Shown here: positions 1 to 64,000 of the stretch, piece by piece
Layout of the letters: each line of letters begins with the position of its first letter
Position numbering within the stretch: the first letter of the stretch is position 1
Assembly (NCBI GenBank): GCA_005798335.1
Contig: SYJV01000175.1
Coordinates: 3,280-67,279, forward strand
Source: Planctomycetaceae bacterium
GTDB taxonomy: Bacteria; Planctomycetota; Planctomycetia; Pirellulales; Pirellulaceae
Reading direction: 5' to 3'
Length of the DNA: 64,000 bases
The notes under the pieces: generated by a model
What the model was told of the DNA's origin: nothing
The model's database searches: none
What the model saw: the letters and a program-made list of their open reading frames with translations, nothing else
Position numbers and translations under genes: made by a program

Positions 1-1044
1 CTACACTGAATGTATTCCAAACAATTGCGCAAATCGACTGGGCGTCTCAGATAAGACAAAAGATTGATTTTCGCTGGCCCCGTGCCCGCGCAGAAACTCG
101 TCTGCGGACATCTCTCGTTTGCCCGCCGGCTGAAGGCGGTTAACCAGCAGCAAGCTGCCCGAACACTGAACTGCCAACAGTCGTTGTCCAGCCTCTGGCC
201 AGTCCAAGTGCAGTTGCTTGGCCGAGGTCGCCCACACACTTCCAATATCGTGAGATATGGATTTCAAGTCGCAATCCAGGTCGCGAGCAGCTCGAATCAG
301 TAAGCGAATTGGTTTGGCGTTGCCCATTTTTAGATCTGCAAATGTTCCCGGCCAAGGCTGCAAAGCGCGAACTAAACGGGCCAGCACATCGGCAGGCAAA
401 CGGAAATCGAGCTGGCCATCACTTTTCGAAAAGCGCGGTGCTTTGGTAATCAGCGCGGCGTGTTGCGGTACGCCAATGCCGCTTACTCCGTCCCATGACT
501 GGAGAATCTGGATCGCTTGACAAGTTGCCTGGACGCCGAGTTGAGCCAAGCGAGCTTCTAACTGAGCGGCGTTCTCGTCTGGCAAGATCGGAGTCGTTGC
601 TGTCGCCAGAATCGGGCCACCATCAAGCTTGGGTGTCATATGAATGACGCTGACTCCAGTTTCGCGATCACCGGCCAACAGAGACCATTGAACCGGTGCA
701 GCTCCCCTGTGCTTTGGTAACAAGGAACCGTGCAAATTGATACCGCCCATGCCCGAACAAGCTAAACACTCGTGCGAGAGAATCTGGCCGTAATCGCACA
801 CGAAAAAGAGCTCAGCATCTGCCGCGCGCAGTCGCTGGAGACTGTCAGGAGCGTTGATGCTGGCCGGTTGAAACAATGGCAACTGATGATCAATCGCCCA
901 GTCCAGCATTGGAGCGGAAGGACGTTTCCCGGCCGATTCGACCAGCGGTTTAGTGACCACCAGTGCAATCTCGTGCGACAACTCTCGAATTTTCTCGGCA
1001 GAAGGGACCGCAAATGGCCCAGTTCCCATTACTACAATTCGCAT
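1..1044 (-). CDS. fmt: methionyl-tRNA formyltransferase
   Basis: ORF 1..1065(-) with its stop codon at 1-3. The likely start is ATG 1044 (MRIVVMGTGPFAVP). It carries a formyltransferase core motif (NLHGSLLPKHRGAAPVQW). It lies directly downstream of def, as in the canonical def-fmt pair. Confidence 0.9.
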   Translation of the reverse strand: MRIVVMGTGPFAVPSAEKIRELSHEIALVVTKPLVESAGKRPSAPMLDWAIDHQLPLFQPASINAPDSLQRLRAADAELFFVCDYGQILSHECLACSGMGGINLHGSLLPKHRGAAPVQWSLLAGDRETGVSVIHMTPKLDGGPILATATTPILPDENAAQLEARLAQLGVQATCQAIQILQSWDGVSGIGVPQHAALITKAPRFSKSDGQLDFRLPADVLARLVRALQPWPGTFADLKMGNAKPIRLLIRAARDLDCDLKSISHDIGSVWATSAKQLHLDWPEAGQRLLAVQCSGSLLLVNRLQPAGKREMSADEFLRGHGASENQSFVLSETPSRFAQLFGIHSV

Positions 1045-1199
1045 CGCGTTCACTTCCCTGCACACTACCAGATTCGTTTTACCCGCAGTCGCAGGCGAGG
1101 AAAAGTCAACTCCGCAAACAGCCCCATCATATTGTTGCGAGCAATATCAGCGAGTAAATCTAGTCGAACCACCACCAAACAATCTAATTGCCAAACAAT

Positions 1200-1808
1200 C
1201 TAACAGTAGCGGCTTTCCAAATCGCCAAGTCGTTTAGCGAGCGACTCGTTGGCGGGGATGGCTCCCGTTCTCTGGCGAGATTCGAAATCCACGACTAGTT
1301 CTGAAATTCCATCTTCCAGCTCGCGCAATGCGCCTTCACTAAGCCGATCAATAAATAACATACCGTTCAGGTGGTCAGTTTCGTGCTGGATAATGCGCGC
1401 TTCAAACCCTGTAAACTCCTGATCAACTTCTTTGCCCGTCAAGTCATATGCGTTGACGCGAATGGTCTTCGAGCGCACGACGTTGCCATAAATACCCGGC
1501 AGGCTGAGACAGCCTTCTTCATCTTCGTCATTGCCGCGTGGGCGGCTAACAACTGGATTGATGAAAACAGACTCTTGTCCTTCGCCACGTCGGCCACTGG
1601 GATTGACGATAAACAATCGCAAGGGAATGTTCACCTGAGTCGCCGCCAATCCCACGCCTCGATGCTCGTACATGAGATCGAACATCCGCGCGATAATGTT
1701 CCGCAATTCCACGTCGACTCGCCGAATCGCTTTTGCCTGATGGCGAAGTGACGGATGAGGATAAAGAACGATCGATAACTTTTCGATTTCCGCAGCAATA
1801 TCAAACAT
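1200..1808 (-). CDS. def: peptide deformylase
   Basis: 202 aa with the three deformylase motifs GVGLAATQ, EGCLSLPG and HETDHLNG. Confidence 0.93.
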   Translation of the reverse strand: MFDIAAEIEKLSIVLYPHPSLRHQAKAIRRVDVELRNIIARMFDLMYEHRGVGLAATQVNIPLRLFIVNPSGRRGEGQESVFINPVVSRPRGNDEDEEGCLSLPGIYGNVVRSKTIRVNAYDLTGKEVDQEFTGFEARIIQHETDHLNGMLFIDRLSEGALRELEDGISELVVDFESRQRTGAIPANESLAKRLGDLESRYC

Positions 1809-2096
1809 TCGAGTGTGCTATTTGAATTAAAGTCACATCAAAAAAGTTCGGGACATATTCGGGTAACACTTACCGCCCAAGCCAGACCGACTTAGGAAGT
1901 TGCTGATCGCAACAACCCATAACGGTCCCCTGTCCCCGACGCCTGTTTTCTAAACCCTATAGATTATCCTCATCGCTAGGCAATGAACAGGCACCCAGAA
2001 TTGGCATCGCGGTTCAGTGGAAGAGCGCCTAATGCAATCCGGCTTGTTGACCCACAACGATTGGAATGAGCCGGCAACTGATACATTGAACAGCTC

Positions 2097-5000
2097 TCAA
2101 AGTGCGCTGGTACGAGGCTGGTAAGCACGGTTTCCAAGGTTGCCGTATCGGTGGTAGTCAAAGCTGATACTCTGCTCCTGCACATACCACAGCAACTCAA
2201 CACGTCCATCCGCGGATACTGGATTGTCGGCGATGAAGATCAGTTGCTCGTTTGCAGCAGTACGAATTGCTTGGGGCACAGCTTGTGGGTTGGCATATCT
2301 TACCCGCTCGATTTCCCCTCGACGAATCAGAGTTGCCAGCCGCTCGTCTGTTTCGTCGATGAACTCAATGTCACCCGCAAACTCGTCCGTTATATTTTCA
2401 AGTAAATCCAAGGTGACTTGATGCACTCCGGGTGGGTGACTGACCACAACTCGGCTATCAACCGCAATTCCGGCGGCAATGCGCGCGAGAATACCCATCA
2501 CGCAGTCGGCTGGACTAACTCGAACCCGAACATGAGTCAGCGAAAGGTAGCGTCGAAGGTTATCTTGGCCAATCAATCGAAACGAATCGTGAGTCTGCAA
2601 AATCTCGTCGCGCGCAAATCGATCGTAACTGGTCAGCGCATTCCACAATCGATCCAGATCGCCTACGCTTATCTGACGACGCAGTTCTTTCGCATGGACG
2701 CTGTTGGTGTCGACAAGCTGATGCCAAAAGGAAGTCAACGCAATTGACTCCAATGCGGGTACTGACGAATTGGAGTCGGTTAAGAACAGTTCCTCCACTT
2801 GCTGTTCACTCACTCCTTTCACTGCAAGCCGCGGTCTTTTGTGCTGCTCGTGGATGGCATCATCAAATTCCCCAAACTTCATCAATGGGATCACGTAGTT
2901 CGGGCCACCAGCTTTTATGCCTGGGCCAAACGCGCTTTTACCAAAACCACCGAAGGGTTGTCGAAATACAATTGCTCCCGTGGTAGGTCGATTGATATAA
3001 AGATTGCCGGCGCGAATGCGTTCCAACCAAAACTCTTGTTCGCGATCATCGAGGCTCTCTAAGCCGCTGGTCAAGCCAAATCCGGTCTGGTGGACCAATT
3101 GAATGGCTTCGTGCAACGAACGAAAGGACATTACTCCTAACACAGGCCCGAACAATTCGGTCATATGTGTGAAACTGCCCGCTTGCACATTCCACTTCAA
3201 TCCTGGCGAATACAAGTTGTGAATGTTGTAACGACATTCTGGCATCAGCGACCAACTTTCACCAGGTTCCAACTCCTTCAATCCGCGCAGCAATGGACCG
3301 CTAGGTGGCCGAATCAGTGGACCGATTCTAGTACCTAGATTCCACGCTGAACCAACCTGCATACTACTGAGAGCGTCGACCAGGGCATCTTGAAATTTTG
3401 AATCGTGATAAACTTCGTCGTCTAACAGCAATAGACTGGTAGCGCTACATTTCTGACCAGAATGAGAAAACGCAGATTGGAGTACGTGCTTGATCGCCAA
3501 CTCGCGATCGCTGAGGCTGGTGATGATTGTCGCGTTCTTGCCGCCGGTTTCCGCATAAAGTCGCAAACCAGGTCGCGCTGCTAAAATATTTCGCGCAGTT
3601 TCCGTGCCGCCGGTCAGAATTACTGCATCGATCGCTGGGTTGGCCAACAGATATTTGCCTGCCATCGTCCCCGAGCACGCGACCAATTGCAGGGCCTCTT
3701 TCGGAACACCGGCTTTCCAAAAGCACTCACAGATTATTCTGGCAGGTAGCACTGTGTCGGACGCCGGTTTCAGAATCACTCGATTTCCCGCCGACAATGC
3801 CGCGGCAATACCGCCGCAGGGAATCGCAATTGGAAAATTCCAAGGGCTGACAACGACCACCAATCCCAGCGAAGCGCATCGCCCGGCCCGTTCAGCGAAG
3901 TTTTGATCGACAAGCAATTCGTACGCGGTGCGCGCGTAATACTCGACAAAATCGATGGCCTCGCTAACCTCTGGATCGCTTTCTAGAACTGTCTTGCCGC
4001 CATCCGCCAGCGCCGCTCCAATCAAGTCTGCTCGTCGATGACGAATTTCCTCTGCCACGCGGCGCAGAATGGCATAACGTGAGTCCGGTTCAAGAGTACT
4101 CCAGCTCGACCGATCAGCCATTGCGCACTCGACCGAACGTTGTAATTGCTCTTCGTCCGCTTGCCGGTAACGCGCCACAATGACACCAGGACGCGATGGG
4201 TCGGACGATTCGAAAATCGGTCCTGCGCCAGGTTGATCGCGGCCATCGATCGAGAGCAAGATTTCTGTCGCGCGCTGGTCGCATCGATCTTGCCAATCGC
4301 GAACAATTTGCTGCGCCCATAGCGCATGGTGCGGCAGCGCAAAATCTGTATCTGGTTCATTGATGAACGCAGGTAAAGATTCCATTTGGTCGGCGAGTGT
4401 CCAACACTGCGGCAGCTCGCTTGGCAACAAAGTCAAAGAGGTGGCTGACGTTTCGAGGCGGCGATCCTGCGTTCGACGCGGCGCGCTCGATACTGCTGGA
4501 AGTAGTTCAACGGACTGCAAAAAAATTTGCTCCAATTGACGCCACTGAGGGCTGTCGACTGTGATCTTGAAAGCGTGTTTCAAGAAATTATCGGCGCCTG
4601 TGTTCTCATCCAATCGTCGAACGAGATAACCGATCGCATGGATGAAGTCCTCTTTTCGACATGCAGGAGCATACAGCAGGATTGGTACCTGACACTTATT
4701 TATCGAGCGATACTTAGCAACAGTTGGTTCACGGAGCGAACCATGACTATTGCAAAATTCTCGCAGAGCGCGACGCTGATGGTTGGCCATCCCTTCGAGC
4801 ATTTCAAACTGAACTTGTTCGAGAACGCCGCGCTGGCTAGCCAGCACCAATGCGAATGCAACGTCGAACAAATTGTGGCTCGCAATACCCACGCGCACGC
4901 TTTGCAAGTTTTCGCGGTCGAGCCCATATGCGACCATCCGTTTGTAGTTAGCGTCTGTCTCGACTTTGGTTTTATAGGGAGCTTGTGGCCAGCCACGAAT

Positions 5001-5957
5001 TGAGGCCTCGGCGCGTTCCATTTCCATATTCGCGCCTTTGACGATGCGAATCGTCACCGGACTGCCTCCACGACCGGTTCGCTGTTTGGCCCATTGGGTG
5101 ATTCGCCGTTGTACGAAGAAACTGTCGGGAATATAAGCCTGCAATGCGATTCCCGCGCGCACAAATTCCAAACCTGGTCGCTCGAGGGTGGACACGAAGA
5201 CTTCAGCCGTCAACTCCATATCGCGATACTCTTCCATATCGAGATACAAGAATTTGGACGACTCAGTTGCTGCGTTTCGTCGATACTGATAGCGCGCCGC
5301 AGCACGATACAACAGCTCCAACCGATCGCTCAGAATTTTCAGAGTGTTTTCGCGATCGATCGTCGAGATTTGCGAATACAAGGTGGAAATTTTTACCGAG
5401 ATACACTCGATTTCTGGCAGTTGCAACGCCGCTAGGAGCCCATCCAGTCGGTGTCGCGCTTCACGTTCGCCGAGCACACAATCGCCGAGGAAATTTACAT
5501 TCATGCGTACGCCCTCAGCTCGACGCGAGTTCAAGTGTTCTCGCAGCACTTCTGGCTCAGCAGGCAGAATGACGTTTGCAGTCTCCTGGCGCATTTTTTC
5601 TTTCACCAAGGGCACCGCTACCCCCGGCAAGTAACTCCCGAATGATTGGAAGCCTTTGAGCAATGTCTGATCCATCGGACTAAAGAACCTCGGCACACCT
5701 TGAATGTCGAGAATGTGAATCAGTTGATCAACGGCCCGATGCGACGACTGGCTGCGAAACGCTTGATCGGTCAACTGGGTCAAGGTCGCTTTGTCTTGCG
5801 GATGCTGAATCATGCGATCCAGTTCCGCCTGCTGTCGACGCTCTGCTGGAGTTTGCAACTGCGATGCACGAGCCTGAATCACTCTTGCCAGTCCAATCGC
5901 CTCGCGTGCCGCCATCGTTAGACTGAATGACAGCGTATCTTCGGCAGGATCGTTCAT
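2097..5957 (-). CDS. putA: bifunctional proline dehydrogenase / L-glutamate gamma-semialdehyde dehydrogenase
   Basis: 1286 aa. An N-terminal proline dehydrogenase region is followed by aldehyde dehydrogenase motifs (VSPWNFP, ETGGKNA, GQKCSA with the catalytic Cys) and a long C-terminal domain. No N-terminal ribbon-helix-helix region is evident. Confidence 0.88.
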   Translation of the reverse strand: MNDPAEDTLSFSLTMAAREAIGLARVIQARASQLQTPAERRQQAELDRMIQHPQDKATLTQLTDQAFRSQSSHRAVDQLIHILDIQGVPRFFSPMDQTLLKGFQSFGSYLPGVAVPLVKEKMRQETANVILPAEPEVLREHLNSRRAEGVRMNVNFLGDCVLGEREARHRLDGLLAALQLPEIECISVKISTLYSQISTIDRENTLKILSDRLELLYRAAARYQYRRNAATESSKFLYLDMEEYRDMELTAEVFVSTLERPGLEFVRAGIALQAYIPDSFFVQRRITQWAKQRTGRGGSPVTIRIVKGANMEMERAEASIRGWPQAPYKTKVETDANYKRMVAYGLDRENLQSVRVGIASHNLFDVAFALVLASQRGVLEQVQFEMLEGMANHQRRALREFCNSHGSLREPTVAKYRSINKCQVPILLYAPACRKEDFIHAIGYLVRRLDENTGADNFLKHAFKITVDSPQWRQLEQIFLQSVELLPAVSSAPRRTQDRRLETSATSLTLLPSELPQCWTLADQMESLPAFINEPDTDFALPHHALWAQQIVRDWQDRCDQRATEILLSIDGRDQPGAGPIFESSDPSRPGVIVARYRQADEEQLQRSVECAMADRSSWSTLEPDSRYAILRRVAEEIRHRRADLIGAALADGGKTVLESDPEVSEAIDFVEYYARTAYELLVDQNFAERAGRCASLGLVVVVSPWNFPIAIPCGGIAAALSAGNRVILKPASDTVLPARIICECFWKAGVPKEALQLVACSGTMAGKYLLANPAIDAVILTGGTETARNILAARPGLRLYAETGGKNATIITSLSDRELAIKHVLQSAFSHSGQKCSATSLLLLDDEVYHDSKFQDALVDALSSMQVGSAWNLGTRIGPLIRPPSGPLLRGLKELEPGESWSLMPECRYNIHNLYSPGLKWNVQAGSFTHMTELFGPVLGVMSFRSLHEAIQLVHQTGFGLTSGLESLDDREQEFWLERIRAGNLYINRPTTGAIVFRQPFGGFGKSAFGPGIKAGGPNYVIPLMKFGEFDDAIHEQHKRPRLAVKGVSEQQVEELFLTDSNSSVPALESIALTSFWHQLVDTNSVHAKELRRQISVGDLDRLWNALTSYDRFARDEILQTHDSFRLIGQDNLRRYLSLTHVRVRVSPADCVMGILARIAAGIAVDSRVVVSHPPGVHQVTLDLLENITDEFAGDIEFIDETDERLATLIRRGEIERVRYANPQAVPQAIRTAANEQLIFIADNPVSADGRVELLWYVQEQSISFDYHRYGNLGNRAYQPRTSAL

Positions 5958-6017
5958 GGCAAATTCCTATTAATCCATGGCACAATTCGTACTCTATCAA
6001 TTCACAGCCATCGAGTG

Positions 6018-6156
6018 CTAAGGCGAGCGGCAGATGGGAATTTACCAAGGCCTCAGCGAATACAAGCCCGATGCGCAAGCGAGTGCGTCAATCCTGGCAT
6101 ACACTCGCTTGCGCTTCGGGCTTGTATTGGTAAGAAACCATCTGCCGCTCGCCTAA
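6018..6156. repeat. Hairpin repeat family A, full copy 1 (139 bp)
   Basis: Sequence ctaaggcgagcggcagatgg...ccatctgccgctcgcctaa. It has an outer ~17-bp stem and an inner 27-bp stem (aatacaagcccgaTgcgcaagcgagtg / cactcgcttgcgcTtcgggcttgtatt) around the loop cgtcaatcctggcata. It matches the copy at 13940..14078 at 138/139 positions. Confidence 0.9.
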
Positions 6157-6290
6157 GGGAACTGTTCCGTAAATCGACCAACGCTTACTCTCTGGGCCGC
6201 ATGTGCAATTGAGTTACCACGATGAGGCATTCGTCGTGTAGCAACTGCCGGCACTGTTTCGACAGTGGCAGGAATATACTCATGGGGCCG

Positions 6291-6347
6291 CGTCATTGCT
6301 TGCATAGGATATTGACAAGCCAGAAACCTATCCCACATTCGTTGAAC
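6291..6347. repeat. Degenerate right-half remnant of MITE family B
   Basis: cgtcattgcttgcataggatattgacaagccagaaacctatcccacattcgttgaac aligns to the right half of the 122-bp element at 57257..57378 with about 8 mismatches in 57. It lacks the terminal ggtattg. It abuts the stop codon (6347-6349) of the cyclase gene. Confidence 0.7.
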
Positions 6348-8212
6348 TACTTGCCTGGTAATTGGATAACGCCTTGCCAACCGCTGGGAGGTGTACGCTG
6401 GTGTTGCGCAATAAATACTGTCAAGAAGTCTTTCACGCGGTCTTCTGCAGGGACTTGATGTAGAAAGCGAAATGCCTCGGGCCAGCGTCCTTCGAGAAAA
6501 TGTTCCAACGCATTTTCGTAAGCTTCGATGTGCGCATCGGTCAGAAAACTGTCTTCGCCGCAAGGGGGCAGCAGTTCGCTGACCACCAGCGGCGTATTCA
6601 TCCCAAACGGTTGCACCTTCGCGACGCGACGAATTCGCAGAATGCTGGTGGGAACTTTTTCGCGTACCCAAGTCGCAGTGGGTTCGTCGACCAAGATCGA
6701 GGCTTGCAATTGTTTGGTCATCGTTTCCAAGCGCGCTGCGAGATTGACGACTGGACCAAACACCGTGACTTTGACTTGATCTGTGGTTCCGATGCGACCG
6801 GCGACGGCTGGCCCGGAGGATATGCCAATGCCGGCGCGAAAATCGGCTAGCGGATGCGCGCTCTGCTGAGCGGTTTTCTCAAACTCCGATCGAATCGCTA
6901 AAGCAGCTTGACACGCGTGCTGAATCGATTGTTGCTCTGCGATTGGCCAACCCCAGAACCCCATCGCTGCGTCACCATGAAAATCGCCGACGACACCACC
7001 GTTGCGCAGGATATGATGTGTCATTATGCCCAGCGCATCACTCACACGCTGTAGCAATTCCAGCAATCGATCCGCTGAATCTTCGCTGCGCTTGGAAAAC
7101 CCTCGCAGGTCGCAGAACATGACCGTTACATCGGTTTGCCTTGGCGATAATACTTGGTCGGGATCGCGCTGTGACAACGCCTCCAGCACCACTGGCGCGA
7201 AGAAGTGTCGCAAGCTATCTTGTCGACGTTGCAGCGATCGGATCTGCCGCAGTGCTCCCAAAGTAGTCCCCGTAAGTTCTGCGAACTTCAAATCGTCCTG
7301 TAACGCATCGACTTCATCGGCACCATCCGATGCCAGCATTTGTCCAGGAGCCGCGAAATCACCCGCGACGTAGATCGCCCACGCGGGACAAGCGTCTGAC
7401 AGGATCGGAGTACAAAACGCCCAATCGACGTTTTCACTTTGCGTGAACGACTCGCTACCAACTGCGCGATTCCAGATGTGCAAAACGCTTTCGCTGGTCT
7501 GTACTGCGCGGCGTACAAGCTGGCCGCTGGGAGTAAAATGATGTCCCGAAAGGGATCGGCAATCCCAATGCAAGATATCGAGACTGTCCGCGCTAGTCCG
7601 CGGGTCGGGACGTGTTTCCTTAACAATCTTGGACGCGCCCGAATCGCCGAGCACCACTTCGGCCAACTTTTCATCCGGATGCGACTTGAGTTTCACGATG
7701 GCCACAAAAGCAGCTTGCGGAATTCCTAGCAACATGACATTGACGATGCGCATGCACAGTTCTTCGTCACTGCTACTGCCGGCGATGATTTCAGGTAACT
7801 TGCCCAACACTTCAATACGCCGGTCGGCGTCGCGGTAGCGATTTTGGCGCAGCAGGTGGGCAGAAAATGTCTGCTCATTAAAAGCAGGCGAGATCTGCTG
7901 TGAGAAGTGAACTTGTTGGTCAACTAACGTAAACGTAGTCTGACCGATCACAAAGTGCTCGCCGATCTGGACCCCGAAGCGTTCTCGCTGCTGACCGCGA
8001 TAGAAGATTGCGTTGCGAGCCTCGGACAACTTCTGCACTACCAATTGATTACCATTCCAGCAAATCACTGCGTGTTTGCGCGAAATTCGATCGTCCCACA
8101 CTGTTGCCCACGGCTCCGCCGTTCGCCCTAATACGACTTCACCGCCAGTCGGAGGCAGCCCGCGTCGCCAGCGATCTTGAGGACGTGAGCCTTGGGCAAT
8201 CAAATCGGGCAT
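6347..8212 (-). CDS. FHA domain-containing class III adenylate/guanylate cyclase
   Basis: FHA-like N-terminus (VVLGRTAEPWATVWDDRISRKHAVICWNGNQLVVQKL), a central GAF-like region, and a C-terminal cyclase domain (VTVMFCDLRGFSKRSE, GDAAMGFWGWP, RAGIGISSGPAVAGRIGT, VFGPVVNLAARLE). The start is set to ATG 8212 (MPDLIAQG); the ORF extends to 8263. Confidence 0.82.
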   Translation of the reverse strand: MPDLIAQGSRPQDRWRRGLPPTGGEVVLGRTAEPWATVWDDRISRKHAVICWNGNQLVVQKLSEARNAIFYRGQQRERFGVQIGEHFVIGQTTFTLVDQQVHFSQQISPAFNEQTFSAHLLRQNRYRDADRRIEVLGKLPEIIAGSSSDEELCMRIVNVMLLGIPQAAFVAIVKLKSHPDEKLAEVVLGDSGASKIVKETRPDPRTSADSLDILHWDCRSLSGHHFTPSGQLVRRAVQTSESVLHIWNRAVGSESFTQSENVDWAFCTPILSDACPAWAIYVAGDFAAPGQMLASDGADEVDALQDDLKFAELTGTTLGALRQIRSLQRRQDSLRHFFAPVVLEALSQRDPDQVLSPRQTDVTVMFCDLRGFSKRSEDSADRLLELLQRVSDALGIMTHHILRNGGVVGDFHGDAAMGFWGWPIAEQQSIQHACQAALAIRSEFEKTAQQSAHPLADFRAGIGISSGPAVAGRIGTTDQVKVTVFGPVVNLAARLETMTKQLQASILVDEPTATWVREKVPTSILRIRRVAKVQPFGMNTPLVVSELLPPCGEDSFLTDAHIEAYENALEHFLEGRWPEAFRFLHQVPAEDRVKDFLTVFIAQHQRTPPSGWQGVIQLPGK

Positions 8213-8405
8213 AATCGTTGTAAGACCAAAGCAACAACAAACAGAGAAAGTTACGCTTTGCACAATTTTGGGGCGTCAATCCATCCAGCTTATTCCTTTT
8301 GAAGCATTAGAACAATCGTAGCAAATCGTCTTTGCCAGCATTGCGGAAGTTACACGATGGTTTCATGCAATCGCGACTGCCCAATCTTGCCCACCCAGAT
8401 AATGG

Positions 8406-9797
8406 CTATGAAGTTCGATGGTACTTTTCCGCACGAGTAAGAAACCCCCAACGCAATGGTTCGTCTTGCTCGTAGTTTTTTCCTAATGTCAACGCAGTGA
8501 GCGCTTTGGACATCTCGAAACCGAGATAGAACGCGTGCTCAGCATCAATGCGGTGGCCGACTGGCGAATTCAGTAGTTGTTGCAACAGCGCGAAGGGATT
8601 GTCCGAAATTAAATGGACTCCGGACGATACGGCGTGCACGTGATCGTCCTCGACGAATAAGCGAATGTTGTGATCGCGTATAGAATTGGCCAGTTGGTCA
8701 AAGGTGTTGTCAGGATACTTCAGCAGTTTTGGATCGCGGAGCATAACCAGGCGTTCTTCTAAGTGCTTAGGAGGAATTTTCCGCGTGCAAGCGTAGTGCA
8801 CCAAGCGCCGCGCTAGATCGCATTCTTGGACAGAACTGCGCGCCCAATTGATTACTTCGGTAGTCAGCACGCTAGCGATGCGCAGCTCTTCGCAGATTCC
8901 CAACAGCAGCACGTTGATGGCTGCAGAATCGGCATCGGTCAACTCGGTGATGTTGCCGATGCCCATCATCATTGGCAGTTCTGCGAACTGCGATCGACAT
9001 TCTATGTAGCGGCTGAGACTAGCTGCGAAGCCACAACCGATCGGCTCGAGAATGGGATCGATTCGCACTGGGACGCTGCGAGCGCACAAAAAATCGATTG
9101 TTTCGAAAAATTTTTTTTCTTCGTTTGGAACATCGGGAATCGCGACCACTTCGACTCCCCAGTCGATTGCCTGAGCGCGGTTAGAACTGTTTACCGATAG
9201 AACTAATTCTGCACCTGCGCGACAAGCGATTTGAACTTCTTGAGCATCGAATGAATCGATCGAAACTCGCAGCCCAACGTCGCGCAGCGCGCGCACCGCG
9301 TCACCTACTTCCAGCCATACTCGACCTGGTTCGCAACCGATATCGATTACATCGGCACCATCGTCGCGCAGTTGTTTTGCGCGTTTCAAAATCTGCTCGA
9401 TTGTCATGCGCGGAGCATGGTTGATCTCGGCAAGTATCTCGATGCGGTATTGCTGGTAGTCGATCAATGATTCGCTGTTTTTCCCAAAAAAACCAGGCAA
9501 TTCGCGAATGTCACGCGGCCCGCAGTCCACCGCGATGGGCACTTGAGAGCGTATCCATTCAAGGTCCTCTGCGAGATAACCAGGCAAGATCACGCGCGTC
9601 GCGCAGGATGGAATTTGGAGATGTCGCAACAGCCACTTGCCGGTCATCAAGGCCGCCACTGTGATCGGCATCACAGTGATCGTGTATTCGAAACCAACTT
9701 GAATGGATGTCCGCGCCACGATCTCGCGCACCGCGTCTTGCGCGAGTCGACCAGTGACGATTAGCAAGTGCTCGCCAACAGCATTGGTTGAGTTCAT
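8406..9797 (-). CDS. dihydropteroate synthase-like (pterin-binding) protein, of the type linked to tetrahydromethanopterin biosynthesis
   Basis: 463 aa. The central pterin-binding signature (DGADVIDIGCEPG...VSIDSFDAQEVQIACRAGAELVLSVN) is preceded by an N-terminal domain (LLIVTGRLAQDAVREIV...VMPITVAALMT) typical of the long DHPS-like proteins of methylotrophs and planctomycetes. The specific pathway assignment is an inference. Confidence 0.6.
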   Translation of the reverse strand: MNSTNAVGEHLLIVTGRLAQDAVREIVARTSIQVGFEYTITVMPITVAALMTGKWLLRHLQIPSCATRVILPGYLAEDLEWIRSQVPIAVDCGPRDIRELPGFFGKNSESLIDYQQYRIEILAEINHAPRMTIEQILKRAKQLRDDGADVIDIGCEPGRVWLEVGDAVRALRDVGLRVSIDSFDAQEVQIACRAGAELVLSVNSSNRAQAIDWGVEVVAIPDVPNEEKKFFETIDFLCARSVPVRIDPILEPIGCGFAASLSRYIECRSQFAELPMMMGIGNITELTDADSAAINVLLLGICEELRIASVLTTEVINWARSSVQECDLARRLVHYACTRKIPPKHLEERLVMLRDPKLLKYPDNTFDQLANSIRDHNIRLFVEDDHVHAVSSGVHLISDNPFALLQQLLNSPVGHRIDAEHAFYLGFEMSKALTALTLGKNYEQDEPLRWGFLTRAEKYHRTS

Positions 9798-9929
9798 TTT
9801 GATGTCAGTCAGAGTCTGTCGTTACAGGTTGAGTAAGCGGTTGGAGCGACTGCGAACGAGAAAAGTATGTCGCGAATTTTCAACTTCCATCTTGACCAAT
9901 TTTTACAAGCCACTAAAAAAAGAACTTGT

Positions 9930-10001
9930 AACGAGGAGTTCGTGGAAAAACAACTATCGTCCTTGTTGTTTTTCGTGGCCGGGACTCCTCGTTATTTTTT
10001 T
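9930..10001. other. Strong intergenic hairpin with flanking A- and T-runs
   Basis: aacgaggagt (9930-9939) pairs perfectly with actcctcgtt (9984-9993). An inner 10-bp stem pairs gaaaaacaac with gttgtttttc. It is followed by tattttttt on the + strand and preceded by ctaaaaaaag, which gives a T-run on the - strand. It lies between divergent genes, so it does not terminate any annotated gene. Confidence 0.5.
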
Positions 10002-10059
10002 GTACTTGCTGTAATCCAATTAGCAAGTCGCTCGGTGATTCTACAGCGCGGATCGATGC

Positions 10060-10839
10060 ATGCGTGATTCGAAGATTGGTGATCCGACAATTCTCTTCGA
10101 GCATCCTCACTTTCTGCTTGTCGATAAACCGGCGGGATTATTCTCGCAAGCTGCGATTGGCATCGACAACTTGGAACACAGCTTGATAGAGTTGCTCACT
10201 AAGCGAGACGCACATCCTGGGACACCCTTTGTCGGCTTGCCTCATCGACTTGATCGAGGCACTTCAGGAGTCATGTTGATTGCTCGCAATGCACGTGCGC
10301 TCAAGCGATTTGGCGAGCAGTTTCAGTCTCGCAAGATTTCCAAGTACTACATGGCCGTGCTCGAAGGTCAAATGAGCGAGCCGACGAGTCGCTGGGAAGA
10401 TTACGTACGGAAGATTCCCGACCGCCCCATCGCCGAAATCTGCGCTAGCGACGTCCCAGATGCAAAACTCGCCACTCTAGATGCTCATCGCATTGTGACC
10501 GATGGCGACCGAACGTTAGTATTACTGCAGCTTTATACCGGCAGGATGCATCAGATTCGAATCCAAGCTGCTCAGCGCGGCTTGCCAGTCCTGGGCGATT
10601 GGACATATCGCGGCAGCGGCCATTTCGGGCCGCTCGACGATCAAGATCAACGACAATGTATGGCCCTCCACAGCCTGCGCATCGAATTTCGTCATCCACA
10701 AACTGGTAAGCTGACCACTGGAACCGCAGATATTCCGCCAACATGGGAGTCATTGCCCGCACCGATCATATCCGCAGCGCGAGCGCACATCCGGCAAAGC
10801 CAACTGCAACTCGACTGCGAGTATAAGTGCCCGCGATAG
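10060..10839 (+). CDS. RluA-family pseudouridine synthase
   Basis: 259 aa with HFLLVDKPAGL and the catalytic HRLDRGTSGVMLIARN motif. No S4 domain is present. Confidence 0.85.
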   Translation: MRDSKIGDPTILFEHPHFLLVDKPAGLFSQAAIGIDNLEHSLIELLTKRDAHPGTPFVGLPHRLDRGTSGVMLIARNARALKRFGEQFQSRKISKYYMAVLEGQMSEPTSRWEDYVRKIPDRPIAEICASDVPDAKLATLDAHRIVTDGDRTLVLLQLYTGRMHQIRIQAAQRGLPVLGDWTYRGSGHFGPLDDQDQRQCMALHSLRIEFRHPQTGKLTTGTADIPPTWESLPAPIISAARAHIRQSQLQLDCEYKCPR

Positions 10840-10969
10840 GTTCTAAATTCAGGCTGCACTTTACTTCGGCAAGCCCTCCGTGAACAATTGCTCTGCACGT
10901 TTCGTGCGATGGTTCAAAGGGGGTTAAGCACACAGTACTTGCGATCGAGCCATCTGCATCGTGGTTGGG

Positions 10970-12304
10970 CTATGCCGAGGCGATCTTGGCGGTTACCGGC
11001 GGTGGCGACTGCTCCATGCGTTCGAGGCAGCGACCAATATGCCGAACCGCTTGACGCAGCCGGTTTTCATTTTCGACTAGAGCCAAGCGTAGATAGCCTT
11101 CGCCTGCTGGACCAAAACCGCTGCCGGGACTGACTGCGACGTCGCCGTGTTCAAGCAGCATCATGGCAAAATCGAGGGTACTCATCCGCTGTTGCCATTT
11201 TTCCGGGATCTTGCCCCACACGAACATTCCGGCGCGGGGCGGAGTGGCTTCCCAGCCGATTCGATGCAATCCCTCAACCAACACATCGCGGCGACCTTGG
11301 TAGATTTGCGATTGGTGTTCTACATTAGCTTCGGTATCGCGCAGGGCTACGATCGCGGCAATCTGGATAGCTTGGAACATGCCATAGTCGTAGTACCCCT
11401 TGATCGTTGCCAAACCGCGAATCATATCGGCATTGCCGGCACAGAAACCGATTCGCCAACCCGCCATATTGTACCCTTTGCTCATCGTCGTGAACTCAAC
11501 GCCTACGTCGATCGCACCTGGAGCAGCCAGAAAACTCGGCGGTTGGTAGCCATCGAACGCAACGTCCGCGTACGCAAAATCGCTGATCACCATAAAACCG
11601 TAGCGTTTGGCAAGCTTCACCACTTCGGGAAAGAAATCTTTCTCAACCGTAACGGTCGAAGGATTATGTGGGTAGTTGATGATCAGCAATTTGGGCCTAG
11701 GATAAAAATGCTGACAAGTGTAGGCAATATTCGAAAGGAATTTTTCGCTATCGGCGACTTCCAAAGCAACCACATTTCCGGCAGCGAGCACGACACCATA
11801 CATGTGAACGGGGAAGTAAGGTGCCGGTATCATGGCCGTGTCACCTGGTCCCATCAACGCCAAACACATGTGGCTGAACCCTTCCTTGCTGCCCAAGCAA
11901 ACGATGGCTTGGCTTTCCGGATCGATGCGCACACCATATTTGCGAAAATACTTGCTGGCCAGTTCACGACGCAGGTTCAGCAAGCCATTGGACTTGCTGT
12001 AACCATGATTAGTAACGTCGTCAGCCGCTTCGGACAATTTGTCGATGACGACTTTGGCTGGCGGATCAGACGGATTTCCCATTCCCAAATCGATCACATC
12101 CTTACCGGCTCGCCGTTTTTGGTAGAGCGTATTGTTGATGCGACCGAATAAATACGGAGGCAATCGATGCACTCGCGACGCATATTCCACTCGAAAAGGC
12201 ATGCCTGAGAAATCACTTGGAACAGAAGCGGACCCGTTGGAATCAGTCATAAATCGCGCCAAATTTTTCAGTTGGTCAATTGCTGTTTTGACGTATTGCG
12301 CCAC
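10970..12304 (-). CDS. class I/II pyridoxal-phosphate-dependent aminotransferase (AlaA/AspC-like)
   Basis: Motifs [29 protein letters not shown] and a [15 protein letters not shown] lysine motif. The start is uncertain: GTG 12304, ATG 12250 or ATG 12202. Confidence 0.85.
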
Positions 12305-12589
12305 GGAATAGCGTGTATTACGCCACGAAAGATGTCATTGTAAGTTTATCGGCTGGAATCGATCCCCAAAACCATGCAGCTAACGAAAGTAAAGCGGCTC
12401 AGCCAACATTATCCGGATTTTGTCAGTTTTGGGGACTCGGGTGATCAAGAATCCAGCCCCTAGATCCCTGCGAGAGTTGAGCAGAACCGCTTCGTTAGAA
12501 TTTCAAGCATCATTCGCTATGGAAACGAGCATGCCTCTTGTCAATCGCACAATGGGTGAGTGCTACCTAAGTGCGAAATGTAATAAGCA

Positions 12590-13687
12590 TTACGCCACCC
12601 ATTTGCTAGCAGCGCGCTCTAGAATCTTCATGCAAGCTTCGGCGACATCGTCGACCGAAATCGCTCGCATCGAAGAATTATCCGTGTTGCGCATTGAACT
12701 TTTCCGTGGCGGCACAAGCGGACTTTGGATCGCGATGTGCCCTGACCCATAAGGCCCACACTCTTCGGCTCGGGTCGGGCCAAACAGTGCGACGCATGGA
12801 GTTCGCACCGCTGCGGCTAAGTGCATCGGACCGGTGTCAGCTCCGACATACATGGTGCTACAGCGGAGCAGTTCGGCCAGCACTTGTAGATTCGTCGGCG
12901 GTGCCAGCACGCAGCAGTTCCGATTTTCTGACACAATTTCCGTGGCGATCTCTCGTTCCGATTCACCTGCCCACAAGACCAGCGACGATAAACCGGTTCG
13001 CTGGAACAACTCTCGCGCCAGTTTGCTGTAATGCTGGACTGGCCACATTTTACTCGGCCAACCAGCTCCGACGTTGATGCTTGCCCACGGAGCGACGAGT
13101 CTCGACTCATTACAAATGCGCTCCGCGATAACTGCCGCGTCGCGATAAATCGGCATCTCGAATTCGGCCTTGCCGGGTCCGCATTCTTGAAATGGAGACA
13201 GCAGCTCGCGATAGACGTCGGCCATATGCGCCGATCGTCGCCGAACTCGAAGACTATACATCCAGGGGCTGATCTCGCGCGCCTGACTGCGATCGAAACC
13301 GATGCGGCGAGGGCAACCGCTCAGCCAACCAACCATAGCACTCTTGATCAGCCCTTGCGGGTCGAGGACCAAATCAAACTGTTGTCTGCGAACCATGTTC
13401 CGCAATTGCAACAGACCGCTAACGCTGCGCAGCCACTTTTTATCAATTTTCAGAACTTGGTCCACAGCGCCATGTTCTGACAGCAGGCTGGCCGCTGAAC
13501 ATTGAACCGCCCAAGTTACTTTGCATTGCGGCCAAAGCTGCTTGACCGAAACTGCGAGCGGCAATGTCAAAATGCAGTCACCGATCGCACTAAGTCGAGT
13601 AATCAAAACGTGCTTGGGTTGAGTTTCTTCGAATTTCAATGTGATATACCTGGAGCTTGCGAATGCCGATGCCAATTGTTCGCCCAA
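12590..13687 (-). CDS. glycosyltransferase family 9 (LPS heptosyltransferase-like)
   Basis: VLITRLSAIGDCILTLP N-terminal motif and a C-terminal GADTGPMHLAAA motif. The start is uncertain: TTG 13687 or TTG 13639. Confidence 0.82.
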   Translation of the reverse strand: MGEQLASAFASSRYITLKFEETQPKHVLITRLSAIGDCILTLPLAVSVKQLWPQCKVTWAVQCSAASLLSEHGAVDQVLKIDKKWLRSVSGLLQLRNMVRRQQFDLVLDPQGLIKSAMVGWLSGCPRRIGFDRSQAREISPWMYSLRVRRRSAHMADVYRELLSPFQECGPGKAEFEMPIYRDAAVIAERICNESRLVAPWASINVGAGWPSKMWPVQHYSKLARELFQRTGLSSLVLWAGESEREIATEIVSENRNCCVLAPPTNLQVLAELLRCSTMYVGADTGPMHLAAAVRTPCVALFGPTRAEECGPYGSGHIAIQSPLVPPRKSSMRNTDNSSMRAISVDDVAEACMKILERAASKWVA

Positions 13688-13939
13688 CCAGGCATGCCAT
13701 GGGATCGAAAGTAGTATCCGACAGCGCTCAAACCCGCTAAATCAGCACATGCTTCTCGCGCCGCATCAGTTACCACATCACGATAGCGACCACGCTGGCT
13801 CGGTCGGCTGGCTAGAATATTAAATCTAGCAAAGTAAGCCAAGATCGAAAGTTCATAAATCCAGCACCATTGCGCGTTGCTTGCCAAGACAATCCTTCGT
13901 AACGGCTGTGCCGAGTAGTGCAACAAACGCCGCTGGGGT

Positions 13940-14078
13940 CTAAGGCGAGCGGCAGATGGGAATTTACCAAGGCCTCAGCGAATACAAGCCCGATGCGCAA
14001 GCGAGTGCGTCAATCCTGGCATACACTCGCTTGCGCTTCGGGCTTGTATTGGTAAGAAACTATCTGCCGCTCGCCTAA
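13940..14078. repeat. Hairpin repeat family A, full copy 2 (139 bp)
   Basis: Same orientation as copy 1 and 138/139 identical to it; the single difference is c->t in aaacCatctg. It ends 33 bp downstream of the stop of ORF 14111..14569(-). Confidence 0.9.
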
Positions 14079-14110
14079 TGGCTAACGGGACTCCGAATTG
14101 AAGAAGCTGC

Positions 14111-14569
14111 CTATGGTAAATGGTCTAGCTTCGAAGCAAACAGTCGCAGCGCATTTTCTCGTAAAATAAGCCTCTTGTCGGCATCGGACAGTTCAGCGTG
14201 CACAACACGCGCGCGCTGCATCGCGGCATGGTATAGCGGAGTGTCGGTGCCGAACAGAATTCGTTCCACGCCGATTTCGTCGACTGCCCATTCAATCAGG
14301 CCAGGAACGATTGAATTGACGCTCGACGTGTCCGCGTAAACGTTGCCATGCTGACATTGCTGGATCGCACGAATTTGGTGCGTGACACCAATTCCGTTAA
14401 TCACTAGGCTGGCTGATAGCAGAGGACGCAGCAAGCTCGGCGAAGGCAACAGCCACGCGATCAAAACAGGCAAAGCGGACGCCCACAAGAACGCAGTCTT
14501 AATTAGGCAGGTTTGCTGTCGTACGGTCCGCGCCCAACGAATCGAGAATTGCTGCATGCAACACGCCAA
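14111..14569 (-). pseudogene. Chimeric gene remnant: amidohydrolase C-terminal fragment fused to a membrane-protein-like fragment
   Basis: Only the last ~77 aa (NVYADTSS...ERILFGTDTPLYH...ENALRLF) resemble the C-terminus of a TIM-barrel amidohydrolase. The N-terminal half is hydrophobic (TAFLWASALPVLIAWLL). A second membrane-like reading (FIANTALYFLVAPVFYVGVLHAAILDSLGA) sits in another frame at ~14530-14690 and ends in a stop. There is no room for a full-length amidohydrolase before the + strand gene at 14779. Confidence 0.45.
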
Positions 14570-14778
14570 CGTAAAACACCGGCGCGACCAGAAAGTAGAG
14601 TGCCGTATTTGCGATAAACACAGCGCTATTACGGCGCTGTACGGCGTCCGGCAGTTCTTCTACATTGTCCAGGTGGCCCCTGGAGGTTTGCGGCCAAGCG
14701 AATAAAATTCAATCAAACTTGGAGTTGCCCTGAAATATTTCTTGCATCGATTTACTTCAAATTTCGGTACCAATATAC

Positions 14779-15546
14779 ATGACACAGCAACCTGTCGCGC
14801 GCGTCCTGAGTCACTCGGAATTAATGCAGCTCAGACGATGGAATACACCCACGATCTACAATGGTTGGGAGCAAATTACCCAACACAATCCAGCTCGCGA
14901 CGCATTTAACATTGAAGAGACTCGCGACTTCATGCCGCAAATGGGGCCGATGATTGGCTATGCAGTTACTCTAGTAATCGAGCCCAGCAATTCAGCGCAT
15001 CGCAAAGCAAATCCGCGGGCGTGGGCCGAGTATCGCGAGTACATTGCATCGATAACGGGCCCAAAAATTGTCGTTGTCCAGGATTTGGACAAACCTCAAG
15101 TATTGGGCTCGTTTTGGGGTGAAGTCAATGCAAACGTACATTTAGCCCTAGGCTGTGTCGGCACGATAGTCGACGGAGCCATCCGAGACGTTGACGAAAT
15201 GACCTCAGCCGGTTTCAAGGGAATCGCGCGCCGTCTGTGTGTAGGACACGCTTTTTCAACGCCAGTTCGCTGGGGCGTTGATGTCGAAGTATTCGGAACT
15301 CGCGTCCTTCCCGGTCAATTGATACACGCAGACAAACACGGATTTATGGCTATCCCACCTGGCGATGAACCGCAATTGCTAGATGCAGCCCGCTTCATGG
15401 ACACCAATGAATGCGAATCCGTGATCCCGGCAGCAAGAGAATCCGCAGGACGAACCAGCGCCGATAGCTTGGCAGCAATGAATGCAGCGTCTGCCAGTTT
15501 CCGTAGTCAAGCATCCGCCAGATTCACCAAGCAGGGTGAGTGGTAA
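14779..15546 (+). CDS. RraA-family protein (RraA/HMG-aldolase-like)
   Basis: 255 aa. The core GSFWGEVNANVHLALGCVGTIVDGAIRDVDEM...ADKHGFMAIP is typical of the RraA/dimethylmenaquinone-methyltransferase-like fold. Confidence 0.75.
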   Translation: MTQQPVARVLSHSELMQLRRWNTPTIYNGWEQITQHNPARDAFNIEETRDFMPQMGPMIGYAVTLVIEPSNSAHRKANPRAWAEYREYIASITGPKIVVVQDLDKPQVLGSFWGEVNANVHLALGCVGTIVDGAIRDVDEMTSAGFKGIARRLCVGHAFSTPVRWGVDVEVFGTRVLPGQLIHADKHGFMAIPPGDEPQLLDAARFMDTNECESVIPAARESAGRTSADSLAAMNAASASFRSQASARFTKQGEW

Positions 15547-15987
15547 TGTGCTAAAAATCCCGAAAATAGCCGATCTCTCTCCATAAATGTTTCTGTCGGC
15601 CATTGGTGCGAGTACATCCAGGTCGCACAACCCGCTAAGCCAAGTAGGAATCGATTAGAAGGGATTGTCGTGGTTAGCTCCGCGACACTGCAGCAAGAAG
15701 AATCGAAAATTATGCAACGTTGGTTTGCGGAGACGACCACGACATTGTCGAGTTTTGCAGTTGCAGTGCTAATTGAGGAACTCGTTTCGGGCCATTTCCA
15801 GCAACCGACGGAACTAGGCTTGGCTAAACTCGCATCCAAACTGCTGTCATGCTAAGCTAGTACATGAGCTTACTCCCCAAAGCCATTTGGACGTGGCTCG
15901 AAACGATTTCCTCCAAAGCGGCGGTGAAATTCAGCCGTTGAAACGCAGCGATAATAAGTGCGGCTGCCCAGTGATTTTGAGGTCGGC

Positions 15988-18018
15988 ATGAGCGTAAAGG
16001 AAATTGATCTACCACAGACAGCATCTGATGAAGATATTGTCGTTGCAGACGCTGGGTATTGGTATGTGGATGCCAACTCTCAAGCATTCTTGGTCAGCTT
16101 TGTGTTTCATATCCTGTTGGTATTAGCGCTTGCAATCACACCATTGGTTTCATCAACGCGATCAGAGAATGTTGCGTTAAGCGCCATCGCGCACGAGTTC
16201 GAAGAGGAATTCGTCGTTACCGAGGAGATGGCTCCGGCGGAGAACTTGCCCAGTGAAGTTGGTGCGAACAGCGAGTCAGACATCTCTACGGCGCTAAGTA
16301 TGGCGCCTGTCATCGCTGAGATTTCCGAAATGCCCGCGCCTGCACCTGAGTTGCCGGTACTTAACGCGACTTACGATTTGAACAATCAAATCAAACAGCC
16401 TGTTGGCTTGACCAAAAGCGAAAATGTGGTTCGCGGAATGACTGGCGTCGGTACCACTGGGACAGCCGGAGCGGTTGATCGAATCACTTCTGAAATCCTG
16501 CGTGCAATGGAGCAGCGACCAACTTTAGTGGTGTGGCTGTTCGATCAGTCCGGCAGTCTCCAGCAGAGGCGATTAGAAATCCGTAATCGATTCGACCGCA
16601 TTTATTCGGAATTGGGGATCGCGCGCCAGCAGAAGGAATCGACTGACGAGAAAACTGCCAACGACGATTACTTGCTGACCGCGGTTATTTCGTTTGGTTC
16701 GCGAGTGAATTTGCTAACTAAGAAACCGACCTCCGACCTCGATGAGATTCGCGCGGCTATCGACGCAGTGACCTTAGACCAGACCGGAATCGAACGAGTG
16801 TTTTCTGCGATCTATTTGGCATTGGACAAATTCAAGGCTTATCGCAGTGCTTCGACAGGTCATGGCCCAGAGCGCAATGTGTTATTTATCGCCGTATCCG
16901 ACGAACGAGGTGACGACATCGAAGGCATGGACAAGACCATCGACCTGTGCCGAAAATCGGCGATACCTGTATATGTGGTTGGCGTTCCAGCTCCGTTCGG
17001 ACGCGAGTTCACGTATGTCAAATATGTGGATCCGGATCCCAAGTTTGATCAAACTCCGCAATGGGCTCAGGTGGATCAAGGGCCAGAATCGCTTTTTCCT
17101 GAAAGAGTCAAAATTGGTTACAAAGACAATTACTACGACGAACCAGTGCTCGATTCTGGTTTCGGACCTTACGCACTATCGCGACTATGCTACGAAACAG
17201 GTGGGATTTACTTTACCGTTCATCCCAATCGTCAATTCGGTCGGCGCGTAAACCGAGGAGAGATCGATCCGTTTGCCTCGGAACTGGCGTATTTCTTTAA
17301 TCCAGAGGTCATGACCCGATATCGTCCCGATTACGTTTCGGTCGACGACTACAGCAAGAAGGTCAAGGAGAGCCCACTGCGACAGGCCCTAGTTGCAGCT
17401 TCTCGATTGACTGCGGCCGAGACACTGAATCAACCGGTAACTCGGTTCGTTAAACGCGATGAGGCATCGCTGGTCAACTCGCTGACAACCGCTCAGCAAC
17501 AGGCGGCTAGATTGGCGCCGCAACTGGAAGGCTTGGCATCAATTCTTCAAAATGGAGTAGCCTATCGCGACAAGGAGATTTCGCCTCGGTGGCTGGCCGG
17601 CTTCGATCTTGCGATGGGTGTGGTTCTCGCTCATAAAGTCCGCGCAGAAGGTTACAATGCAATGTTGGCTAAAGCGAAACGCGGAATCCCCTTCCAGCTC
17701 CCTAGAAACAATACGTGGATACTGACGCCCGACCAAGAGATTTCTGTGGGCAGCAAACTAGAAAAGGAAGGTGAAATCGCTCGAGATCTATTGAAAAAAG
17801 TGGCTGAACAGCATACGGGGACACCTTGGGGTATGCTGGCCAGTCGTGAATTGAAGATCCCATTGGGATGGACGTGGGTCGAAGATTTCACCGATTTGGC
17901 GCCCAATCGTCCTGGCGCCCGGGGTAACAACGGCAACAATGTTCCTCGTCCTGCTCAAGACGAGAAGGCCAAAATGCTTGGCCCGCAAGCGCCCAAGCGA
18001 CCAATTCCAAAATTATGA
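15988..18018 (+). CDS. von Willebrand factor type A domain membrane protein
   Basis: An N-terminal TM helix (FLVSFVFHILLVLALAITPL) is followed by a VWA MIDAS-like motif (VVWLFDQSGSLQ) and a long C-terminal region. The start is set to ATG 15988, preceded by gagg. The ORF opens at GTG 15958. Confidence 0.75.
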   Translation: MSVKEIDLPQTASDEDIVVADAGYWYVDANSQAFLVSFVFHILLVLALAITPLVSSTRSENVALSAIAHEFEEEFVVTEEMAPAENLPSEVGANSESDISTALSMAPVIAEISEMPAPAPELPVLNATYDLNNQIKQPVGLTKSENVVRGMTGVGTTGTAGAVDRITSEILRAMEQRPTLVVWLFDQSGSLQQRRLEIRNRFDRIYSELGIARQQKESTDEKTANDDYLLTAVISFGSRVNLLTKKPTSDLDEIRAAIDAVTLDQTGIERVFSAIYLALDKFKAYRSASTGHGPERNVLFIAVSDERGDDIEGMDKTIDLCRKSAIPVYVVGVPAPFGREFTYVKYVDPDPKFDQTPQWAQVDQGPESLFPERVKIGYKDNYYDEPVLDSGFGPYALSRLCYETGGIYFTVHPNRQFGRRVNRGEIDPFASELAYFFNPEVMTRYRPDYVSVDDYSKKVKESPLRQALVAASRLTAAETLNQPVTRFVKRDEASLVNSLTTAQQQAARLAPQLEGLASILQNGVAYRDKEISPRWLAGFDLAMGVVLAHKVRAEGYNAMLAKAKRGIPFQLPRNNTWILTPDQEISVGSKLEKEGEIARDLLKKVAEQHTGTPWGMLASRELKIPLGWTWVEDFTDLAPNRPGARGNNGNNVPRPAQDEKAKMLGPQAPKRPIPKL

Positions 18019-18082
18019 TCATTGAGCAATTCGGGGCGCGCGTTCAGAACGCGACTTAGGGCAAGACGCCGCACGCGTTTCA

Positions 18083-18306
18083 CAGGCCACAGAAAAACAC
18101 GGACGCCACACTTAAGGATGTATCGCTCACGTCCGGACAATCGCGGTGCATTTTTCCGTGTTCGTTCTGTGCTGTTCTGTGGCTCCACAACCTGAGCGCA
18201 TCGAAAAAACAAACCGCTTGTAGGCAACTTCTTCTCGGATGCTTCCAGCGCTGTGATTACGCAGGCCACAGAAAAGCACAGACGCCAATCGGAAAGACGT
18301 ATCGCT
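18083..18306. repeat. Three copies of a ~20-nt GCCACAGAA(A/C)AGCACAGA-CG motif (two direct, one inverted)
   Basis: caggccacagaaaaacacggacgcc at 18083 and caggccacagaaaagcacagacgcc at 18262, each followed ~15 nt later by gtatcgct. An inverted copy, cgttctgtgctgttctgtggc, lies at ~18163-18183. All sit in the intergenic region upstream of ychF. Confidence 0.7.
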
Positions 18307-18459
18307 GCCAAAACACCGCCAATTCTTCCTCCGGCCGGTTTCGTTTTCGAGCGGCGTGAGTACGATAGCTGCCACCGAAAATGCTCTCGGTTCGCAAGGG
18401 CACTCAAATACCTGTACGCGAGCAGAACGCTTCGCGACCAAGATTGTAAGACGATTGCT

Positions 18460-19551
18460 ATGGAAGCCGGAATTGTTGGTTTGCCGAATGTAGGCAAGAG
18501 TACTTTGTTCAATGCGTTGACTAGCTCTCAGGGAGCTCAAGCAGCGAACTACCCATTCTGCACAATTGAGCCTAACGAAGGAATTGTTTGCGTCCCAGAT
18601 GACCGCCTGGGGCGCATCACGAAGCATATTCAAACTCAAAAAGTCATCCCTGCCATGTTGAAATTGGTCGACATAGCGGGGATCGTCAAAGGTGCCAGCG
18701 AAGGACAGGGGCTGGGCAATAAATTCCTCAGCCACATACGTGAGGTGGATGCAATCCTCCAAGTGGTGCGCTGCTTTGCAGATCCTGACGTGATTCATGT
18801 AGGCGGCAAAATCGATCCGGTCGCTGATATGGAGATCATAGAAACGGAATTGATGTTGGCGGATATCCAGACCCTGGAAAACGCGCTGCCAAAGGCGCAG
18901 CGCAGCGCCAAGAGCGGCGATAAGGAAGCTAAATTGCGAGTGACGGTAATTGAAAAGTTAATGGCGCATTTGGCAAAAGATCTACCCATCCGTCAGTTGG
19001 CGTTACCCGACACCGATGCAAAGGCTGTCTCCAGTTTTGGGCTGATGACTGCCAAGCCAATCTTGTATATCGCCAACGTCGACGAAAACGATTTGTTGGG
19101 TCAAGGAAAAATGGTGCAAACGGTCCGCGAATTCGCCGCCAAGGCAGGCGCGTTTGTTGTCCCAGTGTGCGCAAAGCTAGAGGCAGAAATTGCAGAACTC
19201 GACGAACCAGATCGCATCGAAATGCTGGCCTCTGTTGGCTTGCTCGAGCCCGCGCTGGCGGTTGTGGCGCGAGAAACGTATCACACGTTGGGATTGCAGA
19301 GCTACTTTACGGCTGGTGAGAAAGAAGTTCGCGCTTGGACCATCCCCGTGGGCGCAACCGCACCACAGGCCGCTGGGGTTATCCACACGGACTTCGAACG
19401 CGGATTCATTCGCGCGGAAGTATATTCATTAGCGGATCTGGAGACTCTTAAGTCGGAAAAGGAGATTCGCCAAGCGGGCAAATTGCGCACCGAAGGCAAA
19501 GCCTACGTGATGCAGGATGGCGACATCTGCCACTTTCTATTCAACGTGTGA
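18460..19551 (+). CDS. ychF: redox-regulated ATPase YchF
   Basis: Starts [21 protein letters not shown] (P-loop) and ends with the TGS-like C-terminus ([18 protein letters not shown]). The ORF opens upstream at 18253 but homology begins at ATG 18460. Confidence 0.92.
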
Positions 19552-19557
19552 GGTGGC

Positions 19558-20823
19558 TTATCGCACGCCGATACCGTCCACTCGTTCTACGATGGCACCG
19601 GGAGATTCGTTACGTCCGATTACCACGATACCCCCAGGGCTGATAGTGAACCCTCGTTTTCGATCCAAATCCGGGTCGTAACCAATTTCAGTATTCGGAG
19701 GAATATGGACGCGTTTATCGATGATCGCGCGGCGAATGCGCGCATGCCGACCGACGTCAACTCCCTCGAACAAAATGCTATCTTCAACATGTGCGTAACT
19801 GTTCACGCGAACATCGGGACTGATGACGCTACGTTGAACTTTACCACCGCTGATAATTGTGCCTTGGCAGACAATGCTGTCGAGAGCTTGCCCGCATCGA
19901 TCTGAGTCACCGTATGACCCAAATACAAACTTTGGAGGTGGTAAATTTGGTTGCAAAGTACGAATTGGCCACTGATGGTCATACAGGTTTAGTTGCGGAT
20001 CAATACCAATCAAGTCCATGTTTGCTTCGAAGTAGGCATCCAGCGTACCCACGTCTCGCCAATAAGCTTCGCGTTTACGGTTTTCGTCGCGAAACGGAAA
20101 CGCAAATACGCGATGTTGGTGGATTATTGAGGGAATGATATTCTTGCCAAAGTCGTGGCTGCTCTCGGGTTCGGTTGCGTCGCGGCACAATTGTTCAAAT
20201 AGAAACCTCGAAGTGAACACATAAATTCCCATCGAAGCCAGACAGTGTTGATCGTCGCCGGGCAATGTCAATGGATTCGCAGGCTTCTCTTCGAAGCCAA
20301 TGATCCGTTGATGCTGGTCAACCTGGATGACTCCAAATTGTGTTGCCGATTCTTTGTCGACGCGCAATGCGCCAATCGTCAAGTCGGCGTCCATTTCGAT
20401 GTGATAGTCCACCATGGCGCGATAGTTCATCTTGTAAATGTGATCGCCTGCCAGAATCAATCTATTTTCTGGCCGCTCTTTTTCGATCACATAGATATTC
20501 TGATAGACGGCATCTGCGGTACCTTGATACCAATGCTCGTCGATTCGCTGCTGTGGCGGCACCAAGTCGATAAACTCTTGCAGCTCTGGGCAAAAGTATT
20601 TGCGCCAGCCGAGATTGATGTGGCGATCCAAACTCATCGCTTTGTACTGAGTGAGTACCAACATACGGCGAATGCCCGAGTTGATACAGTTGGATAGTAC
20701 AAAGTCGATGATGCGATAGGTCCCTCCGAACGGAACCGCCGGTTTCGCTCGATCGCGCGTCAGAGGCTCCAAACGCGTACCTTTGCCGCCAGCCAATACT
20801 ACCGCTAACGTATCCCGCATCAT
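19558..20823 (-). CDS. glgC: glucose-1-phosphate adenylyltransferase
   Basis: LAVVLAGGKGTRLEPLTRDRAKPAVPFGGTYRIIDFVLSNCINSG, plus a left-handed beta-helix C-terminus. The start is set to ATG 20823 (MMRDT). Confidence 0.92.
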   Translation of the reverse strand: MMRDTLAVVLAGGKGTRLEPLTRDRAKPAVPFGGTYRIIDFVLSNCINSGIRRMLVLTQYKAMSLDRHINLGWRKYFCPELQEFIDLVPPQQRIDEHWYQGTADAVYQNIYVIEKERPENRLILAGDHIYKMNYRAMVDYHIEMDADLTIGALRVDKESATQFGVIQVDQHQRIIGFEEKPANPLTLPGDDQHCLASMGIYVFTSRFLFEQLCRDATEPESSHDFGKNIIPSIIHQHRVFAFPFRDENRKREAYWRDVGTLDAYFEANMDLIGIDPQLNLYDHQWPIRTLQPNLPPPKFVFGSYGDSDRCGQALDSIVCQGTIISGGKVQRSVISPDVRVNSYAHVEDSILFEGVDVGRHARIRRAIIDKRVHIPPNTEIGYDPDLDRKRGFTISPGGIVVIGRNESPGAIVERVDGIGVR

Positions 20824-21036
20824 ACAGAACTTTCCATCGTCCGTTGCTATCGAGGTCGCAAACGTGAACCACAACCGCCCAATCCACCGAGTATTACCGC
20901 TCTAATTGTGCCAGCTAGTAGAATACCATGTTCGGTTCCGTACTAATATCGCGGCAACTTACCCACAATCGCGACAGTTATTGAACTAAGGAAATTGTCG
21001 CGCTGCAATGAAGTTGGACTGCATCTAAATTACATC

Positions 21037-21090
21037 TAAAAAAAGAAAAATGGCTCAGCCAGATAGGCCGAGCCAATGGTTTTTTTCTTT
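21037..21090 (-). terminator. Rho-independent-type terminator (bidirectional appearance)
   Basis: The stem tggctcagcc / ggccgagcca (21051-21076) is flanked by aaaaaaagaaaaa and tggtttttttctttc. On the minus strand it follows the stop at 21107 and is followed by a T-run. Confidence 0.7.
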
Positions 21091-21106
21091 CGCCCGAGCA
21101 ATCGAT

Positions 21107-21346
21107 TTAGGCACGCGGCTGGTAACAACCGCGTCCTTCGATGCAGCTAATGCGTTCCACCAATACGTGATCAGGTCCAACACAATGCTGGGTCTTGTTG
21201 CACCAGCAATTGAAACGCGTACTACCTGCTTCTTCGGGTGTCTTTGGATCTGGATCACCCGTCACGTAGATAGCTTTGCTGCGCAGGAACATGCAGGGAG
21301 GCAAAGTCGTCGTCTTGGGCCCTTCAAAGGCTCGTTTGTATCCCAT
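21107..21346 (-). CDS. small cysteine-rich hypothetical protein (79 aa)
   Basis: MGYKRAFEGPKTTTLPPCMFLRSK...NCWCNKTQHCVGPD...CIEGRGCY contains six Cys. It is the last ORF of the minus-strand oxidoreductase operon and is followed by a terminator. The sequence feels like a conserved small-protein family, but I cannot name it. Confidence 0.55.
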   Translation of the reverse strand: MGYKRAFEGPKTTTLPPCMFLRSKAIYVTGDPDPKTPEEAGSTRFNCWCNKTQHCVGPDHVLVERISCIEGRGCYQPRA

Positions 21347-21385
21347 GGTAAATCTCTTTGATCAGAAGTATTAGATATCTTTTGG

Positions 21386-22417
21386 TTATGCAAAATTCAC
21401 CGCAGCGGTTTCGCACGTACTCGATTCAAAGCAGCCGGTTTCTAAACCAGCAGCACGCAAAATGGCGCGCTTCACTGCAACCTTGGCTAGCTCGATCTTA
21501 TACTCGTTTCCTGACAACGCGATCGCTCCAGACACGGCCTTCATTCCGGCCATCGCAGCAGTTTCCTCATTGATCGGCCTGCCTAGAAGCGCCATTGCGG
21601 CTTCACGAGCGATCCACGGAGTTGGTGCGACTTGTCCCAGCACGATTTTCGATTCTGTGACCAATCCGCTCAGCACTTCAAAACGAACTGCCGCGGCCAT
21701 TAATGGCTGATCAGGCCCTTCGCCATGACGAACCTCGTAAGCTGCCGATAATCTACCCTGATCGGGAGGCAGGATGATATGCGTCACCAATTGACCTGCG
21801 GCTAATGCAATTTCGGTTTCGTCAGTTTTTTCCGGAGTGCAGAACAGATTTTCGATATCGACAATCTGTTCTTGCTCAGGTTTCGGACCAATGATGCGCA
21901 CTTTGGCTCCTAGCGAAATCATCGCTGGTGCCAATCGCGATGCGCTAACAAATTTTGCAGGCCCTCGATTTCCCAAAATCGCGTGGTATCGATTATCACC
22001 TTCGATCACCATACGACCTTCGTTAGCCAACAATCCGTTTCCGCCGCGGAAATACCAACAACACGGTCTTCGCAGCAGTTCGCCAGCCACTGTTCCCTGC
22101 GACTGCATCTGCACGCTGCTGATGCCTTGAATTACCTGCTTGATCGAAGGAAATGGATCGACAACTGGACTGGTCAGCAGTTCGTCGAGATGAACTGCCG
22201 CCCCAATCCACAAGTTGTTGTTTTCATCGCGCTTGATGTGTTGCATGGTTTCGATGTCGCCGACATTGACCACTCGGTCCGGCGCTACAACCATGCTCTG
22301 CATCAAGGCAACCAGATCCGTCCCACCTGCGAGCACCGCAGTCGATTTATTAGCAACCGAAAGGAGTTGAATCGCTTCCGCTTCGGTTTTTGCATATGCA
22401 TATTCAAAATTTTTCAT
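21386..22417 (-). CDS. xanthine dehydrogenase-family FAD-binding subunit (PaoB/CoxM-like)
   Basis: MKNFEYAYAKTEAEAIQLL...AVLAGGTDLVALMQ FAD-binding motif. 343 aa. Confidence 0.85.
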   Translation of the reverse strand: MKNFEYAYAKTEAEAIQLLSVANKSTAVLAGGTDLVALMQSMVVAPDRVVNVGDIETMQHIKRDENNNLWIGAAVHLDELLTSPVVDPFPSIKQVIQGISSVQMQSQGTVAGELLRRPCCWYFRGGNGLLANEGRMVIEGDNRYHAILGNRGPAKFVSASRLAPAMISLGAKVRIIGPKPEQEQIVDIENLFCTPEKTDETEIALAAGQLVTHIILPPDQGRLSAAYEVRHGEGPDQPLMAAAVRFEVLSGLVTESKIVLGQVAPTPWIAREAAMALLGRPINEETAAMAGMKAVSGAIALSGNEYKIELAKVAVKRAILRAAGLETGCFESSTCETAAVNFA

Positions 22418-22423
22418 TTGTTC

Positions 22424-24658
22424 TTATCCTTTCGCTGATCGCAAAGCGTTGAGAACTCGTTGTGGAGTCATGGGTTGGCTGGGAACGCGAACGCCGGTAG
22501 CGTTGCAAACCGCATTGGCAATCGCGGTGATACCGCTGATCGCCGGTGGTTCACCCAAGCCGATAACGCCTCGATCGCGTTCGTTTTCCGGTTCATGCAA
22601 GTGGACCACCAATTCTCCGATATCTCCCAAACGTGGCAATCTGTACGTGCCCATTTCGCAGTTCACAAATGCCCCAGTCTTGGGATCATTGATGCGTTGT
22701 TCGAACAACGCCGCGGCAATGCTCATGATCATCGCACCATAGATTTGGCTTTCAGCCGATTGGCGGTTAACAATCAATCCCATGTCCTGAACGGCCACCA
22801 GTTTTTTCATCTTCACGACACCGGTCTCGAGATCGACGGCTACATGGGCCATCTGAACTCCACCGACGTTGACGCTCGACAAAGGGCTGTTGCCGCGTTT
22901 GAACTCGGCATTGACCTCAAGCGGTCGAATTCCGATCAAACTGCATGCCTCCTTCCAAGTCAACTTTTTGTCGGAGTAACCAGTTACGCGAATTTCACCT
23001 TTGGAAGCCTCCAGCTTGTCCGCCGGAGCGCCAAGTTTGGTTGCCACCAAATCGAAAATTTTCGCGAGGGCTTCCTGAGCCGCTCGCCGATGTGATTCGG
23101 TCACGGCACCGACCGTGGTGCTGCCGCCCGAAGCGCCACTGAAGGGATAAGTCGAGCTTCCAATGTTGATCTTGACGGCGTCGAGGGTCAATCCAAACGT
23201 CTCCGCAAGAACCATAGCGCACACGGTGCGCGTGCCCGTGCCGATATCTTGGGTACCGCAGAAAGACTCGACTCCACCGTCGGGATAGACTCGTAACTTG
23301 CAGTTCGATTCACCTGCGGCTCCGCCCCACTTGTGAATCCCAATGCCCAAGCCTTCAACCACGGAACCGCGTTTGTTTCCTTTACCGTGCGGATGCCAAT
23401 GATTGCTCCAGCCAATCAACTCAGCCGCAATGCGCATCTCTTCGGCATACAAAGATGCTTTTTCGGGAATATCAATATTTTCTAGGTTTCTCATGAAAAT
23501 ATCAAAACTATCCACACCCATCTTCGCGGCCAAGTCGTCGTACGCCGTCTGTGTAATCGCACATGCTTGAGGATGGTTGGGCGCTCGCCAAGCTACTGAT
23601 GGTTCATTATTGGTAATGATACCGGTGGCTCGGCGACGAACATTCTTCGGATGGAAGACATATGGAAAGTTCGTCACACCGATTGTCGAGCCGTTGAAGC
23701 CCGACGTGCCCCAATGATGCGAATCCCAAACTTGGACAACGCCATTTTCATCGGCGCCAATTTTCACATCAATGTAGCCCGACGGTCGATTGCCGCCGAT
23801 CTTCAGTTCTTGATCGCGCGATAGCAAGAACTTGACTGGCCGGCCGAGCTTTCGAGAAATTTCAGCGGCAGCAATTCCCCAATATCCAGGTTGGAACTTG
23901 CTTCCGAAACCGCCACCAATGTAATTGCAGGTAACTTGGACATCATCCGCAGTAATTCCCAGTGCGGTGGCATATCCATCGTCAGTAGTCGAAACGTTTT
24001 GGGTTGAGAGGTACGCCCTTAACTTGCCACCCTCCCAGTACACTGTGGCACCGTGAGGTTCGAGGCAACAGTGGGTAATCACATCTACGCCGTAACGACC
24101 TTCGACGACATACTTGGAATCCTGAAAGAGCTTTTGAATGGTCTTTTCTTCCCAAGCCTTCTCCTCTTCGTTGGCGCCAGGCTCGCCGAGTGCGTCATCC
24201 AACTCGATACCACCGCCAGCGGCCTTGGTTCGTTTGGCAGCTTCGGCAGCAGCGAGATTTTGGTCGTCGACAAAGACGTCCATCAGCTCGTACTGCACTT
24301 TGAGTTTGGAAACACCTTCCGCAGCGGCAGCTTCACTCTCGGCCGCAACAGCGACCAACAGTGTGCCTTCTGCCTGAATTTCGATTGGATCACCACCCGG
24401 TGCCGGAGCTTTGTCCTTGATGAGATGTACCAGGACCACACCCGGCACTTTCTCGGCCGCAGAAGTGTCGACCGAGATCACTTTGCAATGCGCATGAGGA
24501 CAACCAAGAGCGCGCACGACGACTTGGTTAGGAAAGTTCACGTCGTACGAGTACTTAGCAATGCCAGTCGACTTCTCAAGCGTGTCTGGACGGACGACAC
24601 GTTTGCCAATATAAGCGGATTTGTGATTGTCGGGCCAAATATATTTTACCTCAGCCAT
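22424..24658 (-). CDS. xanthine dehydrogenase-family molybdopterin-binding subunit (PaoC-like)
   Basis: About 744 aa, with aldehyde oxidase/xanthine dehydrogenase a/b hammerhead and Moco-binding regions (GGGFGSK, GIGIHKWGG, GEPPAISG). The start is set to ATG 24658, preceded by ggagg. It overlaps the upstream stop by 8 nt. Confidence 0.88.
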   Translation of the reverse strand: MAEVKYIWPDNHKSAYIGKRVVRPDTLEKSTGIAKYSYDVNFPNQVVVRALGCPHAHCKVISVDTSAAEKVPGVVLVHLIKDKAPAPGGDPIEIQAEGTLLVAVAAESEAAAAEGVSKLKVQYELMDVFVDDQNLAAAEAAKRTKAAGGGIELDDALGEPGANEEEKAWEEKTIQKLFQDSKYVVEGRYGVDVITHCCLEPHGATVYWEGGKLRAYLSTQNVSTTDDGYATALGITADDVQVTCNYIGGGFGSKFQPGYWGIAAAEISRKLGRPVKFLLSRDQELKIGGNRPSGYIDVKIGADENGVVQVWDSHHWGTSGFNGSTIGVTNFPYVFHPKNVRRRATGIITNNEPSVAWRAPNHPQACAITQTAYDDLAAKMGVDSFDIFMRNLENIDIPEKASLYAEEMRIAAELIGWSNHWHPHGKGNKRGSVVEGLGIGIHKWGGAAGESNCKLRVYPDGGVESFCGTQDIGTGTRTVCAMVLAETFGLTLDAVKINIGSSTYPFSGASGGSTTVGAVTESHRRAAQEALAKIFDLVATKLGAPADKLEASKGEIRVTGYSDKKLTWKEACSLIGIRPLEVNAEFKRGNSPLSSVNVGGVQMAHVAVDLETGVVKMKKLVAVQDMGLIVNRQSAESQIYGAMIMSIAAALFEQRINDPKTGAFVNCEMGTYRLPRLGDIGELVVHLHEPENERDRGVIGLGEPPAISGITAIANAVCNATGVRVPSQPMTPQRVLNALRSAKG

Positions 24659-25247
24659 TTTGACCTCCTTTGGCGATCGAAATCGCAGCTTGAAGAATGT
24701 TCGCGTAGGTCCCGCACCGGCAGATGTTTCCGTTAAGGCCGGCACGAATCTGCTCTTCGGTCGCGTTGGGGTTTCTATTCAAAAACGCTCGCACGGCAAC
24801 GACGAATCCGGGCGTGCAAAATCCACATTGCGATGCATCGTATTGCATGAATGCTTTGGGAACCGCATCACCAGCCAAACTCTCTACGGTTTGGATATTC
24901 TTTCCAACCGCACTGAGGGCAAGTGTTACTGCGGCTTCCACGGGGCGGTTATCAATTAGAACTGTACTGGCGCCGCTACTGCCATCGGAACTAACTGGCT
25001 TGGCACCGGTCAGATTGAATTGGTAGCGCAAAACATCCAGCAAAGTTGTTCTGGGCTCAACTTTGGCTGTCATGGATTTGCCGTTAACATTCAACGAGAC
25101 AGTGGTCTCGCCTGCGATAACTTGTGAACTTTGTGCAGACTTTTCCTGAGCCGCTGCGGACGTAACAACAGCCGACGCTGCCGCCACGGCGCTAGAGCCT
25201 TTTAGAAAAGCCCGACGACTGAATTGATCAGAAGATGGTTTGGCCAT
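24651..25247 (-). CDS. (2Fe-2S)-binding subunit with twin-arginine signal (PaoA-like)
   Basis: The start MAKPSSDQFSRRAFLKGSSAVAAASAV carries a Tat motif (SRRAFLK). The 2Fe-2S cysteine motifs are CGFCTPG and CRCGTY. Confidence 0.88.
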   Translation of the reverse strand: MAKPSSDQFSRRAFLKGSSAVAAASAVVTSAAAQEKSAQSSQVIAGETTVSLNVNGKSMTAKVEPRTTLLDVLRYQFNLTGAKPVSSDGSSGASTVLIDNRPVEAAVTLALSAVGKNIQTVESLAGDAVPKAFMQYDASQCGFCTPGFVVAVRAFLNRNPNATEEQIRAGLNGNICRCGTYANILQAAISIAKGGQNG

Positions 25248-25483
25248 ATCAAATCCAACCGTTTGAGGCAATTTTTAGAGCGGCAAATACAACTTTGTGC
25301 CGCTCAAACTTCCGATGAGTATACGGAAGCCATCGCGGGTGACAAACAAATAACTGACATTCTGGCCATTTTTTTAGAATTTTTAGCAGCCCCCCTGGCA
25401 GCATGCCGTTCGGCCGCCAGGATCAGCGCGACCAGTTTTTCAACGGTGCTTACAATTACAAGCACGACACGCAACTGAAAGTG

Positions 25484-25561
25484 TGCCAGGAATGACATAC
25501 TCGCTTGCGCATCGGGCTTGTATTCGCTCAGCCATGCTAAAATCCCATTCTGCCGCTGGCC
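25484..25561. repeat. Diverged half copy of hairpin repeat family A (inverted orientation)
   Basis: tgccaggaatgacatactcgcttgcgcatcgggcttgtattcgct... matches the reverse complement of the loop plus left arm of family A, at roughly 80 percent identity. It ends 3 nt from the stop codon at 25565-25567. Confidence 0.7.
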
Positions 25562-25564
25562 TTG

Positions 25565-26245
25565 CTACTTTTCTACAAGGCGTTTTCGCAAACGATTGTC
25601 GTCTTGGCAACACGCGCACAGTCCGGTCTCGAACATGATGATTGCGCAGACGTCACACCAATAGTCCACTTCGTACTTTTGGCTTTCTCGCAGTTCATAG
25701 ACTCGAATAATCTGCAACATGGGCTGGCCTGAGTACTGACGCACAAATAGTTCGACCTGCATTTCACGCAATCGTTGGTCGGTACGAAATGAACGACCTC
25801 GCGAATCGTCCAAGATCGGCAGCAGAGAACCATCATCTGTCAATATCGCTAATGAACGCTGCGCGGCCTCCGGCACAGTTGAAATGCCATAACGCTCCTT
25901 CAAGGCTTCGTTCAACCAGACTATTTTGCCGCGAAACGATACAGTGCGAAACTCTAGCGGTTTCGTATTCGCTTGCTGCGTACGACTCGCAAGCATGTCC
26001 TTGCCATCGAAGTTCGCTTGTTTCGTAGTGAGCGTCGAATCAGATGAGTTCGGCAGAGTATCGGTTGTTTGACAATGGCCGCGGTCAGCAAAGAAACAAA
26101 GGTACCCAACCAAGAAAGCTATAGAACTTAGACCCCAAGCAGCACGCCCCCAGAAAAGTGGCTGGCGTCTGCCTTGCGGCACTATGGAATAACCAAACAC
26201 AGGCTCGATGGTTGTTGGATGACTACTCCGCTGCATGACCCACAA
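25565..26245 (-). CDS. hypothetical membrane-anchored protein with Cys-rich C-terminus
   Basis: 226 aa with one predicted TM (AAWGLSSIAFLVGYLCFF) and a C-terminal YWCDVCAIIMFETGLCACCQ cluster. It overlaps the upstream ORF by 23 nt, which suggests an operon. Confidence 0.5.
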   Translation of the reverse strand: MWVMQRSSHPTTIEPVFGYSIVPQGRRQPLFWGRAAWGLSSIAFLVGYLCFFADRGHCQTTDTLPNSSDSTLTTKQANFDGKDMLASRTQQANTKPLEFRTVSFRGKIVWLNEALKERYGISTVPEAAQRSLAILTDDGSLLPILDDSRGRSFRTDQRLREMQVELFVRQYSGQPMLQIIRVYELRESQKYEVDYWCDVCAIIMFETGLCACCQDDNRLRKRLVEK

Positions 26246-26891
26246 CTACCATTTCCAATGGCACATCCATCGGTTTCCCTCCAGCTTGACCCTTCGCAAT
26301 CATCCTGAGCACCCACCAATCCTTTTCTTCGTCATGACGCAACGACGTTTTTTCCTCGGATTTCTCAGCGCGCTGCAAACTGATCATGGCAGGATGACTA
26401 CCACCGGAAACTTCGGCGCTGGCGGCCAGCAATGCTTTGGTTTCCCATTTCTTTCCTGGCTGATCATTCTCGGCCTTAGACATCAGAAAGAAATCTCGAG
26501 TGGGTGAAGTACCCACATGGTTTCCATCTACCGGCTGAAGTTCGAATCGCAGCGTGTACCAACCGCTTTGAACCTCTTGATTACGAAAGTCGTTGCTCTT
26601 GCGTGGATAGTGTATTAAGCCAATCAATTGCCCCTGTTGGAATGGATAGATGCGTTCACCAGTTGGTTTGAAATCCGCCATGGTTTCAATATTCTTGCAC
26701 AGCCAAATCTCGGACGAGGTCCGAGAACCACGCATAACTTTTACTCCTTGGGCTTCGAACTGTGCGAGTAGATCGGAACTGATGCCCTCGGCAGCCGGGG
26801 GCCCATCGATTGCGGCCGCTTTGTAATCCTGACCAAACAGGTTGGAAACGCACAAAACGACCAACCAACCACCGATCATCACTCGTAGCAT
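26223..26891 (-). CDS. hypothetical secreted protein
   Basis: The start is set to ATG 26891 (MLRVMIGGWLVVLCVSNLFGQ, a signal peptide). I recognise no motif. Confidence 0.5.
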   Translation of the reverse strand: MLRVMIGGWLVVLCVSNLFGQDYKAAAIDGPPAAEGISSDLLAQFEAQGVKVMRGSRTSSEIWLCKNIETMADFKPTGERIYPFQQGQLIGLIHYPRKSNDFRNQEVQSGWYTLRFELQPVDGNHVGTSPTRDFFLMSKAENDQPGKKWETKALLAASAEVSGGSHPAMISLQRAEKSEEKTSLRHDEEKDWWVLRMIAKGQAGGKPMDVPLEMVVVGHAAE

Positions 26892-27088
26892 GAAAACCTC
26901 AAGAAAGTTATTTTCTAAGTAGTTGCCAGTGCTAAACAAACCTGCACAGCCAATAATAACCCGACGCGTTATTCATCAATCGCTTCAACATCCGACCAGC
27001 GCCACTAGAGTATTTTTCGCTGAGTCAAAGAGAATTTTTCGCCGACACGCCGGGTCACCAAGTCTCCGACCTGTTAGTCCAGGGCACC

Positions 27089-27784
27089 TTATTTGGCTGC
27101 CAGCTTTCCTATCGAGGATTCCTGACGGAATAACCCGAGGTAAGCCGTGCGCGTGTCCGGAATAGACCAGCGCGTACCAAGAGCTCGTGCAGAAACATCG
27201 CCTTCAATCGTGACACCGGGCACAAAATTGGTTAACTTTGTCAACGGCGGATAGAAAGCCGATTCGTTTGAACAAATGCAGTCGCCTTTACGCGCTTTCC
27301 TGACGGTGACTGTTGCGAACTTGCCGATCTTCACGCTGGCATTCAATGCCTCTTTATCGAAATCCATGGATATCGGTGCAGGTTGGACTGCAAGCACGTT
27401 GGATTCGGCGATTCCGGTTTGAGCAAGCGCGAAACTGCGAAGTGCTTCTTGCTGTTTGCTGGTGGCATCCGAATCCACGAAAATCATCGCCTTCAACGTC
27501 TTAGCGTCTTCCAAGCCATTGAGCGCCAAGGTGTGCGATGTCTTGACCACGATTGCTACAGCCATCCCGGACAAATCCACGTCGAGGTGGGTTCCTTTAG
27601 AAATTTGCCAACTCATAACAGCGTCCTTGCCAGCCGAACCGACCTCGCCATTAGCAAAACATGGCCCGGTATAGATTTGGCAAGTTCTCGCTTCAATATA
27701 AGTCCCACTGATCGAGTTGGCCGCCAGTGCAGACGTACCTAACGATAACGCAATCGCGAGCGTATAAGCTACATTTCGAAGCAT
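27089..27784 (-). CDS. secreted DUF1326-like protein
   Basis: A signal peptide (MLRNVAYTLAIALSLGTSALA) is followed by GTYIEARTCQIYTGPCFANGE...WQISKGTHLDVDLSGMAV...FVDSDATSKQQEALRSFA, whose pattern resembles DUF1326. The family assignment is from memory. Confidence 0.5.
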   Translation of the reverse strand: MLRNVAYTLAIALSLGTSALAANSISGTYIEARTCQIYTGPCFANGEVGSAGKDAVMSWQISKGTHLDVDLSGMAVAIVVKTSHTLALNGLEDAKTLKAMIFVDSDATSKQQEALRSFALAQTGIAESNVLAVQPAPISMDFDKEALNASVKIGKFATVTVRKARKGDCICSNESAFYPPLTKLTNFVPGVTIEGDVSARALGTRWSIPDTRTAYLGLFRQESSIGKLAAK

Positions 27785-28061
27785 GATTCAATTCCCCTTG
27801 GTCAGGCTGAGAGTCGTTCTCGATAACGAAATACCTGGATAGAGCATATACTCTGGATGGCCGACACGTCAAGCAAAAGTCGGTTTTCATGGAGTTCGAC
27901 TAGAATGAAATTTCGGGCTCTAGCCTAACTGGCTATCTACCTGGCGAAAGTCGTGCGTTATTGAGCGTTAGCGTGGCTTGACTTTGTTTGCGTTTTTGGG
28001 CGGGTTGGCTTACCATCAAAGCTGATAATTCATACTCCAAATCTTCGGTGGCGATATTCTC

Positions 28062-29549
28062 ATGTCCGACCTCAATCCTGCGGTGCTCACCAAGAAACTG
28101 GTGCAATTGAACCTGATCGAACAGTATCAAGTTGATCAAGCTTGGTCCGAAGTTCAGGCGGTCAACGGCGACTGTGAAGACCTATTCCGACTTTTGGTGC
28201 GCAAACAACTGTTGACAAACCTGCAAGTCGATCGCTTGAAGAAAGGTGAAACGGCTGGATTTTTCTACGGCCAATACAAAGTTCTCTACCTGATCGGCAT
28301 GGGGTCTTTCGCCCGTGTTTACCGAGCTGTACATCGTCAGACCAGTCAAGTTGCTGCGGTAAAAGTGCTGCGCAGTCGGCATCGTGGCGGGGCGGAATCC
28401 GTCGAGCAATTCATGCGCGAAGCGAAAGTTGGATTGCAGCTAAAACACAAGAACATAGTGGAGATCTACGAAGTCGATCCCGACCCGCGCAGTCCCTACA
28501 TGGTAATGGAATTCGTCGAAGGGCAAACTCTGCGCGAGCTAGTAAAAGTTCGCCGCAAACTGGATCCATTGACTGCCTTGAAGTTGACCGCCGACGTCGC
28601 ACGAGGCTTGGCGCATGCCGCAGCTATGGGAATCAGCCACCGAGATATGAAATTGAGCAACGTGTTGGTTACCAGCAAAGGGGAAGCCAAGCTGGTCGAT
28701 TTTGGTTTGGCGGCTCTTTCGGACACCAGCAATGACCAAGCGATTGCCGATTGCCCCAACGCGCGTGCGATCGATTATGCGTCGCTCGAACGCGGAACGG
28801 GAGTACGTCGAGATGATCCGCGCAGCGATTTGTTTTTCCTGGGCTGTATATTGTATCACTGTTTAGTTGGTGATGCACCGATGCCTGAGACCAAGGATCG
28901 GTTTGCAAGATTAAATACCGCCCGGTTTCAAGAGATTCGATTACTATCGCAGGCAGCCCCCGAAGTGCCCATGAATGTGGCTTCGGTGTGCCACAAAGCG
29001 ATCGAATACGATCCAACTAGACGCTATCAGACAGCCGCTCAGATGCTGGCAGATTTAGAAGCGACTATCAAAAAGCTCGAAGCTGGTGATACCCATTCGT
29101 CTGCTACCGCATCATCGGTCGAAGAGAGCGCCGATGAAGACGCATCCAACGAAGGAAACAACCGCACCATCATGTTGGTCGAGAGCAAGACCGAGTTCCA
29201 AGACTTGATTCGCGATAAACTCAAGAAACGCGGGTATCGAGTCTTAGTATTTGGTGACCCAGCACGAGCGCTCTCGCGATTCATACCTGACCTAGAACCT
29301 CCGGCCGACTGCATCGTCATCAGCGCGCCAGAACTGGGCGCTGCCGCCTTGGACGCGTTTAACAAGTTGGTGGCCGACGAGCATACCAAGAACATTCCTG
29401 CGGTGATGCTGGTCGATCGCAAGCAGCAGTTTGTGATTCAAAACGCAAAAGTGAACAAGAACCACGTACTCCTCGCCATGCCTCTGAAAGTACGCGATCT
29501 ACGAGCCACATTGGTCAAGCTACTATCGAGCAGCGCGCCGACCAGCTAA
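28062..29549 (+). CDS. Ser/Thr protein kinase with C-terminal degenerate receiver-like domain
   Basis: Kinase motifs GMGSFARVY, AVKVL, HRDMKLSNVLV and DFGLA. The C-terminal ~120 aa (RTIMLVESKTEF...CIVISAPELG...PAVMLVDRK...LLAMPLKVRDL) have a CheY-like alternating pattern. Confidence 0.85.
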   Translation: MSDLNPAVLTKKLVQLNLIEQYQVDQAWSEVQAVNGDCEDLFRLLVRKQLLTNLQVDRLKKGETAGFFYGQYKVLYLIGMGSFARVYRAVHRQTSQVAAVKVLRSRHRGGAESVEQFMREAKVGLQLKHKNIVEIYEVDPDPRSPYMVMEFVEGQTLRELVKVRRKLDPLTALKLTADVARGLAHAAAMGISHRDMKLSNVLVTSKGEAKLVDFGLAALSDTSNDQAIADCPNARAIDYASLERGTGVRRDDPRSDLFFLGCILYHCLVGDAPMPETKDRFARLNTARFQEIRLLSQAAPEVPMNVASVCHKAIEYDPTRRYQTAAQMLADLEATIKKLEAGDTHSSATASSVEESADEDASNEGNNRTIMLVESKTEFQDLIRDKLKKRGYRVLVFGDPARALSRFIPDLEPPADCIVISAPELGAAALDAFNKLVADEHTKNIPAVMLVDRKQQFVIQNAKVNKNHVLLAMPLKVRDLRATLVKLLSSSAPTS

Positions 29550-29574
29550 TACTACAGCGCGCCGTGGCTCTATT

Positions 29575-29622
29575 GTCGCCTTTCGCTCCGCGAAAGGACG
29601 CTTTTGCGGAGCAAAAGCCGAC
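29575..29622. repeat. 48-bp imperfect palindrome (REP-like)
   Basis: gtcgcctttcgctccgc gaaaggacgctttt gcggagcaaaagccgac, with arms matching 15/17. It lies between convergent genes (kinase stop at 29549, hydrolase stop at 29713). Only one copy occurs in this window. Confidence 0.6.
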
Positions 29623-29712
29623 ACTGTAACGCTGTCGTACTAATTAACGACGATTGGCCTACGAATGCGGAACAAACTACGCGTTCGCACCGAGTTTTGC
29701 TAACCTCCAAGG

Positions 29713-32139
29713 TTACTGCGCCACTGGATTGACCAGCGCAGATACCAATTGTTCGAGCCATCCGCTGGACCAGGCGTGCTGGCGTTGCGGTCCGTTGTGA
29801 TAGATGTGAGGAATTGCTAATTCGCTGAGCAGTTTTTCGGTGGCGTTATGCTGATCGGCAAACGAGTCGTAGCCCGCGTGGATCAGTCGCGGAATTGGTG
29901 GCTGGTTGCTAAGCGACTGACGCAACACAGCCTGCCGGTCGCGGAGCAGTTGATGGATCTCGTACTTGCGAAAATTCTCGAGCGGACCATAAATCGGTCC
30001 AGAACCGAAGTGGCCCGGCTGGGACATGGCAAGCGGTGCGTCCCAAGCTGCCGCGCGACCAAACACTTCGGGATGGCGCATCAGCAACGACCATGCGCCA
30101 TAGCCTGATTTGCTAAAGCCCACCAGCAGCCGCGAGTCGCGATCATGCTTGGCTTCGAGATACAGCCATCGCATCAGCGGCAAGACAGTGCGAAGCACAT
30201 ACGATTCTTGGCGAATCCCCAACGCATCTGGATGGTCCGCGTACCATGGCAGTTGTGAAAAAGTTGGTGCGGCGCAGATCAACCCAAATCGATTATGCAG
30301 ATTCAAGCGTTTGACCTCCTCCAAGCCATCACCCCAGCGCAGATCATTTCCAGCGACGACAGGTAGCACGTACAGAATTGGCCGCTTAGAGACTTCCGCC
30401 AAATTATCCGGCAACAGAACACGTACTTCCGTCGGAGCGGATTGGAATGGCGACTCGAGTCGATGGACCACGAATCCCTGTTCATTCTTGATGCGAGTTG
30501 CCGTCGCGCTGGTCACTTTGGCAAATGCAGTCGGTGTGCTGCAGTGTTGGAATAAGAACTCGATGATAGGAGTCGAATCGTCTAAACCGTGTGGATGATG
30601 CTTCACGCCTACCTTGCGGATCAACTCGATTTGGCCGCCGAGTTTGGGGTAACGCTCGGCGATCAAGCCGGTATTCTCCTCCCAGGGCACGACCTCGTCA
30701 GCGTCGCCAAACACATGCAGCAGTGGCACTCCAGCTTCGGCCAGCGGACGAAGGTTGTCGACTGGATTTCCGCGATACGCGATTGCATCTGCGTCGTCCT
30801 TGAACTGCCACAGATCCAAAATCAGTTTCCAATTGGGCGCACTGCCTGGTCCCGTTCCTTTGCCGCCAGGCCAACTGCGGAAATCACAAACTGGTGCGTC
30901 GCCATAGATGCAGGCAACTTTGTCGGGATTGGATATGGCCCAGTTATAACAGTACAGCCCGCCGCGACTCAGTCCAACCAGACCGACCTTGCTCGCCAAA
31001 CCGTGGTCGTGCGTAAGCCGATGGTATACTGAGTTCCAATGTTCGACCGCTTGGGGCGCTCCGAGCATATTGGGTATCGACGCGTAGACGATATGCAAGC
31101 CGCGTTCAACGAGCGCGATATCGGGCGCCGGTTTGTGTCCAAAGAACTCACCATGCCAGACCCACGGATTTCCGGGAGCCGGTGATTTCGGTGCGATGAC
31201 CATAAGCGGCTTGCCGCTGACTTCGAAATCAAATCGGTCGAAACCATTCCACATCGAATGCTTGCCGGGAAAGCTGGGCCGCTTCAGTTCGACAACTGCT
31301 AAGATGGGACGGTGATCCGATGCCACCGGTTCGTCGAGTACACGAGTCTCGGTCGATGTCCAACGATTAGTGGGACGAGTTAACACAAAGTCGATTTGAC
31401 GCGTTGGACGCTGCACGGGAATCGTCGGCAATGCGTCCTGGTTCGTGATCGACCACGCTTGTTTCGCGTTCTTCAGGACCTCGGAATCCCACGTCGCGTT
31501 GAGATCGCCAGCTAGAATCGTTGGTTGCGTTTCTCGTTGCAGCGCCAGGCGATTGATCATTTCGATTGAGGCCAACCGTTCGCGTGGATCCGTACGATGG
31601 TCCAAATGTGTTGCCAAGACACGAATCACTCCCATATCGGTCTGGACGTCGAGATCCAACACGCCACGCTGTTCGCCACCATCAACCACTGGGAGCGCGT
31701 GATTCTGGTGGCTCAGCACGGGCAACCGACTGAGTACTGCGTTACCGTACTGGCCCCCTGCGTGATCAATGTTCTTTTCAAACACGACTTGCATCGCCAG
31801 CAGCCGCGCAAGTTCGGCTGGCTGGTCGACTCCAGCACTACGTTTGGTTCCGCGATCGACTTCCTGGAGCGCGACTAGGTCTGGTTTATTTCGACGGATG
31901 ATTTCGGCAATGCGCGGGAGGTCAAGTTTGCGATCAACGCCTTCGCAATGATGAATGTTGTAGCTGAGAATCCGCAGTTGGACTGCATTCTGGCAGTGCG
32001 CAAGCCTAGCCACAGCTACCAACAAGACCACGGACAATAATGATGCGAATGGCTGTTGAGGCATAGGTGGGGCGTCCCGGAGTTCACGTGGTGTTACAAG
32101 TCGAGAAATCGATACTTGTCCAACAGACATTATAGGCAC
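29713..32139 (-). CDS. secreted three-module hydrolase: endonuclease/exonuclease/phosphatase domain + alpha/beta hydrolase + esterase-family domain
   Basis: EEP motifs (LRILSYNIHHCEG, LVALQEVD, SDHRPILAVV). The second module has GLSRGG (GxSxG) and the third has GFSKSGYGA (GxSxG). A signal-like segment (PFASLLSVVLLVAVARLAHCQ) suggests the start may be ATG 32064. Confidence 0.75.
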   Translation of the reverse strand: MPIMSVGQVSISRLVTPRELRDAPPMPQQPFASLLSVVLLVAVARLAHCQNAVQLRILSYNIHHCEGVDRKLDLPRIAEIIRRNKPDLVALQEVDRGTKRSAGVDQPAELARLLAMQVVFEKNIDHAGGQYGNAVLSRLPVLSHQNHALPVVDGGEQRGVLDLDVQTDMGVIRVLATHLDHRTDPRERLASIEMINRLALQRETQPTILAGDLNATWDSEVLKNAKQAWSITNQDALPTIPVQRPTRQIDFVLTRPTNRWTSTETRVLDEPVASDHRPILAVVELKRPSFPGKHSMWNGFDRFDFEVSGKPLMVIAPKSPAPGNPWVWHGEFFGHKPAPDIALVERGLHIVYASIPNMLGAPQAVEHWNSVYHRLTHDHGLASKVGLVGLSRGGLYCYNWAISNPDKVACIYGDAPVCDFRSWPGGKGTGPGSAPNWKLILDLWQFKDDADAIAYRGNPVDNLRPLAEAGVPLLHVFGDADEVVPWEENTGLIAERYPKLGGQIELIRKVGVKHHPHGLDDSTPIIEFLFQHCSTPTAFAKVTSATATRIKNEQGFVVHRLESPFQSAPTEVRVLLPDNLAEVSKRPILYVLPVVAGNDLRWGDGLEEVKRLNLHNRFGLICAAPTFSQLPWYADHPDALGIRQESYVLRTVLPLMRWLYLEAKHDRDSRLLVGFSKSGYGAWSLLMRHPEVFGRAAAWDAPLAMSQPGHFGSGPIYGPLENFRKYEIHQLLRDRQAVLRQSLSNQPPIPRLIHAGYDSFADQHNATEKLLSELAIPHIYHNGPQRQHAWSSGWLEQLVSALVNPVAQ

Positions 32140-32373
32140 AATCGACTATCGATAAGGTTTTGCCAAGAGATTTGAACATGTCACCTTGGGTACTTAACGA
32201 TCGTTTTTCGGTGGCCCCCAATACCGAGCCCAGTTAACATTGGTGTGGGTTGTGGCGTAGAATGTCTACCCATAGAATTCTGGCGCCCAGCGCGACAGTT
32301 TATGCCATCAATTACAACCAATCCCAACATCTCCAACTCCCAGTAACTCTCCTACCACAAGGAATTTCCAACC

Positions 32374-33858
32374 ATGAGAATCTGCGTGTCTTTTCCAACC
32401 CTTGTCCGCGTCGCGCTGCTTTTCGGCGTCGCGGCATGTCTCGCGATCGGCGATTTTGCGCTAGCTCAACAGAACACGGGCTCTGGTGGAACCACCGTGT
32501 TTTCATTTTCTGAACCGTTGTTTAACGGCAAGGATTTGTCAGGCTGGTACGGATGGGGAACTCAGGACCCTAACGACCTGTGGTCAAAGTCGCCTGAAGA
32601 ACAAGCGACCTACAAAAAGCAGTCGATTGAGGGTGGCTTGGTCAGCAAGGATGGAAAGCCGATCAACGATCATTTAAATGCTCACTGGAAGGTTGAAAAT
32701 GGCGAGCTGGTAAACGATGGTCACGGTTTGTACTTGACATCCGACAAAGACTACGGTGACTTCGAATTGCAACTTGAGTACAAAGCCTTGCCTCTGGGCG
32801 ACAGTGGCGTTTATTTGCGTGGAATTCCTCAAGTTCAAATTTGGGACCCAGGCCAGGATGATCCGCAGGGGATCGGGCGAGCTAAGGGCTCGGGCGGATT
32901 GTGGAACAACAGCAAAGGAGCTCCTGGTAAAGACCCGTCGAAGAAGATGGACAGACCGTTCGGTGAGTGGAACAGCATGAAAATCACCATGATCGGTGAG
33001 CGAGTTACCGTTGTGTTCAATGGCGAAACCGTAGTCGAAAACGCCGTGCTTGAGAACTTTTTCGCAAATCGAAGGGCAGGTTATGTGGCTTATGGAAAGA
33101 AACAAGATAAACAGGACAAGAAGGATTCTGAGAAACTTCCCAACGGATTCATGAAGGATCCAGCGTTTGCCAAAGGTCCGATTCAGTTGCAGACGCACGG
33201 CAGCGAGATTCGTTGGCGCAATGTAATGATCCGCGAGATAACGGCCGAAGAAGCCAACAAAGTGCTGGCAGCTCGCAACACGGATGGTTTCGTTGAACTG
33301 AACAACGGCAAGGATCTGAGCAATTGGCTAGGTGCAGTCGCGAACTACGAAGTTAAAGACGGAGCGATCGTTTGCAAGCAGGGCAAAGGTGGCGACCTGC
33401 TGACCAAAGATGCCTACGAGAACTTTATTCTACGCGTTGAATTCAAATTGCCACCAGCGGGCAACAATGGAATCGCCCTGCGCACACCGTTGGGCGGACA
33501 CTCGGCTTCGGACGGACTGGAATTGCAAGTTATCGATAGCGACGGATACAACGCCAAACATCCTACGGGCGGCTTGTTGCCATACCAATATCACGGCTCG
33601 ATGTACCATTGCGTCGGCGCGAAACACGGCTACTTGCGACCAGTCGGCCAGTGGAATTTTCAGGAGATCGAAGTGCGCGGCCAGACGATCAAGGTCACTC
33701 TCAACGGAACCAAGATTCTCGACGTAGATATCGACAAATTCGATCGAACTCAAATTGAACATCCACCCAAAGGGCTCGATAACCGAGTAGGTCATATCGG
33801 ATTCGCGGGACATAGCGACCCAGTTGCGTTTCGAAGTTTCAAGGTGAAGAAGCTCTAG
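32374..33858 (+). CDS. secreted protein with two DUF1080 (3-keto-disaccharide hydrolase-like) domains
   Basis: A signal peptide is followed by two copies of the pattern LFNGKDLSGW...W.VENGELV...DFELQLEYK...NSGV.LR...EIQ..D. The second copy reads LNNGKDLSNWLG...YEVKDGAIVC...ENFILRVEFK...GNNGIALR. Confidence 0.8.
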   Translation: MRICVSFPTLVRVALLFGVAACLAIGDFALAQQNTGSGGTTVFSFSEPLFNGKDLSGWYGWGTQDPNDLWSKSPEEQATYKKQSIEGGLVSKDGKPINDHLNAHWKVENGELVNDGHGLYLTSDKDYGDFELQLEYKALPLGDSGVYLRGIPQVQIWDPGQDDPQGIGRAKGSGGLWNNSKGAPGKDPSKKMDRPFGEWNSMKITMIGERVTVVFNGETVVENAVLENFFANRRAGYVAYGKKQDKQDKKDSEKLPNGFMKDPAFAKGPIQLQTHGSEIRWRNVMIREITAEEANKVLAARNTDGFVELNNGKDLSNWLGAVANYEVKDGAIVCKQGKGGDLLTKDAYENFILRVEFKLPPAGNNGIALRTPLGGHSASDGLELQVIDSDGYNAKHPTGGLLPYQYHGSMYHCVGAKHGYLRPVGQWNFQEIEVRGQTIKVTLNGTKILDVDIDKFDRTQIEHPPKGLDNRVGHIGFAGHSDPVAFRSFKVKKL

Positions 33859-34053
33859 AGTTTTGTTACCAAACTAAAGAGTTTCGTCACATTGCTTTTC
33901 TCACAGGCTTGTACATCGGCGGATCCAGGTTCTAAAAGCGCGGGTGCGAATTCAATTTTTCGCAACCGCGTTTTTGTTTTTTTGCGTGGATATCGTATAA
34001 ACTACCGCTTACGATCCACTTGGTTTTTAAAAGTCTTCCAAGGAGAGCAATCC

Positions 34054-34947
34054 GTGACCCGCGAACAAGCTTCGGACTTTGATCAACGATTATTGGACTT
34101 GTATGACGATTATGCGCACGGGCGCGTTGATCGCCGCGATTTTCTGCAGCGAGCGTCGACATTTGCCGTAGGTGGCATGACCGCTGAAGCGTTGCTTTCT
34201 CGATTGAGTCCCAATTATGCTTGGGCTCAACAAGTACCCAAGAACGACTCTCGCATCAAATCGGAGATGATCTCTTATTCGTCACCGAAGGGCGCCGGGA
34301 CGATGAGAGGATTATTGGCACATCCGGCAGCATCCCAAGAAAAATCGCCGGCGATCTTGGTCGTTCATGAGAACCGCGGATTGAATCCATATATCGAAGA
34401 TGTCGCGCGGCGATTGGCAGTGGCGAATTTTGTCGCTCTCGCGCCCGATGCACTCGCGCCGCTGGGTGGTTACCCTGGAAACGATGATGAAGGCCGAGCG
34501 ATGCAAGCCAAACGCGACCCAGAACAAATGGTGCAGGATTTTATTGCCGGCGCAGAACTGCTCAAGTCACATGCGCTTTCTAGTGGCAAGGTGGGCGTCG
34601 TCGGTTTCTGTTATGGCGGTGGAATATCCAATGAATTAGCTGTGCGTTTGCCCAACGTAATTCGTGCCGCTGTCCCCTTCTACGGTCGGCAACCCAAAAC
34701 GGAAGATGTACCTAAAATCAAGGCGGAGCTGCTGCTACATTATGCCGAGTTGGACCAGCGAATTAACGATGGTTGGCCCGCTTACGAAACTGCGCTCAAA
34801 GCCAACTCGATCAAGTACACTGTACATAAATATCCTGCCGCCAATCACGGCTTCCACAACGATACCACGCCACGGTACGACCAAAAATCCGCAGAGTTGG
34901 CTTGGCAGCGCACACTGGATTTCTTTAATTCGACGCTCCGAGGCTGA
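34054..34947 (+). CDS. dienelactone hydrolase family protein with Tat-like signal
   Basis: The start is set to GTG 34054 after ggagag. It has the twin-arginine motif [10 protein letters not shown] and DLH motifs ([42 protein letters not shown]). The ORF opens at TTG 33892. Confidence 0.82.
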
Positions 34948-35001
34948 TGCTCTATTACAGCCCTGTTTCTTGGCAAGCATATTTTCGGCGAGTCAAATAT
35001 T

Positions 35002-36255
35002 ATGCGTCCAAATTTGCTCAAGTTAGTTTTGCTGTTTAGTCTAACCGGATTTTACCAGCCGAGTTTGCTCGCAGCAGATCGTCTAACGATCGAAGTTCGG
35101 GAGACTGCCGGCATCCGACGATTTGGCTATCCAGTCGAAGTGGAGCTAGCTCTGCCGATGGCCATCAATTCTGATACGCCGTTTCGTTTACTTGGTCCCA
35201 GCGGTCCGATCACCGCTCAATTTCGCCCTGCGTTTGGCGAACCTACTGGTCGCCGATGGTGGCTGGATTTTTCGCTCAATCTCTTGCCGCACGAATCGCG
35301 AGCATTCTCGATCGAGTACGGTGCCGATGTCGTACTCATGAATTCGCGCGGCGGACTCGGGTTGCGCGAGCTTGAGCAAGAATTTCAAATTACCAGCGGC
35401 AATGTGTTGGACTGGCGCATCCCCAAGAATCTCAATGGGCTGGTTAATTCACTGACTCATACCAACGTCCAGCAACTGGACTCAAGTGGCCTTGGTTTGT
35501 TTTTGATGCTCGCCGACGGTTCGCGAAAATCGGTTGCCGAGCTGACGACATCTGTGCAGCGTACACCTTGGACTGTAAAGCGTAGCGGTCCACTTGCGAT
35601 ACGCCTGGATCGTCATGACGAGTTGCGAGTGGATGGCTTGCGATCGATCACGTCCGACTTGCGGCTCCAGTTCGTCAATACCAAGAGCTGGGTGCTAGTC
35701 GACTGGCGGCTGACCAATGTTGCTTCGAATGTGCGCGGGTTGGGTTGCGAGTTAAAAATGAAGTTGGGGCAACAGCAACCTGCATCTTCGATTTCGAATC
35801 GAACGATCGTGGATTTTGGCGGAACAAGCTGGACGTACGCTCAAGTTGCGATTGGCCAAGAAGCAGCGTTGTTGGGATTTCCAAGTCGCGGCGAGCCCAA
35901 TTCGCCGCAACGCAATTGGGAAGTACGTCATGGGAAAATCGGCAGCGCGGAGCCGTATGTCGTTGGCCCCGGCCATCAATCTCCTCAGTTGCCCGAAGGT
36001 TGGGCGCATGTCATGGACTCACAAATGTGTTTGGCGCTAGCCGTCGATAAGTTCGCCCAGGAACATCTTGATGCTCTAACCGTACGGGGCGACGGAACCA
36101 CGCTCATTTCTCGATCGTTCGCCACGGAGCCGTCTCCCGCTGCCATTGATTTGCGATTTTGGTTGCACTTTGTCACGAATCCTCCCCACATCAGCGCCGC
36201 AACCAGCCCACAAGCCATGTTGGCTCCACTGGTCGTATCGATCAAATCTCCATGA
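35002..36255 (+). CDS. hypothetical secreted protein
   Basis: 417 aa with a signal peptide (MRPNLLKLVLLFSLTGFYQPSLLAA). I recognise no motif. Confidence 0.5.
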   Translation: MRPNLLKLVLLFSLTGFYQPSLLAADRLTIEVRETAGIRRFGYPVEVELALPMAINSDTPFRLLGPSGPITAQFRPAFGEPTGRRWWLDFSLNLLPHESRAFSIEYGADVVLMNSRGGLGLRELEQEFQITSGNVLDWRIPKNLNGLVNSLTHTNVQQLDSSGLGLFLMLADGSRKSVAELTTSVQRTPWTVKRSGPLAIRLDRHDELRVDGLRSITSDLRLQFVNTKSWVLVDWRLTNVASNVRGLGCELKMKLGQQQPASSISNRTIVDFGGTSWTYAQVAIGQEAALLGFPSRGEPNSPQRNWEVRHGKIGSAEPYVVGPGHQSPQLPEGWAHVMDSQMCLALAVDKFAQEHLDALTVRGDGTTLISRSFATEPSPAAIDLRFWLHFVTNPPHISAATSPQAMLAPLVVSIKSP

Positions 36256-36411
36256 TCGAGCAATTTCTGCTAGACGGCGCGAGTTGCAAAGTAGCGGAAT
36301 GCGTCAAGAGCTCGACGATGCACATTCGACGTCGCGATGTTGATCCGCGCAGTACGGAGCAGTTGGAATCCGATCCACTTCAGTGTTACAGCGCAGCAAT
36401 GCATTTGAGTT

Positions 36412-37164
36412 TTACTTGATTTGGCTCAACATCACTCGGCGACAATCCATTTCGAATTCAATATCTACCACGGGCGGTCGGCAATCATGCCAAGTGAGTC
36501 CGCGCCGAGCTGCGCCACGACGTTGAATCTCGCTAGTTAAGCTTGCGAACAACGGATGTACCGTATACACGTTGGTGCAGGTAACGTCGTTCCATTCGAA
36601 GCCCAATCCCGCTAACCGACGAGCTTGTTCGTTTAGAACGAAGTCGGCTTTCTCAGCTAGCGCAGATTCGGACACATCGCCGCACCGGACAATGTAGTCG
36701 TGGTAATTCGTTTTACCTTCTGGTGCTTCGCCACAACCCGAGATCACGAAACTCGGCGACAAATGCATCCGTTGTTCCACGGTATAGGAAAACGCGTAGA
36801 AACATGGCTCAGTCGGCGGCGATTGCCGTGGACACAAGTTCGAACGAGCAACTGGATTCTCCATGCCCAACATAATTCCCCACGCCTTAAGCGTTTCAAC
36901 ATACTGAAGATTGAAATTGCGGAATCCATCTTCGGAAAACGGTGCTGGAGAACGTAGTTCGCAATGGCAAAACGCTTGCAGTGGCCGACCAATCGCCGTG
37001 AGATGCTGAGCTATCAAATCAAAACCTTGTTGGATATTCGGTCGACCTTCCAACTCGACTCGATGGATCGCGAACCCAGGCTCCGCAGCCACACCGCGCG
37101 AATATTGGAAAACACCAGGTAAGTAACGATAGCCACGATCAACGAGATTGATTGATGTACTCAT
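36412..37164 (-). CDS. conserved hypothetical protein
   Basis: A 250-aa ORF with no signal peptide. It has coding-like composition, and no better competing ORF overlaps it. Confidence 0.5.
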   Translation of the reverse strand: MSTSINLVDRGYRYLPGVFQYSRGVAAEPGFAIHRVELEGRPNIQQGFDLIAQHLTAIGRPLQAFCHCELRSPAPFSEDGFRNFNLQYVETLKAWGIMLGMENPVARSNLCPRQSPPTEPCFYAFSYTVEQRMHLSPSFVISGCGEAPEGKTNYHDYIVRCGDVSESALAEKADFVLNEQARRLAGLGFEWNDVTCTNVYTVHPLFASLTSEIQRRGAARRGLTWHDCRPPVVDIEFEMDCRRVMLSQIK

Positions 37165-37451
37165 TGGTCAATCTACTCCGATTCCCGTACACTTTTCCTT
37201 TACCAAACGGATCTGAGCCCGTTCTTTCGGTTCAACTCAAAAACTCCAAAGGCCAATGTTATCCGCTTTTCGCGCCGAGACCAGATCTCGGTTTTCGAAA
37301 TCAAGTTGTTAGGAGGCTAGGGCGCGTTAGCACGCATCGACCACTACATGCAAGGTTCTGCTCGCACTCAGGTTTTTTGCTATACTGGCGTTCGATTTCG
37401 CTTGGATAATAAAGGACCATTGCCGTAACCGTCGTTGGAGACCAATTCTGC

Positions 37452-38858
37452 ATGGACGACTCGAAACCCGACGGTAAACTACCTGAGCCTGTGCAAGAAG
37501 GCTCGATTCAAGATACTGTGGAAACTAGCGGCAATCCGAATGCCGATGATTCCTTTGGGTTTCGCAGATCTTCTGAGAAGGTGAAAACTTTTCCGCAGTC
37601 GCCAGGAGTCTACTTGATGAAGGACTACTCTGGCATCGTGATCTATGTGGGCAAGGCCAAGAACCTGCGCAGCCGCGCCAGCAGTTATTTCCTCAAGGGT
37701 GCCCAACAAGAGTATCGCACCGGCAACTGGGTGCACGAAATCTGCGACATTGACTACTTGGAATGTGAAAGCGAAGTTGATGCGCTGCTCGCCGAAAGCC
37801 GTCTGATCAAGGATATCCAGCCGCGGCACAATCGTGAACAGAAGGATGACAAGTCCTTTCCTTACTTGATGATTTCCACTCGTGAAGATTTCCCAAGAGT
37901 CGAAATTACTCGCGAGCCGCGTGATAAGGGAGTCAAACTGTTTGGGCCATTTACCAGTGCCGGGGCATTGCGTGGCGCGATTCAGGTCCTACAACGAGTC
38001 TTTAGGTTTCGCACGTGCTCGTTGGATATCGAAGAAAACGATCCCAGGTGGAAGTGGTTTCGCCCGTGCTTACTAGCCTCGATCGGACAATGTACGGCTC
38101 CCTGCAATTTGCGCGTCTCCAAAGAAGAATACCGCAAAGACATTCGCCGCTTGCAGACTTTTCTCGAAGGCGGCAAGACGCGTCTGCTGGCTGAGCTAAA
38201 CTGCGAAATGCAATCCGCGTCCAAAGCGATGGAATTCGAACGAGCCGCGAAATTGCGCGACGAAATTCGTATGCTCCAGCGGCTGGACGATCGAGGCGAA
38301 TTGGAAACTCACGTGCAGCCCGAGGTGTTTTTTATCGACCCCAAGAAGGGACTTGCGGGGCTAAAAAAAGTGCTGCAATTGCCAGCTCGTCCGAGAACAA
38401 TCGAAGGTGTTGATATTGCACATTTAGGCGGCAATGAGACCGTGGCCAGCTTGGTACAGTTTATCGATGGACTGCCATTCAAGCCGGGTTATCGCCGCTA
38501 CAAAATTCGGGACGTTTCTGGAATTGACGATTTTCGAAGTATTCACGAAGTGGTGTCGCGCCGATTTCGTCGCTTGAGCCAAAACCAAGAGGCACTACCG
38601 GACATACTATTGATCGATGGTGGCAAAGGCCAACTCAACGCCGCGCTCGCCGCCTTTCGAGACCAGCAAGTTACGCCGCCAGCACTGCTGTCTTTGGCCA
38701 AACGCGACGAAGAGATTTTCTTGCCTGGCGAAGCCGAATCGATCAAACTAAGCCGGCATGCGTTCGCGCTCCGTTTGCTCCAATATGTGCGCGATGAAGC
38801 GCATCGTTTCGCGCAACACTACCATCATATTTTGCGGCGCAAATCGCAAATGGAATAA
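37452..38858 (+). CDS. uvrC: excinuclease ABC subunit C (short form)
   Basis: GIY-YIG motif (GVYLMKDYSGIVIYVGKAKNLRSRASSYF), UVR domain (MEFERAAKLRDEIRMLQRL) and the endonuclease region ending in YVRDEAHRFAQHYH. The protein stops ~12 aa later, so no C-terminal helix-hairpin-helix pair is present. Confidence 0.85.
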   Translation: MDDSKPDGKLPEPVQEGSIQDTVETSGNPNADDSFGFRRSSEKVKTFPQSPGVYLMKDYSGIVIYVGKAKNLRSRASSYFLKGAQQEYRTGNWVHEICDIDYLECESEVDALLAESRLIKDIQPRHNREQKDDKSFPYLMISTREDFPRVEITREPRDKGVKLFGPFTSAGALRGAIQVLQRVFRFRTCSLDIEENDPRWKWFRPCLLASIGQCTAPCNLRVSKEEYRKDIRRLQTFLEGGKTRLLAELNCEMQSASKAMEFERAAKLRDEIRMLQRLDDRGELETHVQPEVFFIDPKKGLAGLKKVLQLPARPRTIEGVDIAHLGGNETVASLVQFIDGLPFKPGYRRYKIRDVSGIDDFRSIHEVVSRRFRRLSQNQEALPDILLIDGGKGQLNAALAAFRDQQVTPPALLSLAKRDEEIFLPGEAESIKLSRHAFALRLLQYVRDEAHRFAQHYHHILRRKSQME

Positions 38859-38864
38859 CTCTCT

Positions 38865-40370
38865 GTGCATTGGAACGAACTGCTCAAGGCGATCGGCAAT
38901 ACGCTTGTGATCGGGGCTGGCACTGCTTTATTTGCGGTCCCACTTGGAACGTTACTGGCAGTGCTCTTGTTGCGAACCAACGTCGCCGGCGCACGCTTGG
39001 GCTGGTTGATGCTATCGAGCCAACTGGTCGTGCCACTGTATGTATTCGCAGGTGGTTGGAGTGCTGGATTCGGGACGCTTGGTTGGTGGCCACTGGCACC
39101 GGCAAATCTTCAGTTTGCGGAATTGCGATCGATCTTGGCAGTGGTATTCATTCACGCAGTTGCCGCAGTTCCTTGGGTGTGCTTAATCGTGTCGCTGGGA
39201 TTGGCATGGTCGGCGCGCAGCCTCGAAGAACTGGCCATGCTGGAAAATGGCTGGCGCGGAGTGCTCCGTCAAGTGACGCTTCCGTCACTCGTTCCCTGGA
39301 TCGCGCTGGCCAGTGTTTGGAGCGTTGCACCAGTCCTTACAGAAATGGTCGTAACGAATCTCTATCAAGTTCGTACCATCCCCGAACAAGTGTACTTGGA
39401 CATCAGTTTGCACGGCACCAGCCATTGGACTTTGGTCGCGGGAATTTGCGGCTGCGCCTGTCCGCTGGCACTTGTGTTATTGGTTGTCGTGCGACAGTTA
39501 CCTCAGCGGCAACCGGCTGCGCGGAACTCGCCTCACAGTTTTCATCGACAGCCGTCTTACAGTTTGGCAGCAGCCAGAATCGGCTCGTCGATTGGTGTTT
39601 GGTGCGTTATTTCAGCACTGGTTGGAATGCCCATTGCGAATTTGATCTACAAAGCAGGCTGGGAAGTCGTCCCCCAAATTCAATACGGCGCAACTCACCG
39701 CTGGAGCATCTATCGATTTTGGTTGACGATCGTTGAGACATCGACTGGATTCGCCGCCGAAGTTTACTGGAGCACGCTGCTGGCTGCCGGATCAGCTACA
39801 CTCGCGATGATGTTAGCTGGACTTATGGCTTATCTCCGTAAGCGATTGGGAGTTCCGTGGTTATTCTACGCTGTTTGCATTCTTATGGTGTCAGTACCAG
39901 GACCAGTCGCGGGACAATGGGTGACCTGGCTTTTTAACACGGTGGGCTGGGACGTGATGCTGTCGCTGTACGACCGAACGCTGCTGGCGCCAATACTAGC
40001 CCAACAATTCCGCCTTTTGCCCCTAGGATATTTACTGGTAAATACAATTCTCTCTGGCATCGATCGTCAAACATGGGAACTCGCTGAACTCGACTCGCTG
40101 AGTAGGGTCAACATTGTGTGGCGCATCGTTCTTCCACAAACGGGCTGGGCCTGGATAGTCGCTTGGATCGTCCTAGCCGCGCTCAGTGCCGGCGAGCTGA
40201 GCACGATTCTGCTGGTACTTCCGCCCGGTGTAACCACTCTATCGCAGCGACTATTTGAATTCCTCCATTTCGGCATGCGGTATCAAGATTCGGGATTGTG
40301 CTTGGGGCTGATAATCGTTGGCTGGTTCGTTGCCTTGGCAGCTTGGAACACTCGAAAAGGTTTCCAGTAG
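38865..40370 (+). CDS. ABC transporter permease with duplicated transmembrane domain (FbpB/ThiP-like)
   Basis: 501 aa, highly hydrophobic, with two MetI-like halves. It starts at GTG 38865, 6 nt after uvrC. No cognate ATPase or binding-protein gene lies in the window. Confidence 0.65.
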   Translation: MHWNELLKAIGNTLVIGAGTALFAVPLGTLLAVLLLRTNVAGARLGWLMLSSQLVVPLYVFAGGWSAGFGTLGWWPLAPANLQFAELRSILAVVFIHAVAAVPWVCLIVSLGLAWSARSLEELAMLENGWRGVLRQVTLPSLVPWIALASVWSVAPVLTEMVVTNLYQVRTIPEQVYLDISLHGTSHWTLVAGICGCACPLALVLLVVVRQLPQRQPAARNSPHSFHRQPSYSLAAARIGSSIGVWCVISALVGMPIANLIYKAGWEVVPQIQYGATHRWSIYRFWLTIVETSTGFAAEVYWSTLLAAGSATLAMMLAGLMAYLRKRLGVPWLFYAVCILMVSVPGPVAGQWVTWLFNTVGWDVMLSLYDRTLLAPILAQQFRLLPLGYLLVNTILSGIDRQTWELAELDSLSRVNIVWRIVLPQTGWAWIVAWIVLAALSAGELSTILLVLPPGVTTLSQRLFEFLHFGMRYQDSGLCLGLIIVGWFVALAAWNTRKGFQ

Positions 40371-41236
40371 TTGGCGGCATTCCCTCGACTTAGCAGTGCA
40401 ACAAGATTGCCTTGACAATCAAGGGCGGCCACGCGATGTGCAGCGGGAGCGACACCGGCAAGCTCAAGCAGCTTACCGTGCCCAGCAGCCTTTACCAGAG
40501 TCGGATCGAGTTCCACTTTCGGCCAGTGAGGCAGCCCCCGAACCGGGTTTACCAACCCTCGTTGAATTGCTTCCAATGATCGTAGTTGTTCCAATGATAC
40601 TGCTTCATCGAGCGTAAAAGGACCGATTGCAAGCCTGCATAGTCTTGTCATGATCGCGCTGGTGCCTAACCCCGCCGCGATGTCTCGTCCCAACGACCGG
40701 ACGTAGGTACCGCTACCGCAGCAGATGCGCAAACTCAATAACGGGTAGCAGAACCCTAGCACCTCGATGGACTCGATGAAAACCTCCCGGGGCGCAGGAG
40801 TGAACTCGATACCTGACCGTGCCATAGCGTAAGCTCGCTTGCCTTGAATTTTGATCGCCGAGTATCGAGGCGGTACCTGCAAGACGGGACCGACCCAGCG
40901 CCGACATTCGTCCTCAATCTGCTGGCGAGAAATGATGGGAAAGATGTCAACTGGCTGTACTTTGCCTGTTACATCCAACGTGTCGCTGGTCTTGCCAAGT
41001 TCGAACTCAGCTACGTAGACCTTGCCGAGTTCGTGCAAGTACTCGACTAAGCGCGTCGCGCTGCCAACTGCAAGCAGCAAAACTCCGGTGGCCATGGGGT
41101 CAAGCGTTCCAGAATGGCCGACCTGAGACGTATTTGCCACTTGTTGCACAATGTCGACTACTGCGCGACTAGTGATGTCGCTGGGTTTATTAGTTATCAG
41201 AAGTGCGCTGGAAATCGCAGTCGCTGAAGAACTCAT
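40283..41236 (-). CDS. truB: tRNA pseudouridine(55) synthase
   Basis: LLITNKPSDITSRAVVDIVQ...GHSGTLDPMATGVLLLAVGSATRL contains the catalytic Asp motif. The start is set to ATG 41236, 2 nt after the GNAT stop. Its 3' end overlaps the convergent permease gene by 88 nt. Confidence 0.88.
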   Translation of the reverse strand: MSSSATAISSALLITNKPSDITSRAVVDIVQQVANTSQVGHSGTLDPMATGVLLLAVGSATRLVEYLHELGKVYVAEFELGKTSDTLDVTGKVQPVDIFPIISRQQIEDECRRWVGPVLQVPPRYSAIKIQGKRAYAMARSGIEFTPAPREVFIESIEVLGFCYPLLSLRICCGSGTYVRSLGRDIAAGLGTSAIMTRLCRLAIGPFTLDEAVSLEQLRSLEAIQRGLVNPVRGLPHWPKVELDPTLVKAAGHGKLLELAGVAPAAHRVAALDCQGNLVALLSRGNAANYWKPFRVFQAAKATNQPTIISPKHNPES

Positions 41237-41238
41237 GA

Positions 41239-41673
41239 TCAGCTCTGCTTTGAGTGATCGGCTGATCGCGGGATAGTCCAACAAGAATCGTGACGCAACA
41301 TACCGATGTGAGGATAGTATTCTCGTGCAGCCGGTGCGGCTAATAAGATAAGATTGGTATGCAAGCCCGCCATTTCATGGGTGCGCCTAATTAGTTCTCT
41401 GCCGATACTCCGTCGCTGGAATTGCTGGTCCACTGCCAGATCAGATAGGTAAGTACAATAACAGAAATCGCTCAACGAACGTGCAACGCCGACCAACAAT
41501 TTAGCATGTCGAGCGGCGACGATAATATCCGCTCGCCGCAACATCGCCTCCATGATCTCCAAATTCTCAACCGGACGTCGTTCCGCCAAAGTCGATCGTC
41601 GAAGCACATCGATGAATTCGGCAACATCAAGCTCCGGCTCTATAGAAAAAAATATGCTCGACGTTTGCTGCAT
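41239..41673 (-). CDS. GNAT family N-acetyltransferase
   Basis: 144 aa with the acetyl-CoA binding motif [17 protein letters not shown]. Confidence 0.75.
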
Positions 41674-41803
41674 GGTCCTAGCGCCGTTCTTTTCGATTTC
41701 CTGATCAACTTCTGCGAATACTCGGATAACGCATCAGATTAGAGCAAATCTACAATTGTCCTTGTGAGAACCAACCATACCATTGCATGCTCTGGAAACG
41801 AAA

Positions 41804-41840
41804 AGAGCCACAGCGGAATGCTGCGGCTCTTTTTTCTTAA
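41804..41840 (-). terminator. Rho-independent-type terminator downstream of the PEP-CTERM gene
   Basis: The stem agagccacagc / gctgcggctct has one mismatch. It is flanked by aaaa on the left and ttttttctt on the right, and lies ~30 nt after the stop at 41867 on the minus strand. Confidence 0.6.
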
Positions 41841-41866
41841 GGCCTGATGAAGGTGCGAAGGGCGAA

Positions 41867-42550
41867 CTACGCGACCTCAGGTTGAGTAACTTTCCGCTTG
41901 GATCGCACACGGCGAACTACGCCAGCGCCAACCGCAGCCAATCCCATAAGTGCCATAGACGATGGCTCTGGTACTGCATTAACCGCAACTTGAACTGTCG
42001 CACTGTTACTAAAGGCAAGTGCATCCACTGAAATCGCGTTGGGGTCATTGCCGAAAAACAAGCCTACTTGGTTTCCACCATTTATGTCATTAAACCCGAA
42101 TACCGTCGTACCACCTGCCCCAGTATTTAGAGTCATGTTGCCTACCAACATGCGACGAGTGGTTGCATTTACTGTGTCAATGGATCCTGACCCAGGCGTG
42201 GGATTGAATGAAATGTTGTTGTACGCAACACCTGTAGCATTCGGGAACGCTCCACCGATTGCGGTCGCAGAATTGATTGCGAAAGCTGGATTTCCTGCAG
42301 CAGCCGTGACTCGAGTAGTGCCTCCGGAACCGACGACATTGTACTGGACACCCTGCGCGCCAACCCAAGTACTCGCTGGGTCGGCAGCCAAACGTGATTC
42401 AACCAAATATATATTCGTGCTGATCACAGAATTCGCAGTTTGGTTCAGGTAGTTTGCCTGATCCAACTGAAACGAGTAAGTAAACGCAGCTTGCGTTTGA
42501 ACTGTGGCAACCAAAGTAATCACCGCTGCCAATAGAACACTTCTGAGCAT
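41867..42550 (-). CDS. PEP-CTERM sorting domain-containing secreted protein
   Basis: Signal peptide MLRSVLLAAVITLVATVQTQA. The C-terminus is VPEPSSMALMGLAAVGAGVVRRVRSKRK (VPEP motif, TM helix, basic cluster). Confidence 0.85.
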   Translation of the reverse strand: MLRSVLLAAVITLVATVQTQAAFTYSFQLDQANYLNQTANSVISTNIYLVESRLAADPASTWVGAQGVQYNVVGSGGTTRVTAAAGNPAFAINSATAIGGAFPNATGVAYNNISFNPTPGSGSIDTVNATTRRMLVGNMTLNTGAGGTTVFGFNDINGGNQVGLFFGNDPNAISVDALAFSNSATVQVAVNAVPEPSSMALMGLAAVGAGVVRRVRSKRKVTQPEVA

Positions 42551-42746
42551 CTCATCGATCCTTATCAAGTTTATGACCTTCATCAGTGGGAAATTAAAAT
42601 TCCCAGATCGCCCATTCCACTGAGTCTAACTATCCAACAAACCTTGTCAACAAGGTTACATTAACGCAAACAGTTTTTTCGACACATTCCAACCTGCCGG
42701 GCTTCCTTATCTTCCGGCAGGTTTACGCTAAAACCACCTCTAATTA

Positions 42747-45700
42747 CTAAAAACCATTTAGGTTTCGGCTAGCATTGAAATTTTGGAGGAACGCATTCAA
42801 GTCGGTAAAGTCAACGAAATTATCACCATTCTTGTCCAGATCTTCACGATAGTTTCCGCTGGTCAGCGCAATAACCAGGGCATTGAGATCGGTAAGATCA
42901 ACTATTGTACTACCATCAGTATCTCCGTACAAACGATAGAACTTGTCAACCGCTTGATTGCCATACACAAAGTTTCCACCAGGGGCACCGTTGTTGTCAC
43001 CATCCAGTGCAAACAGTCCGGCTTGTGAGCGAACCTTGGTGGCGTCGATCTCAAGTCGATAGTTGCCGTCGATCAGCGAACCAGCCGAATCGACAAACGT
43101 CGTGGCAGGACTGCTCGGAGCGACTGTGGGTAGGAACGTAATGCTGACGACGGTCTTACCGGCAACTACGGCTGGTGCTCCAACGTTAGTTTGGGCTGCT
43201 GGAACGTTGCCGATTGTAATCGGTGCACCAGCAATGTCGTCACGACGTTGGACGACAAAGGCGCCCGCATCAATTTGGACGACAGTATTGAACGTGACTG
43301 TCAACTTCTTCAGGCTCGAACGAGTAGCATTGCCGTCGTTGATGACAACGGATTCGACTCGTGGAACCGTGACGTTCTGTAGTTGAATATCCAGACGCCC
43401 CGAAGTCGCATTTCCAACGGCGTCGGTAGCAACAAATTGAACTGCGTCAAACGCATTCGCTATTGTTTGGGTATACAGCACTTGGCCTGCATTCACCTGT
43501 GCTTGCGAGAATGTGGAAATCGGTACCTGAGGTGCACTAGTAAGCGCCAAGAATCCGGACTGTGGAGCATTGGTTACGATGTAGGTAACATTCGCCGCTG
43601 GACTCACTGCATCAACTGCGTTGAGCACTCCTGTTGTTAGCGTTGTTACCTGCGTGGTAATGGTCAGCAGGTTCGTGGTAACAACCGGACCGGTTGTGTC
43701 CTTGATTGCAGTCGTGGTCGCAGTACCGACGTTGCCAAACGGATCAGTGCTTTCAACGATCACCGTGATCGTGCCGTCCACGAGGCTAGAAATATTCGCG
43801 ACGGTCGGAGCAATTATCGAATACGCTCCTGTTGGTCCAGCAGCAGTATTAACAGCTACTGAGTTGTTGTTCACGTCACGGAACGTGATCTTAACATTCA
43901 ATCCTGGTTCAGCACCATTACCGGACACTGGAACGGCAGCTTGCTCGCTAGCATTAATCACGTTGTCCGAAGTGATCGGAGTATTTACGGTTACCGCAGG
44001 AACCGTTGTTTCCTTGACTACGACTCGAGTCACTGTTGTGACGTTGCCAGCAGGATCGGTCGACTGGGCTGTTATGGTAACAGGTCCATCCGGGAAAGCG
44101 ACAATGCTGGGCAACGTTACGGTGTAATTTGCGGTACCATTTGCATTAGCTGTCGCAGTTACCGTCTGATTACCCGAAGTTGCAGTTACGGTTACCGGAA
44201 GATCGTCGCGAGTACCAGTAACCACGACGCCAGGTGCTTCCGCGGCATTAATAACGTCGTTGCCCGCAATCGTGGTTACTGCCAACAGAGGTGCAACGGT
44301 ATCGATCACAGCAGTACTGCGTGTGGCCTGTCCTGTGTTATTACCAAGATCAGTAGAAACTGCGGTGACAGTTATGCCGCCTTGAGCAAAGCCAGACAGG
44401 TTCGCGGTAACTGTAAAGGCACCAGCAGCAGCAGTTGTGATCTCATTGACCACTAAGTTGCCCTGCGTAATGATCACGCTGACAGGAATACCATTGGTGT
44501 TGGTAGTGCCGGTGATGACAACGGCAGCAACTTCAGCAGCGTTGATAAAATCGTTGCCAGCAATCGGATTGATACTCAACACCGGCGCCGCCGAATCGAT
44601 CGTGATCGTAAGTCCATTATCCAACCCACTATTAGCTCCTGTGGTATTGCTTCCTGTCCCAGCACTTACATTACCTGCCAAATCGGTAATCAAAACGTTT
44701 ATTTCCAGAGCAGTTCCTGTGGCCTGAGCCGGTATCTCGAAAATAAACCGACCATTCTCGTTAACGACGGCTGTGCCCAAAGTGGTTCCGCCGTTGCGAA
44801 CAGTAACCGTGTTGCCGACCAACGTGTTTGCCGCAGCAGGATTGCTGGCACTTGTACCGTCGCTAATCTGTCCGACCACGACCAACGTATTGTCGTTCAC
44901 AAAAATTGTTGGGCCATTAACGATTTGATCCAGGATATAGGCTGTGGCTCCTACATCTCGAAGCACAACAAAACTGTTTGCAGGGAGATTCGTCGGCATT
45001 CTCGGATCCGGCAAAGTGGCGGGAGGCGTGGGAACCGGCGGATATGTCAGTGCGAAAACGGTAGCCAAAGCGGGTGCATTGGCACCATTCCAGTTCGCCA
45101 AACGAACGATATTGGGCGCCGCAGTGTCGAGCACAATTGTATCTACGTCGGTGCTAACGTTTCCAGAAGGATCTGCGTTGCTGGCGGAAACCGTTATGAA
45201 TCCGTCGCCAAACGCAAGTCCGCCGCTGCTCCGCAAATCAATGCTTGGAGTCACCCAAGTTCCCGTCGCTGTTGATGTCACATTAAATAACCGACTAGCA
45301 CCCACTCCAATTAAGGAAACTGTAACTGTACTATTCGGTGTTGCGCCGATTCCAGAAATCGTAAATCCAGCAGTTCTTTCCCCATCAGTGACATACCCAG
45401 AGATACCAGGTGTTTGTGGACCACCAGCGATTGGAGTATTGATTGTTAACCCTGGAATCGAACTGTCTTTCGTTACCGAGCGCGAGGCATTCGATGTGTT
45501 GCCTGCCGCGTCAGAATTTGAGGCAGTTACGGTAATTTGACCGTCATTCAGCGTTGAAATACCGGCGAGATTTGTGGCAAGCGTGAAGTTGCCGGCTGCG
45601 TCTGCGGTTACGGTCCGCACTACCGCAGGTGTGGCTGCGTTATTATCGTCGAGAGAAACGGTCACGATTGCGTTGGGTTCCGCATTGGTGCCGGTGACAT

Positions 45701-48700
45701 TTACACTGTTCTGCTCCGCGGCATTGATAACATCGTCACCCATGATCGGAGCGTTGATCTGGATAGCTCGTATGACGGTATCCTTAAGCAATGCTGGGTG
45801 GTTTGGAAGGATGAAGTTTCCAACCGCGTCAACCGCCTTGACCTGCACAGTGATCGCGCCGTCCACCAAGCCGGTCAGGTTCGCAGGATTCAATGCCAAG
45901 CTGTAGTTACCGCCAACCTGAGCTGTGACATTCTTGACAACTTTGTTGGCTGGGTTCGCAGAATCCAAGAAAGTGATTTCTACATTACCAGATGGTTCAG
46001 CTCCTGTCCCCGAAATCTCAACAGTCGTAACTTCGCCAGCATTGATACGGTTGTCCAGCTCGATGGGAGTATTAATTGTTGCCACTGGCGCGGTGCGATC
46101 CATGATCAAGGCGCGAGTCGCAGAACCAGTATTGTCTCCCAGATCGGTGCTGGATGCTTTCACGGTCAAATTGCCATCGACCAATGCCGTACTATTTAAA
46201 TTGAATCCCGGTGCGGCGATTGTGAATTCGCCCTTGGCGTCCGCAACGACGCCATTGATCGTGACAACCGTGTTTTGACTATCGGTGACTTGGATCGTCA
46301 CGGGCCGATTCGGATCAGCACCGGCACCGGCAACGATAAATACCGGAGACTCGAACATATTGACGGCGTTGTCAGTCATGATCGGCGCGGTGATAGTGAT
46401 GTTTGGTGCGACTCGATCGATGGTAATAACGCGAGTTGCTGTTGCCAGGTTACCAGCCGCGTCAATATTGTTGGCAGTTACGGTCACCGGTCCATCGGGG
46501 AAGTTCGACAAATTACCATCGTTACTTGGAATTCCCAAAGCAGGAATTGCCGCCAAAGTATACTTGCCGGTTGCATCTGCGACTACGGTTTTGACTTGAG
46601 TAGTTGGGCCACTTGTAAAGGTGACCACGACAGATGTATTCGGCGTCGCGTTAATACCCTCGACTGTCACAACGTCGTCTTCTGCTGCACTGACTACATC
46701 ATTACCTGCAATCGGACCGGTAATGGACAATGTAGTGGGTGCTGTATCTTTGCTGGCCGTTCGTGTTGCTACGCCAGCATTATCCGCTTGGTCGCGACTG
46801 GTTGCGGTTACCGTAATGTTCGCAGTTGCAGCGTCTGCTAAAGGAACTGCAAAAGGCGCATTCAGAGACAAATTAGCTCCAACACGCACATCCACAATTG
46901 CCTGATAGTCGCCAATCGCATTAGCAAACACTCCAGCCAAAATACGTTCGGGTCCACCTGCCTGCTGGATCTTGATTTCGACTGGCAAGTTTGGTTGCGC
47001 TCCTTTGCCATTTATCACCAGTCCCGGTGCCTCATTTTCGTTGATGATACCATCTCCGCCGATCACATTTAGAATGATGCTTGGTGGCAGGGTATCAACA
47101 GTAATTTGGAATTGGCCAGAGTCGGGTGCTGGGTTTCCTGCGGCGTCTCTTGCTCTAGCGATCATCTGGTAGGTGCCGTTGGGCAAAAGACCAGTTGCCA
47201 ATGTCCATGTTCCGGCAGCAGCATTGAGGGTAGCAAGGCGATCTCCGCCGGGAAGACCAGAAATCGTAACCGTGCTGGACTGAGCGGCATCGTAGGTGCC
47301 GTTCAAGGTAAAGCTGGTATGGTTGGTACTGGCCAAATTGTTCAAAGTTGTCGGCGAAGTGGCTGCTCCACCAGATGCATTTGTAGCATTGATAATCGTC
47401 GCTGCGGCGGTCGGTGCGGTCTCATCCAAGGTTGCAGTAAATCTAATTGCAGCTTCGTCCGCACCAGACAGCGCGATCGGATTTCCTGCAACATCCGTAA
47501 ATCTCACATCGACGTTTATGCCACCTTCATTGAGGCCGCTGATGTTGATTGGATTCCCATTGCCAAGCTTATCCACAGTAAAAGCATAAGTAAGAGGCAC
47601 GTTATTCGCATCCACCGTGAGCACCGTTGCCGTACCAAAGCCAACAATGTCTCCCGTAGCCGGACTGTTATTTACATCGATAAACGTAACAGCAACTTGT
47701 CGGCCGGTCAGCAACCCTGCGTTGGGATTAGCATCCGAAATCGTGCCAGAAATTGTAACTGCGTTGGATTCCTGAATGCTAATCAAGCCTAAGTTGGTCC
47801 CCGTTGTCGCGGGAGCAGCGGGTAGGTTATCGAAATTCGTACCAGTGACCGCAAGGATTGGAAGCACCGTGTCTATCGTATTAATCGCGCGAGTCAAATT
47901 AGTCACGTTGCCAGCAAAATCCACTGCAGTGACTATTATGTTCGCGGCTGGCGTCGTCCCGGTCAACGTTGCATTTGCCAGCGTTTGAAGTTGCGCAGTC
48001 GTAAATACTCTGTTAAAGCTACCGTTACCATCCGCTGGCACACTAAACGGACCAATAGTAACACCATTTGATCCAACAATCTGGATTGAAACAGAAGCAA
48101 ATGGCGTAGTGGTACCCGTGACTCTGCGTGCATCATCACTACCCACCAATTCTCGACGATTAAGTGTACCATCGCCGCTAAAACCGCTATTGGCAAGCGT
48201 AAGAACTGGGGGTACCGTATCCAATTCGACATTTACTTTTGCGGTTCCCTTATTCCCAGCCAAATCAGTGACTTCGGCAGTTACTACTACAGTGCCGTCA
48301 GTAATACTGGCAATGCTGAATGGTGCGGTAGCGTAAGTATTGGCACCCGTGACCGTTGCGGTTGCAACAACGTCAGCCGAGCCTGCCTTCCTAAATGTAA
48401 GCGTAACAACACTACCAACATTGATGCCAGCGGTGTCCGTAACCGTACCGCTAACGATAACGCCATTCTTTTCACTGTTGTTGACGAAGTTATCGCCGGT
48501 GATGGGAGCAATGGTAATTGTTGGAACACCGGTATCTTTTGCAACCGTGGCGGAAGTCAATCCGATGTTGCCAGCCGCGTCCGTATTGCGAACGGTTATC
48601 ACAATCTGACCATCGGCCAGCGCGGTCAAGTCTGCTGTCGTTGTAAAGTTCGTACCTACTGATGTGACATTGCGTGTCACGGAATTAACGCCGTCAGAGA

Positions 48701-51700
48701 AAGTGATCAACACATTGGAATTCGGAAATGCTCCGATACCGTTAATCTGAACATTGGCGACTTCATTGGCGCCAATGCGATTGTCGCCCATCACCGGCGT
48801 CGTGATAGTCAATGATGGAGCGTTACGATCCAAGACAACATTTCGAGTCGCGGTACTCTGATTGCCGGCGCGATCCGCACCCGTCACCGTAATGGTAAGT
48901 GCACCATCCATGAAATTCGCCAGATTAAATAGATTTCCATCATTTGCAAATGCCCCGTTCACTACCGGAGCTGTGCGAGTTTGGCTGATAGCGACGTTGT
49001 TTACATCTAGGCCTACGATCGTAATCGTAACACTGGGAACGCCCGATCCCGTGGCGCCGTCGCCGGCAAGGCCAGATACTCGCACGTTCAGCGACTCGGC
49101 AGCGTTGATAACGTTGTCCGCAGCCACCGTATCAATGAAGATCAGCGGACCTTGGGTATCCTTGAAGAGGACAATGTTCGCCGTACCCGTGTTTCCAAAT
49201 GCATCGGTACTGGTCGCGGTGAGATCAATCTGACCATCCAGCAGTCCGGCGATGTTCGCTTCGTTTCCTGGCGCTGCCGCTCCCAATACAAGAGCATAAA
49301 CACCATTTGCATTAGCAGTTACATTGCGTACAACTGGCTGCGTTGTGCCCGCGTTAACCCCGGTATCATTGAATGTAATAGTTACCAGCGAATTCGGTTC
49401 TGCACCCGAGCCAGTCACTATCACTTGTGTTAATTGAGTTGCATTGAGTGCCGTGTTGTTCAGCGGCGCACCAATCACGATGGCTGGTCGAATTGTGTCC
49501 AATGGTACAATTGCGGAGGCAGAGCCGGTATTGCCCAGTGTGTCGGTGCTAGTAACTTGGATTTTCACATCACCTTGGCTGAATCCAGATAGATCGACTT
49601 CGTTGCCCAGCAACGTGAATCCCCCCGCTGCATCAGCGGTGACCGTACGGGACGCAGAACCCGTTGGACTTCCAGTAAATGTCACAGTGACCGGACGATT
49701 GGCAGCAGCACCGGTTCCTTGAATCAAGACGTCTGCCGCTTCTGCCGCATTAATTCGATTGTCATTTTCAATTGGCGATGTGATCACGATCGCGGGCGGA
49801 TTGGCTTGTTTGGTAAACGTCGTAGTAGCGATTCCGACATTACCAGCTAAATCCTGTGCCGTTGCCTGGACAAGAATGACCCCATCTGGCAATCCAACGA
49901 TGTTGGCTGGGTTCGCAGCCAACGTCCAATTGTTTCCAGTAGCGGCAACGGTTCGTGTCACCGAATTTGCACCGATCGAAAACGTCACAGTTACCGTACC
50001 GTTCGGAGCGTCCGTGGTACCACTGACCACCAGGGCATTAGCCTCGGCTAGCGTGACCAAATTGTCCGACGTGATAGGTGAGTTGATGGTTACCACGGGT
50101 GGAACTGTGTCCACGGTGATTGGACCAAACGGACTGGAAACAGCACCCTCATTGGGCGCGTTGTCCCTTAAGGTCGCCGTGAAATTGTATACTCCAGCCG
50201 GCAGTACTGAAGTTGTCGCAGTCCAAGCAGTTCCATTAACGACTGCGGTGGCCACTTCTGTGCCGTTTGCCTTCACGGAAATTATTGTGCCATTAGCCGC
50301 AGTGGTCGTACCGGTAAAAGTAAGCGTTGTATCGTTCGTAATACTACGATTTGTTGGCGCGAGCAACAGTGGCGCAAAATCATCGGTGGCACCCAAGATT
50401 GACACCGCACCAGCAGGGATCGAGGTATCGTAGAATACTCCCCTTTGGTTGGTACTGGTGTTGTTTGCGTTGTCGGTAAACGATGCCATCACTGTGACGG
50501 CACCTTCCGAAAAGGCCGGTGCAGCCGAAAGATTGAACAGCGCAGTAAATACACCATTCGCATTGGCAACAGCGGAAACGGTGCGAACGATATTGGTTGG
50601 AACTAGTTGTGTTACGGTCACGGTAACGACGCCACCTGCATCGGCACCAGTACCCGTAATTACTAGTGCAGAACCCTCTGCAATACTAACTATATCATTA
50701 CCGGCAATCGGCGTAGTAATTAGGATTACCGGTGTCGATGTATCCTTGTTCAACACGCGCTGGGCACTGCCAACGTTGCCGACCGGATCCGTGCTGGTAA
50801 CGGTAATCGTTACTGGGCCGTCAGGCAGCGCGGTAATATTTGCGCCTGGATTGAGGTTATAAGTTCCGTCTGCCGCAGCCAAAACTGTGCGAGTCACTGT
50901 GTTTCCACCGCCGCCGGCAAATGTAATCGTAACGTTGGTATTTGGCTGTGCACCGGTTCCAGTCACAATCACATTCGTGGCTGGAACAGCGGGAGCAATA
51001 CCTGTCAAGTTAATAGTGGTTCCTGCGGTCGGTGTGGTAATTTGTACAGCAGGTGGAGTCTTGTCTAACGTAAAGGTCGTCGTCGTGGATGTCGGTGTAC
51101 CATTGGATGGCAGCGAGCTGACGCGAACGGTAATTTGTCCATCGTTCAAGGCGGTAATATTAAAACCAGCAGCGGGCAGCGAATATTGACCATTGGCGCC
51201 AGCGATAATGATCGGAGCGGCCAGCAAGTTAGTACCATCCAAAAATTCGACCAACACTGGCTGGTTCGGAGCTGGACTAGTACCAGAGATTACAACTTGT
51301 GTGGCTTCGGTAGCATTAACAACATTGTCGGCAGTAATTGGGGTGTTAATCGTGGGGGCAGCGGGAGCGGTTAAGTCAATCGTAAATGCTCGGCTGCTTG
51401 ATCCCGTATTTCCCGCAGCGTCTGAACTTATAGCGATTACCGAAGCAGCTCCTTGAACAAACGGAGGAGCAGCCAACAAGTTCACTGGCGCACCGCTAGT
51501 GTTGAACTTACCTGTCGCGTCAGCTTGTACCGAAACCTGCTTGACGACTGCACCTTGAATATAAGCGGTCGTGACGAATTGATTTGGCTCGGCACCGGTA
51601 CCTGAAACTGAGACGTTTCCTGCTTCGCCCGTTGTAACAACATCGTCACCGCCAACTGCGTTGGGCAGTTGCGGCAACGGAGCGATCGTATCCTTGCCAA

Positions 51701-52130
51701 TCGTACGAGTTACAGCGCCCGTGCCGTCATTAACCGTAACGGTAATATTCTTGTTGGTTTGAGCGGGGACAGGACTTTCCGCAAACGTAAACAAGTTCGC
51801 GCCTGGAGCCTTCCAGGTACCATCCGCGGCCGCTGTGGTGTTAACTATGGTCGAAGAGGCACCTTGAGTAAAGGTAACAACCACATTAGACGAAGCAGTA
51901 GCTGCGGTTCCGGAAACGATAACAGCGTTTTGTTCCGAACTGTTGACGATATCGTCACCCGCGATCGGCAAAATGTTCACGGCCATTAGTTTGCGGCCTT
52001 CGAGCGATTCGCTCAGCAAACTGCGGAATGCGAACCGATTGGAGCGTGAGCTGGTTTGGCTGAGCCCCAAAATGTTGCATAAGGCGAACCAAAGTCCAGC
52101 GGCTTTGCTGATCACCCAGTCACACACCAC
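42747..52130 (-). CDS. giant (3127 aa) Ig-like-domain repeat surface protein with dockerin-like C-terminus
   Basis: About 25 tandem ~100-aa modules, each opening with D(T/R)xxP...I(N/T)xPIxGD(D/N)xxNxxE...(I/V)SGTGAEPN..VT(V/I)TF. These are followed by a cadherin-like segment and a duplicated Ca-binding loop tail (DTDGSTIVDLTDLNAL...DKNGDNFVDFTDLNAF). The N-terminus carries the planctomycete-type motif SLLSESLEGRKLMA. The start is uncertain; GTG 52130 is the first start codon of the ORF. Confidence 0.85.
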   Translation of the reverse strand: MVCDWVISKAAGLWFALCNILGLSQTSSRSNRFAFRSLLSESLEGRKLMAVNILPIAGDDIVNSSEQNAVIVSGTAATASSNVVVTFTQGASSTIVNTTAAADGTWKAPGANLFTFAESPVPAQTNKNITVTVNDGTGAVTRTIGKDTIAPLPQLPNAVGGDDVVTTGEAGNVSVSGTGAEPNQFVTTAYIQGAVVKQVSVQADATGKFNTSGAPVNLLAAPPFVQGAASVIAISSDAAGNTGSSSRAFTIDLTAPAAPTINTPITADNVVNATEATQVVISGTSPAPNQPVLVEFLDGTNLLAAPIIIAGANGQYSLPAAGFNITALNDGQITVRVSSLPSNGTPTSTTTTFTLDKTPPAVQITTPTAGTTINLTGIAPAVPATNVIVTGTGAQPNTNVTITFAGGGGNTVTRTVLAAADGTYNLNPGANITALPDGPVTITVTSTDPVGNVGSAQRVLNKDTSTPVILITTPIAGNDIVSIAEGSALVITGTGADAGGVVTVTVTQLVPTNIVRTVSAVANANGVFTALFNLSAAPAFSEGAVTVMASFTDNANNTSTNQRGVFYDTSIPAGAVSILGATDDFAPLLLAPTNRSITNDTTLTFTGTTTAANGTIISVKANGTEVATAVVNGTAWTATTSVLPAGVYNFTATLRDNAPNEGAVSSPFGPITVDTVPPVVTINSPITSDNLVTLAEANALVVSGTTDAPNGTVTVTFSIGANSVTRTVAATGNNWTLAANPANIVGLPDGVILVQATAQDLAGNVGIATTTFTKQANPPAIVITSPIENDNRINAAEAADVLIQGTGAAANRPVTVTFTGSPTGSASRTVTADAAGGFTLLGNEVDLSGFSQGDVKIQVTSTDTLGNTGSASAIVPLDTIRPAIVIGAPLNNTALNATQLTQVIVTGSGAEPNSLVTITFNDTGVNAGTTQPVVRNVTANANGVYALVLGAAAPGNEANIAGLLDGQIDLTATSTDAFGNTGTANIVLFKDTQGPLIFIDTVAADNVINAAESLNVRVSGLAGDGATGSGVPSVTITIVGLDVNNVAISQTRTAPVVNGAFANDGNLFNLANFMDGALTITVTGADRAGNQSTATRNVVLDRNAPSLTITTPVMGDNRIGANEVANVQINGIGAFPNSNVLITFSDGVNSVTRNVTSVGTNFTTTADLTALADGQIVITVRNTDAAGNIGLTSATVAKDTGVPTITIAPITGDNFVNNSEKNGVIVSGTVTDTAGINVGSVVTLTFRKAGSADVVATATVTGANTYATAPFSIASITDGTVVVTAEVTDLAGNKGTAKVNVELDTVPPVLTLANSGFSGDGTLNRRELVGSDDARRVTGTTTPFASVSIQIVGSNGVTIGPFSVPADGNGSFNRVFTTAQLQTLANATLTGTTPAANIIVTAVDFAGNVTNLTRAINTIDTVLPILAVTGTNFDNLPAAPATTGTNLGLISIQESNAVTISGTISDANPNAGLLTGRQVAVTFIDVNNSPATGDIVGFGTATVLTVDANNVPLTYAFTVDKLGNGNPINISGLNEGGINVDVRFTDVAGNPIALSGADEAAIRFTATLDETAPTAAATIINATNASGGAATSPTTLNNLASTNHTSFTLNGTYDAAQSSTVTISGLPGGDRLATLNAAAGTWTLATGLLPNGTYQMIARARDAAGNPAPDSGQFQITVDTLPPSIILNVIGGDGIINENEAPGLVINGKGAQPNLPVEIKIQQAGGPERILAGVFANAIGDYQAIVDVRVGANLSLNAPFAVPLADAATANITVTATSRDQADNAGVATRTASKDTAPTTLSITGPIAGNDVVSAAEDDVVTVEGINATPNTSVVVTFTSGPTTQVKTVVADATGKYTLAAIPALGIPSNDGNLSNFPDGPVTVTANNIDAAGNLATATRVITIDRVAPNITITAPIMTDNAVNMFESPVFIVAGAGADPNRPVTIQVTDSQNTVVTINGVVADAKGEFTIAAPGFNLNSTALVDGNLTVKASSTDLGDNTGSATRALIMDRTAPVATINTPIELDNRINAGEVTTVEISGTGAEPSGNVEITFLDSANPANKVVKNVTAQVGGNYSLALNPANLTGLVDGAITVQVKAVDAVGNFILPNHPALLKDTVIRAIQINAPIMGDDVINAAEQNSVNVTGTNAEPNAIVTVSLDDNNAATPAVVRTVTADAAGNFTLATNLAGISTLNDGQITVTASNSDAAGNTSNASRSVTKDSSIPGLTINTPIAGGPQTPGISGYVTDGERTAGFTISGIGATPNSTVTVSLIGVGASRLFNVTSTATGTWVTPSIDLRSSGGLAFGDGFITVSASNADPSGNVSTDVDTIVLDTAAPNIVRLANWNGANAPALATVFALTYPPVPTPPATLPDPRMPTNLPANSFVVLRDVGATAYILDQIVNGPTIFVNDNTLVVVGQISDGTSASNPAAANTLVGNTVTVRNGGTTLGTAVVNENGRFIFEIPAQATGTALEINVLITDLAGNVSAGTGSNTTGANSGLDNGLTITIDSAAPVLSINPIAGNDFINAAEVAAVVITGTTNTNGIPVSVIITQGNLVVNEITTAAAGAFTVTANLSGFAQGGITVTAVSTDLGNNTGQATRSTAVIDTVAPLLAVTTIAGNDVINAAEAPGVVVTGTRDDLPVTVTATSGNQTVTATANANGTANYTVTLPSIVAFPDGPVTITAQSTDPAGNVTTVTRVVVKETTVPAVTVNTPITSDNVINASEQAAVPVSGNGAEPGLNVKITFRDVNNNSVAVNTAAGPTGAYSIIAPTVANISSLVDGTITVIVESTDPFGNVGTATTTAIKDTTGPVVTTNLLTITTQVTTLTTGVLNAVDAVSPAANVTYIVTNAPQSGFLALTSAPQVPISTFSQAQVNAGQVLYTQTIANAFDAVQFVATDAVGNATSGRLDIQLQNVTVPRVESVVINDGNATRSSLKKLTVTFNTVVQIDAGAFVVQRRDDIAGAPITIGNVPAAQTNVGAPAVVAGKTVVSITFLPTVAPSSPATTFVDSAGSLIDGNYRLEIDATKVRSQAGLFALDGDNNGAPGGNFVYGNQAVDKFYRLYGDTDGSTIVDLTDLNALVIALTSGNYREDLDKNGDNFVDFTDLNAFLQNFNASRNLNGF

Positions 52131-52930
52131 TACTGGCGTTCGAAACGCGCGTTACCACCACGACAAGCGATCGTGATGTCGAGCGAGCATGTGAACGGTG
52201 GCAAGTTTGATCCGTTCCCGAAGGCGAAGTACCTTCTCGCGACTGCGTGCGATGCGAGCTGAGTCAAGGGAACTGTTACGGGAATTGCGTCTTGATGCGG
52301 ACATTGTAACAACCTCTGTTCCAGCGAATCGGGGGGAACGCCCAAAAAGATCAACTGAGTTTCTAACTAGTTCGGATTTTTACGGCTGAGACGATTCCAA
52401 CTGGTGCTGCGTGAACGGAATTGGAAATCGTCAAATTATTAAACAGGATTTGGGATGGGAATTTCAGGTACGATCTACCAGTTTGAGCTTTGCGCCAAGA
52501 TTGCCGAATTTCGAGACTTGTCTTGTTAGCAAGGAAATTGGCACTTCGAGCAAACTAGCGAAAATAGCAGATACTCAACCGATAGTAACTGGGGCGGTTG
52601 CACAAAATGCTCCCTCGCGCAAGCGTACGTGCGATAGCTTCGAAGTGAATTGATGCCCAGGAATCCATAGAACGATGCAGTTCTCCCTTGAACTGCTCGT
52701 ATTTTTGAGCGATACCCTACGCAAATTTTTGAGCGATGCACTACGCGAAGTCGAAGAATGGAAATCTCCGGTGCATCGACCAGCTAAAAAGCTGGTGGGC
52801 AGATAGTTTCCAACACCGACGATCAACTAATTTCTGCCACTAAAATTTGTCAAATCGTAGTGGTCAGTAAATAATAGTTGGTTCGACTAGAATCGGAGGA
52901 ATGATCTTTGCAGAAGTTTGCAACGACTGT

Positions 52931-53072
52931 GGTCTAATTGCAATACCGTTCAACGAACGTGGGATAAGTTTCCAGCTTGTCAATATTTTGTGCAAGCAAT
53001 GGCGAAACTCCGCTACAGGTTGACAAGCTGGAAGCTTATCCCACGTTCGTTGAACGGTATTGGGTCTAATTG
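52931..53072. mobile_element. MITE family B copy 1: 122-bp element (52941..53062) with 10-bp target-site duplication ggtctaattg
   Basis: Terminal inverted repeats caataccgttcaacgaacgtgggataag(t/c)ttccagcttgtcaa of ~43 bp. The direct repeats ggtctaattg at 52931-52940 and 53063-53072 are identical. The element is too short to code for a transposase. Confidence 0.85.
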
Positions 53073-53086
53073 GACGAAGTTTGTTT

Positions 53087-54919
53087 TTACTTTGAATCGA
53101 TAGGTTGCTCGGTCGTTTTGGCCTTAGTTTGGTCCGCTGGTTTGATTTGCTTGTCTGCTTCTTCTTTTTTCTTTTGCGCGGCGTCCGCGTCCTTTTTCTT
53201 TTGCTGCTGGTCAGCAATCTTCAAATGCACTTCGGCTTGTTCTGCATTGCCTTCCAGTTTGTAAGCTTCGGCAATTCGTTGGTGATACTCGGGACATAGT
53301 TTGCTACCGCGACCAGCCAACTCGATTGCAAACTCCAATTGGGTAATCGCTTCGGAATATCGTTTCTGCTGGATATACACATAGCCAAGCGTATCTCGAA
53401 AATCCGGAATGAAGGGCGCGATGCGCACTGCCAGCTCTGCATGCTCACGAGCCTTCTCAATCTCGTTGGGCTTGTGCATGGCCAATGTGTATGCCAAGTT
53501 GTTGTTATACTGCGGGTTGCCGGGTTGGCTAGCGAGCAGTTTCCGGCAGTGATCAATGGATTTGTCGTAGTTTTCTTGCAAATAGTAAGCTTCTGACAAC
53601 ATGGCATGAGTCAATGGCGTCGCGGTTCCTTCCGCCAAGACTTCTTTTAACTGATTGATAAGATGCTCGGGTGGTTTGTCTCCGCCGATGCGCACCAAGA
53701 TGGCGATTTCCTCGGATATGCCAGGATTCGTTGGGTCTACACGCATGGCTTGATCTAACAATTCAATGTTGGCTTGCCAAGTTGGTTGGTCACCTGTGAT
53801 AATCTCAAGCGAGCGTTTGAAGCGCACGCGCAGCACGTCGGAAAGACCTCGGCTGAGCGACTTGATTTCTTCAGGCTTCAGTCCCGGTCGACTCAAGCCC
53901 TGGTCGAGCAATTGTGTTGCCGTCACCAGGTCGTCGTTGGTCGAGCTCTTGTATGAGATATGTACTTGTGCGAGCATCAACCGATCGCGAGGAGTGTCTT
54001 CACCTTTTGAGATTAGATCTCCAAAGTAAATTTTGGCTCGCCGAGCGGCATTGTCGGCCTCCGCTTTGCTGTCGGATGCCTGAGCGGCTTCGAGGACCTG
54101 CAGATAGTACTCGGGCTGCAGCGTGGCGGCACGCTTCAGCAAGTCGATAGCGCGCAGAAAATTCTTCTCCTGAAACGCGAACTGCGCGGCCAGCATCAGC
54201 AGTTGCGGCGGAGTAGTGGAAAATTTAGTCGATTGATCCAGATGGTGCCTTAATACTGGAAGTTGTTCCGTGGTAATATTTCCCAGGCGCAGCATGTTGT
54301 ATGCAATCAATGCATGCGAACGAGAGTGCCCTTCTTTGTTATCGGGAGCAATTTCCTTCAGCAAATTGATTCCAGCAGTTAACGATCCTTGTTGGCTCAT
54401 CATCGCGGCGATGACAAACATGATCTCAGGGTTATCCGACTGCAGTTGCTGAGCGCGACGAAAAACTGCCTCGGTGAATCGCGAAATTTTGACTTCTTTT
54501 TTTGGCTCGGCAGCCTTCGGAGCAGCACTTTTCTGTGTCTCGCTGGATTTTTTGCTATCGCGCGCTGGGCTCGTTTTTCCGCCAGGCGTGCGCTTGCCCT
54601 TGTCATCCGATTTTGGCTCAGCAGCGGCCGCTGCCGCTTCAGCATCAAGCTCGTCGAGATTGATTTCTGTTTTTTCTCCGGTGCCTCCAAAAGCCCAATC
54701 GTCACCGATTTTCTTCAGCTCTTTCTCGCCGATTGATAAGTACCATCCAGCCAACGGTTGCTTGGGCAGCAAGCTACCCCAGGTCGACATCATGAACAGC
54801 GTTACAGCGATCAGGCCGGGCAGCGCCAGCAGAGATATTCGGCCCCACGCGCGGGTAATTAACCAATCAAGAAAACAACCGGAGGCGTTCACCAGAATGG
54901 CGCCAGGTGCCAGATGCAT
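53087..54919 (-). CDS. membrane-anchored TPR repeat protein with K/A/E-rich low-complexity regions
   Basis: An N-terminal TM helix (ISLLALPGLIAVTLFMMSTW) and a lysine/alanine-rich linker are followed by multiple TPR-like units (e.g. AYYLQENYDKSIDHCRKLLASQPGN, YIQQKRYSEAITQLEFAIEL). The tail is basic and acidic. It starts 50 bp downstream of the exosortase-like gene. Confidence 0.75.
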   Translation of the reverse strand: MHLAPGAILVNASGCFLDWLITRAWGRISLLALPGLIAVTLFMMSTWGSLLPKQPLAGWYLSIGEKELKKIGDDWAFGGTGEKTEINLDELDAEAAAAAAEPKSDDKGKRTPGGKTSPARDSKKSSETQKSAAPKAAEPKKEVKISRFTEAVFRRAQQLQSDNPEIMFVIAAMMSQQGSLTAGINLLKEIAPDNKEGHSRSHALIAYNMLRLGNITTEQLPVLRHHLDQSTKFSTTPPQLLMLAAQFAFQEKNFLRAIDLLKRAATLQPEYYLQVLEAAQASDSKAEADNAARRAKIYFGDLISKGEDTPRDRLMLAQVHISYKSSTNDDLVTATQLLDQGLSRPGLKPEEIKSLSRGLSDVLRVRFKRSLEIITGDQPTWQANIELLDQAMRVDPTNPGISEEIAILVRIGGDKPPEHLINQLKEVLAEGTATPLTHAMLSEAYYLQENYDKSIDHCRKLLASQPGNPQYNNNLAYTLAMHKPNEIEKAREHAELAVRIAPFIPDFRDTLGYVYIQQKRYSEAITQLEFAIELAGRGSKLCPEYHQRIAEAYKLEGNAEQAEVHLKIADQQQKKKDADAAQKKKEEADKQIKPADQTKAKTTEQPIDSK

Positions 54920-54968
54920 GGGATTCTCCCGAGTTGAATACCAAAATCAATTAAGACAACAACACGCT

Positions 54969-56747
54969 CTACGGAGACGTCTTTAGGATGCGCGATTTTA
55001 GGGCAGCGGAGGCTTCGACAACGAATGTTTGGTAGTCACCGCGGCGGCTATCGGAAATGGCTTTGCCTGAATCTAGAAATAAACGCGTTTGATAGGTTAC
55101 CAGATCTTTTGCGGATTTGCCAAGCAATCGCCCGACAAGAGTTCGGGATAGTCGCCGATTCCAGTCCGCGCGCCATCCGCTTTCTGGAACGGCCGGATTT
55201 CCGCTGGAGTCAAACGCAGTGTACCAACCATAAGCAACTGACTTCAAGTCGTTGACAAATTCGACCTCGACGATGGGCCATGGTTGGCTGCCACTTTCCC
55301 CTGCAATCGCCAATCTTTTTGGCGCTGCGTTGAGTCTCCAACCTGTGCCCGGCATGACCAACCAATGCTGTTGTTGTCCAACATACGGAAAGTCAAAAGC
55401 AACCACCGGTAATCCGTCGGTACCCGAATATCGCCATGCTAATAGGTGCGTTTTGTTCCCAATCCCAAACTCGTGTTCGGAACGATCAACACCCTGCTGT
55501 TTCAGTCCTCGCGACTCGATCGGCAATGTGTCCAGCGCACCGATCACCGCTAATTGCTCTTCTGCGTAGGCAGGCACTACAACGCCAGCCGACGGACTTG
55601 GCAGCAATGCCCCGATGACTCCCAGCACCGACACCAGCAGCGAGCCAATCATCAACGGAATTCGCCAAACGCTGGCTGCCCAGGGATCGGTTGCTCGAAT
55701 CGTGTCACGGTAATTGGGTCCCTTCCATGCGGTCGTTTGTTTTTTCTGCGTGGTCGCTTCATCGTCCCCAAAATAATCGTCTTGCTCTTCTTGGTCGGCT
55801 CCTTGGAAGGTCAGATTTCCTGGCCACATTACGACGCGATTGTAAAAACCATGCAAACCGACGGTCGCTTGTTGAGACAATTCAACCGGCAGCGGCTCAA
55901 ACAGAAACGATAATGCGTCAATCAAGATCACCAAGAACAGGAATGACAATACGAACAGACCGATATTCAGAAAGACTCCAGTTGCCCCAATCGACCAGTC
56001 GGCTGCAAAGGATTCGCGCCCCCAGATCAGCAAGAGTATCTTCAAAGAGTTGCTCAGCCACCCCAAGATTGGAATCGTTGCCAAAGTGAAAAAACTCATA
56101 ACGAACGGGCGACGCATCCACAGCAGCAGCGTCAGTGCACAAAAAGCCAACAAATAAACGCTATTCCACGAGAAAGCGTGCGAAGCCAAATCGAGGCGTT
56201 CGCTGCGCAAGTCTAATCGCAACTCTTGCAGCAAATTCGGAGTACCAATCAAATCGAGCAACGGACTCAACATAGTCGCCGCCTTGCGATAAAGCATGTC
56301 GACTAAACGTGTATCCAGCCCCGCAGGTGGCCAGGTAACCCACAACAGACCGGTGAGCGCAATTAATCGCGTCCAGGGGACTATTCCAAACCAAACTAGT
56401 ATCCAACCCGTTACTAGCATGATTGCAGCAAGCTGGCTCGTCGCAGGTGAAATCATGAACGCAGCGGCAAGGCTCATGGCGATCCCTGCTACGGTAAATC
56501 CTATCGAAAACACTCTTCGCAAATGTGATGCCGCAAATCCCACTCGCGGTTCAGTGGCAATAAATGCGGCGAAAACCAGCCAGGCGACGAAATAGAATCG
56601 CAGGTGAGGTTTTCCCCAAAGGGCTGTCATCTGCACCACTAGCAGCGGAATAATGGATACTATTCCGCTTAGGATTAACCAATTTGTAGCTGTGGTCCAG
56701 CGAGAATTGGTTGCGGTCGGCTGCGGTATATTTCCTGGTTCTGCCAT
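54969..56747 (-). CDS. exosortase-like polytopic membrane protein with EpsI-like C-terminal domain
   Basis: The N-terminal ~300 aa are multi-TM with an exosortase-like layout (WPPAGLDTRLVDMLYRKAATMLSPLLDLIGTPN...LDLASHAFSWNSVYLLAFCALTLLLWMRRP...IPILGWLSNSLKILLLIW). The C-terminal soluble domain contains QQHWLVMPGTGW, reminiscent of the EpsI H-x-P-x-x-C-x-P-G-x-GW motif. The start is ATG 56747. Confidence 0.55.
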   Translation of the reverse strand: MAEPGNIPQPTATNSRWTTATNWLILSGIVSIIPLLVVQMTALWGKPHLRFYFVAWLVFAAFIATEPRVGFAASHLRRVFSIGFTVAGIAMSLAAAFMISPATSQLAAIMLVTGWILVWFGIVPWTRLIALTGLLWVTWPPAGLDTRLVDMLYRKAATMLSPLLDLIGTPNLLQELRLDLRSERLDLASHAFSWNSVYLLAFCALTLLLWMRRPFVMSFFTLATIPILGWLSNSLKILLLIWGRESFAADWSIGATGVFLNIGLFVLSFLFLVILIDALSFLFEPLPVELSQQATVGLHGFYNRVVMWPGNLTFQGADQEEQDDYFGDDEATTQKKQTTAWKGPNYRDTIRATDPWAASVWRIPLMIGSLLVSVLGVIGALLPSPSAGVVVPAYAEEQLAVIGALDTLPIESRGLKQQGVDRSEHEFGIGNKTHLLAWRYSGTDGLPVVAFDFPYVGQQQHWLVMPGTGWRLNAAPKRLAIAGESGSQPWPIVEVEFVNDLKSVAYGWYTAFDSSGNPAVPESGWRADWNRRLSRTLVGRLLGKSAKDLVTYQTRLFLDSGKAISDSRRGDYQTFVVEASAALKSRILKTSP

Positions 56748-57134
56748 CAACTGCTATCCCTACTACTCCCGGTTAAAGCCCTCGTGCTGTTCAACTAATC
56801 AATCTGACTCGTCGGCACGCGGCAGGATCCATCAAAACGCGTTGATAAACGTCACTGCCCAGTCACGTCCGAGCCAGCTCGTTCGAACGGCTTCGTGGTT
56901 CAAGGGGGAGCGTATCGCGCAACCACCCTTCGATACACTATACGCCTTATTCAAGGGATCGTGTTGATTCGCTGTGTTTTATTCACTTTTCTGGCTCTCT
57001 TACAAAAGGACTAATTGTTACCAACTTGTTTCGCAACACCGGCAGGGATCGAATCAACGGTTGTTTCCGCTAAGATTAGAAGGGTGCTTTAACCTCACTT
57101 TTTCGGCAAACTCGCCAAATTCGGAAACACGCTC

Positions 57135-60100
57135 ATGATCCCGCTCATATTTAAGCGGCCCGCGATTTGCTTGTTTAACCCGCAGCCGCAGGCGAGGACT
57201 ATCTACGTTTACGCGATTTACCGCAGTTGTCCTCGCCTGTGGCTGCGGGTTAAACACAATACCGTTCAACGAACGTGGGATAAGCTTCCAGCTTGTCAAC
57301 CTGTAGCGGAGTTTCGCCATTGCTTGCACAAGATATTGACAAGCTGGAAGCTTATCCCACGTTCGTTGAACGGTATTGGGGTTAAACAAGCGAATCGCGG
57401 GCCGCTTGGGGTCATCTTCCTACTTGGCGCAATTCTCAGTCTGAGCAATCCTGAGCGAGCTCAAGGCGTTCAGACGGGCCCGCCAGAAAGCTTAGAAGTG
57501 CTGTTCTGGGGCGACAACGGTCATCATCAACCAGCCGCGCGCGCTCAGCAGCTCATACCAGTTCTGGCAAGTCGCGGAATCCGCGTTCAGTATTCAGACA
57601 ATTCCGATGACCTGAATCTCGATAACTTGAAGAAGTTCCATGGCCTAATACTGTACGCCAACACGACGCGCATCGAACCTGCACAAGAATCGGCCTTGCT
57701 GGAGTATGTTGCGCAAGGCGGCGGTTTTGTTCCTTTACACTGCGCATCGTATTGTTTCTTGAATTCATCCCCCTACATCGATTTGGTGGGCGCCCAGTTT
57801 CTAAAACACGGCGCAGAAACGATGGCTACCAAGATCGTTGCACCCGATCACCCGATCATGCGCGGTTTTTCGGGATTTCAGAGCTTCGATGAAACCTACA
57901 TTCACACCAAACACAACGATCGCAATCGAATCATCTTGGAAGTTCGCGAGCAGGGTGGCCAGGCTGAAGGCAGATCCGCCGAGCCCTGGACATGGGTTCG
58001 CACCCACGGATCAGGTCGAGTTTTTTACACTGCCTGGGGACACGATCATCGCACTTGGGGGCATCCGGGGTTTCATGCTCTTGTCGAACGAGGAATTCGT
58101 TGGGCGTGTGGCAGCGACCAGGCACTAAATCAACCCTACCTCGATCAAGAAGTATTTGCAGTACCAGAAATGACCACACTGGCTGGCGACTTGGTACCTT
58201 TTGAATACGAAGATGTGGGACCAAAAATTCCCAACTATCCTGTAAGTGAACGTTGGGGAGTCTTGGGCCAGAACAAGTCACGCATGCAGAAACCGCTGCC
58301 GCCTTCGCATTCGATCAAACACTTCGTTACACCTGAGAACTTCCATTTGGAACTGTTCGCCTCAGAACCCGAGATTCAAGGCAAGCCCATTGCTATGAAT
58401 TGGGACCATCGAGGCAGACTGTGGCTGTGCGAGACCATCGATTATCCCAACGAATTGCGCCCGCCAGGTGAAGGCCGCGACCGGATTCGCATTTGTGAAG
58501 ATACCAACGGAGACGGACGAGCGGACAAATTCACCGTATTTGCCGAAAACCTCAGCGTACCCACGGCCATCGAGTTCTACCGTGACGGCGCAATTGTACA
58601 CGCGGGAGTCGAAACGCTGTTCCTGCGCGATACTAACGGCGATGATCGCGCCGACCAGCGCGATGTGCTGATTACTGGTTGGGCCATGAACGATACGCAC
58701 GGCGGTGTCAGCAATTTCCAATACGGACTCGATAATCGCTATTGGGCCATGCAAGGCTACAACAACTCGCGCCCTAAATTTGCAGGCGGCAGCCATCCCG
58801 GATTCCGGCAAGGTCCCTTCAACTTTGTGGTGGACGGCGTTCAGGCACCAGCAGTTCCAAGTGTCGAATTCGTCCGTTCGACGACGAATAACAGTTGGGG
58901 ATTGGGAATCAGCGAAGAAGGGTTGGTATTCGCCTCGACTGCTAATCGAGCCCCCAGTTTTTTTGTGCCGATTCCAAATCGTTACTATGAACGAGTACGA
59001 GGCTGGAGCGCATCTCTAATCGCCGATGCAATCTTTGACACGCACTTGTTCAAGCCGATCACTCAAAATGTGCGGCAAGTCGATCATCACGGGGGATACA
59101 CCGCTGGTGCTGGGCACGCACTCTATACAGCGCGGAATTATCCACAGTCTTGGTGGAACCGCGTGGCGTTTGTGTGCGGTCCAACGGGTCACTTGGTAGG
59201 TACCTTTGTCTTGCGTCGCGAGGGAGCCACCTATCGCGACACCAACCCGTTCAACCTGCTGGCAAGCGACGATGAATGGTCCGCTCCCATCATGGCCGAA
59301 GTTGGACCGGACGGAAATGTGTGGGTCATCGATTGGTACAACTTTATTGTCCAGCACAACCCGACGCCCCAAGGTTTTTCCACCGGTCAAGGCAATGCCT
59401 ACGAAACGGATTTGCGCGACAAGAAACATGGACGCATCTATCGCGTCGTTTACGATGGTCCCGACGCTGGGCACGCACCTTCGCCGGATCTTTCGTCAGA
59501 AAATGCGGCAGGCTTGGTCACCGCACTATCGCATCCTAACCGGCTGTGGAGACGACATGCACAGCGCTTGCTGGTGGAACACAATCATAGGGATGTCATC
59601 GGCCAGTTGTTAAGACTAGTCAAAGAGCCGTCAATGGATGCCGCTGGTCTGAATGTAGGAGCTATTCACGCGCTGTGGACATTGAAGGGAATCGGAGCCA
59701 TCAACGAGCAAGCGAAAGATGTAATGCAAGCGATCTCGGCCGCACTTCGGCATCAGTCTGCGGGAGTTCGCCGCAATGCCGTTCTCGTCCTGCCACCATC
59801 AGAGCACTCGATCAGTGCTATTGAAAACGCAGGCATCCTAGCCGATTCCAATCTTCAAGTTCGCCTGGCGGCGTTTCTCGCACTAGCCGATATGCCGGAG
59901 AATGCTCAGGCAGGCGAATTGCTGGCTCGCGCGGCACATGTGCCAGAAAACGTTGCGGATCGATGGTTAAAAGAAGCGATCATTTGCGCCGGAGCTAGCC
60001 ATGCCAGTTCGTTTCTAGCTGGACTTTTGGGAGCGAACCTTCAGTCGAGCACCTCAACCGCAGGAGGCGAAGTCGCCGTGCCAACTGGCAGAATCGAAAT

Positions 60101-61850
60101 CGCCACCGTGTTGGCTGAACACTTGGCGCGCGGCAAACCGAATACACAGCAGCTTACTCAACTCCTGTCGAAGGCTCGCGCTGCTCATCCTACGATCGCA
60201 CAAGCTGTAATTCGGGGACTGGCGCTCGGCTGGCCTCGCGACTATCAACCTGAAATGACGCAGATCCTCGAAGCGGAACTTGATCAGCTCGTTGTTCAAC
60301 TGCCGATATCCGCGCGCGGTCAGCTTGTGCAACTGGCAGGGAACTGGGGGAGCGACAAACTCAAGAAATACGCCGCTGAAATAAAGCGCGACTTGATGGA
60401 GTCAGTAACCAATGCCAGCCTGTCCGAACAACAGAGAATTGCTGCTGCCCAAAATGTCATCGACATTTCCCCCAACGACGCGGAAGTGGTCAGCCAACTG
60501 GTGCAACAAGTGACACCGCAATTGTCGCCTGCCGTTGCTTCAGGGATTATTCGCGCTCTGTCTGCTAGTCGAGCAACCAATTTGGCTCGGACGCTCGTTA
60601 GTAGTTGGGGACGGCTGACTCCCTCGATGCGCGCTGATGCGATGACGGTGTTACTGGCGCGACCTGAGTCGACCGCGCACATGATGGAAGCAGTCTCGCA
60701 AGGTTTCTTGACGATATCCGACCTATCACTCGACCAGCGGCAAACGCTGCGCACGCATCCAGACCGTGATATTCGTACAGCAGCCAATCGCATGCTCGCC
60801 AATACTGGCGGCTTGCCAAATGCGGACCGCCAAAAAGTAATCGACGAATTTCGCTCGGCGACTCTTGCGACAGGCAATCCAACGCTTGGCAAACAGATCT
60901 TTGTGAAAAACTGCGGCAACTGCCATAGGCACTCGGGCGAAGGCCAGGAGATTGGTCCAGACCTGACGGGAATGGCGGTGCATCCCAAAGCGGAACTCTT
61001 GATCCACATACTGGATCCGAGCAGAAGTGTAGAAGGGAATTTCCGTCGCTATACGGTTTTGACCAACGACGGAAAAGTTATCGCGGGCATGCTGGCCGCT
61101 GAGTCGCTGACAGCGATCGAATTAATCGATGGAGAAGGCAAGCGTCATTCGATCTCGCGTGTTGACGTCGAGCAATTATCCTCGACCAACAAATCCGTGA
61201 TGCCCGAAGGAATTGAAACACAGATCAAGCAACCGGACATGGTCGACTTACTGGAGTTTCTAACCAGCAAGGGACGCTTTGTTCCGTTGCCGCTGGGGAG
61301 CGTCGCGACAGCGGTCAGCACCAAAGGTCTATTCCACGACGGCGATAACGGTCCGGATCGGATGGTGTTCGATGACTGGAAACCGAAAGTCTTTGGCGGC
61401 GTTCCCTTTCATGTGATCGATCCGATTGGCAAGTCTCGTCCAAACATTGTGTTGCTGAATGGTCCCAACGGATCATTGCCGCCCAAAATGCCGCGCAGCG
61501 TGACTTTGCCATGCAATATGGTTCTCAAGAGCCTGCATATGCTCAGCGGCGTCAGCGGCTGGGGCCATCCCGCGTCGCGTGCCGGTTCAACCAGTTTGAT
61601 TGTCCGGTTCCATTATATGGACGGTCAAACCGAAGATCATGAACTGAGAAACGGCGTGCATTTCGCTGACTACATTCGTAGAATCGACGTTCCTGAATCT
61701 CAATTCGCATTCCGTTTGCGCGGTCAACAAATTCGCTATCTGGCCGTAAGTCCCAAACAACGCACTGTTGTGCGTGATATCGAACTGTTGAAAGGAAACG
61801 ATTCCAGCGCACCAATCGTAATGTCGATGACGGCCGAACAATTTCAATAG
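57135..61850 (+). CDS. ThuA-like domain / PVC-type membrane-bound dehydrogenase domain / HEAT-like repeats / cytochrome c (CxxCH) fusion protein
   Basis: ThuA-like region (LEVLFWGDNGHHQ...GGGFVPLHCAS...FYTAWGHD), dehydrogenase N-domain (FHLELFASEPEIQGKPIAMNWDHRGRLWLCET...DTNGDGRADK), heme c site (GKQIFVKNCGNCHRHSGEG), then a ~250-aa C-terminal domain. The 5' end is problematic: codons 7-91 are encoded by palindromic repeats. The alternative start TTG 57366 would give MNGIGVKQANRGPLGVIFLLGAILSLSNPERAQG. Confidence 0.8.
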   Translation: MIPLIFKRPAICLFNPQPQARTIYVYAIYRSCPRLWLRVKHNTVQRTWDKLPACQPVAEFRHCLHKILTSWKLIPRSLNGIGVKQANRGPLGVIFLLGAILSLSNPERAQGVQTGPPESLEVLFWGDNGHHQPAARAQQLIPVLASRGIRVQYSDNSDDLNLDNLKKFHGLILYANTTRIEPAQESALLEYVAQGGGFVPLHCASYCFLNSSPYIDLVGAQFLKHGAETMATKIVAPDHPIMRGFSGFQSFDETYIHTKHNDRNRIILEVREQGGQAEGRSAEPWTWVRTHGSGRVFYTAWGHDHRTWGHPGFHALVERGIRWACGSDQALNQPYLDQEVFAVPEMTTLAGDLVPFEYEDVGPKIPNYPVSERWGVLGQNKSRMQKPLPPSHSIKHFVTPENFHLELFASEPEIQGKPIAMNWDHRGRLWLCETIDYPNELRPPGEGRDRIRICEDTNGDGRADKFTVFAENLSVPTAIEFYRDGAIVHAGVETLFLRDTNGDDRADQRDVLITGWAMNDTHGGVSNFQYGLDNRYWAMQGYNNSRPKFAGGSHPGFRQGPFNFVVDGVQAPAVPSVEFVRSTTNNSWGLGISEEGLVFASTANRAPSFFVPIPNRYYERVRGWSASLIADAIFDTHLFKPITQNVRQVDHHGGYTAGAGHALYTARNYPQSWWNRVAFVCGPTGHLVGTFVLRREGATYRDTNPFNLLASDDEWSAPIMAEVGPDGNVWVIDWYNFIVQHNPTPQGFSTGQGNAYETDLRDKKHGRIYRVVYDGPDAGHAPSPDLSSENAAGLVTALSHPNRLWRRHAQRLLVEHNHRDVIGQLLRLVKEPSMDAAGLNVGAIHALWTLKGIGAINEQAKDVMQAISAALRHQSAGVRRNAVLVLPPSEHSISAIENAGILADSNLQVRLAAFLALADMPENAQAGELLARAAHVPENVADRWLKEAIICAGASHASSFLAGLLGANLQSSTSTAGGEVAVPTGRIEIATVLAEHLARGKPNTQQLTQLLSKARAAHPTIAQAVIRGLALGWPRDYQPEMTQILEAELDQLVVQLPISARGQLVQLAGNWGSDKLKKYAAEIKRDLMESVTNASLSEQQRIAAAQNVIDISPNDAEVVSQLVQQVTPQLSPAVASGIIRALSASRATNLARTLVSSWGRLTPSMRADAMTVLLARPESTAHMMEAVSQGFLTISDLSLDQRQTLRTHPDRDIRTAANRMLANTGGLPNADRQKVIDEFRSATLATGNPTLGKQIFVKNCGNCHRHSGEGQEIGPDLTGMAVHPKAELLIHILDPSRSVEGNFRRYTVLTNDGKVIAGMLAAESLTAIELIDGEGKRHSISRVDVEQLSSTNKSVMPEGIETQIKQPDMVDLLEFLTSKGRFVPLPLGSVATAVSTKGLFHDGDNGPDRMVFDDWKPKVFGGVPFHVIDPIGKSRPNIVLLNGPNGSLPPKMPRSVTLPCNMVLKSLHMLSGVSGWGHPASRAGSTSLIVRFHYMDGQTEDHELRNGVHFADYIRRIDVPESQFAFRLRGQQIRYLAVSPKQRTVVRDIELLKGNDSSAPIVMSMTAEQFQ
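57153..57407. repeat. Composite palindrome: 123-bp hairpin element (family C) interrupted by MITE family B
   Basis: The outer arms aagcggcccgcgatttgcttgtttaacccgcagccgcaggcgaggac and gtcctcgcctgtggctgcgggttaaaca[...]agcgaatcgcgggccgctt match 45/47 once 57257..57388 is removed. The loop is tatctacgtttacgcgatttaccgcagtt. Confidence 0.85.
57247..57388. mobile_element. MITE family B copy 2: 122-bp element (57257..57378) with 10-bp target-site duplication gggttaaaca
   Basis: It matches the reverse complement of copy 1 at 120/122 positions. Its 43-bp terminal inverted repeats are perfect. The direct repeats gggttaaaca at 57247-57256 and 57379-57388 are identical. It is inserted in the right arm of the family C palindrome. 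Confidence 0.88.
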
Positions 61851-61967
61851 CAGCGCTCCTAGGGCGACGCTTTGCGGTTCACCGCTGGCGCTCTGTGCTG
61901 GGCTAGTTTGAGGATGGATTTTTCAGGCCGATGCGCCGCGAGCAAGTCATGCAATTCTTCGGCAATT

Positions 61968-64000
61968 TTATTGTCGGGTCGCTGCATGGTGCGGTACTTT
62001 GATTGGCTCGGATGCATTTGCAGGCGCTAGCGACGCAGCTTGCCCGCTGGGGACGCGTACCATGCGCAATAGACAATTGCTGTACCATGGCCCTGCGGGC
62101 AGGCGATCGTATGGGCACGGGACAGTTCCAGGAAAGTCGTGATTAGGGATAATCGGAAACTGCTCATTTCGCAATTCGGGCCAGAATCCTAATTCGTCCA
62201 CTTGGAGCTGTTCTTCGTCGAGGAACAATTGAATGCGGTCGAGAATATACCCAATATGCTGACGAGCCACCGCGCTCAGTGACGATGTGTAGGCTTGCTG
62301 GGCTTCCAAAAAGTCTCGCGCGGTAATGTTGCCATAACCGATGCGCAATTGTTCGCGCGTGCTAATGACGCGATCGTAGGCCAATGCCGCACTAGCGATC
62401 GCGATACTGTACTGATTTTGATCGAGTTCCAGTTGCCTAATGTCGTTGCGGATGGCAAGTTTAATACTATCTTCGGCCTCGATGATCGATCGCAGTGCCA
62501 CGTTATAGTCGATCAACGTCGTCCGGAACCGATTCCGTTCAACGCGACGATTCAGAGGTGCGTCGAATTGCAGCGCAAGCTGAGTTGTGCTGTTGTCGAA
62601 AGTGAAATCGAACGGATCGTCGATGCCGCTGCGCGTGCGAATCGCTTGCGAAGCCCGTACATTCAGGATACTGCGCAAATCGTCTCCGGCATACTTGATC
62701 TGCCGCCATGCGTCTGCCAACGCGGCTCGGCGATTCATCAAATCCAATCGCTGGACGAGCGCCGTTAGCATCGCTTGATCCATATCGACTTCGACCGGAA
62801 CCAATCCGCCAACATCCGAGTTAATGATGTTCGTGCTGGTGCGCAGGACCTCGGCAAATAACTGCTTCAGCTCGGCGGGCGAAGCAGCCATGGCGACTTT
62901 CTCCGCACGAAAGATCTCATCCGCCACAACTTGGCTTTGTTCAACCAAAACCAGCAAGTCGCGCGATTGGCGTTCCAGTTCAGCTTGGCGGTCAAATTGG
63001 CGATTGCTGTTGGCTTGCGCCATGGCTGTTGCCAACGCAGAACTCTTTTCCAGCAAACTCGCGGACATGACATCCAGTTTTTCGGCTGCGCCGGGGTCCG
63101 ACTTGTCTGTCGTCCGCAGTTGCTGCGTTCGCAATCGCAGCGCGCGGACAATCGACTCAATTAACTCCTGGCGATGAAAAAATATCAGCACCAATTCGTC
63201 CTGGCGATGTTGTAGATCATCCGCCAAAACAGCGCGACTTTGCTTGACTAAGGATAGAGCTTCCTCGGCATTGAGTTGGTTGATAAGCCGTGAATTTTCG
63301 AGCAACTCCGCTTGGGCGTGATCTGCTGCGGGGCTGAGCCGTTGCTGAAGTTGACGCAGAGTCAAAACGCGGCGAGCCAATTCGGCGGTTTGGCTGAGGA
63401 CCGCTTCTACGTTGCCTGTCTCGCGCGATTGCTCGGCAAGTATGTTGTCCAGTGATCGACGAACCAACTCTGCCGCAACAGTGGCTTCGTCTCGAAGAGT
63501 TAGATTCTCAAGTTCCGACAAGTCGACATTCAGCGGCATCTCGGTGGGCAAACCCACTCGGAACTTCAGTTGGTCCAGCGATCCTTCCAGACCGTTGCAG
63601 CTATTGACGATATTGCTGCGACTGCGCAGCGCATTTTGCTCGAATTGATCGACTTGAAATCGCGGGACGCGACCGGTGAGCTTCAGCTCGGCCTCGGACC
63701 GATAGAAACCGCGCAGATTGCTGAAATAATCTTGCGCATCGATCGCGATATTGCGATACGATAGCAACAGATTGTAGTATTGTGATGCCAAATCGCGAAA
63801 CAGAATCTTGCGGAATCGTACAAAATCGCGTGCCGCGTATACCACGTCGCGTTCGGCCTGGGTCAGTGCTTCGAAACGAATGTCACGCTGAATCAACGGC
63901 TGGGACAATTCAAACAGCAATTGCGAACTGACAGAAGAATCGAATCCTGCTGGACCATTAAAAGTCAGCACCACATCGTTGGCAAAACGAGCCGCTAAAT
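61968..64000 (-). CDS. TolC-family outer membrane efflux protein (5' end beyond window)
   Basis: Long coiled-coil-rich sequence with the paired OEP-repeat style (AQAERDVVYAARDF..., LDLMNRRAALADAWRQIKYAGDDL). The reading frame stays open upstream of the first listed start (63974) to the window edge. Confidence 0.7.
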   Translation of the reverse strand, partial: LAARFANDVVLTFNGPAGFDSSVSSQLLFELSQPLIQRDIRFEALTQAERDVVYAARDFVRFRKILFRDLASQYYNLLLSYRNIAIDAQDYFSNLRGFYRSEAELKLTGRVPRFQVDQFEQNALRSRSNIVNSCNGLEGSLDQLKFRVGLPTEMPLNVDLSELENLTLRDEATVAAELVRRSLDNILAEQSRETGNVEAVLSQTAELARRVLTLRQLQQRLSPAADHAQAELLENSRLINQLNAEEALSLVKQSRAVLADDLQHRQDELVLIFFHRQELIESIVRALRLRTQQLRTTDKSDPGAAEKLDVMSASLLEKSSALATAMAQANSNRQFDRQAELERQSRDLLVLVEQSQVVADEIFRAEKVAMAASPAELKQLFAEVLRTSTNIINSDVGGLVPVEVDMDQAMLTALVQRLDLMNRRAALADAWRQIKYAGDDLRSILNVRASQAIRTRSGIDDPFDFTFDNSTTQLALQFDAPLNRRVERNRFRTTLIDYNVALRSIIEAEDSIKLAIRNDIRQLELDQNQYSIAIASAALAYDRVISTREQLRIGYGNITARDFLEAQQAYTSSLSAVARQHIGYILDRIQLFLDEEQLQVDELGFWPELRNEQFPIIPNHDFPGTVPCPYDRLPAGPWYSNCLLRMVRVPSGQAASLAPANASEPIKVPHHAATRQ

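Follow-up and report, generated by a model that had tools for sequence, protein, structure and literature searches.

Genes and repeats of the locus

The stretch of DNA analyzed here, which we call the window, spans 64,000 nucleotides, and its gene content is typical of planctomycetes. Specifically, the window features ThuA, DUF7133, and cytochrome c domains, PEP-CTERM, and a 3127-aa protein. The TruB protein encoded in the window lacks a close named relative: the best is 59% identical, and the named matches are Aureliella, Pirellulaceae, and Pirellulales MAGs. The ORF specifying the 3127-aa protein (42747-52130, minus strand) contains several internal repeat families of approximately 36-37 nt at irregular spacing. 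Its product is probably a giant repetitive surface protein.

Two copies of a 122-bp element, which we classify below as a MITE, reside in this setting. Copy 1 (52941..53062, minus strand) is located between the stop of a TPR-protein ORF (53087-54919, minus strand) and the start (52130) of the 3127-aa ORF. Its arms span 52941-52983 and 53020-53062, its loop spans 52984-53019, and it is bordered on the left (52931..52940) and on the right (53063..53072) by the 10-mer GGTCTAATTG, which fits the target motif of the family, including the central TA. The stop codon of the TPR-protein gene lies 14 nt past the right duplicate, while the start of the 3127-aa ORF is 800 nt from copy 1. Two tandem 24-nt units (ATTTTTGAGCGATACCCTACGCAA, 88% identical) are present upstream of copy 1, at 52701-52748. 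Copy 2 (57257..57378, plus strand) has arms at 57257-57299 and 57336-57378 and is bordered by GGGTTAAACA at 57247..57256 and 57379..57388. In both copies, 43-nt arms that are 98% complementary surround a 36-nt loop. The loops are in opposite orientations, and copy 1 matches the reverse complement of copy 2 at 120/122 positions, the two exceptions being positions 29 and 47. Four occurrences of the 28-nt terminus are present in the window, compared with none in 100 shuffles. An earlier note on this DNA had described two such inverted copies, each between its own perfect 10-bp direct repeat. All of its coordinates are right, and GGTCTAATTG and GGGTTAAACA are each present once on each side of their copy. 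The element accounts for two long palindromes of the window.

A profile search of the window (nhmmer, family profile) returns only copies 1 and 2 and a degenerate right half of a copy at 6284..6347 on the plus strand (consensus positions 52-115; E 2e-12). The half copy, which the earlier note had placed at 6291..6347 with approximately 86% identity, is indeed 86% identical over those 57 nt, and the outermost 7 nt of the terminus are absent from it. At 6340-6349, this truncated remnant abuts the stop codon (6347-6349, minus strand) of a guanylate-cyclase-domain ORF (6347-8263, minus strand).

As RNA, the 122-bp element folds at -78.1 kcal/mol (z = -16), which bears out the earlier expectation of a very stable hairpin. 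No U-tract follows the hairpin, and no terminator is called for the element as a whole. Thus, copy 1 is not a canonical terminator.

Copy 2 interrupts a second palindrome, here called element B (57153..57407). The left arm of element B occupies 57153-57199, and its right arm is split by copy 2 into 57229-57256 and 57389-57407. When copy 2 and one duplicate are removed in silico, the two arms are of equal length and mirror each other as reverse complements at 45/47 positions. Arrival by insertion into a palindrome, as proposed earlier, is therefore sustained by the restored symmetry and, in addition, by paralogous filled and empty sites elsewhere, described below. Element B palindromes are present at 57153-57407 and 1076-1101 of the window and at other loci (L046:3786-3870, L113, L089, L018, and L073). 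They possess a conserved arm, CGTTTAACCCGCAGCCGnAGGCGAGGA, and a variable loop, and their outer arms vary between copies yet remain complementary. Palindromes akin to element B are present in the metagenome.

The insertion of copy 2 lies in the 5' region of the ThuA/DUF7133/cytochrome-c gene. Together with its duplicate, copy 2 contributes 132 nt (44 codons) that contain no stop and keep the frame of ORF 57135-61850. From copy 2 to the hydrophobic core of the signal peptide, neither ATG nor GTG nor TTG is present. Near the signal peptide, a TTG at 57366-57368, inside the MITE arm, is the sole start codon in frame, and its use would yield MNGIGVKQANRGPLGVIFLLGAILSLSNPERAQG. Candidate translation starts are thus the ATG at 57135, this TTG, or a site farther downstream. 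The right outer arm of element B in the window encodes the residues KQANRGPL of the signal peptide.

The window also contains a second MITE-like family, 142 nt in length (6018-6159, 13940-14081, and 25449-25563), in which two copies share 99% identity and the third is down to 79%. The inverted repeats of this family are nested, its termini are GGCGAGCGGCAGATGG, and it apparently duplicates TAA; many copies at 95-99% identity exist in the same metagenome (SXGS01/SXGT01). The 122-bp element often targets the ends of the 142-nt family plus TAA.

A high-copy MITE family with a palindromic 10-bp target

When metagenome contigs were scanned for exact matches to 23 nt of the terminus, at least 120 loci emerged, nearly all of them in SXGS01/SXGT01. 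Among the loci listed, 71 copies are complete, and 59 of these are exactly 122 nt; length variants range from 121 to 132 bp. The 59 copies yield a consensus that is identical to copy 2 and two bases away from copy 1. The family is homogeneous: 17/59 copies equal the consensus and 22/59 differ from it by one base, so 39/59 fall within one mismatch. Loop orientations are balanced (31 vs 28). The element was not found in viral contigs by scanning or in plasmids by blastn, and it has no match to an Rfam family at gathering score, the sole match being a sub-threshold mir-92 hit on the host palindrome.

The flanks define the insertion reaction. Perfect 10-bp duplications surround the element at 38/59 unique insertion sites, with all 38 different from one another, and duplications with one mismatch are present at 9/59. 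By contrast, the next-outer 10 nt of the two flanks differ at 4-10 positions (59 unique sites with enough flank). Counted by position, the flanks agree in 50-59 of 60 cases inside the 10 bp and in 5-20 of 60 just outside. This drop to chance level fixes the duplication at exactly 10 bp and places the ends of the element precisely at CAATACCG...CGGTATTG. Moreover, because the flanking 10-mers vary by site yet match within a site, they are target-site duplications and not element sequence. The earlier note had read the flanks of the window copies as the footprint of transposase-mediated insertion and had proposed a catalogue of further copies and their duplication lengths as the check. That reading holds: the copies are many, and their flanking 10-mers are site specific and 10 bp long.

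With orientations pooled, the target logo is the palindrome CGnTTAAnCG, with a central TA in 70/76 cases. Long open frames are underrepresented at insertion sites: the stop-free frame that spans a site has a median length of 126 codons, vs 454 at random positions. Repeats are also targets. Specifically, one copy (L028) interrupts a repeat whose uninterrupted paralogues, at L106 and L079, carry CGTTTAACCC once.

In prokaryotes, the definition of MITEs includes small size (~50-600 bp) and no coding capacity (PMC6382973). The 122-bp element is small and non-coding, it has terminal inverted repeats, its duplications are of fixed length and vary in sequence, and its copies are many, dispersed, and similar. 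Thus, the 122-bp repeat is a real, high-copy MITE that duplicates exactly 10 bp on insertion.

Tn5-like elements nested in the MITE arms

In some copies, the MITE termini enclose far more than 122 bp. Specifically, at locus L122, 1743 bp lie between MITE termini and encode a 489-aa protein (P0001), and a perfect 10-bp duplication, CGCCTAACTG, surrounds the composite. At L105, 1792 bp lie between the termini, and the longest ORF is 508 aa. Both proteins carry Tnp_DNA_bind and Dimer_Tnp_Tn5 and match NF033590; DDE_Tnp_1 exceeds the Pfam threshold only in the 489-aa protein. The closest solved structure to P0001 is Tn5 transposase (E 1.5e-27), and P0001 retains intact DDE and YREK residues. Between the two transposase-bearing composites, the outer 36 bp and a 50-nt hairpin core show no difference, whereas the transposases share only 29% identity and the interiors have no relationship at the DNA level.

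The obvious suggestion is that these Tn5-like ISs, which share the outer 36 bp (L122, L058, and L105), are the autonomous parents of the MITE. Their transposase genes do lie between termini identical to those of the MITE, they encode the domains named above and DDE and YREK residues that are intact against Tn5, and perfect 10-bp repeats border the L122 composite. Nonetheless, each of these elements possesses inner ends of its own, CTTTTTATACCCCACA or CTCTGTATTACCCACA, and perfect 9-bp repeats are present just outside those ends: GCTTCCAGC in L105 and GCTGGAAGC in L122 and L121. Likewise, in L095 a ~200-bp deletion derivative is flanked by a perfect 9-bp GCTTCCAGC duplication. What remains after removal of the inner element together with one 9-mer is an ordinary MITE or, in L122, a MITE variant. 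Two isolate genomes (L128, L125) show the same 9-bp pattern, there within unrelated host repeats. In Novipirellula sp. SH528 (CP197418.1), a 59-nt hairpin repeat hosts a Tn5-like element, and the duplication is GCTTCCAGC. Strain SH139 (CP197414.1) has two copies: one interrupts a short repeat that resembles a hairpin and is flanked by GCTGGAAGC, and the other lies within a tandem array of 31-nt units, where the duplication is probably GCAAGGATG, one base off register. Finally, relatives of the L105-type transposase in other metagenomes have CT ends and none of the MITE outer termini.

The inner ends conform to a known subgroup. The L105-type end and the CTGAGTATTACCCACA end of its relatives agree with the IS50-subgroup consensus CW------Y---CA-A--W- wherever it specifies a base, and the L058-type end deviates from it at position 9 only. 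The IS50 subgroup is recorded with 8-9 bp duplications (PMC2266710). The MITE departs from this subgroup on both counts: its tip misfits the consensus at positions 13-14 and 19, and its duplication is 10 bp.

Given that the Tn5-like elements have their own ends and their own 9-bp duplications, and that their relatives lack the outer termini, they are nested insertions in MITE arms, and the 10-bp duplication around L122 belongs to the host MITE. Parentage by the Tn5-like elements is largely refuted, and we put its probability below one in ten. Duplication length (9 vs 10), target, and termini all differ between the two kinds of element, the MITE tip does not resemble the Tn5-like ends (alignment not above shuffles), and the occurrence of 29%-identical enzymes within 100%-identical outer sequence fits a shared host element. 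Two versions of a structural relationship were considered and rejected. The MITE as a fold-back derivative of a Tn5-like IS end conflicts with the 9-bp duplications at the CT ends and with relatives that lack the outer termini. The MITE arm, read from the center outward as a pseudo-end of a Tn5-like IS, has only TTAT..CCCAC in common with such an end, and the alignments do not rise above shuffles.

Nested Tn5-like elements, or their derivatives and relatives in other hosts, are located at L105:1104-2764, L122:127-1700, L058:79-1652, L095:11006-11201, L085:37-239, L128:510-2077, L125:1406-2977, and L126:1406-2977. In L058 the hairpin core is present on both sides of the insertion, and in L085 it is present on neither side; recombination between copies nested in opposite arms could have produced both arrangements. 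Next to the L126 element, at 2978-3100 (CP197414.1, SH139), the 31-nt tandem units contain GAACGTGGAATAGGC, which resembles ACGAACGTGGGATAAGC of the MITE arm despite the distant hosts.

In the window, the 9-mer at which the Tn5-like elements land in other copies is unoccupied. In copy 2, the 9-mer GCTTCCAGC lies in the left arm at 57284..57292 (plus strand), and its inverted twin GCTGGAAGC lies at 57343-57351. The equivalents in copy 1 are at 52968-52976, where the 9-mer is mutated (GTTTCCAGC), and at 53027-53035.

The nested elements appear to be strongly site specific. The 9-mer GCTTCCAGC adjoins CTATYCCAC in 4/4 hosts of the L058 clade (CTTATCCCAC in the MITE), and two clades whose transposases are 29% identical use the same 9-mer in three independent genomes or metagenomes. 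One hypothesis, for which we judge the chances to be about even, is that the MITE arms, together with related hairpin and tandem repeats of other Pirellulales, serve as dedicated landing pads for site-specific Tn5-like ISs. If so, P0001 is expected to favor GCTTCCAGC followed by CTATCCCAC. The outcome may be layered transposons, in which a transposase gene travels within a MITE that is itself moved by a different enzyme. A 131-bp variant of the MITE is present at several different sites (L025:1207-1337, L026:1951-2081, L058:3289-3419, L061:32-162, and five more), and it differs from the 122-bp form only by a tandem GCTTCCAGC-GCTTCCAGC. This tandem could be the excision footprint of a nested element.

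Tn5 is valued for near-random insertion. Natural Tn5-like enzymes that choose one 9-mer beside a motif would thus be useful for studies of target choice. We regard site-specific nesting as the most interesting by-product of this analysis, and it would show how transposons nest in one another. For comparison, the recorded target of Tn5 is the loose motif AGNTYWRANCT (PMC2577343).

Proposed mechanism and the mobilizing enzyme

We consider it likely that the repeat is a trans-mobilized, non-coding 122-bp DNA transposon that inserts by a 10-bp staggered reaction, with an IS4-family enzyme outside Tn5/IS50 as the leading candidate for the agent. The boundaries, duplication length, target motif, insertion into repeats, copy number, and homogeneity are observed directly; mobilization in trans, the enzyme family, and the recency of activity are inferred. 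The notion is that the element, with its 43-bp terminal inverted repeats (5'-CAATACCG...CGGTATTG-3'), would be recognized by a DDE-type transposase encoded elsewhere. The transposase would bind both of the identical ends and excise or copy the MITE. Integration would follow via cuts staggered exactly 10 bp at palindromic CGnTTAAnCG, and repair of the stagger would generate the 10-bp direct repeats. By repetition of this cycle, the family would have spread in an uncultured Pirellulaceae-like planctomycete.

A parent with cognate ends was sought in the window and in ~1 Mb of loci around the copies, and no transposase gene with cognate CAATACCG ends was found there. The statement in the earlier note that the window contains no transposase gene stands for Tn5-like transposases, the family that was screened (tblastn). 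The same note had suggested a search with the terminal sequence. Across the ~1 Mb of loci, that search did recover transposase genes between termini, and those genes belong to the nested Tn5-like elements with ends of their own. A relaxed search with the first 19 nt of the element allowed up to 4 mismatches. It produced 227 terminal matches, all but two of which are MITEs or MITEs with nested elements; the remaining two look like chance. No inverted 12-mer pair 0.6-3.5 kb apart marks another element in the ~1 Mb of loci, nor does any DDE transposase with a YREK motif lie between cognate ends there, apart from the nested Tn5-like genes.

The ends of the MITE offer hints to the enzyme family. 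Outside the IS10, IS50, and ISPepr1 subgroups, IS4-family elements are recorded with ~10-bp duplications and CA ends (PMC2266710). The MITE has 5'-CA termini and a 10-bp duplication, in line with the non-IS50 subgroups. Relative to the right end of E. coli IS4, the MITE tip has 12/20 bases in common, including AAT.CCG.TCA; the E. coli IS4 duplication at the compared site is 12 bp. Relative to the IS4 consensus -AATR--------WTW----, AATA at positions 2-5 fits and WTW at positions 14-16 does not, and relative to the IS4Sa consensus CA------T, the T at position 9 fits. Because CA termini combine with a duplication of one helical turn and a symmetric target, an IS4-family enzyme outside Tn5/IS50 is the most likely candidate. 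Judged on these sequence features, an IS4-family parent is a tentative assignment to which we give slightly less than an even chance.

Could the element be something other than a DNA transposon? One alternative is a REP/REPIN-like or host-maintained palindrome that acts as a terminator or mRNA stabilizer and was spread by a Y1 (RAYT) transposase or by recombination. The very stable hairpin, the mostly intergenic locations, and the position of copy 1 just downstream of a stop codon are all features that such a palindrome would display. However, REP/REPIN sequences spread without a fixed-length target duplication, whereas the MITE is bordered by an exact 10-bp duplication at a palindromic target. 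The missing U-tract, the lack of a terminator call for the whole element, and the lack of an RNA family match also speak against this alternative. We consider this alternative extremely improbable.

A second alternative accepts the transposition described above and places it in the past. Here, the family would be a fossil: its parent would be extinct in this genome and its copies immobile now. This possibility accommodates the failure to find a parent in the ~1 Mb of loci around the copies, the presence of degenerate or truncated copies (window 6284-6347; L082 and L106), and the comparison of two assemblies of the window locus, which revealed no polymorphism. In that comparison, the second assembly (ERZ27257035, L127) is 99.97% identical over 52899-58919. 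It is the only second assembly of the locus, and it contains both copies, so the presence/absence polymorphism that the earlier note had proposed to look for was not seen. What weighs against a fossil family is its very low divergence, with 39/59 copies within one mismatch, and the preservation of perfect duplications at 38/59 sites. In addition, MITEs with a nested ~200-bp element are present at many sites, at the usual target. This pattern suggests that the outer ends were active after nesting; alternatively, nesting occurred independently in resident copies. On balance, we find a fossil family unlikely. The homogeneity of the family points to a recent burst, which is its most likely origin. 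The verdict of the earlier note, that the element was probably recently active, is accordingly plausible as an inference from homogeneity only (17/59 copies equal the consensus, copy 2 included), while polymorphism that would add to it was not seen at this locus.

Relationship to known systems

A literature search found no published description of this element or of the metagenome behind the SXGS01/SXGT01 accessions, and a limited full-text search found none of such mobile elements in Planctomycetes. Comparisons are drawn with systems from other bacteria.

The abundance of the MITE invites comparison with REP/REPIN sequences, as both are abundant, intergenic, hairpin-forming repeats. They part at the insertion site. 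REPINs have no target-site duplications and depend on a RAYT Y1 transposase, whereas the MITE has exact 10-bp duplications.

Tn5/IS50 is the counterpart of the elements nested in the MITE and not of the MITE itself. The nested elements carry CT ends that come close to the subgroup consensus, they duplicate 9 bp, and their target, GCTTCCAGC, retains the G.T...A.C symmetry of the Tn5 motif AGNTYWRANCT (PMC2577343). The 122-bp MITE, in contrast to Tn5/IS50, has CA ends, a 10-bp duplication, and another target.

A further analogy is to bacterial MITEs that a resident IS mobilizes in trans, such as MITEAba12 with ISAba12 of Acinetobacter (PMC6382973). Like MITEAba12, the element described here is small and non-coding, carries terminal inverted repeats, generates a duplication of fixed length, exists in many near-identical copies, and inserts beside or inside genes and other repeats. 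Unlike MITEAba12, it has no parent IS with matching ends among those found, its duplication is 10 bp and not 9, and its host is an uncultured planctomycete. Also unlike MITEAba12, 43 of its 122 bp form the inverted repeat, which is unusually long. With 43-bp repeats in 122 bp, the MITE is an almost perfect palindrome.

MIC231 is a cassette of the IS4-family subgroups to which we tentatively look for the mobilizing enzyme. The IS4, IS4Sa, ISH8, and IS231 subgroups (PMC2266710) have in common with the MITE their CA termini, a symmetric target, and duplications that span approximately one helical turn (8-13 bp). The difference is that an IS4-type transposase is not linked to the MITE ends, which agree with the IS4-subgroup end consensus in part. 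Taken together, these comparisons describe an ordinary bacterial MITE in kind. Its long arms and its clean 10-bp palindromic target are notable, though not new in principle, and the many insertion sites of the family form a clean collection in which this target is sharply defined.

Follow-up and report, generated by a model that had tools for sequence, protein, structure and literature searches.

What could be the role of a membrane protein that is built as an exosortase in which the catalytic residues of exosortases are replaced? This question is raised by a gene located in a 64-kb window (i.e., the whole stretch of planctomycete DNA that was analysed, 64,000 nucleotides). Exosortases are defined by the Cys of a C-x-G motif, by N-x-x-R and by H-x-x-x-G, all of them located at outer helix ends (PMC1569441). 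A catalytic role of the Cys and the Arg was established through mutagenesis of ArtA (PMC9263693), and conservation of the triad has been called almost perfect (Haft 2023 preprint). The initial annotation of the locus, made from the sequence, aligned the protein by eye with the exosortase layout, read other residues at the three catalytic positions, and proposed either a pseudo-enzyme acting as scaffold or receptor or a new sortase subclass. A literature search on XrtU (exosortase U, the family to which the protein is assigned below) or on inactive exosortases retrieved no report.

A full-length relative of exosortase U

In the ORF list, the XrtU-like ORF starts at a TTG (56750) and encodes 593 aa. 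The next codon, an ATG at 56747, offers an alternative start (592 aa) and was taken as the end of the gene in the initial annotation, whose ORF and quoted peptides are all present in the sequence. Identical DNA of this gene occurs in three other, independent assemblies. The gene and the parts of its product are arranged as follows:

54969..56750 (-), gene of the triad-less exosortase U paralogue, stop codon at 54969-54971 (ORF list and profile scores)
55902..56702 (-), N-terminal multi-TM exosortase-fold domain, residues 17-283 (Pfam EpsH match and predicted helices)
55665..55901 (-), interdomain linker, residues 284-362, probably cytoplasmic (positive-inside rule and clade A motifs)
55605..55664 (-), ninth TM helix, residues 363-382 (hydropathy and predicted helix)
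54972..55568 (-), soluble XrtU_C domain, residues 395-593, probably periplasmic (NF033780)

HMM searches bear out the exosortase relationship. Against a profile of 79 catalytic family members only, the XrtU-like protein scores 332 bits over its full length (E 1.7e-100), and it passes NF033780 (exosort_XrtU_C) with 44.7 bits at a cutoff of 40. The isolated C-terminal domain scores 48.1 bits with this model, and canonical members score 82-137 bits. Judged from its sequence, the protein is unambiguously homologous to exosortase U over the full length. Pfam Exosortase_EpsH (PF09721) aligns positions 11-251 of its 254 with residues 37-277, covering nearly the whole model, at 19.2 bits, under the gathering score of 25.7. 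TIGR02602 and the TIGR04178 signature give no match with the protein at E up to 10. TIGR04178, which scores 43-54 bits in canonical members (cutoff 23), is also without a match in five other triad-incomplete members that were scanned (P0002, P0004, P0029, P0056 and P0075).

Word-indexed homologue searches, for which either the protein alone or the clade A alignment (see below) was used, returned only the protein itself and one weak match, and no relative was found in species-representative genome contigs searched with the single protein and with a 5-sequence alignment. Neither the protein nor the family profile had a relevant match in sequence searches of the PDB, and Foldseek returned no PDB match at E <= 0.001. 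Its weak top matches (the SciW/Eag chaperone, E 0.16, and START/Bet v 1-like folds) concern only the C-terminal domain and were set aside as uninformative.

The AF2 model of the protein, computed from an input alignment made mostly of canonical members, has a mean pLDDT of 90.7 and a pTM of 0.89. In the N-terminal domain it predicts helices at residues 21-45, 53-66, 76-99, 102-120, 126-137 and 142-167, then a hairpin at 173-187, followed by helices 198-212, 216-248 and 255-283. The linker, in which pLDDT is lower (59-83 across residues 311-350), contains the family motif Y-N-R-x3-W-P as well as a clade-specific acidic stretch and A-(S/T)-D-P-W. The ninth TM helix would return the C-terminal domain across the membrane, and this XrtU_C domain is predicted with high pLDDT as a beta-sheet with helices.

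Replacement of the catalytic residues

The positions that correspond to the exosortase active site and to the C-terminal motif of XrtU are:

56172..56177 (-), codons of A192-F193, at the catalytic Cys column (canonical E-A-C-S-G; HMM and MAFFT)
56040..56051 (-), codons of N234-S-L-K237, at the canonical N-x-x-R (HMM and MAFFT)
55977..55979 (-), codon of G258, at the catalytic His column (canonical H-T-x-L-G; HMM and MAFFT)
55338-55394 (-), degenerate H-x4-C-Y motif, D453...W471, with Q460, V465 and M466 in place of His, Cys and Tyr

The substitutions noticed by eye are found in the aligned columns as well. The Cys column is occupied by F193 in the HMM alignment, at moderate posterior probability, and by A192 in the MAFFT alignment, i.e., by Cys in neither, and no Cys lies within 10 residues to either side. 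The HMM alignment places the other two motifs with high posterior probability: in N-x-x-R, N234 is kept and the Arg is replaced by K237, and H-x-x-x-G reads G258-V-F-L-N262. In the AF2 model, three helices in a row carry the substituted positions at their ends, which matches Haft's topology (PMC1569441). The replacement of Arg by Lys keeps the positive charge and N234 is retained, which is a point against inactivity. The initial annotation had named the Cys in LLAFCAL as a possible rescue. This residue, C204, is the sole Cys of the protein, sits in the middle of predicted TM helix 198-212 and is present in two of the ten clade A members. As it is not conserved in clade A, it was ruled out as a displaced catalytic Cys.

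The C-terminal domain had been described as EpsI-like and devoid of the EpsI Cys. The loss of the Cys stands: where the canonical motif is D-F-P-F-x-G-x-H-x-L-x-x-C-Y-x-x-x-G-W, the XrtU-like protein has D453-F-P-Y-V-G-Q-Q460-Q-H-W-L-V465-M466-P-G-T-G-W. The domain itself is better described as XrtU_C, and its likeness to EpsI/DUF3485 is marginal: the EpsI/DUF3485 models have no match in the protein at E up to 10, and DUF3485 matches one canonical XrtU_C domain at E 0.094 (12.8 bits), exactly at the H..C motif.

A deep clade with unconstrained catalytic columns

A family survey comprised 121 full-length representatives, with the triad scored in a MAFFT alignment. Cys, Arg and His are all present in 79 of them, 27 are without the Cys and 15 are mixed. 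The XrtU-like protein falls in a deep clade, here called clade A, whose ten representatives are all full length and show 23-45 % identity. Across these ten, the columns of A192 and F193 read ALAHALSFMN and FGSGGDGSNA, the Arg column reads KHQQQLYYKM and the His column GGLLSLLLLI. The catalytic columns of clade A are unconstrained, effectively random, with other motifs being invariant. R78, R79, P125, T127, R128, D166, N304, W309, P310, A353 and P356 are found in all ten members, and D355 and W357 in at least nine. The scaffold residues that are kept family-wide are P54, R78, P142, D166, S197, L201, G255, W439, P455 and G470.

Several other triad-less clades exist inside the XrtU family, and parsimony indicates at least four independent triad transitions. 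On the evidence of the family alignment, the protein belongs to one of several triad-less XrtU clades and is not a unique oddity. The substitutions are not chance noise, since the same kind of substitution is common to all of clade A and to several other clades of the family.

The survey also couples the two domains. Triad and C-domain H..C motif are both kept in 78 of the 79 triad-positive members, and 26 of the 27 Cys-less members keep neither. Loss of the triad thus predicts loss of H..CY, which ties the XrtU_C domain to catalysis, and this joint loss suggests that the C-terminal domain of active XrtU joins in the same chemistry. The EpsI-like/XrtU_C domain could, for example, supply an acyl relay with its second thiol or serve as acceptor-loading site.

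A module with a cargo candidate and a TPR partner

Three further genes of the window are relevant here:

53087..54919 (-), membrane-anchored TPR partner, 610 aa, 49 nt downstream of the XrtU-like gene (TPR Pfam matches)
42747..52130 (-), Ca2+-tandemer/Ig-like adhesin, 3127 aa (NF033510, 538 bits, 21 repeats)
41867..42583 (-), PEP-CTERM cargo candidate, 238 aa (TIGR02595, 24.3 bits, cutoff 16)

The neighbouring TPR protein reported in the initial annotation is conserved well beyond this locus. Each clade A gene that was inspected is followed by the gene of a full-length orthologue (34-52 % identity), in many cases overlapping it by 4 nt, and these proteins have in common an N-terminal DW(L/M)xTRxWR motif and a TM helix. 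An identification of this neighbour as PrsT (TIGR02917) was rejected, its 68.2 bits against a cutoff of 312 reflecting TPR-repeat similarity only.

The PEP-CTERM protein previously placed downstream of the XrtU-like gene is likewise there. It does not adjoin the gene, from which it is separated by 10.5 kb on the downstream side, and its candidate sorting tail is encoded at nt 41870-41974 (VPEPSSMALMGLAAVGAGVVRRVRSKRK). The protein is homologous to the small PEP-CTERM proteins whose genes lie upstream of the other clade A genes in divergent orientation (E 2e-8 and 35 % identity over 110 aa in BLASTP against L009_177), and it has in common with them an AAF(S/T)(Y)SFQL start past the signal peptide. 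The adhesin gene sits between the TPR and PEP-CTERM genes. Its product is without a PEP-CTERM tail, and it is not found in other clade A loci, which places it outside the conserved module.

In four clade A loci (L009, L010, L011 and L012), PEP-CTERM, XrtU-like and TPR genes are grouped, with the PEP-CTERM gene adjacent to the XrtU-like gene. L007 has the same three-gene layout, with the PEP-CTERM slot assigned by homology of a 177-aa protein, and L001 has the downstream TPR gene only. The cargo tails of clade A retain V/I-P-E-P. A catalytic XrtU in L013 is flanked by the same PEP-CTERM and TPR module. The 138-nt palindromes flanking the XrtU-like and TPR genes were considered as the boundary of a mobile cassette, a reading rejected as the default since this repeat is dispersed in high copy number.

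No second XrtU was found near the clade A gene in the window or in L007, L009, L010, L011 and L012 (3.8-10 kb flanks). A canonical exosortase was also sought, and none was found in the 64-kb window or in ~954 kb of same-signature contigs, a sample of ~1 Mb that probably represents a small fraction of the genome. Were the genome to be without a catalytic exosortase, it would be more difficult to account for an inactive sorting component that is accompanied by a PEP-CTERM cargo.

A probable, selectively maintained pseudo-exosortase and its alternatives

Collectively, these observations argue that the gene probably encodes a structurally intact, catalytically inactive paralogue of exosortase U, i.e., a pseudo-exosortase that is selectively maintained. 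The proposal that the protein is an exosortase relative which is non-catalytic or works by another mechanism is supported by the HMM homology together with the triad-less columns. The presence of a Cys-less and a Cys-bearing paralogue in one locus, L015, also speaks for the pseudo-exosortase. Most likely, the XrtU-like protein would not be a protease but a helper without enzymatic activity. As synteny suggests, it may dock its dedicated PEP-CTERM partner by the tail, the TPR protein or both at the inner membrane. It presumably cannot form the thioacyl intermediate, so that its part would be that of a receptor, holdase or adaptor that does not cleave. It might then retain the cargo in the membrane, hand the cargo to a catalytic exosortase encoded elsewhere, or regulate such an exosortase. 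A broader proposal, which we put forward tentatively as one real possibility, is that triad-less XrtU paralogues are a class of bacterial 'pseudo-sortases' that evolved repeatedly, each serving as receptor or retention factor of an individual PEP-CTERM protein alongside a TPR partner that co-evolves with it, and that XrtU_C takes part in the catalytic cycle of active members.

The two options of the initial annotation fare differently. The pseudo-enzyme is favoured because the catalytic columns of clade A are unconstrained and no other conserved nucleophile is present on the periplasmic face. The new sortase subclass, i.e., an active sorting peptidase or transpeptidase using another catalytic set (Ser/Thr, Asp/Glu or migrated residues), is rather unlikely. 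Its fold is intact, its PEP-CTERM partner retains a perfect VPEP, and catalytic residues can migrate, as is documented for pseudoenzymes generally (PMC10211241). However, all three canonical columns have been released from constraint in clade A, and the H..CY of the C-terminal domain has been lost along with them. Clade A does offer invariant polar residues (R78, R79, T127, R128, D166 and N304, with D355 in nine of ten members) from which a substitute set could be drawn, but R78/R79 and T127/R128 lie on the probable cytoplasmic side, away from an outer-face active site. D166, S197 and Y-N-R..W-P are also conserved in catalytic members and are thus part of the scaffold rather than replacements. 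Although the apparent lack of another exosortase in the ~1 Mb of same-signature DNA would favour an active enzyme, the limited share of the genome probably covered by this sample weakens the argument.

It is unlikely that the protein, instead of acting alone as a receptor, pairs with a catalytic paralogue in a heteromeric exosortase U complex, as its obligate non-catalytic subunit and in the manner of a prozyme, given that no nearby second XrtU is encoded in the five flanked clade A loci or in the window. Other parts of the family do show arrangements that would suit such a complex. In L013, a 543-aa XrtU, a TPR protein and a 573-aa XrtU are encoded in tandem, both XrtU being catalytic, and in L015 a Cys-less, a Cys-bearing and a third XrtU paralogue lie within 12 kb. 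Additionally, P0009, which has the full triad, P0020, in which Ser replaces the Arg, and P0019, which has lost the triad, group in one sector of the NJ tree and seem to have a common 'second XrtU' gene slot.

Finally, a decaying pseudogene-like relic, or substitutions that are an alignment artefact, would fit the sub-threshold Pfam and TIGR exosortase scores and the one-residue difference in Cys column register between HMMER and MAFFT, but this very improbable reading is effectively refuted by an intact full-length ORF with a confident AF2 model, by ten clade A representatives that share invariant motifs and synteny at 23-45 % identity, by a score of 332 bits with the canonical profile, in whose alignment the Arg and His columns are placed with high posterior probability, and by the lack of any Cys near the Cys column, the sole C204 being unconserved.

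Implications and comparison with known systems

A substantial part of the XrtU family, which arose more than once, is triad-less and yet conserved together with cargo and TPR partner, and these paralogues offer natural separation-of-function variants with which cargo recognition could be set apart from cleavage. Three questions on the exosortase mechanism are concerned: whether transpeptidation proceeds in one step, what the acceptor is and, dating from 2006, which role the EpsI-type domain plays. If the pseudo-sortase reading and the involvement of XrtU_C in catalysis are both true, they would provide the first functional handle on the EpsI-like/XrtU_C domain. A practical consequence concerns annotation, as the NCBIfam rule NF033780 (cutoff 40) would label this triad-less protein "exosortase U", an enzyme name.

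The closest known system is exosortase U itself, with which the XrtU-like protein has in common the two-domain architecture, the length and the gene partners, i.e., a small PEP-CTERM protein and a membrane-anchored TPR protein. It differs in being without the membrane Cys/Arg/His and the C-domain H-x4-C-Y, and its gene is not within an EPS locus in this genome. The wider exosortase/archaeosortase superfamily (XrtA, XrtB and ArtA) is alike in the multi-TM layout predicted for the XrtU-like protein, in which the three motif positions lie at outer helix ends, and in its association with PEP-CTERM proteins, whereas its invariant C-x-G, N-x-x-R and H-x-x-x-G are missing from the XrtU-like protein. 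EpsI (TIGR02914/DUF3485, PF11984), which is fused or adjacent to some exosortases, resembles XrtU_C in that the latter is likewise soluble and follows the exosortase TM domain. Outside of this superfamily, the inactive rhomboids (iRhoms and derlins) have a polytopic intramembrane protease fold without catalytic residues, are conserved as a clade and act in such a non-cleaving manner on rhomboid clients, to which they are still linked. Their fold and chemistry are unrelated to those of the XrtU-like protein, and the likeness would be one of function only: a membrane protease fold that may have kept its clients after giving up their cleavage.

An exosortase U homologue without the proposed catalytic residues

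The exosortase U (XrtU)-like ORF was confirmed on the minus strand at 54969..56750, encoding 593 aa. It opens with a TTG directly followed by the ATG at 56747, which is both the start proposed in the initial annotation and that of the public gene calls (P0001, 592 aa). Every peptide quoted in that annotation was found in the protein, whose single cysteine is C204. NF033780, the model for the exosortase U C-terminal domain, matches its C-terminal 150 residues with 44.7 bits (cutoff 40) and the isolated C-terminal domain with 48.1 bits. The membrane half covers positions 11-251 of 254 in Pfam Exosortase_EpsH with 19.2 bits (gathering score 25.7), and TIGR04178, the signature model across the Cys/Arg/His region, gave zero match to the query.

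Word-indexed homologue searches recovered no relatives beyond the query itself and one weak match, whereas exhaustive HMMER searching of 1.84 billion representatives returned 470 proteins with E <= 0.001, 178 of which reached E <= 1e-10; almost all are 520-620 aa long and have a two-domain layout like that of the query. The family alignment comprised 121 full-length representatives out of the best 150 matches. Canonical members, i.e., those with a complete triad, carry the motifs L-F-V-(D/E)-E-A-C-S-G-V-D-S-L-Y, W-A-x-x-G-N-x-x-R and D-L-S-x-G-x-x-H-T-x-L-G, which correspond to C-x-G, N-x-x-R and H-x-x-x-G, the invariant putative triad motifs of Haft et al. (PMC1569441). These members score 43-54 bits with TIGR04178, 88-128 bits with Pfam EpsH and 82-137 bits with NF033780, passing all three models, and the family is therefore exosortase U. 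Against a profile built from the 79 Cys+Arg+His members only, the query scores 332 bits (E 1.7e-100, residues 17 to 588); at the sequence level, its homology to canonical XrtU is beyond doubt. Thus, the exosortase similarity initially proposed by eye is significant, by this profile as well as by NF033780, and it is to XrtU.

In the HMM alignment the Cys column falls on F193 with moderate posterior probability, reproducing the register first suggested (Phe at the Cys position), and MAFFT moves it by one residue, to A192. N-x-x-R aligns with N234-S-L-K237 and the His column with G258, both with high posterior probability, so that no Cys, Arg or His occupies A192/F193, K237 or G258. The AF2 model of the query is confident (mean pLDDT 90.7, pTM 0.89) and places the Cys-column position where a short helix ends ahead of TM 198-212, the Arg-column position within the outer third of TM 216-248 and the His-column position at the beginning of TM 255-283. 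The predicted arrangement on three consecutive helices resembles the exosortase topology of Haft. C204, within LLAFCAL, had been named initially as the residue that might turn out to be the catalytic Cys; it is ruled out as a displaced catalytic Cys, since it lies midway along helix 198-212 and is kept in only 2/10 members of the query's clade, and this route to refuting the reading fails.

Recurrent loss of the triad

The triad is complete (Cys+Arg+His) in 79 of the 121 representatives; the Cys is absent from 27, and a further 15 have it at its column and lack Arg and/or His. The degenerate proteins fall into several deep clades on a neighbor-joining (NJ) tree, and Fitch parsimony requires at least 4 changes between complete and incomplete triads, a count that is approximate because the tree is only NJ. 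P0019 represents a clean recent loss within a canonical subclade. The query groups with P0002-P0007, P0010, P0015 and P0049 in a clade of ten representatives (clade A), the mutual identity of which is merely 23-45 %.

In clade A the catalytic columns hold essentially random residues, reading A/L/A/H/A/L/S/F/M/N for Cys, K/H/Q/Q/Q/L/Y/Y/K/M for Arg and G/G/L/L/S/L/L/L/L/I for His. Other positions are strictly kept: all ten members share R78, R79, G115, P125, T127, R128, D166, N304, W309, P310, A353 and P356, and D355 and W357 occur in at least nine. The query also retains the scaffold residues nearly invariant throughout the family (P54, R78, P142, D166, S197, L201, G255, W439, P455 and G470). 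Together, these patterns mark a protein whose fold and some function are kept after selection on the active site has gone. Applying the positive-inside rule to the AF2 helix order would put T127/R128 and R78/R79 on the cytoplasmic face. Use of an alternative catalytic mechanism by the query is less probable and has no positive sequence support; no conserved Cys, Ser or His substituting for the triad occurs in the ten clade A members.

The C-terminal domain motif

The canonical C-terminal domain (XrtU_C) carries D-F-P-F-x-G-x-H-x-L-x-x-C-Y-x-x-x-G-W. In the family alignment, the corresponding segment of the query is:

55338-55394, minus strand: XrtU_C motif, residues 453-471

It reads D453-F-P-Y-V-G-Q-Q-Q-H-W-L-V-M-P-G-T-G-W, with Q460, V465 and M466 in the His, Cys and Tyr columns. 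The domain His and Cys are both kept in 78/79 triad-positive members and both lost in 26/27 Cys-less and 11/15 mixed members. Even allowing for the few independent losses, this argues that the H-x4-C-Y motif would be needed only with a functional membrane active site. Its presence in triad-positive and absence from Cys-less members further suggests that the soluble XrtU_C domain participates in catalysis by exosortase U. The description of this C-terminus as EpsI-like was left without significant support: a DUF3485 (EpsI) search gave no match in the query, and the sole match (E 0.094) fell in one canonical domain, at the site of H-x4-C-Y.

A conserved module with PEP-CTERM and TPR partners

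Downstream of the XrtU-like gene in the window lie:

53087..54919, minus strand: TPR gene, 49 nt downstream of the XrtU-like gene
42747-52130, minus strand: Ca-tandemer adhesin of 3127 aa, containing Ig-like domains and 21 tandem repeats stabilised by Ca2+
41867..42583, minus strand: PEP-CTERM protein (TIGR02595 24.3 bits, cutoff 16)

The TPR neighbor reported initially is borne out, and the PEP-CTERM gene does lie downstream as described, though separated by the adhesin, which is missing at the other clade A loci and has no PEP-CTERM tail. By eye, the adhesin C-terminus looks dockerin- or EF-hand-like (DxDxDG-type repeats).

Six further clade A members were sampled for context (L001, L007, L009, L010, L011 and L012). 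The full module, a divergent upstream PEP-CTERM gene, the XrtU-like gene and then a TPR gene, is present at L009, L010, L011 and L012, where the upstream proteins (169-177 aa) have recorded PEP-CTERM domain matches and the TPR genes encode 511-528 aa. L007 has the same layout, its 177-aa protein being identified only via homology to these counterparts, and L001, too short to include the upstream side, has the downstream TPR-like gene only. At L001, L009 and L010 the XrtU-like and TPR genes overlap by 4 nt. The clade A TPR proteins, orthologous over their full length at 34-52 % identity, have in common an N-terminal DW(L/M)xTRxWR motif and a TM anchor. The small PEP-CTERM proteins are homologous to one another, and the window PEP-CTERM protein shares their AAF(S/T)(Y)SFQL N-terminus and VPEP tail. 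The clade A TPRs match the TPR following P0056, a dead XrtU of clade D, over their full length (182-188 bits), and that of the catalytic system over the C-terminal third only (63-79 bits); by these comparisons, TPR partners co-diversify with their XrtU.

L007, L009 and L011 have polysaccharide-synthesis genes, whereas the window neighborhood holds a mixed set of genes (a xanthine-dehydrogenase-type molybdoenzyme, a Ser/Thr kinase, a GlmU-like protein, TruB, UvrC and an OEP-like protein); in this genome, the module has apparently moved to a new location. A neighboring window protein matches the PVC-type heme-binding CxxCH model TIGR02604, and a related locus encodes planctomycete-specific PSCyt/PSD domains; both point to a genome of planctomycete type for the window. 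The UvrC homologue (37452-38858, plus strand) has only 468 aa, compared with roughly 574-650 residues in UvrC models; its residues 42-280 match positions 3-230 of TIGR00194 and residues 298-465 match positions 365-535 of NF011264, and a segment in the middle and/or at the C-terminus appears to be missing.

A dispersed repeat and the search for a catalytic exosortase

The XrtU-like/TPR gene pair is bracketed by two copies of a repeat:

52932-53069 and 57250-57387: 138-nt near-perfect palindrome

It consists of two 50-nt arms and a 36-nt spacer, folds as RNA at -79.6 kcal/mol (z = -13.4) and has no significant match in Rfam. Within a single metagenome project (SXGS...), the 39-nt arm is repeated exactly in at least 119 stretches, frequently where a contig ends. 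The palindrome is therefore a high-copy dispersed MITE/REP-like repeat of the window's lineage, and its position around the gene pair is probably incidental. Mechanical ORFs cross it at 57135-57400 (plus), 57054-57389 (minus) and 52864-53217 (minus), with the recurring pseudo-peptide NTVQRTWDKLPACQPVAEFRHCLHKILTSWKLIPRSLNGI. Since its ORF reads through the palindrome, the listed start at 57135 of the 1571-aa ThuA/PVC heme-binding gene is probably too far upstream.

No catalytic exosortase was found within the 64-kb window or in the DNA flanking the other clade A genes. The search was widened to 119 repeat-bearing contigs (954 kb) of the window's metagenome project, which share its GC content and tetranucleotide signature (median r 0.94, equal to that between the window's two halves). 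They contain no XrtU/EpsH-family ORF, a weak negative because they probably sample only a small fraction of the genome. Two further ORFs with PEP-CTERM-type tails lie in these contigs of matching composition (L094, 975-1802, plus; L048, 2630-3451, plus; e.g., AAVPEPSSMLLLGVASSLAAVRALRAKKNRAS), and several PEP-CTERM proteins are therefore probable in the organism. Elsewhere, at L015 (GCA_028281725.1, JANQJJ010000457.1), the Cys-less P0056 lies 3.6 kb from a Cys-bearing gene of the P0020 type (Arg -> Ser), and thus dead and Cys-bearing copies can coexist in one genome. A third XrtU-family gene on this contig is truncated at the edge of the analyzed locus, which also has two TPR genes. An ECF sigma factor and a conserved 340-aa protein occur there and again as a pair in L016.

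A probable pseudo-exosortase beside known systems

The best-supported reading of the sequence evidence is that the query is a pseudo-exosortase, an XrtU paralogue retaining fold and partners and lacking the chemistry. Its predicted inactivity follows from mutagenesis of ArtA, in which the conserved Cys and Arg are critical (PMC9263693), from the almost perfect conservation of the triad across a superfamily that is very divergent in other respects (Haft 2023 preprint) and from the lack of constraint on these columns in clade A. Such a protein could act as a cargo receptor or retention factor, as an adaptor to a catalytic exosortase or as a non-catalytic subunit.

The XrtU family and the PEP-CTERM/exosortase system are already known, and a literature search found no paper on XrtU or inactive exosortases. 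The analysis adds to these the loss of the C-terminal domain motif in step with the triad and, as far as sequence indicates, a recurrent, conserved, triad-less exosortase U branch. The clade A module is the same as that around catalytic XrtU at L013 (ERZ26165887), where two small PEP-CTERM proteins accompany two triad-positive XrtU copies, of 543 and 573 aa, that flank a single TPR gene; PEP-CTERM and TPR partners are shared by the clade A and catalytic systems.

Follow-up and report, generated by a model that had tools for sequence, protein, structure and literature searches.

In-frame nesting of a MITE within a hairpin repeat ahead of a putative signal peptide: an RPE-like case in a planctomycete

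In-frame palindromic insertions are a textbook curiosity of Rickettsia, and a few MITE examples are scattered across enterobacteria and Coxiella; the locus described here now brings in free-living planctomycetes with large genomes. The Rickettsia palindromic elements (RPE) were reportedly described by Ogata and co-workers in 2000. RPE-4 and RPE-6 are also mentioned in PMC3733652. In enterobacteria, the intragenic MITEs RU-1, RU-2 and RU-3 contain ORFs and occur as fusions with annotated genes (Delihas 2007, PMC2759123). In Y. pestis YPO1552, RU-2 makes up a portion of the predicted signal peptide (residues 1-41), and homologues of this protein carry unrelated ones (PMC2759123). The original prediction for the present locus named Rickettsia as the precedent, to which these other cases are to be added; its companion statement, that nothing of the kind was known from planctomycetes, agrees with a literature search that found no planctomycete description of such repeats, a result that is not proof of absence.

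The window, by which we mean the whole 64,000-nucleotide stretch of planctomycete DNA that was analysed, contains an ORF for a presumed periplasmic enzyme in which two nested palindromic elements lie between codon 6 and the core of a putative signal peptide. The reading that we favour, with a probability of roughly 60%, is that two successive insertions occurred at this point and that translation still reads through them from ATG 57135.

The composite repeat and its host gene

The product of the host ORF (P0121, with a near-identical twin, P0254) contains the Pfam domains ThuA (residues 122-324), DUF7133 (390-773) and Cytochrom_C (1251-1282), and its 1571 codons are free of frameshifts and stops, the composite 57153..57407 included. 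Along the ORF, MIPLIF (18 nt) is followed by the composite (255 bp, 85 codons) and then by GVIFLLGAILSLSNPERAQG-VQ (Table 1). The coordinates and numbers originally given for the ORF, the composite, the MITE, its TSD and TTG 57366 were all reproduced from the sequence. An in-frame TAA at 57090 precedes ATG 57135, and the codons from 57093 to 57134 hold no ATG, GTG or TTG; once the composite is taken out, the stretch from that stop to the hydrophobic core offers a single canonical in-frame start, ATG 57135.

Table 1. Features of the locus and related repeats in the window
Feature	Position	Strand	Remarks
Solo H arm (GTTTTACCCGCAGTCGCAGGCGAGGA)	1076..1101	+	intergenic
Second full MITE B copy (52941-53062) with TSD GGTCTAATTG	52931..53072	-	intergenic, opposite orientation
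ORF, ThuA / DUF7133 / HEAT / cytochrome c protein	57135..61850	+	1571 aa as called; insertion host
Start codon and five codons (MIPLIF)	57135..57152	+	read from sequence; taken as ancestral
Left outer arm (AAGCGGCCCGCGATTTGC), 18-bp locus-specific inverted repeat	57153..57170		reads KRPAIC; outside family consensus
Family hairpin H	57171..57256		left arm 57171-57199, loop 57200-57228, right arm 57229-57256; last base 57389
Left 10-bp TSD copy GGGTTAAACA	57247..57256		equals right-arm end of hairpin H
MITE B, 122 bp, 43-50-nt TIRs, 36-nt loop	57257..57378	+	reads NTVQRTWDKLPACQPVAEFRHCLHKILTSWKLIPRSLNGI
In-frame TTG codons within MITE: 57324 (loop), 57336 and 57366 (right arm)	57324..57368	+	candidate internal starts
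Right TSD copy GGGTTAAACA	57379..57388		direct repeat
Last hairpin H base (57389) and right outer arm (57390-57407, GCGAATCGCGGGCCGCTT)	57389..57407		reads (Q)ANRGPL
Signal-peptide hydrophobic core and cleavage region (GVIFLLGAILSLSNPERAQG)	57408..57467	+	Kyte-Doolittle; aligns with homologue signal peptides

The composite contains an outer inverted repeat (57153-57181 / 57379-57407; 29 nt, 97% complementary) and an inner one (57172-57199 / 57229-57256; 28 nt, 96%), the arm sequences having zero expected matches in 100 shuffles. The MITE is nested in the hairpin between two direct copies of GGGTTAAACA, and when it is taken out together with one TSD copy a 123-bp hairpin remains. The latter had been presented as a 123-bp element; the length is correct after MITE excision, but the repeat family, here termed H, comprises no more than the inner 87 bp (57171-57256 plus 57389), and the 18-bp outer arms are locus-specific, being found at no other locus or scan. 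In the gene frame, hairpin H reads (L)FNPQPQART...PRLWLRVK. Scans of viral contigs with the outer arm and with the MITE gave no match, a six-frame peptide search matched at least three proteins, and a search of Rfam returned nothing above threshold, only sub-threshold miRNA-precursor look-alikes of the generic hairpin kind. The flanks of family hairpins show no general trend to be inverted copies of one another (mean score 6.0 vs 5.3 in controls), the only outliers being the window copy and one nested case in L031.

An assembly artefact is ruled out by an independent assembly, one contig of which (L040) carries the identical structure, with two differences in 11,102 aligned bases. One base to note is position 57326, a C in that second assembly, where TTG 57324 consequently reads TTC.

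A homologue search for the host protein gave 4506 hits, the nearest named relatives being Aureliella and Pirellulaceae. As had been predicted, the 85 codons appear as an addition ahead of the signal-peptide core: the orthologue alignment put forward as a check found the 85 residues in none of 240 homologues, and the 5' end of a syntenic orthologue (L041) lacks the palindrome. The orthologues have a median length of 1479 aa, to be compared with 1571 - 85 = 1486, and align across 98-100% of the 1480 post-insert residues at identities of up to 74%. These comparisons support the view that the composite is an insertion into an ancestral signal-peptide coding region.

Within the first 125 residues of the product, strong Kyte-Doolittle windows start only at aa 89-94, defining a single strong hydrophobic segment (aa 89-104). 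In this region GVIFLLGAILSLSNPERAQG occupies the same alignment position as the homologues' signal peptides, directly ahead of L.LLFLGDNGHH. A basic n-region, a hydrophobic core and SLS or AQG after the core are consistent with a putative Sec signal peptide, for which a core of 10-15 residues and small residues at -3 and -1 are typical. The composite-encoded insert has 15 K/R and 2 D/E (net +13). From ATG 57135 the presequence would comprise ~104-111 residues, beyond the usual Sec length of ~20-35 residues, and ordinary signal-peptide length is reached only with an internal TTG start. Presequences of the homologues cover 17-71 aa, where 71 aa is the longest stretch ahead of the conserved motif; a presequence of 111 aa far exceeds this, a point against read-through from the ATG.

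The first canonical start 3' of the composite is GTG 57498, within the ThuA domain. A c-type cytochrome domain requires export for cytochrome c maturation. As no canonical start separates the composite from the ThuA domain, export of the protein implies that codons derived from the repeats are translated. The conceptually excised N-terminus, MIPLIFGVIFLL..., contains no basic residue, which leaves some uncertainty about the exact ancestral N-terminal sequence and about where the elements begin and end.

Hairpin H and MITE B at other loci

Family H has conserved arms of ~28 bp (TCGTTTAACCCGCAGCCGCAGGCGAGGA) and variable loops of 9-108 nt. An exact 25-mer of the arm was found at 37 metagenome loci, which yielded 36 distinct full units. 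When an in-gene unit is defined by at least 80 open codons on each side and Pfam domains on both sides, ten of the 36 (28%) are intragenic and in frame inside real multidomain genes, namely A2M, PSCyt1/PSCyt2/PSD1, FG-GAP/UnbV and sulfatase genes. The in-gene units always read FNPQPQAR, the frame used at 57171..57256, and in exported multidomain proteins this continues to LAxGxGLN or PRLRLRVK. In the PSCyt2 domain, the span is 247 residues in the L008 protein vs 209 in that of L026. PSCyt1, PSD1 and DUF1501, which occur among the host genes of the repeats, are hallmarks of planctomycetes. No other hairpin was convincingly placed after a start codon and ahead of a signal peptide. At one locus (L020), hairpins occur upstream of a Tat signal, probably within the 5' UTR.

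The count of in-ORF copies and their frames, proposed along with the prediction and carried out on these metagenome loci, also shows that loop lengths favour multiples of 3 (22:9:5, p = 0.0014; 36 units). The further assertion that the element lengths are multiples of 3 is accurate for the 123 and 132 bp of this locus; 123 is a locus-specific value, however, and given the range of loop lengths in the family only the MITE is always frame-neutral.

The structure and location of the family bear on an alternative identity for the inner hairpin, as the attC site of an integron or a RAYT-mobilised REP/REPIN rather than a coding-compatible element, an idea that we regard as highly improbable. The attC core consensus is RYYYAAC / GTTRRRY, and the stem ends GTTTAAC (57173-57179) and GTTAAAC (57249-57255) fit it; nevertheless, the arms pair perfectly across 27-29 bp in nearly all copies, with neither bulged bases nor an unpaired spacer, and H units sit within conserved multidomain genes and not behind promoterless cassettes. 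To our knowledge, hairpin H has no RAYT association. Two inverted ~28-nt repeats flanking a variable spacer do recall a REPIN (PMC3116915), but the single arm, which has a direct CGCAG repeat inside and a paired end, TCGTTTAAC, is not a palindrome and lacks the unpaired GTAG or CGTC tag of REPs (criteria in PMC3733652). Both identities were rejected on these grounds.

Element B has TIRs, a TSD of fixed length, dispersed near-identical copies, a small size and no transposase ORF, and thus the features of a MITE; no transposase-bearing relative occurs within the ~0.3 Mb examined. Its arms are 50 nt long and 96% complementary (43 nt without the TSD-adjacent bases), with CAATACCGTTCAACGAACGTGGGATAAGC as its ends. 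Five full copies at 98-100% identity were found, plus partial ones. Besides the copy at 57257..57378, which is 100% identical to another copy, they are located at 52941-53062 in the window, just beyond the 3' end of the minus-strand ORF 53087..54919, and in L001 (10012-10133), L002 (10036-10157) and L038 (8491-8612). The 10-bp TSDs differ by copy, being GGGTTAAACA for the copy at 57257, GGTCTAATTG at 52931/53063, TGTTTAGTCG in L001 and CGTTTACACC in L002; that of L038 is imperfect. The target preference, NGNNTAAACR, corresponds to the end of hairpin H, and MITE B is nested at the same hairpin end in three further cases (L033, L038 and P0247). The nesting of MITE in hairpin is therefore not a coincidence: the MITE prefers the hairpin end.

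Because 122 bp and a 10-bp TSD add up to 132 bp, each MITE B insertion introduces exactly 44 codons and always keeps the frame. In P0251 the element lies in frame within a DUF1501 domain, 131 residues there spanning 90 profile positions; in P0252 it is in frame downstream of a Fic domain. With both H and MITE B in frame inside real genes elsewhere, the RPE-like interpretation advanced for the window copy is borne out. MITE B can also be disruptive, as in P0243, a sulfatase without its first 140 profile positions. At the junction of MITE and TSD in L001, a GTG has arisen just 5' of a signal peptide.

Start choice, frame survival and proposed history

The MITE is open in one of its three phases and the hairpin, in its present orientation, in two of three frames; the joint chance of in-frame survival at 57153..57407 is about 0.07-0.22. 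At this single site, in-frame survival is thus weakly non-random, and that the hairpin length is a multiple of 3 may be due to chance. Another copy matches the MITE at 100% identity, and selection may not yet have had time to act on so recent an insertion.

The composite region has a predicted fold of -222 kcal/mol (z = -17). In this model, ATG 57135 (P paired 0.53) is accessible and TTG 57366 (1.00) is fully buried in a stem, the values for TTG 57171, 57324 and 57336 being 0.99, 0.48 and 0.79. These figures weigh on the possibility that translation starts inside the MITE, at TTG 57366, 57336 or 57324, with the repeat providing both a new start and a basic n-region (e.g., MNGIGVKQANRGPL-GVIFLL...), in which case it would be incidental that the frame is open as far as ATG 57135. 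Such starts would give signal peptides of 34-48 aa with K/R ahead of the hydrophobic core, within the range of the homologues, and the L001 GTG makes MITE-adjacent starts plausible in the source organism. TTG 57366, which is in the gene frame and had been put forward as the alternative start, turns out to be the least likely candidate, as its initiation region is fully paired in the predicted fold, and TTG 57336 lies within the same 50-bp stem. TTG 57324 is in the MITE loop with GGAG 12 nt before it, but this codon is the one that reads TTC in the second assembly. Moreover, a sigma-70-like promoter able to start a transcript inside the MITE was not found in the region 56700-57600, and with an internal start the absence of stops between it and ATG 57135 would be a coincidence with the odds given above. 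On balance, we consider initiation within the MITE unlikely.

Read-through from the ATG is disfavoured by the fold itself: perfect stems of 28-50 bp at this predicted stability would probably be an RNase III target, and the same 5' structure could hamper translation. Extreme mRNA structure, together with a presequence length unmatched among the homologues, would also suit a young pseudogene, in which two insertions of recent date, either neutral or mildly deleterious, silenced the gene or strongly lowered its expression and the frame is a matter of luck. The identity of the MITE to another copy implies a very recent insertion, MITE B breaks genes elsewhere, and the many planctomycete paralogues among the search hits would make loss tolerable. 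Against this, the 1571 codons have acquired neither frameshift nor stop, two independent insertions have both kept the frame, and the frame of the hairpin is that of the family in ten other intact ORFs. Decay of the gene thus seems less likely still than an internal start.

Under the favoured reading, namely two insertions followed by read-through from ATG 57135, a widespread planctomycete hairpin H would first have inserted ahead of the hydrophobic core of an exported-protein gene, its 18-bp stem extension on each side probably arising from inverted copying of one flank. The 122-bp MITE would then have inserted at the hairpin end NGNNTAAACR, duplicating 10 bp. As both insertions are multiples of three and contain no in-frame stop, the ORF is still open from ATG 57135, which most likely remains the start, with ribosomes presumably reading through the palindromes. 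The insert would fall in the n-region, the part of a signal peptide that tolerates changes of length and sequence, and if the peptide is cleaved upon export the mature enzyme would be unaltered. Survivorship may account for the outcome, frame-breaking insertions in needed genes being lost and coding-compatible ones staying.

Significance and comparison with described elements

It is possible, although at somewhat less than even odds, that H represents an undescribed planctomycete-wide class of coding-compatible palindromes, with ~28-bp arms conserved in many environments, freely evolving but frame-keeping loops and an end-homing MITE. If so, it would follow Rickettsia as a second, independent case of selfish DNA residing in protein-coding genes on a large scale. 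Its architecture of conserved arms and variable loops is a different one, many exported proteins harbour it inside conserved domains, and H may also supply new linkers and signal-peptide extensions. The locus itself tests how far a bacterial signal-peptide n-region can lengthen and whether ribosomes read through perfect stems of 28-50 bp. For annotation, start calls and protein lengths beside these repeats need checking before they are trusted, and the repeat-derived peptides FNPQPQAR... and NTVQRTWDKLPACQ... will create spurious homology among unrelated proteins.

With REP/REPIN and RAYT systems (PMC3116915, PMC3733652), H has in common a variable spacer enclosed by a pair of inverted conserved repeats, as well as the existence of solo arms; it differs in having no GTAG/CGTC tag and no palindromic arm, and in being frequently intragenic, whereas REPs are extragenic. 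MITE B resembles other bacterial MITEs (PMC3184786, PMC10969869; Coxiella, PMC5896051) in its TIRs, fixed TSD, small size, lack of transposase and near-identical dispersed copies, but unlike them it adds exactly 44 codons and strongly prefers the end of another repeat family. The enterobacterial RU MITEs are not nested, and their element families and TSDs differ from those of MITE B. Furthermore, RU-2 supplies the hydrophobic part of a signal peptide, whereas the composite lies 5' of a retained native hydrophobic core.

The closest parallel is offered by the RPE, which are likewise short palindromic repeats in frame in protein genes that leave the ORF intact, with many copies per clade and an encoded peptide between or within domains. 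The sequence family is nonetheless unrelated and belongs to another phylum, and membership of RPE-1 to RPE-8 or a Rickettsia host is argued against by the planctomycete hallmark host genes and by the Aureliella and Pirellulaceae relatives. RPE are conserved over their full length, whereas H is conserved only in its ~28-bp arms around loops of 9-108 nt, and the window copy is set apart by its position in a putative cleavable signal peptide and by the second element nested inside it. The locus is thus a real RPE-like case in a new phylum, which works like an RPE and is not a member of that family.

The composite insertion and the start of the host protein

Downstream of an in-frame TAA (57090), the host gene opens with an ATG and encodes a 1571-aa protein with ThuA, DUF7133, HEAT and cytochrome c domains. 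In this ORF, 18 nt (MIPLIF) precede a palindromic composite, which the frame exits as GVIFLLGAILSLSNPERAQG-VQTGPPESLEVLFWGDNGHH. MITE B, a 122-bp element with 50-nt arms of 96% complementarity, lies inside the composite with the direct repeat GGGTTAAACA on both sides, and its in-silico removal together with one duplication copy leaves a 123-bp hairpin. Shuffled sequence gives 0 expected matches for the composite arms, and the predicted folding energy of the region is -222 kcal/mol (z = -17). Re-reading the window bore out the original prediction's description of ORF, composite, MITE and target site duplication (TSD), and the feature is real. An assembly artefact is ruled out as the origin of the composite, since the same structure is present in an independent contig (L040, ENA assembly ERZ27257035) that overlaps 11,102 window bases and differs at only 2. 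Both differences (53014 and 57326) fall in the loops of the two MITE B copies and could be due either to genuine variation between strains or to mixing of repeat copies in the consensus.

Features of the window and of related contigs. P(paired), predicted pairing probability over -15..+12 in the full-length transcript
Feature	Position	P(paired)	Remark
Host ORF (+)	57135-61850		
Composite	57153-57407		255 bp, 85 codons
Outer arms	57153-57170, 57390-57407		18 bp each
Hairpin H	57171-57256 plus base 57389		family unit by alignment
MITE B	57257-57378		in composite
MITE B, second copy	52941		start position
MITE B, half copy	6291-6361		right arm and some loop
ATG	57135	0.53	upstream of composite
TTG	57171	0.99	left arm of hairpin H
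TTG	57324	0.48	loop of MITE
TTG	57336	0.79	right arm of MITE
TTG	57366	1.00	right arm of MITE
GTG	57498		first strand of ThuA domain
Hairpin H, solo arms	1076-1101; L002 11049-11074		intergenic
Hairpin H, doubled ends	L031 4050-4160		
Partial H arms, expanded	L008 3438-3577 and neighbours; L025; L020 1766-1887		
MITE B junction GTG	L001 10001-10160		
Other palindromic family	6018-6159, 13940-14081, 25449-25563		~142 bp
Direct repeats	44000-52000		32-37 nt, diverged

The original prediction called for a check of orthologues for the 85 codons, and these are absent from all 240 homologues aligned (120 N-terminal homologues and 120 full-length orthologues). These proteins carry ordinary signal peptides, with 17-71 aa ahead of a conserved L.LLFLGDNGHH motif, and orthologues have a median of 1479 aa versus 1571 aa here (1486 without the 85 residues). 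The closest orthologue, P0122 (74% identity), is syntenic because its divergent upstream neighbour is 66% identical to that of the window; apart from one 14-nt palindrome far upstream of the start, no inverted repeats of at least 14 nt were found at its locus. These comparisons show the composite to be an insertion in an ancestral coding region.

If the composite is taken out, no canonical in-frame start other than ATG 57135 is left from the upstream stop to the hydrophobic core. The next canonical start 3' of the composite, a GTG, would remove the signal peptide. Heme attachment to a c-type cytochrome domain requires export and, because no suitable downstream start is available, some repeat-derived codons must be translated if the protein is made and working. 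The favoured reading is that translation begins at ATG 57135 and the 85 residues serve as a long basic n-region, because of the pairing values, the basic character of the insert (15 K/R vs 2 D/E), the native core (aa 89-104) being the only strong hydrophobic segment, and the evidence bearing on internal starts. Use of an internal start is a live alternative, against which stand the full and high predicted pairing of TTG 57366 and TTG 57336, the change of TTG 57324 to TTC in L040 (through the difference at 57326), and a scan for sigma-70-like promoters, the only type covered, which found none able to start a transcript within the MITE. Initiation at ATG 57135 implies a presequence of 104-111 aa, which is without precedent in homologues, and the perfect stems would probably be RNase III substrates unless held open by ribosomes. 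A young pseudogene is likewise a live alternative. The chance of an open frame by luck at this single site is not small, at ~0.07-0.22 (MITE phase, 1/3; hairpin frames, 2/3; optionally hairpin length, 1/3).

The hairpin H family

The 123-bp hairpin is not one single element. When 25 nt of the inner arm were compared with public metagenome contigs, 37 loci in a wide range of samples matched exactly, and their alignment delimits a family with conserved arms of ~28 bp (TCGTTTAACCCGCAGCCGCAGGCGAGGA and its complement), unique flanks and loops of 9-108 nt without sequence relation. The outer arms have no other occurrence in the loci and contigs scanned, and palindromic flanks are not a general trait across family units. 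One outer arm may be native gene sequence (e.g., MIPLIF-KRPAIC-GVIFLL, which would make a more canonical signal peptide), and the other an inverted copy of it, produced by template switching on the hairpin.

As ascertained by exact 25-mer, with some units being orthologous copies, 10 of 36 distinct full units are intragenic, defined here by an open frame of 80 or more codons to either side. All ten read the left arm as FNPQPQAR, as in the window, and the right arm as LAxGxGLN or PRLRLRVK. Real Pfam domains are found on both sides of H units, in hosts including an alpha-2-macroglobulin, a sulfatase, FG-GAP/UnbV proteins and an alpha/beta-hydrolase-PSCyt1-PSCyt2-PSD1 protein that carries three or more units. 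The PSCyt2 match extends over 247 residues in the L008 protein versus 209 in that of L026, which has no H unit inside this domain. Loop lengths of the 36 units favour multiples of three (22:9:5, p = 0.0014), and loops of the class that brings the TAA of the arm into frame are under-represented, also among units not scored intragenic (15:6:5, p = 0.03).

Solo arms, which may be remnants of full hairpins, occur between two minus-strand ORFs of the window and 28 nt ahead of the exbD start in L002. In L031 the 10-nt ends of H are tandemly doubled on each side (CGTTTAACCC CGTTTAACCC ... GGGTTAAACG GGGTTGAACG), a pattern that could be expected from MITE B excision leaving the target duplication, or from a hairpin nested in a hairpin. 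Partial arms (AACCGCAGCCGCAGGCGAGGAC) are tandemly expanded within units in three contigs, giving repeated EPQPQART / DPQPQA motifs in large proteins, so the arms can undergo local in-frame amplification.

MITE B and its targets

MITE B is a typical MITE, with five full copies (two in the window and one each in L001, L002 and L038) that share 98-100% identity and are all flanked by 10-bp target duplications whose sequence differs from copy to copy. Since 122 and 10 bp make 132, each insertion amounts to exactly 44 codons; in both orientations, a single phase out of three is free of stops. Its nesting in hairpin H is explained by target choice, because MITE B recurs at the identical end (GGGTTAAACG) of other H hairpins in L033 and L038 (the latter with an imperfect left TSD copy), the nesting is repeated as peptide in predicted protein P0247 (SFNP, then MITE, then AFNPQPQ), and the other duplications match NGNNTAAACR on either strand.

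When 1.84 billion representative proteins were searched exhaustively, the MITE B peptide was found in 8 predicted proteins. It lies within the DUF1501 domain of P0251 (131 residues for 90 profile positions) and, in P0252, follows the Fic domain in frame. P0243, a sulfatase, is a disrupted gene, since profile positions 1-140 are missing, and in P0241 and P0242 the element is at most 12 codons from the annotated start, so that the true start may lie downstream of it. In L001, a GTG (G|TGTTTAGTCG) arises where the last base of MITE B meets the target duplication, and a signal peptide (MRWSLAVGLF...) follows in its frame; the original ATG now lies 132 nt further upstream, and it is from this ATG, across the element, that the database protein is called.

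Additional repeats are present in the window. The diverged MITE B half copy (~86% identity) adjoins the 3' end of ORF 6347..8263 (-). Two copies of the other palindromic family are 99% identical and the third, inverted, 79%; each has nested 27-31-nt inverted repeats, and the family has no sequence relation to hairpin H or MITE B. The direct repeats, of several families irregularly spaced by 0.3-2.8 kb, suggest that a very large gene with repetitive domains lies upstream of the second MITE B copy.

Relation to known palindromic elements

The presence of H and MITE B in frame in other genes supports, well beyond this locus, the interpretation of the composite as similar to Rickettsia palindromic elements, which both resemble in behaviour without being members of those families. 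The original prediction, which named Rickettsia alone for established in-frame survival, was too narrow, given that enterobacterial MITEs fused into ORFs have been described, among them RU-2, which supplies part of the signal peptide predicted for Y. pestis YPO1552 (Delihas 2007, PMC2759123); bacterial MITEs and protein evolution are also the subject of PMC3184786, PMC5896051 and PMC10969869. The locus itself, whose translation, export and function are putative, is a new instance of a phenomenon already known. As to hairpin H, its fit to attC is limited to the GTTTAAC / GTTAAAC ends, while structure and location do not fit, and it does not fit REP/REPIN in tag, arm palindromy or the extragenic location of such elements (criteria in PMC3733652). 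Neither an Rfam family matching hairpin H or MITE B nor, in the literature searched, a published description of these planctomycete elements was found. Its conserved arms, variable loops that keep the frame, common location inside genes and the MITE that targets its ends make the hairpin H family distinct enough to be counted as a new variant.
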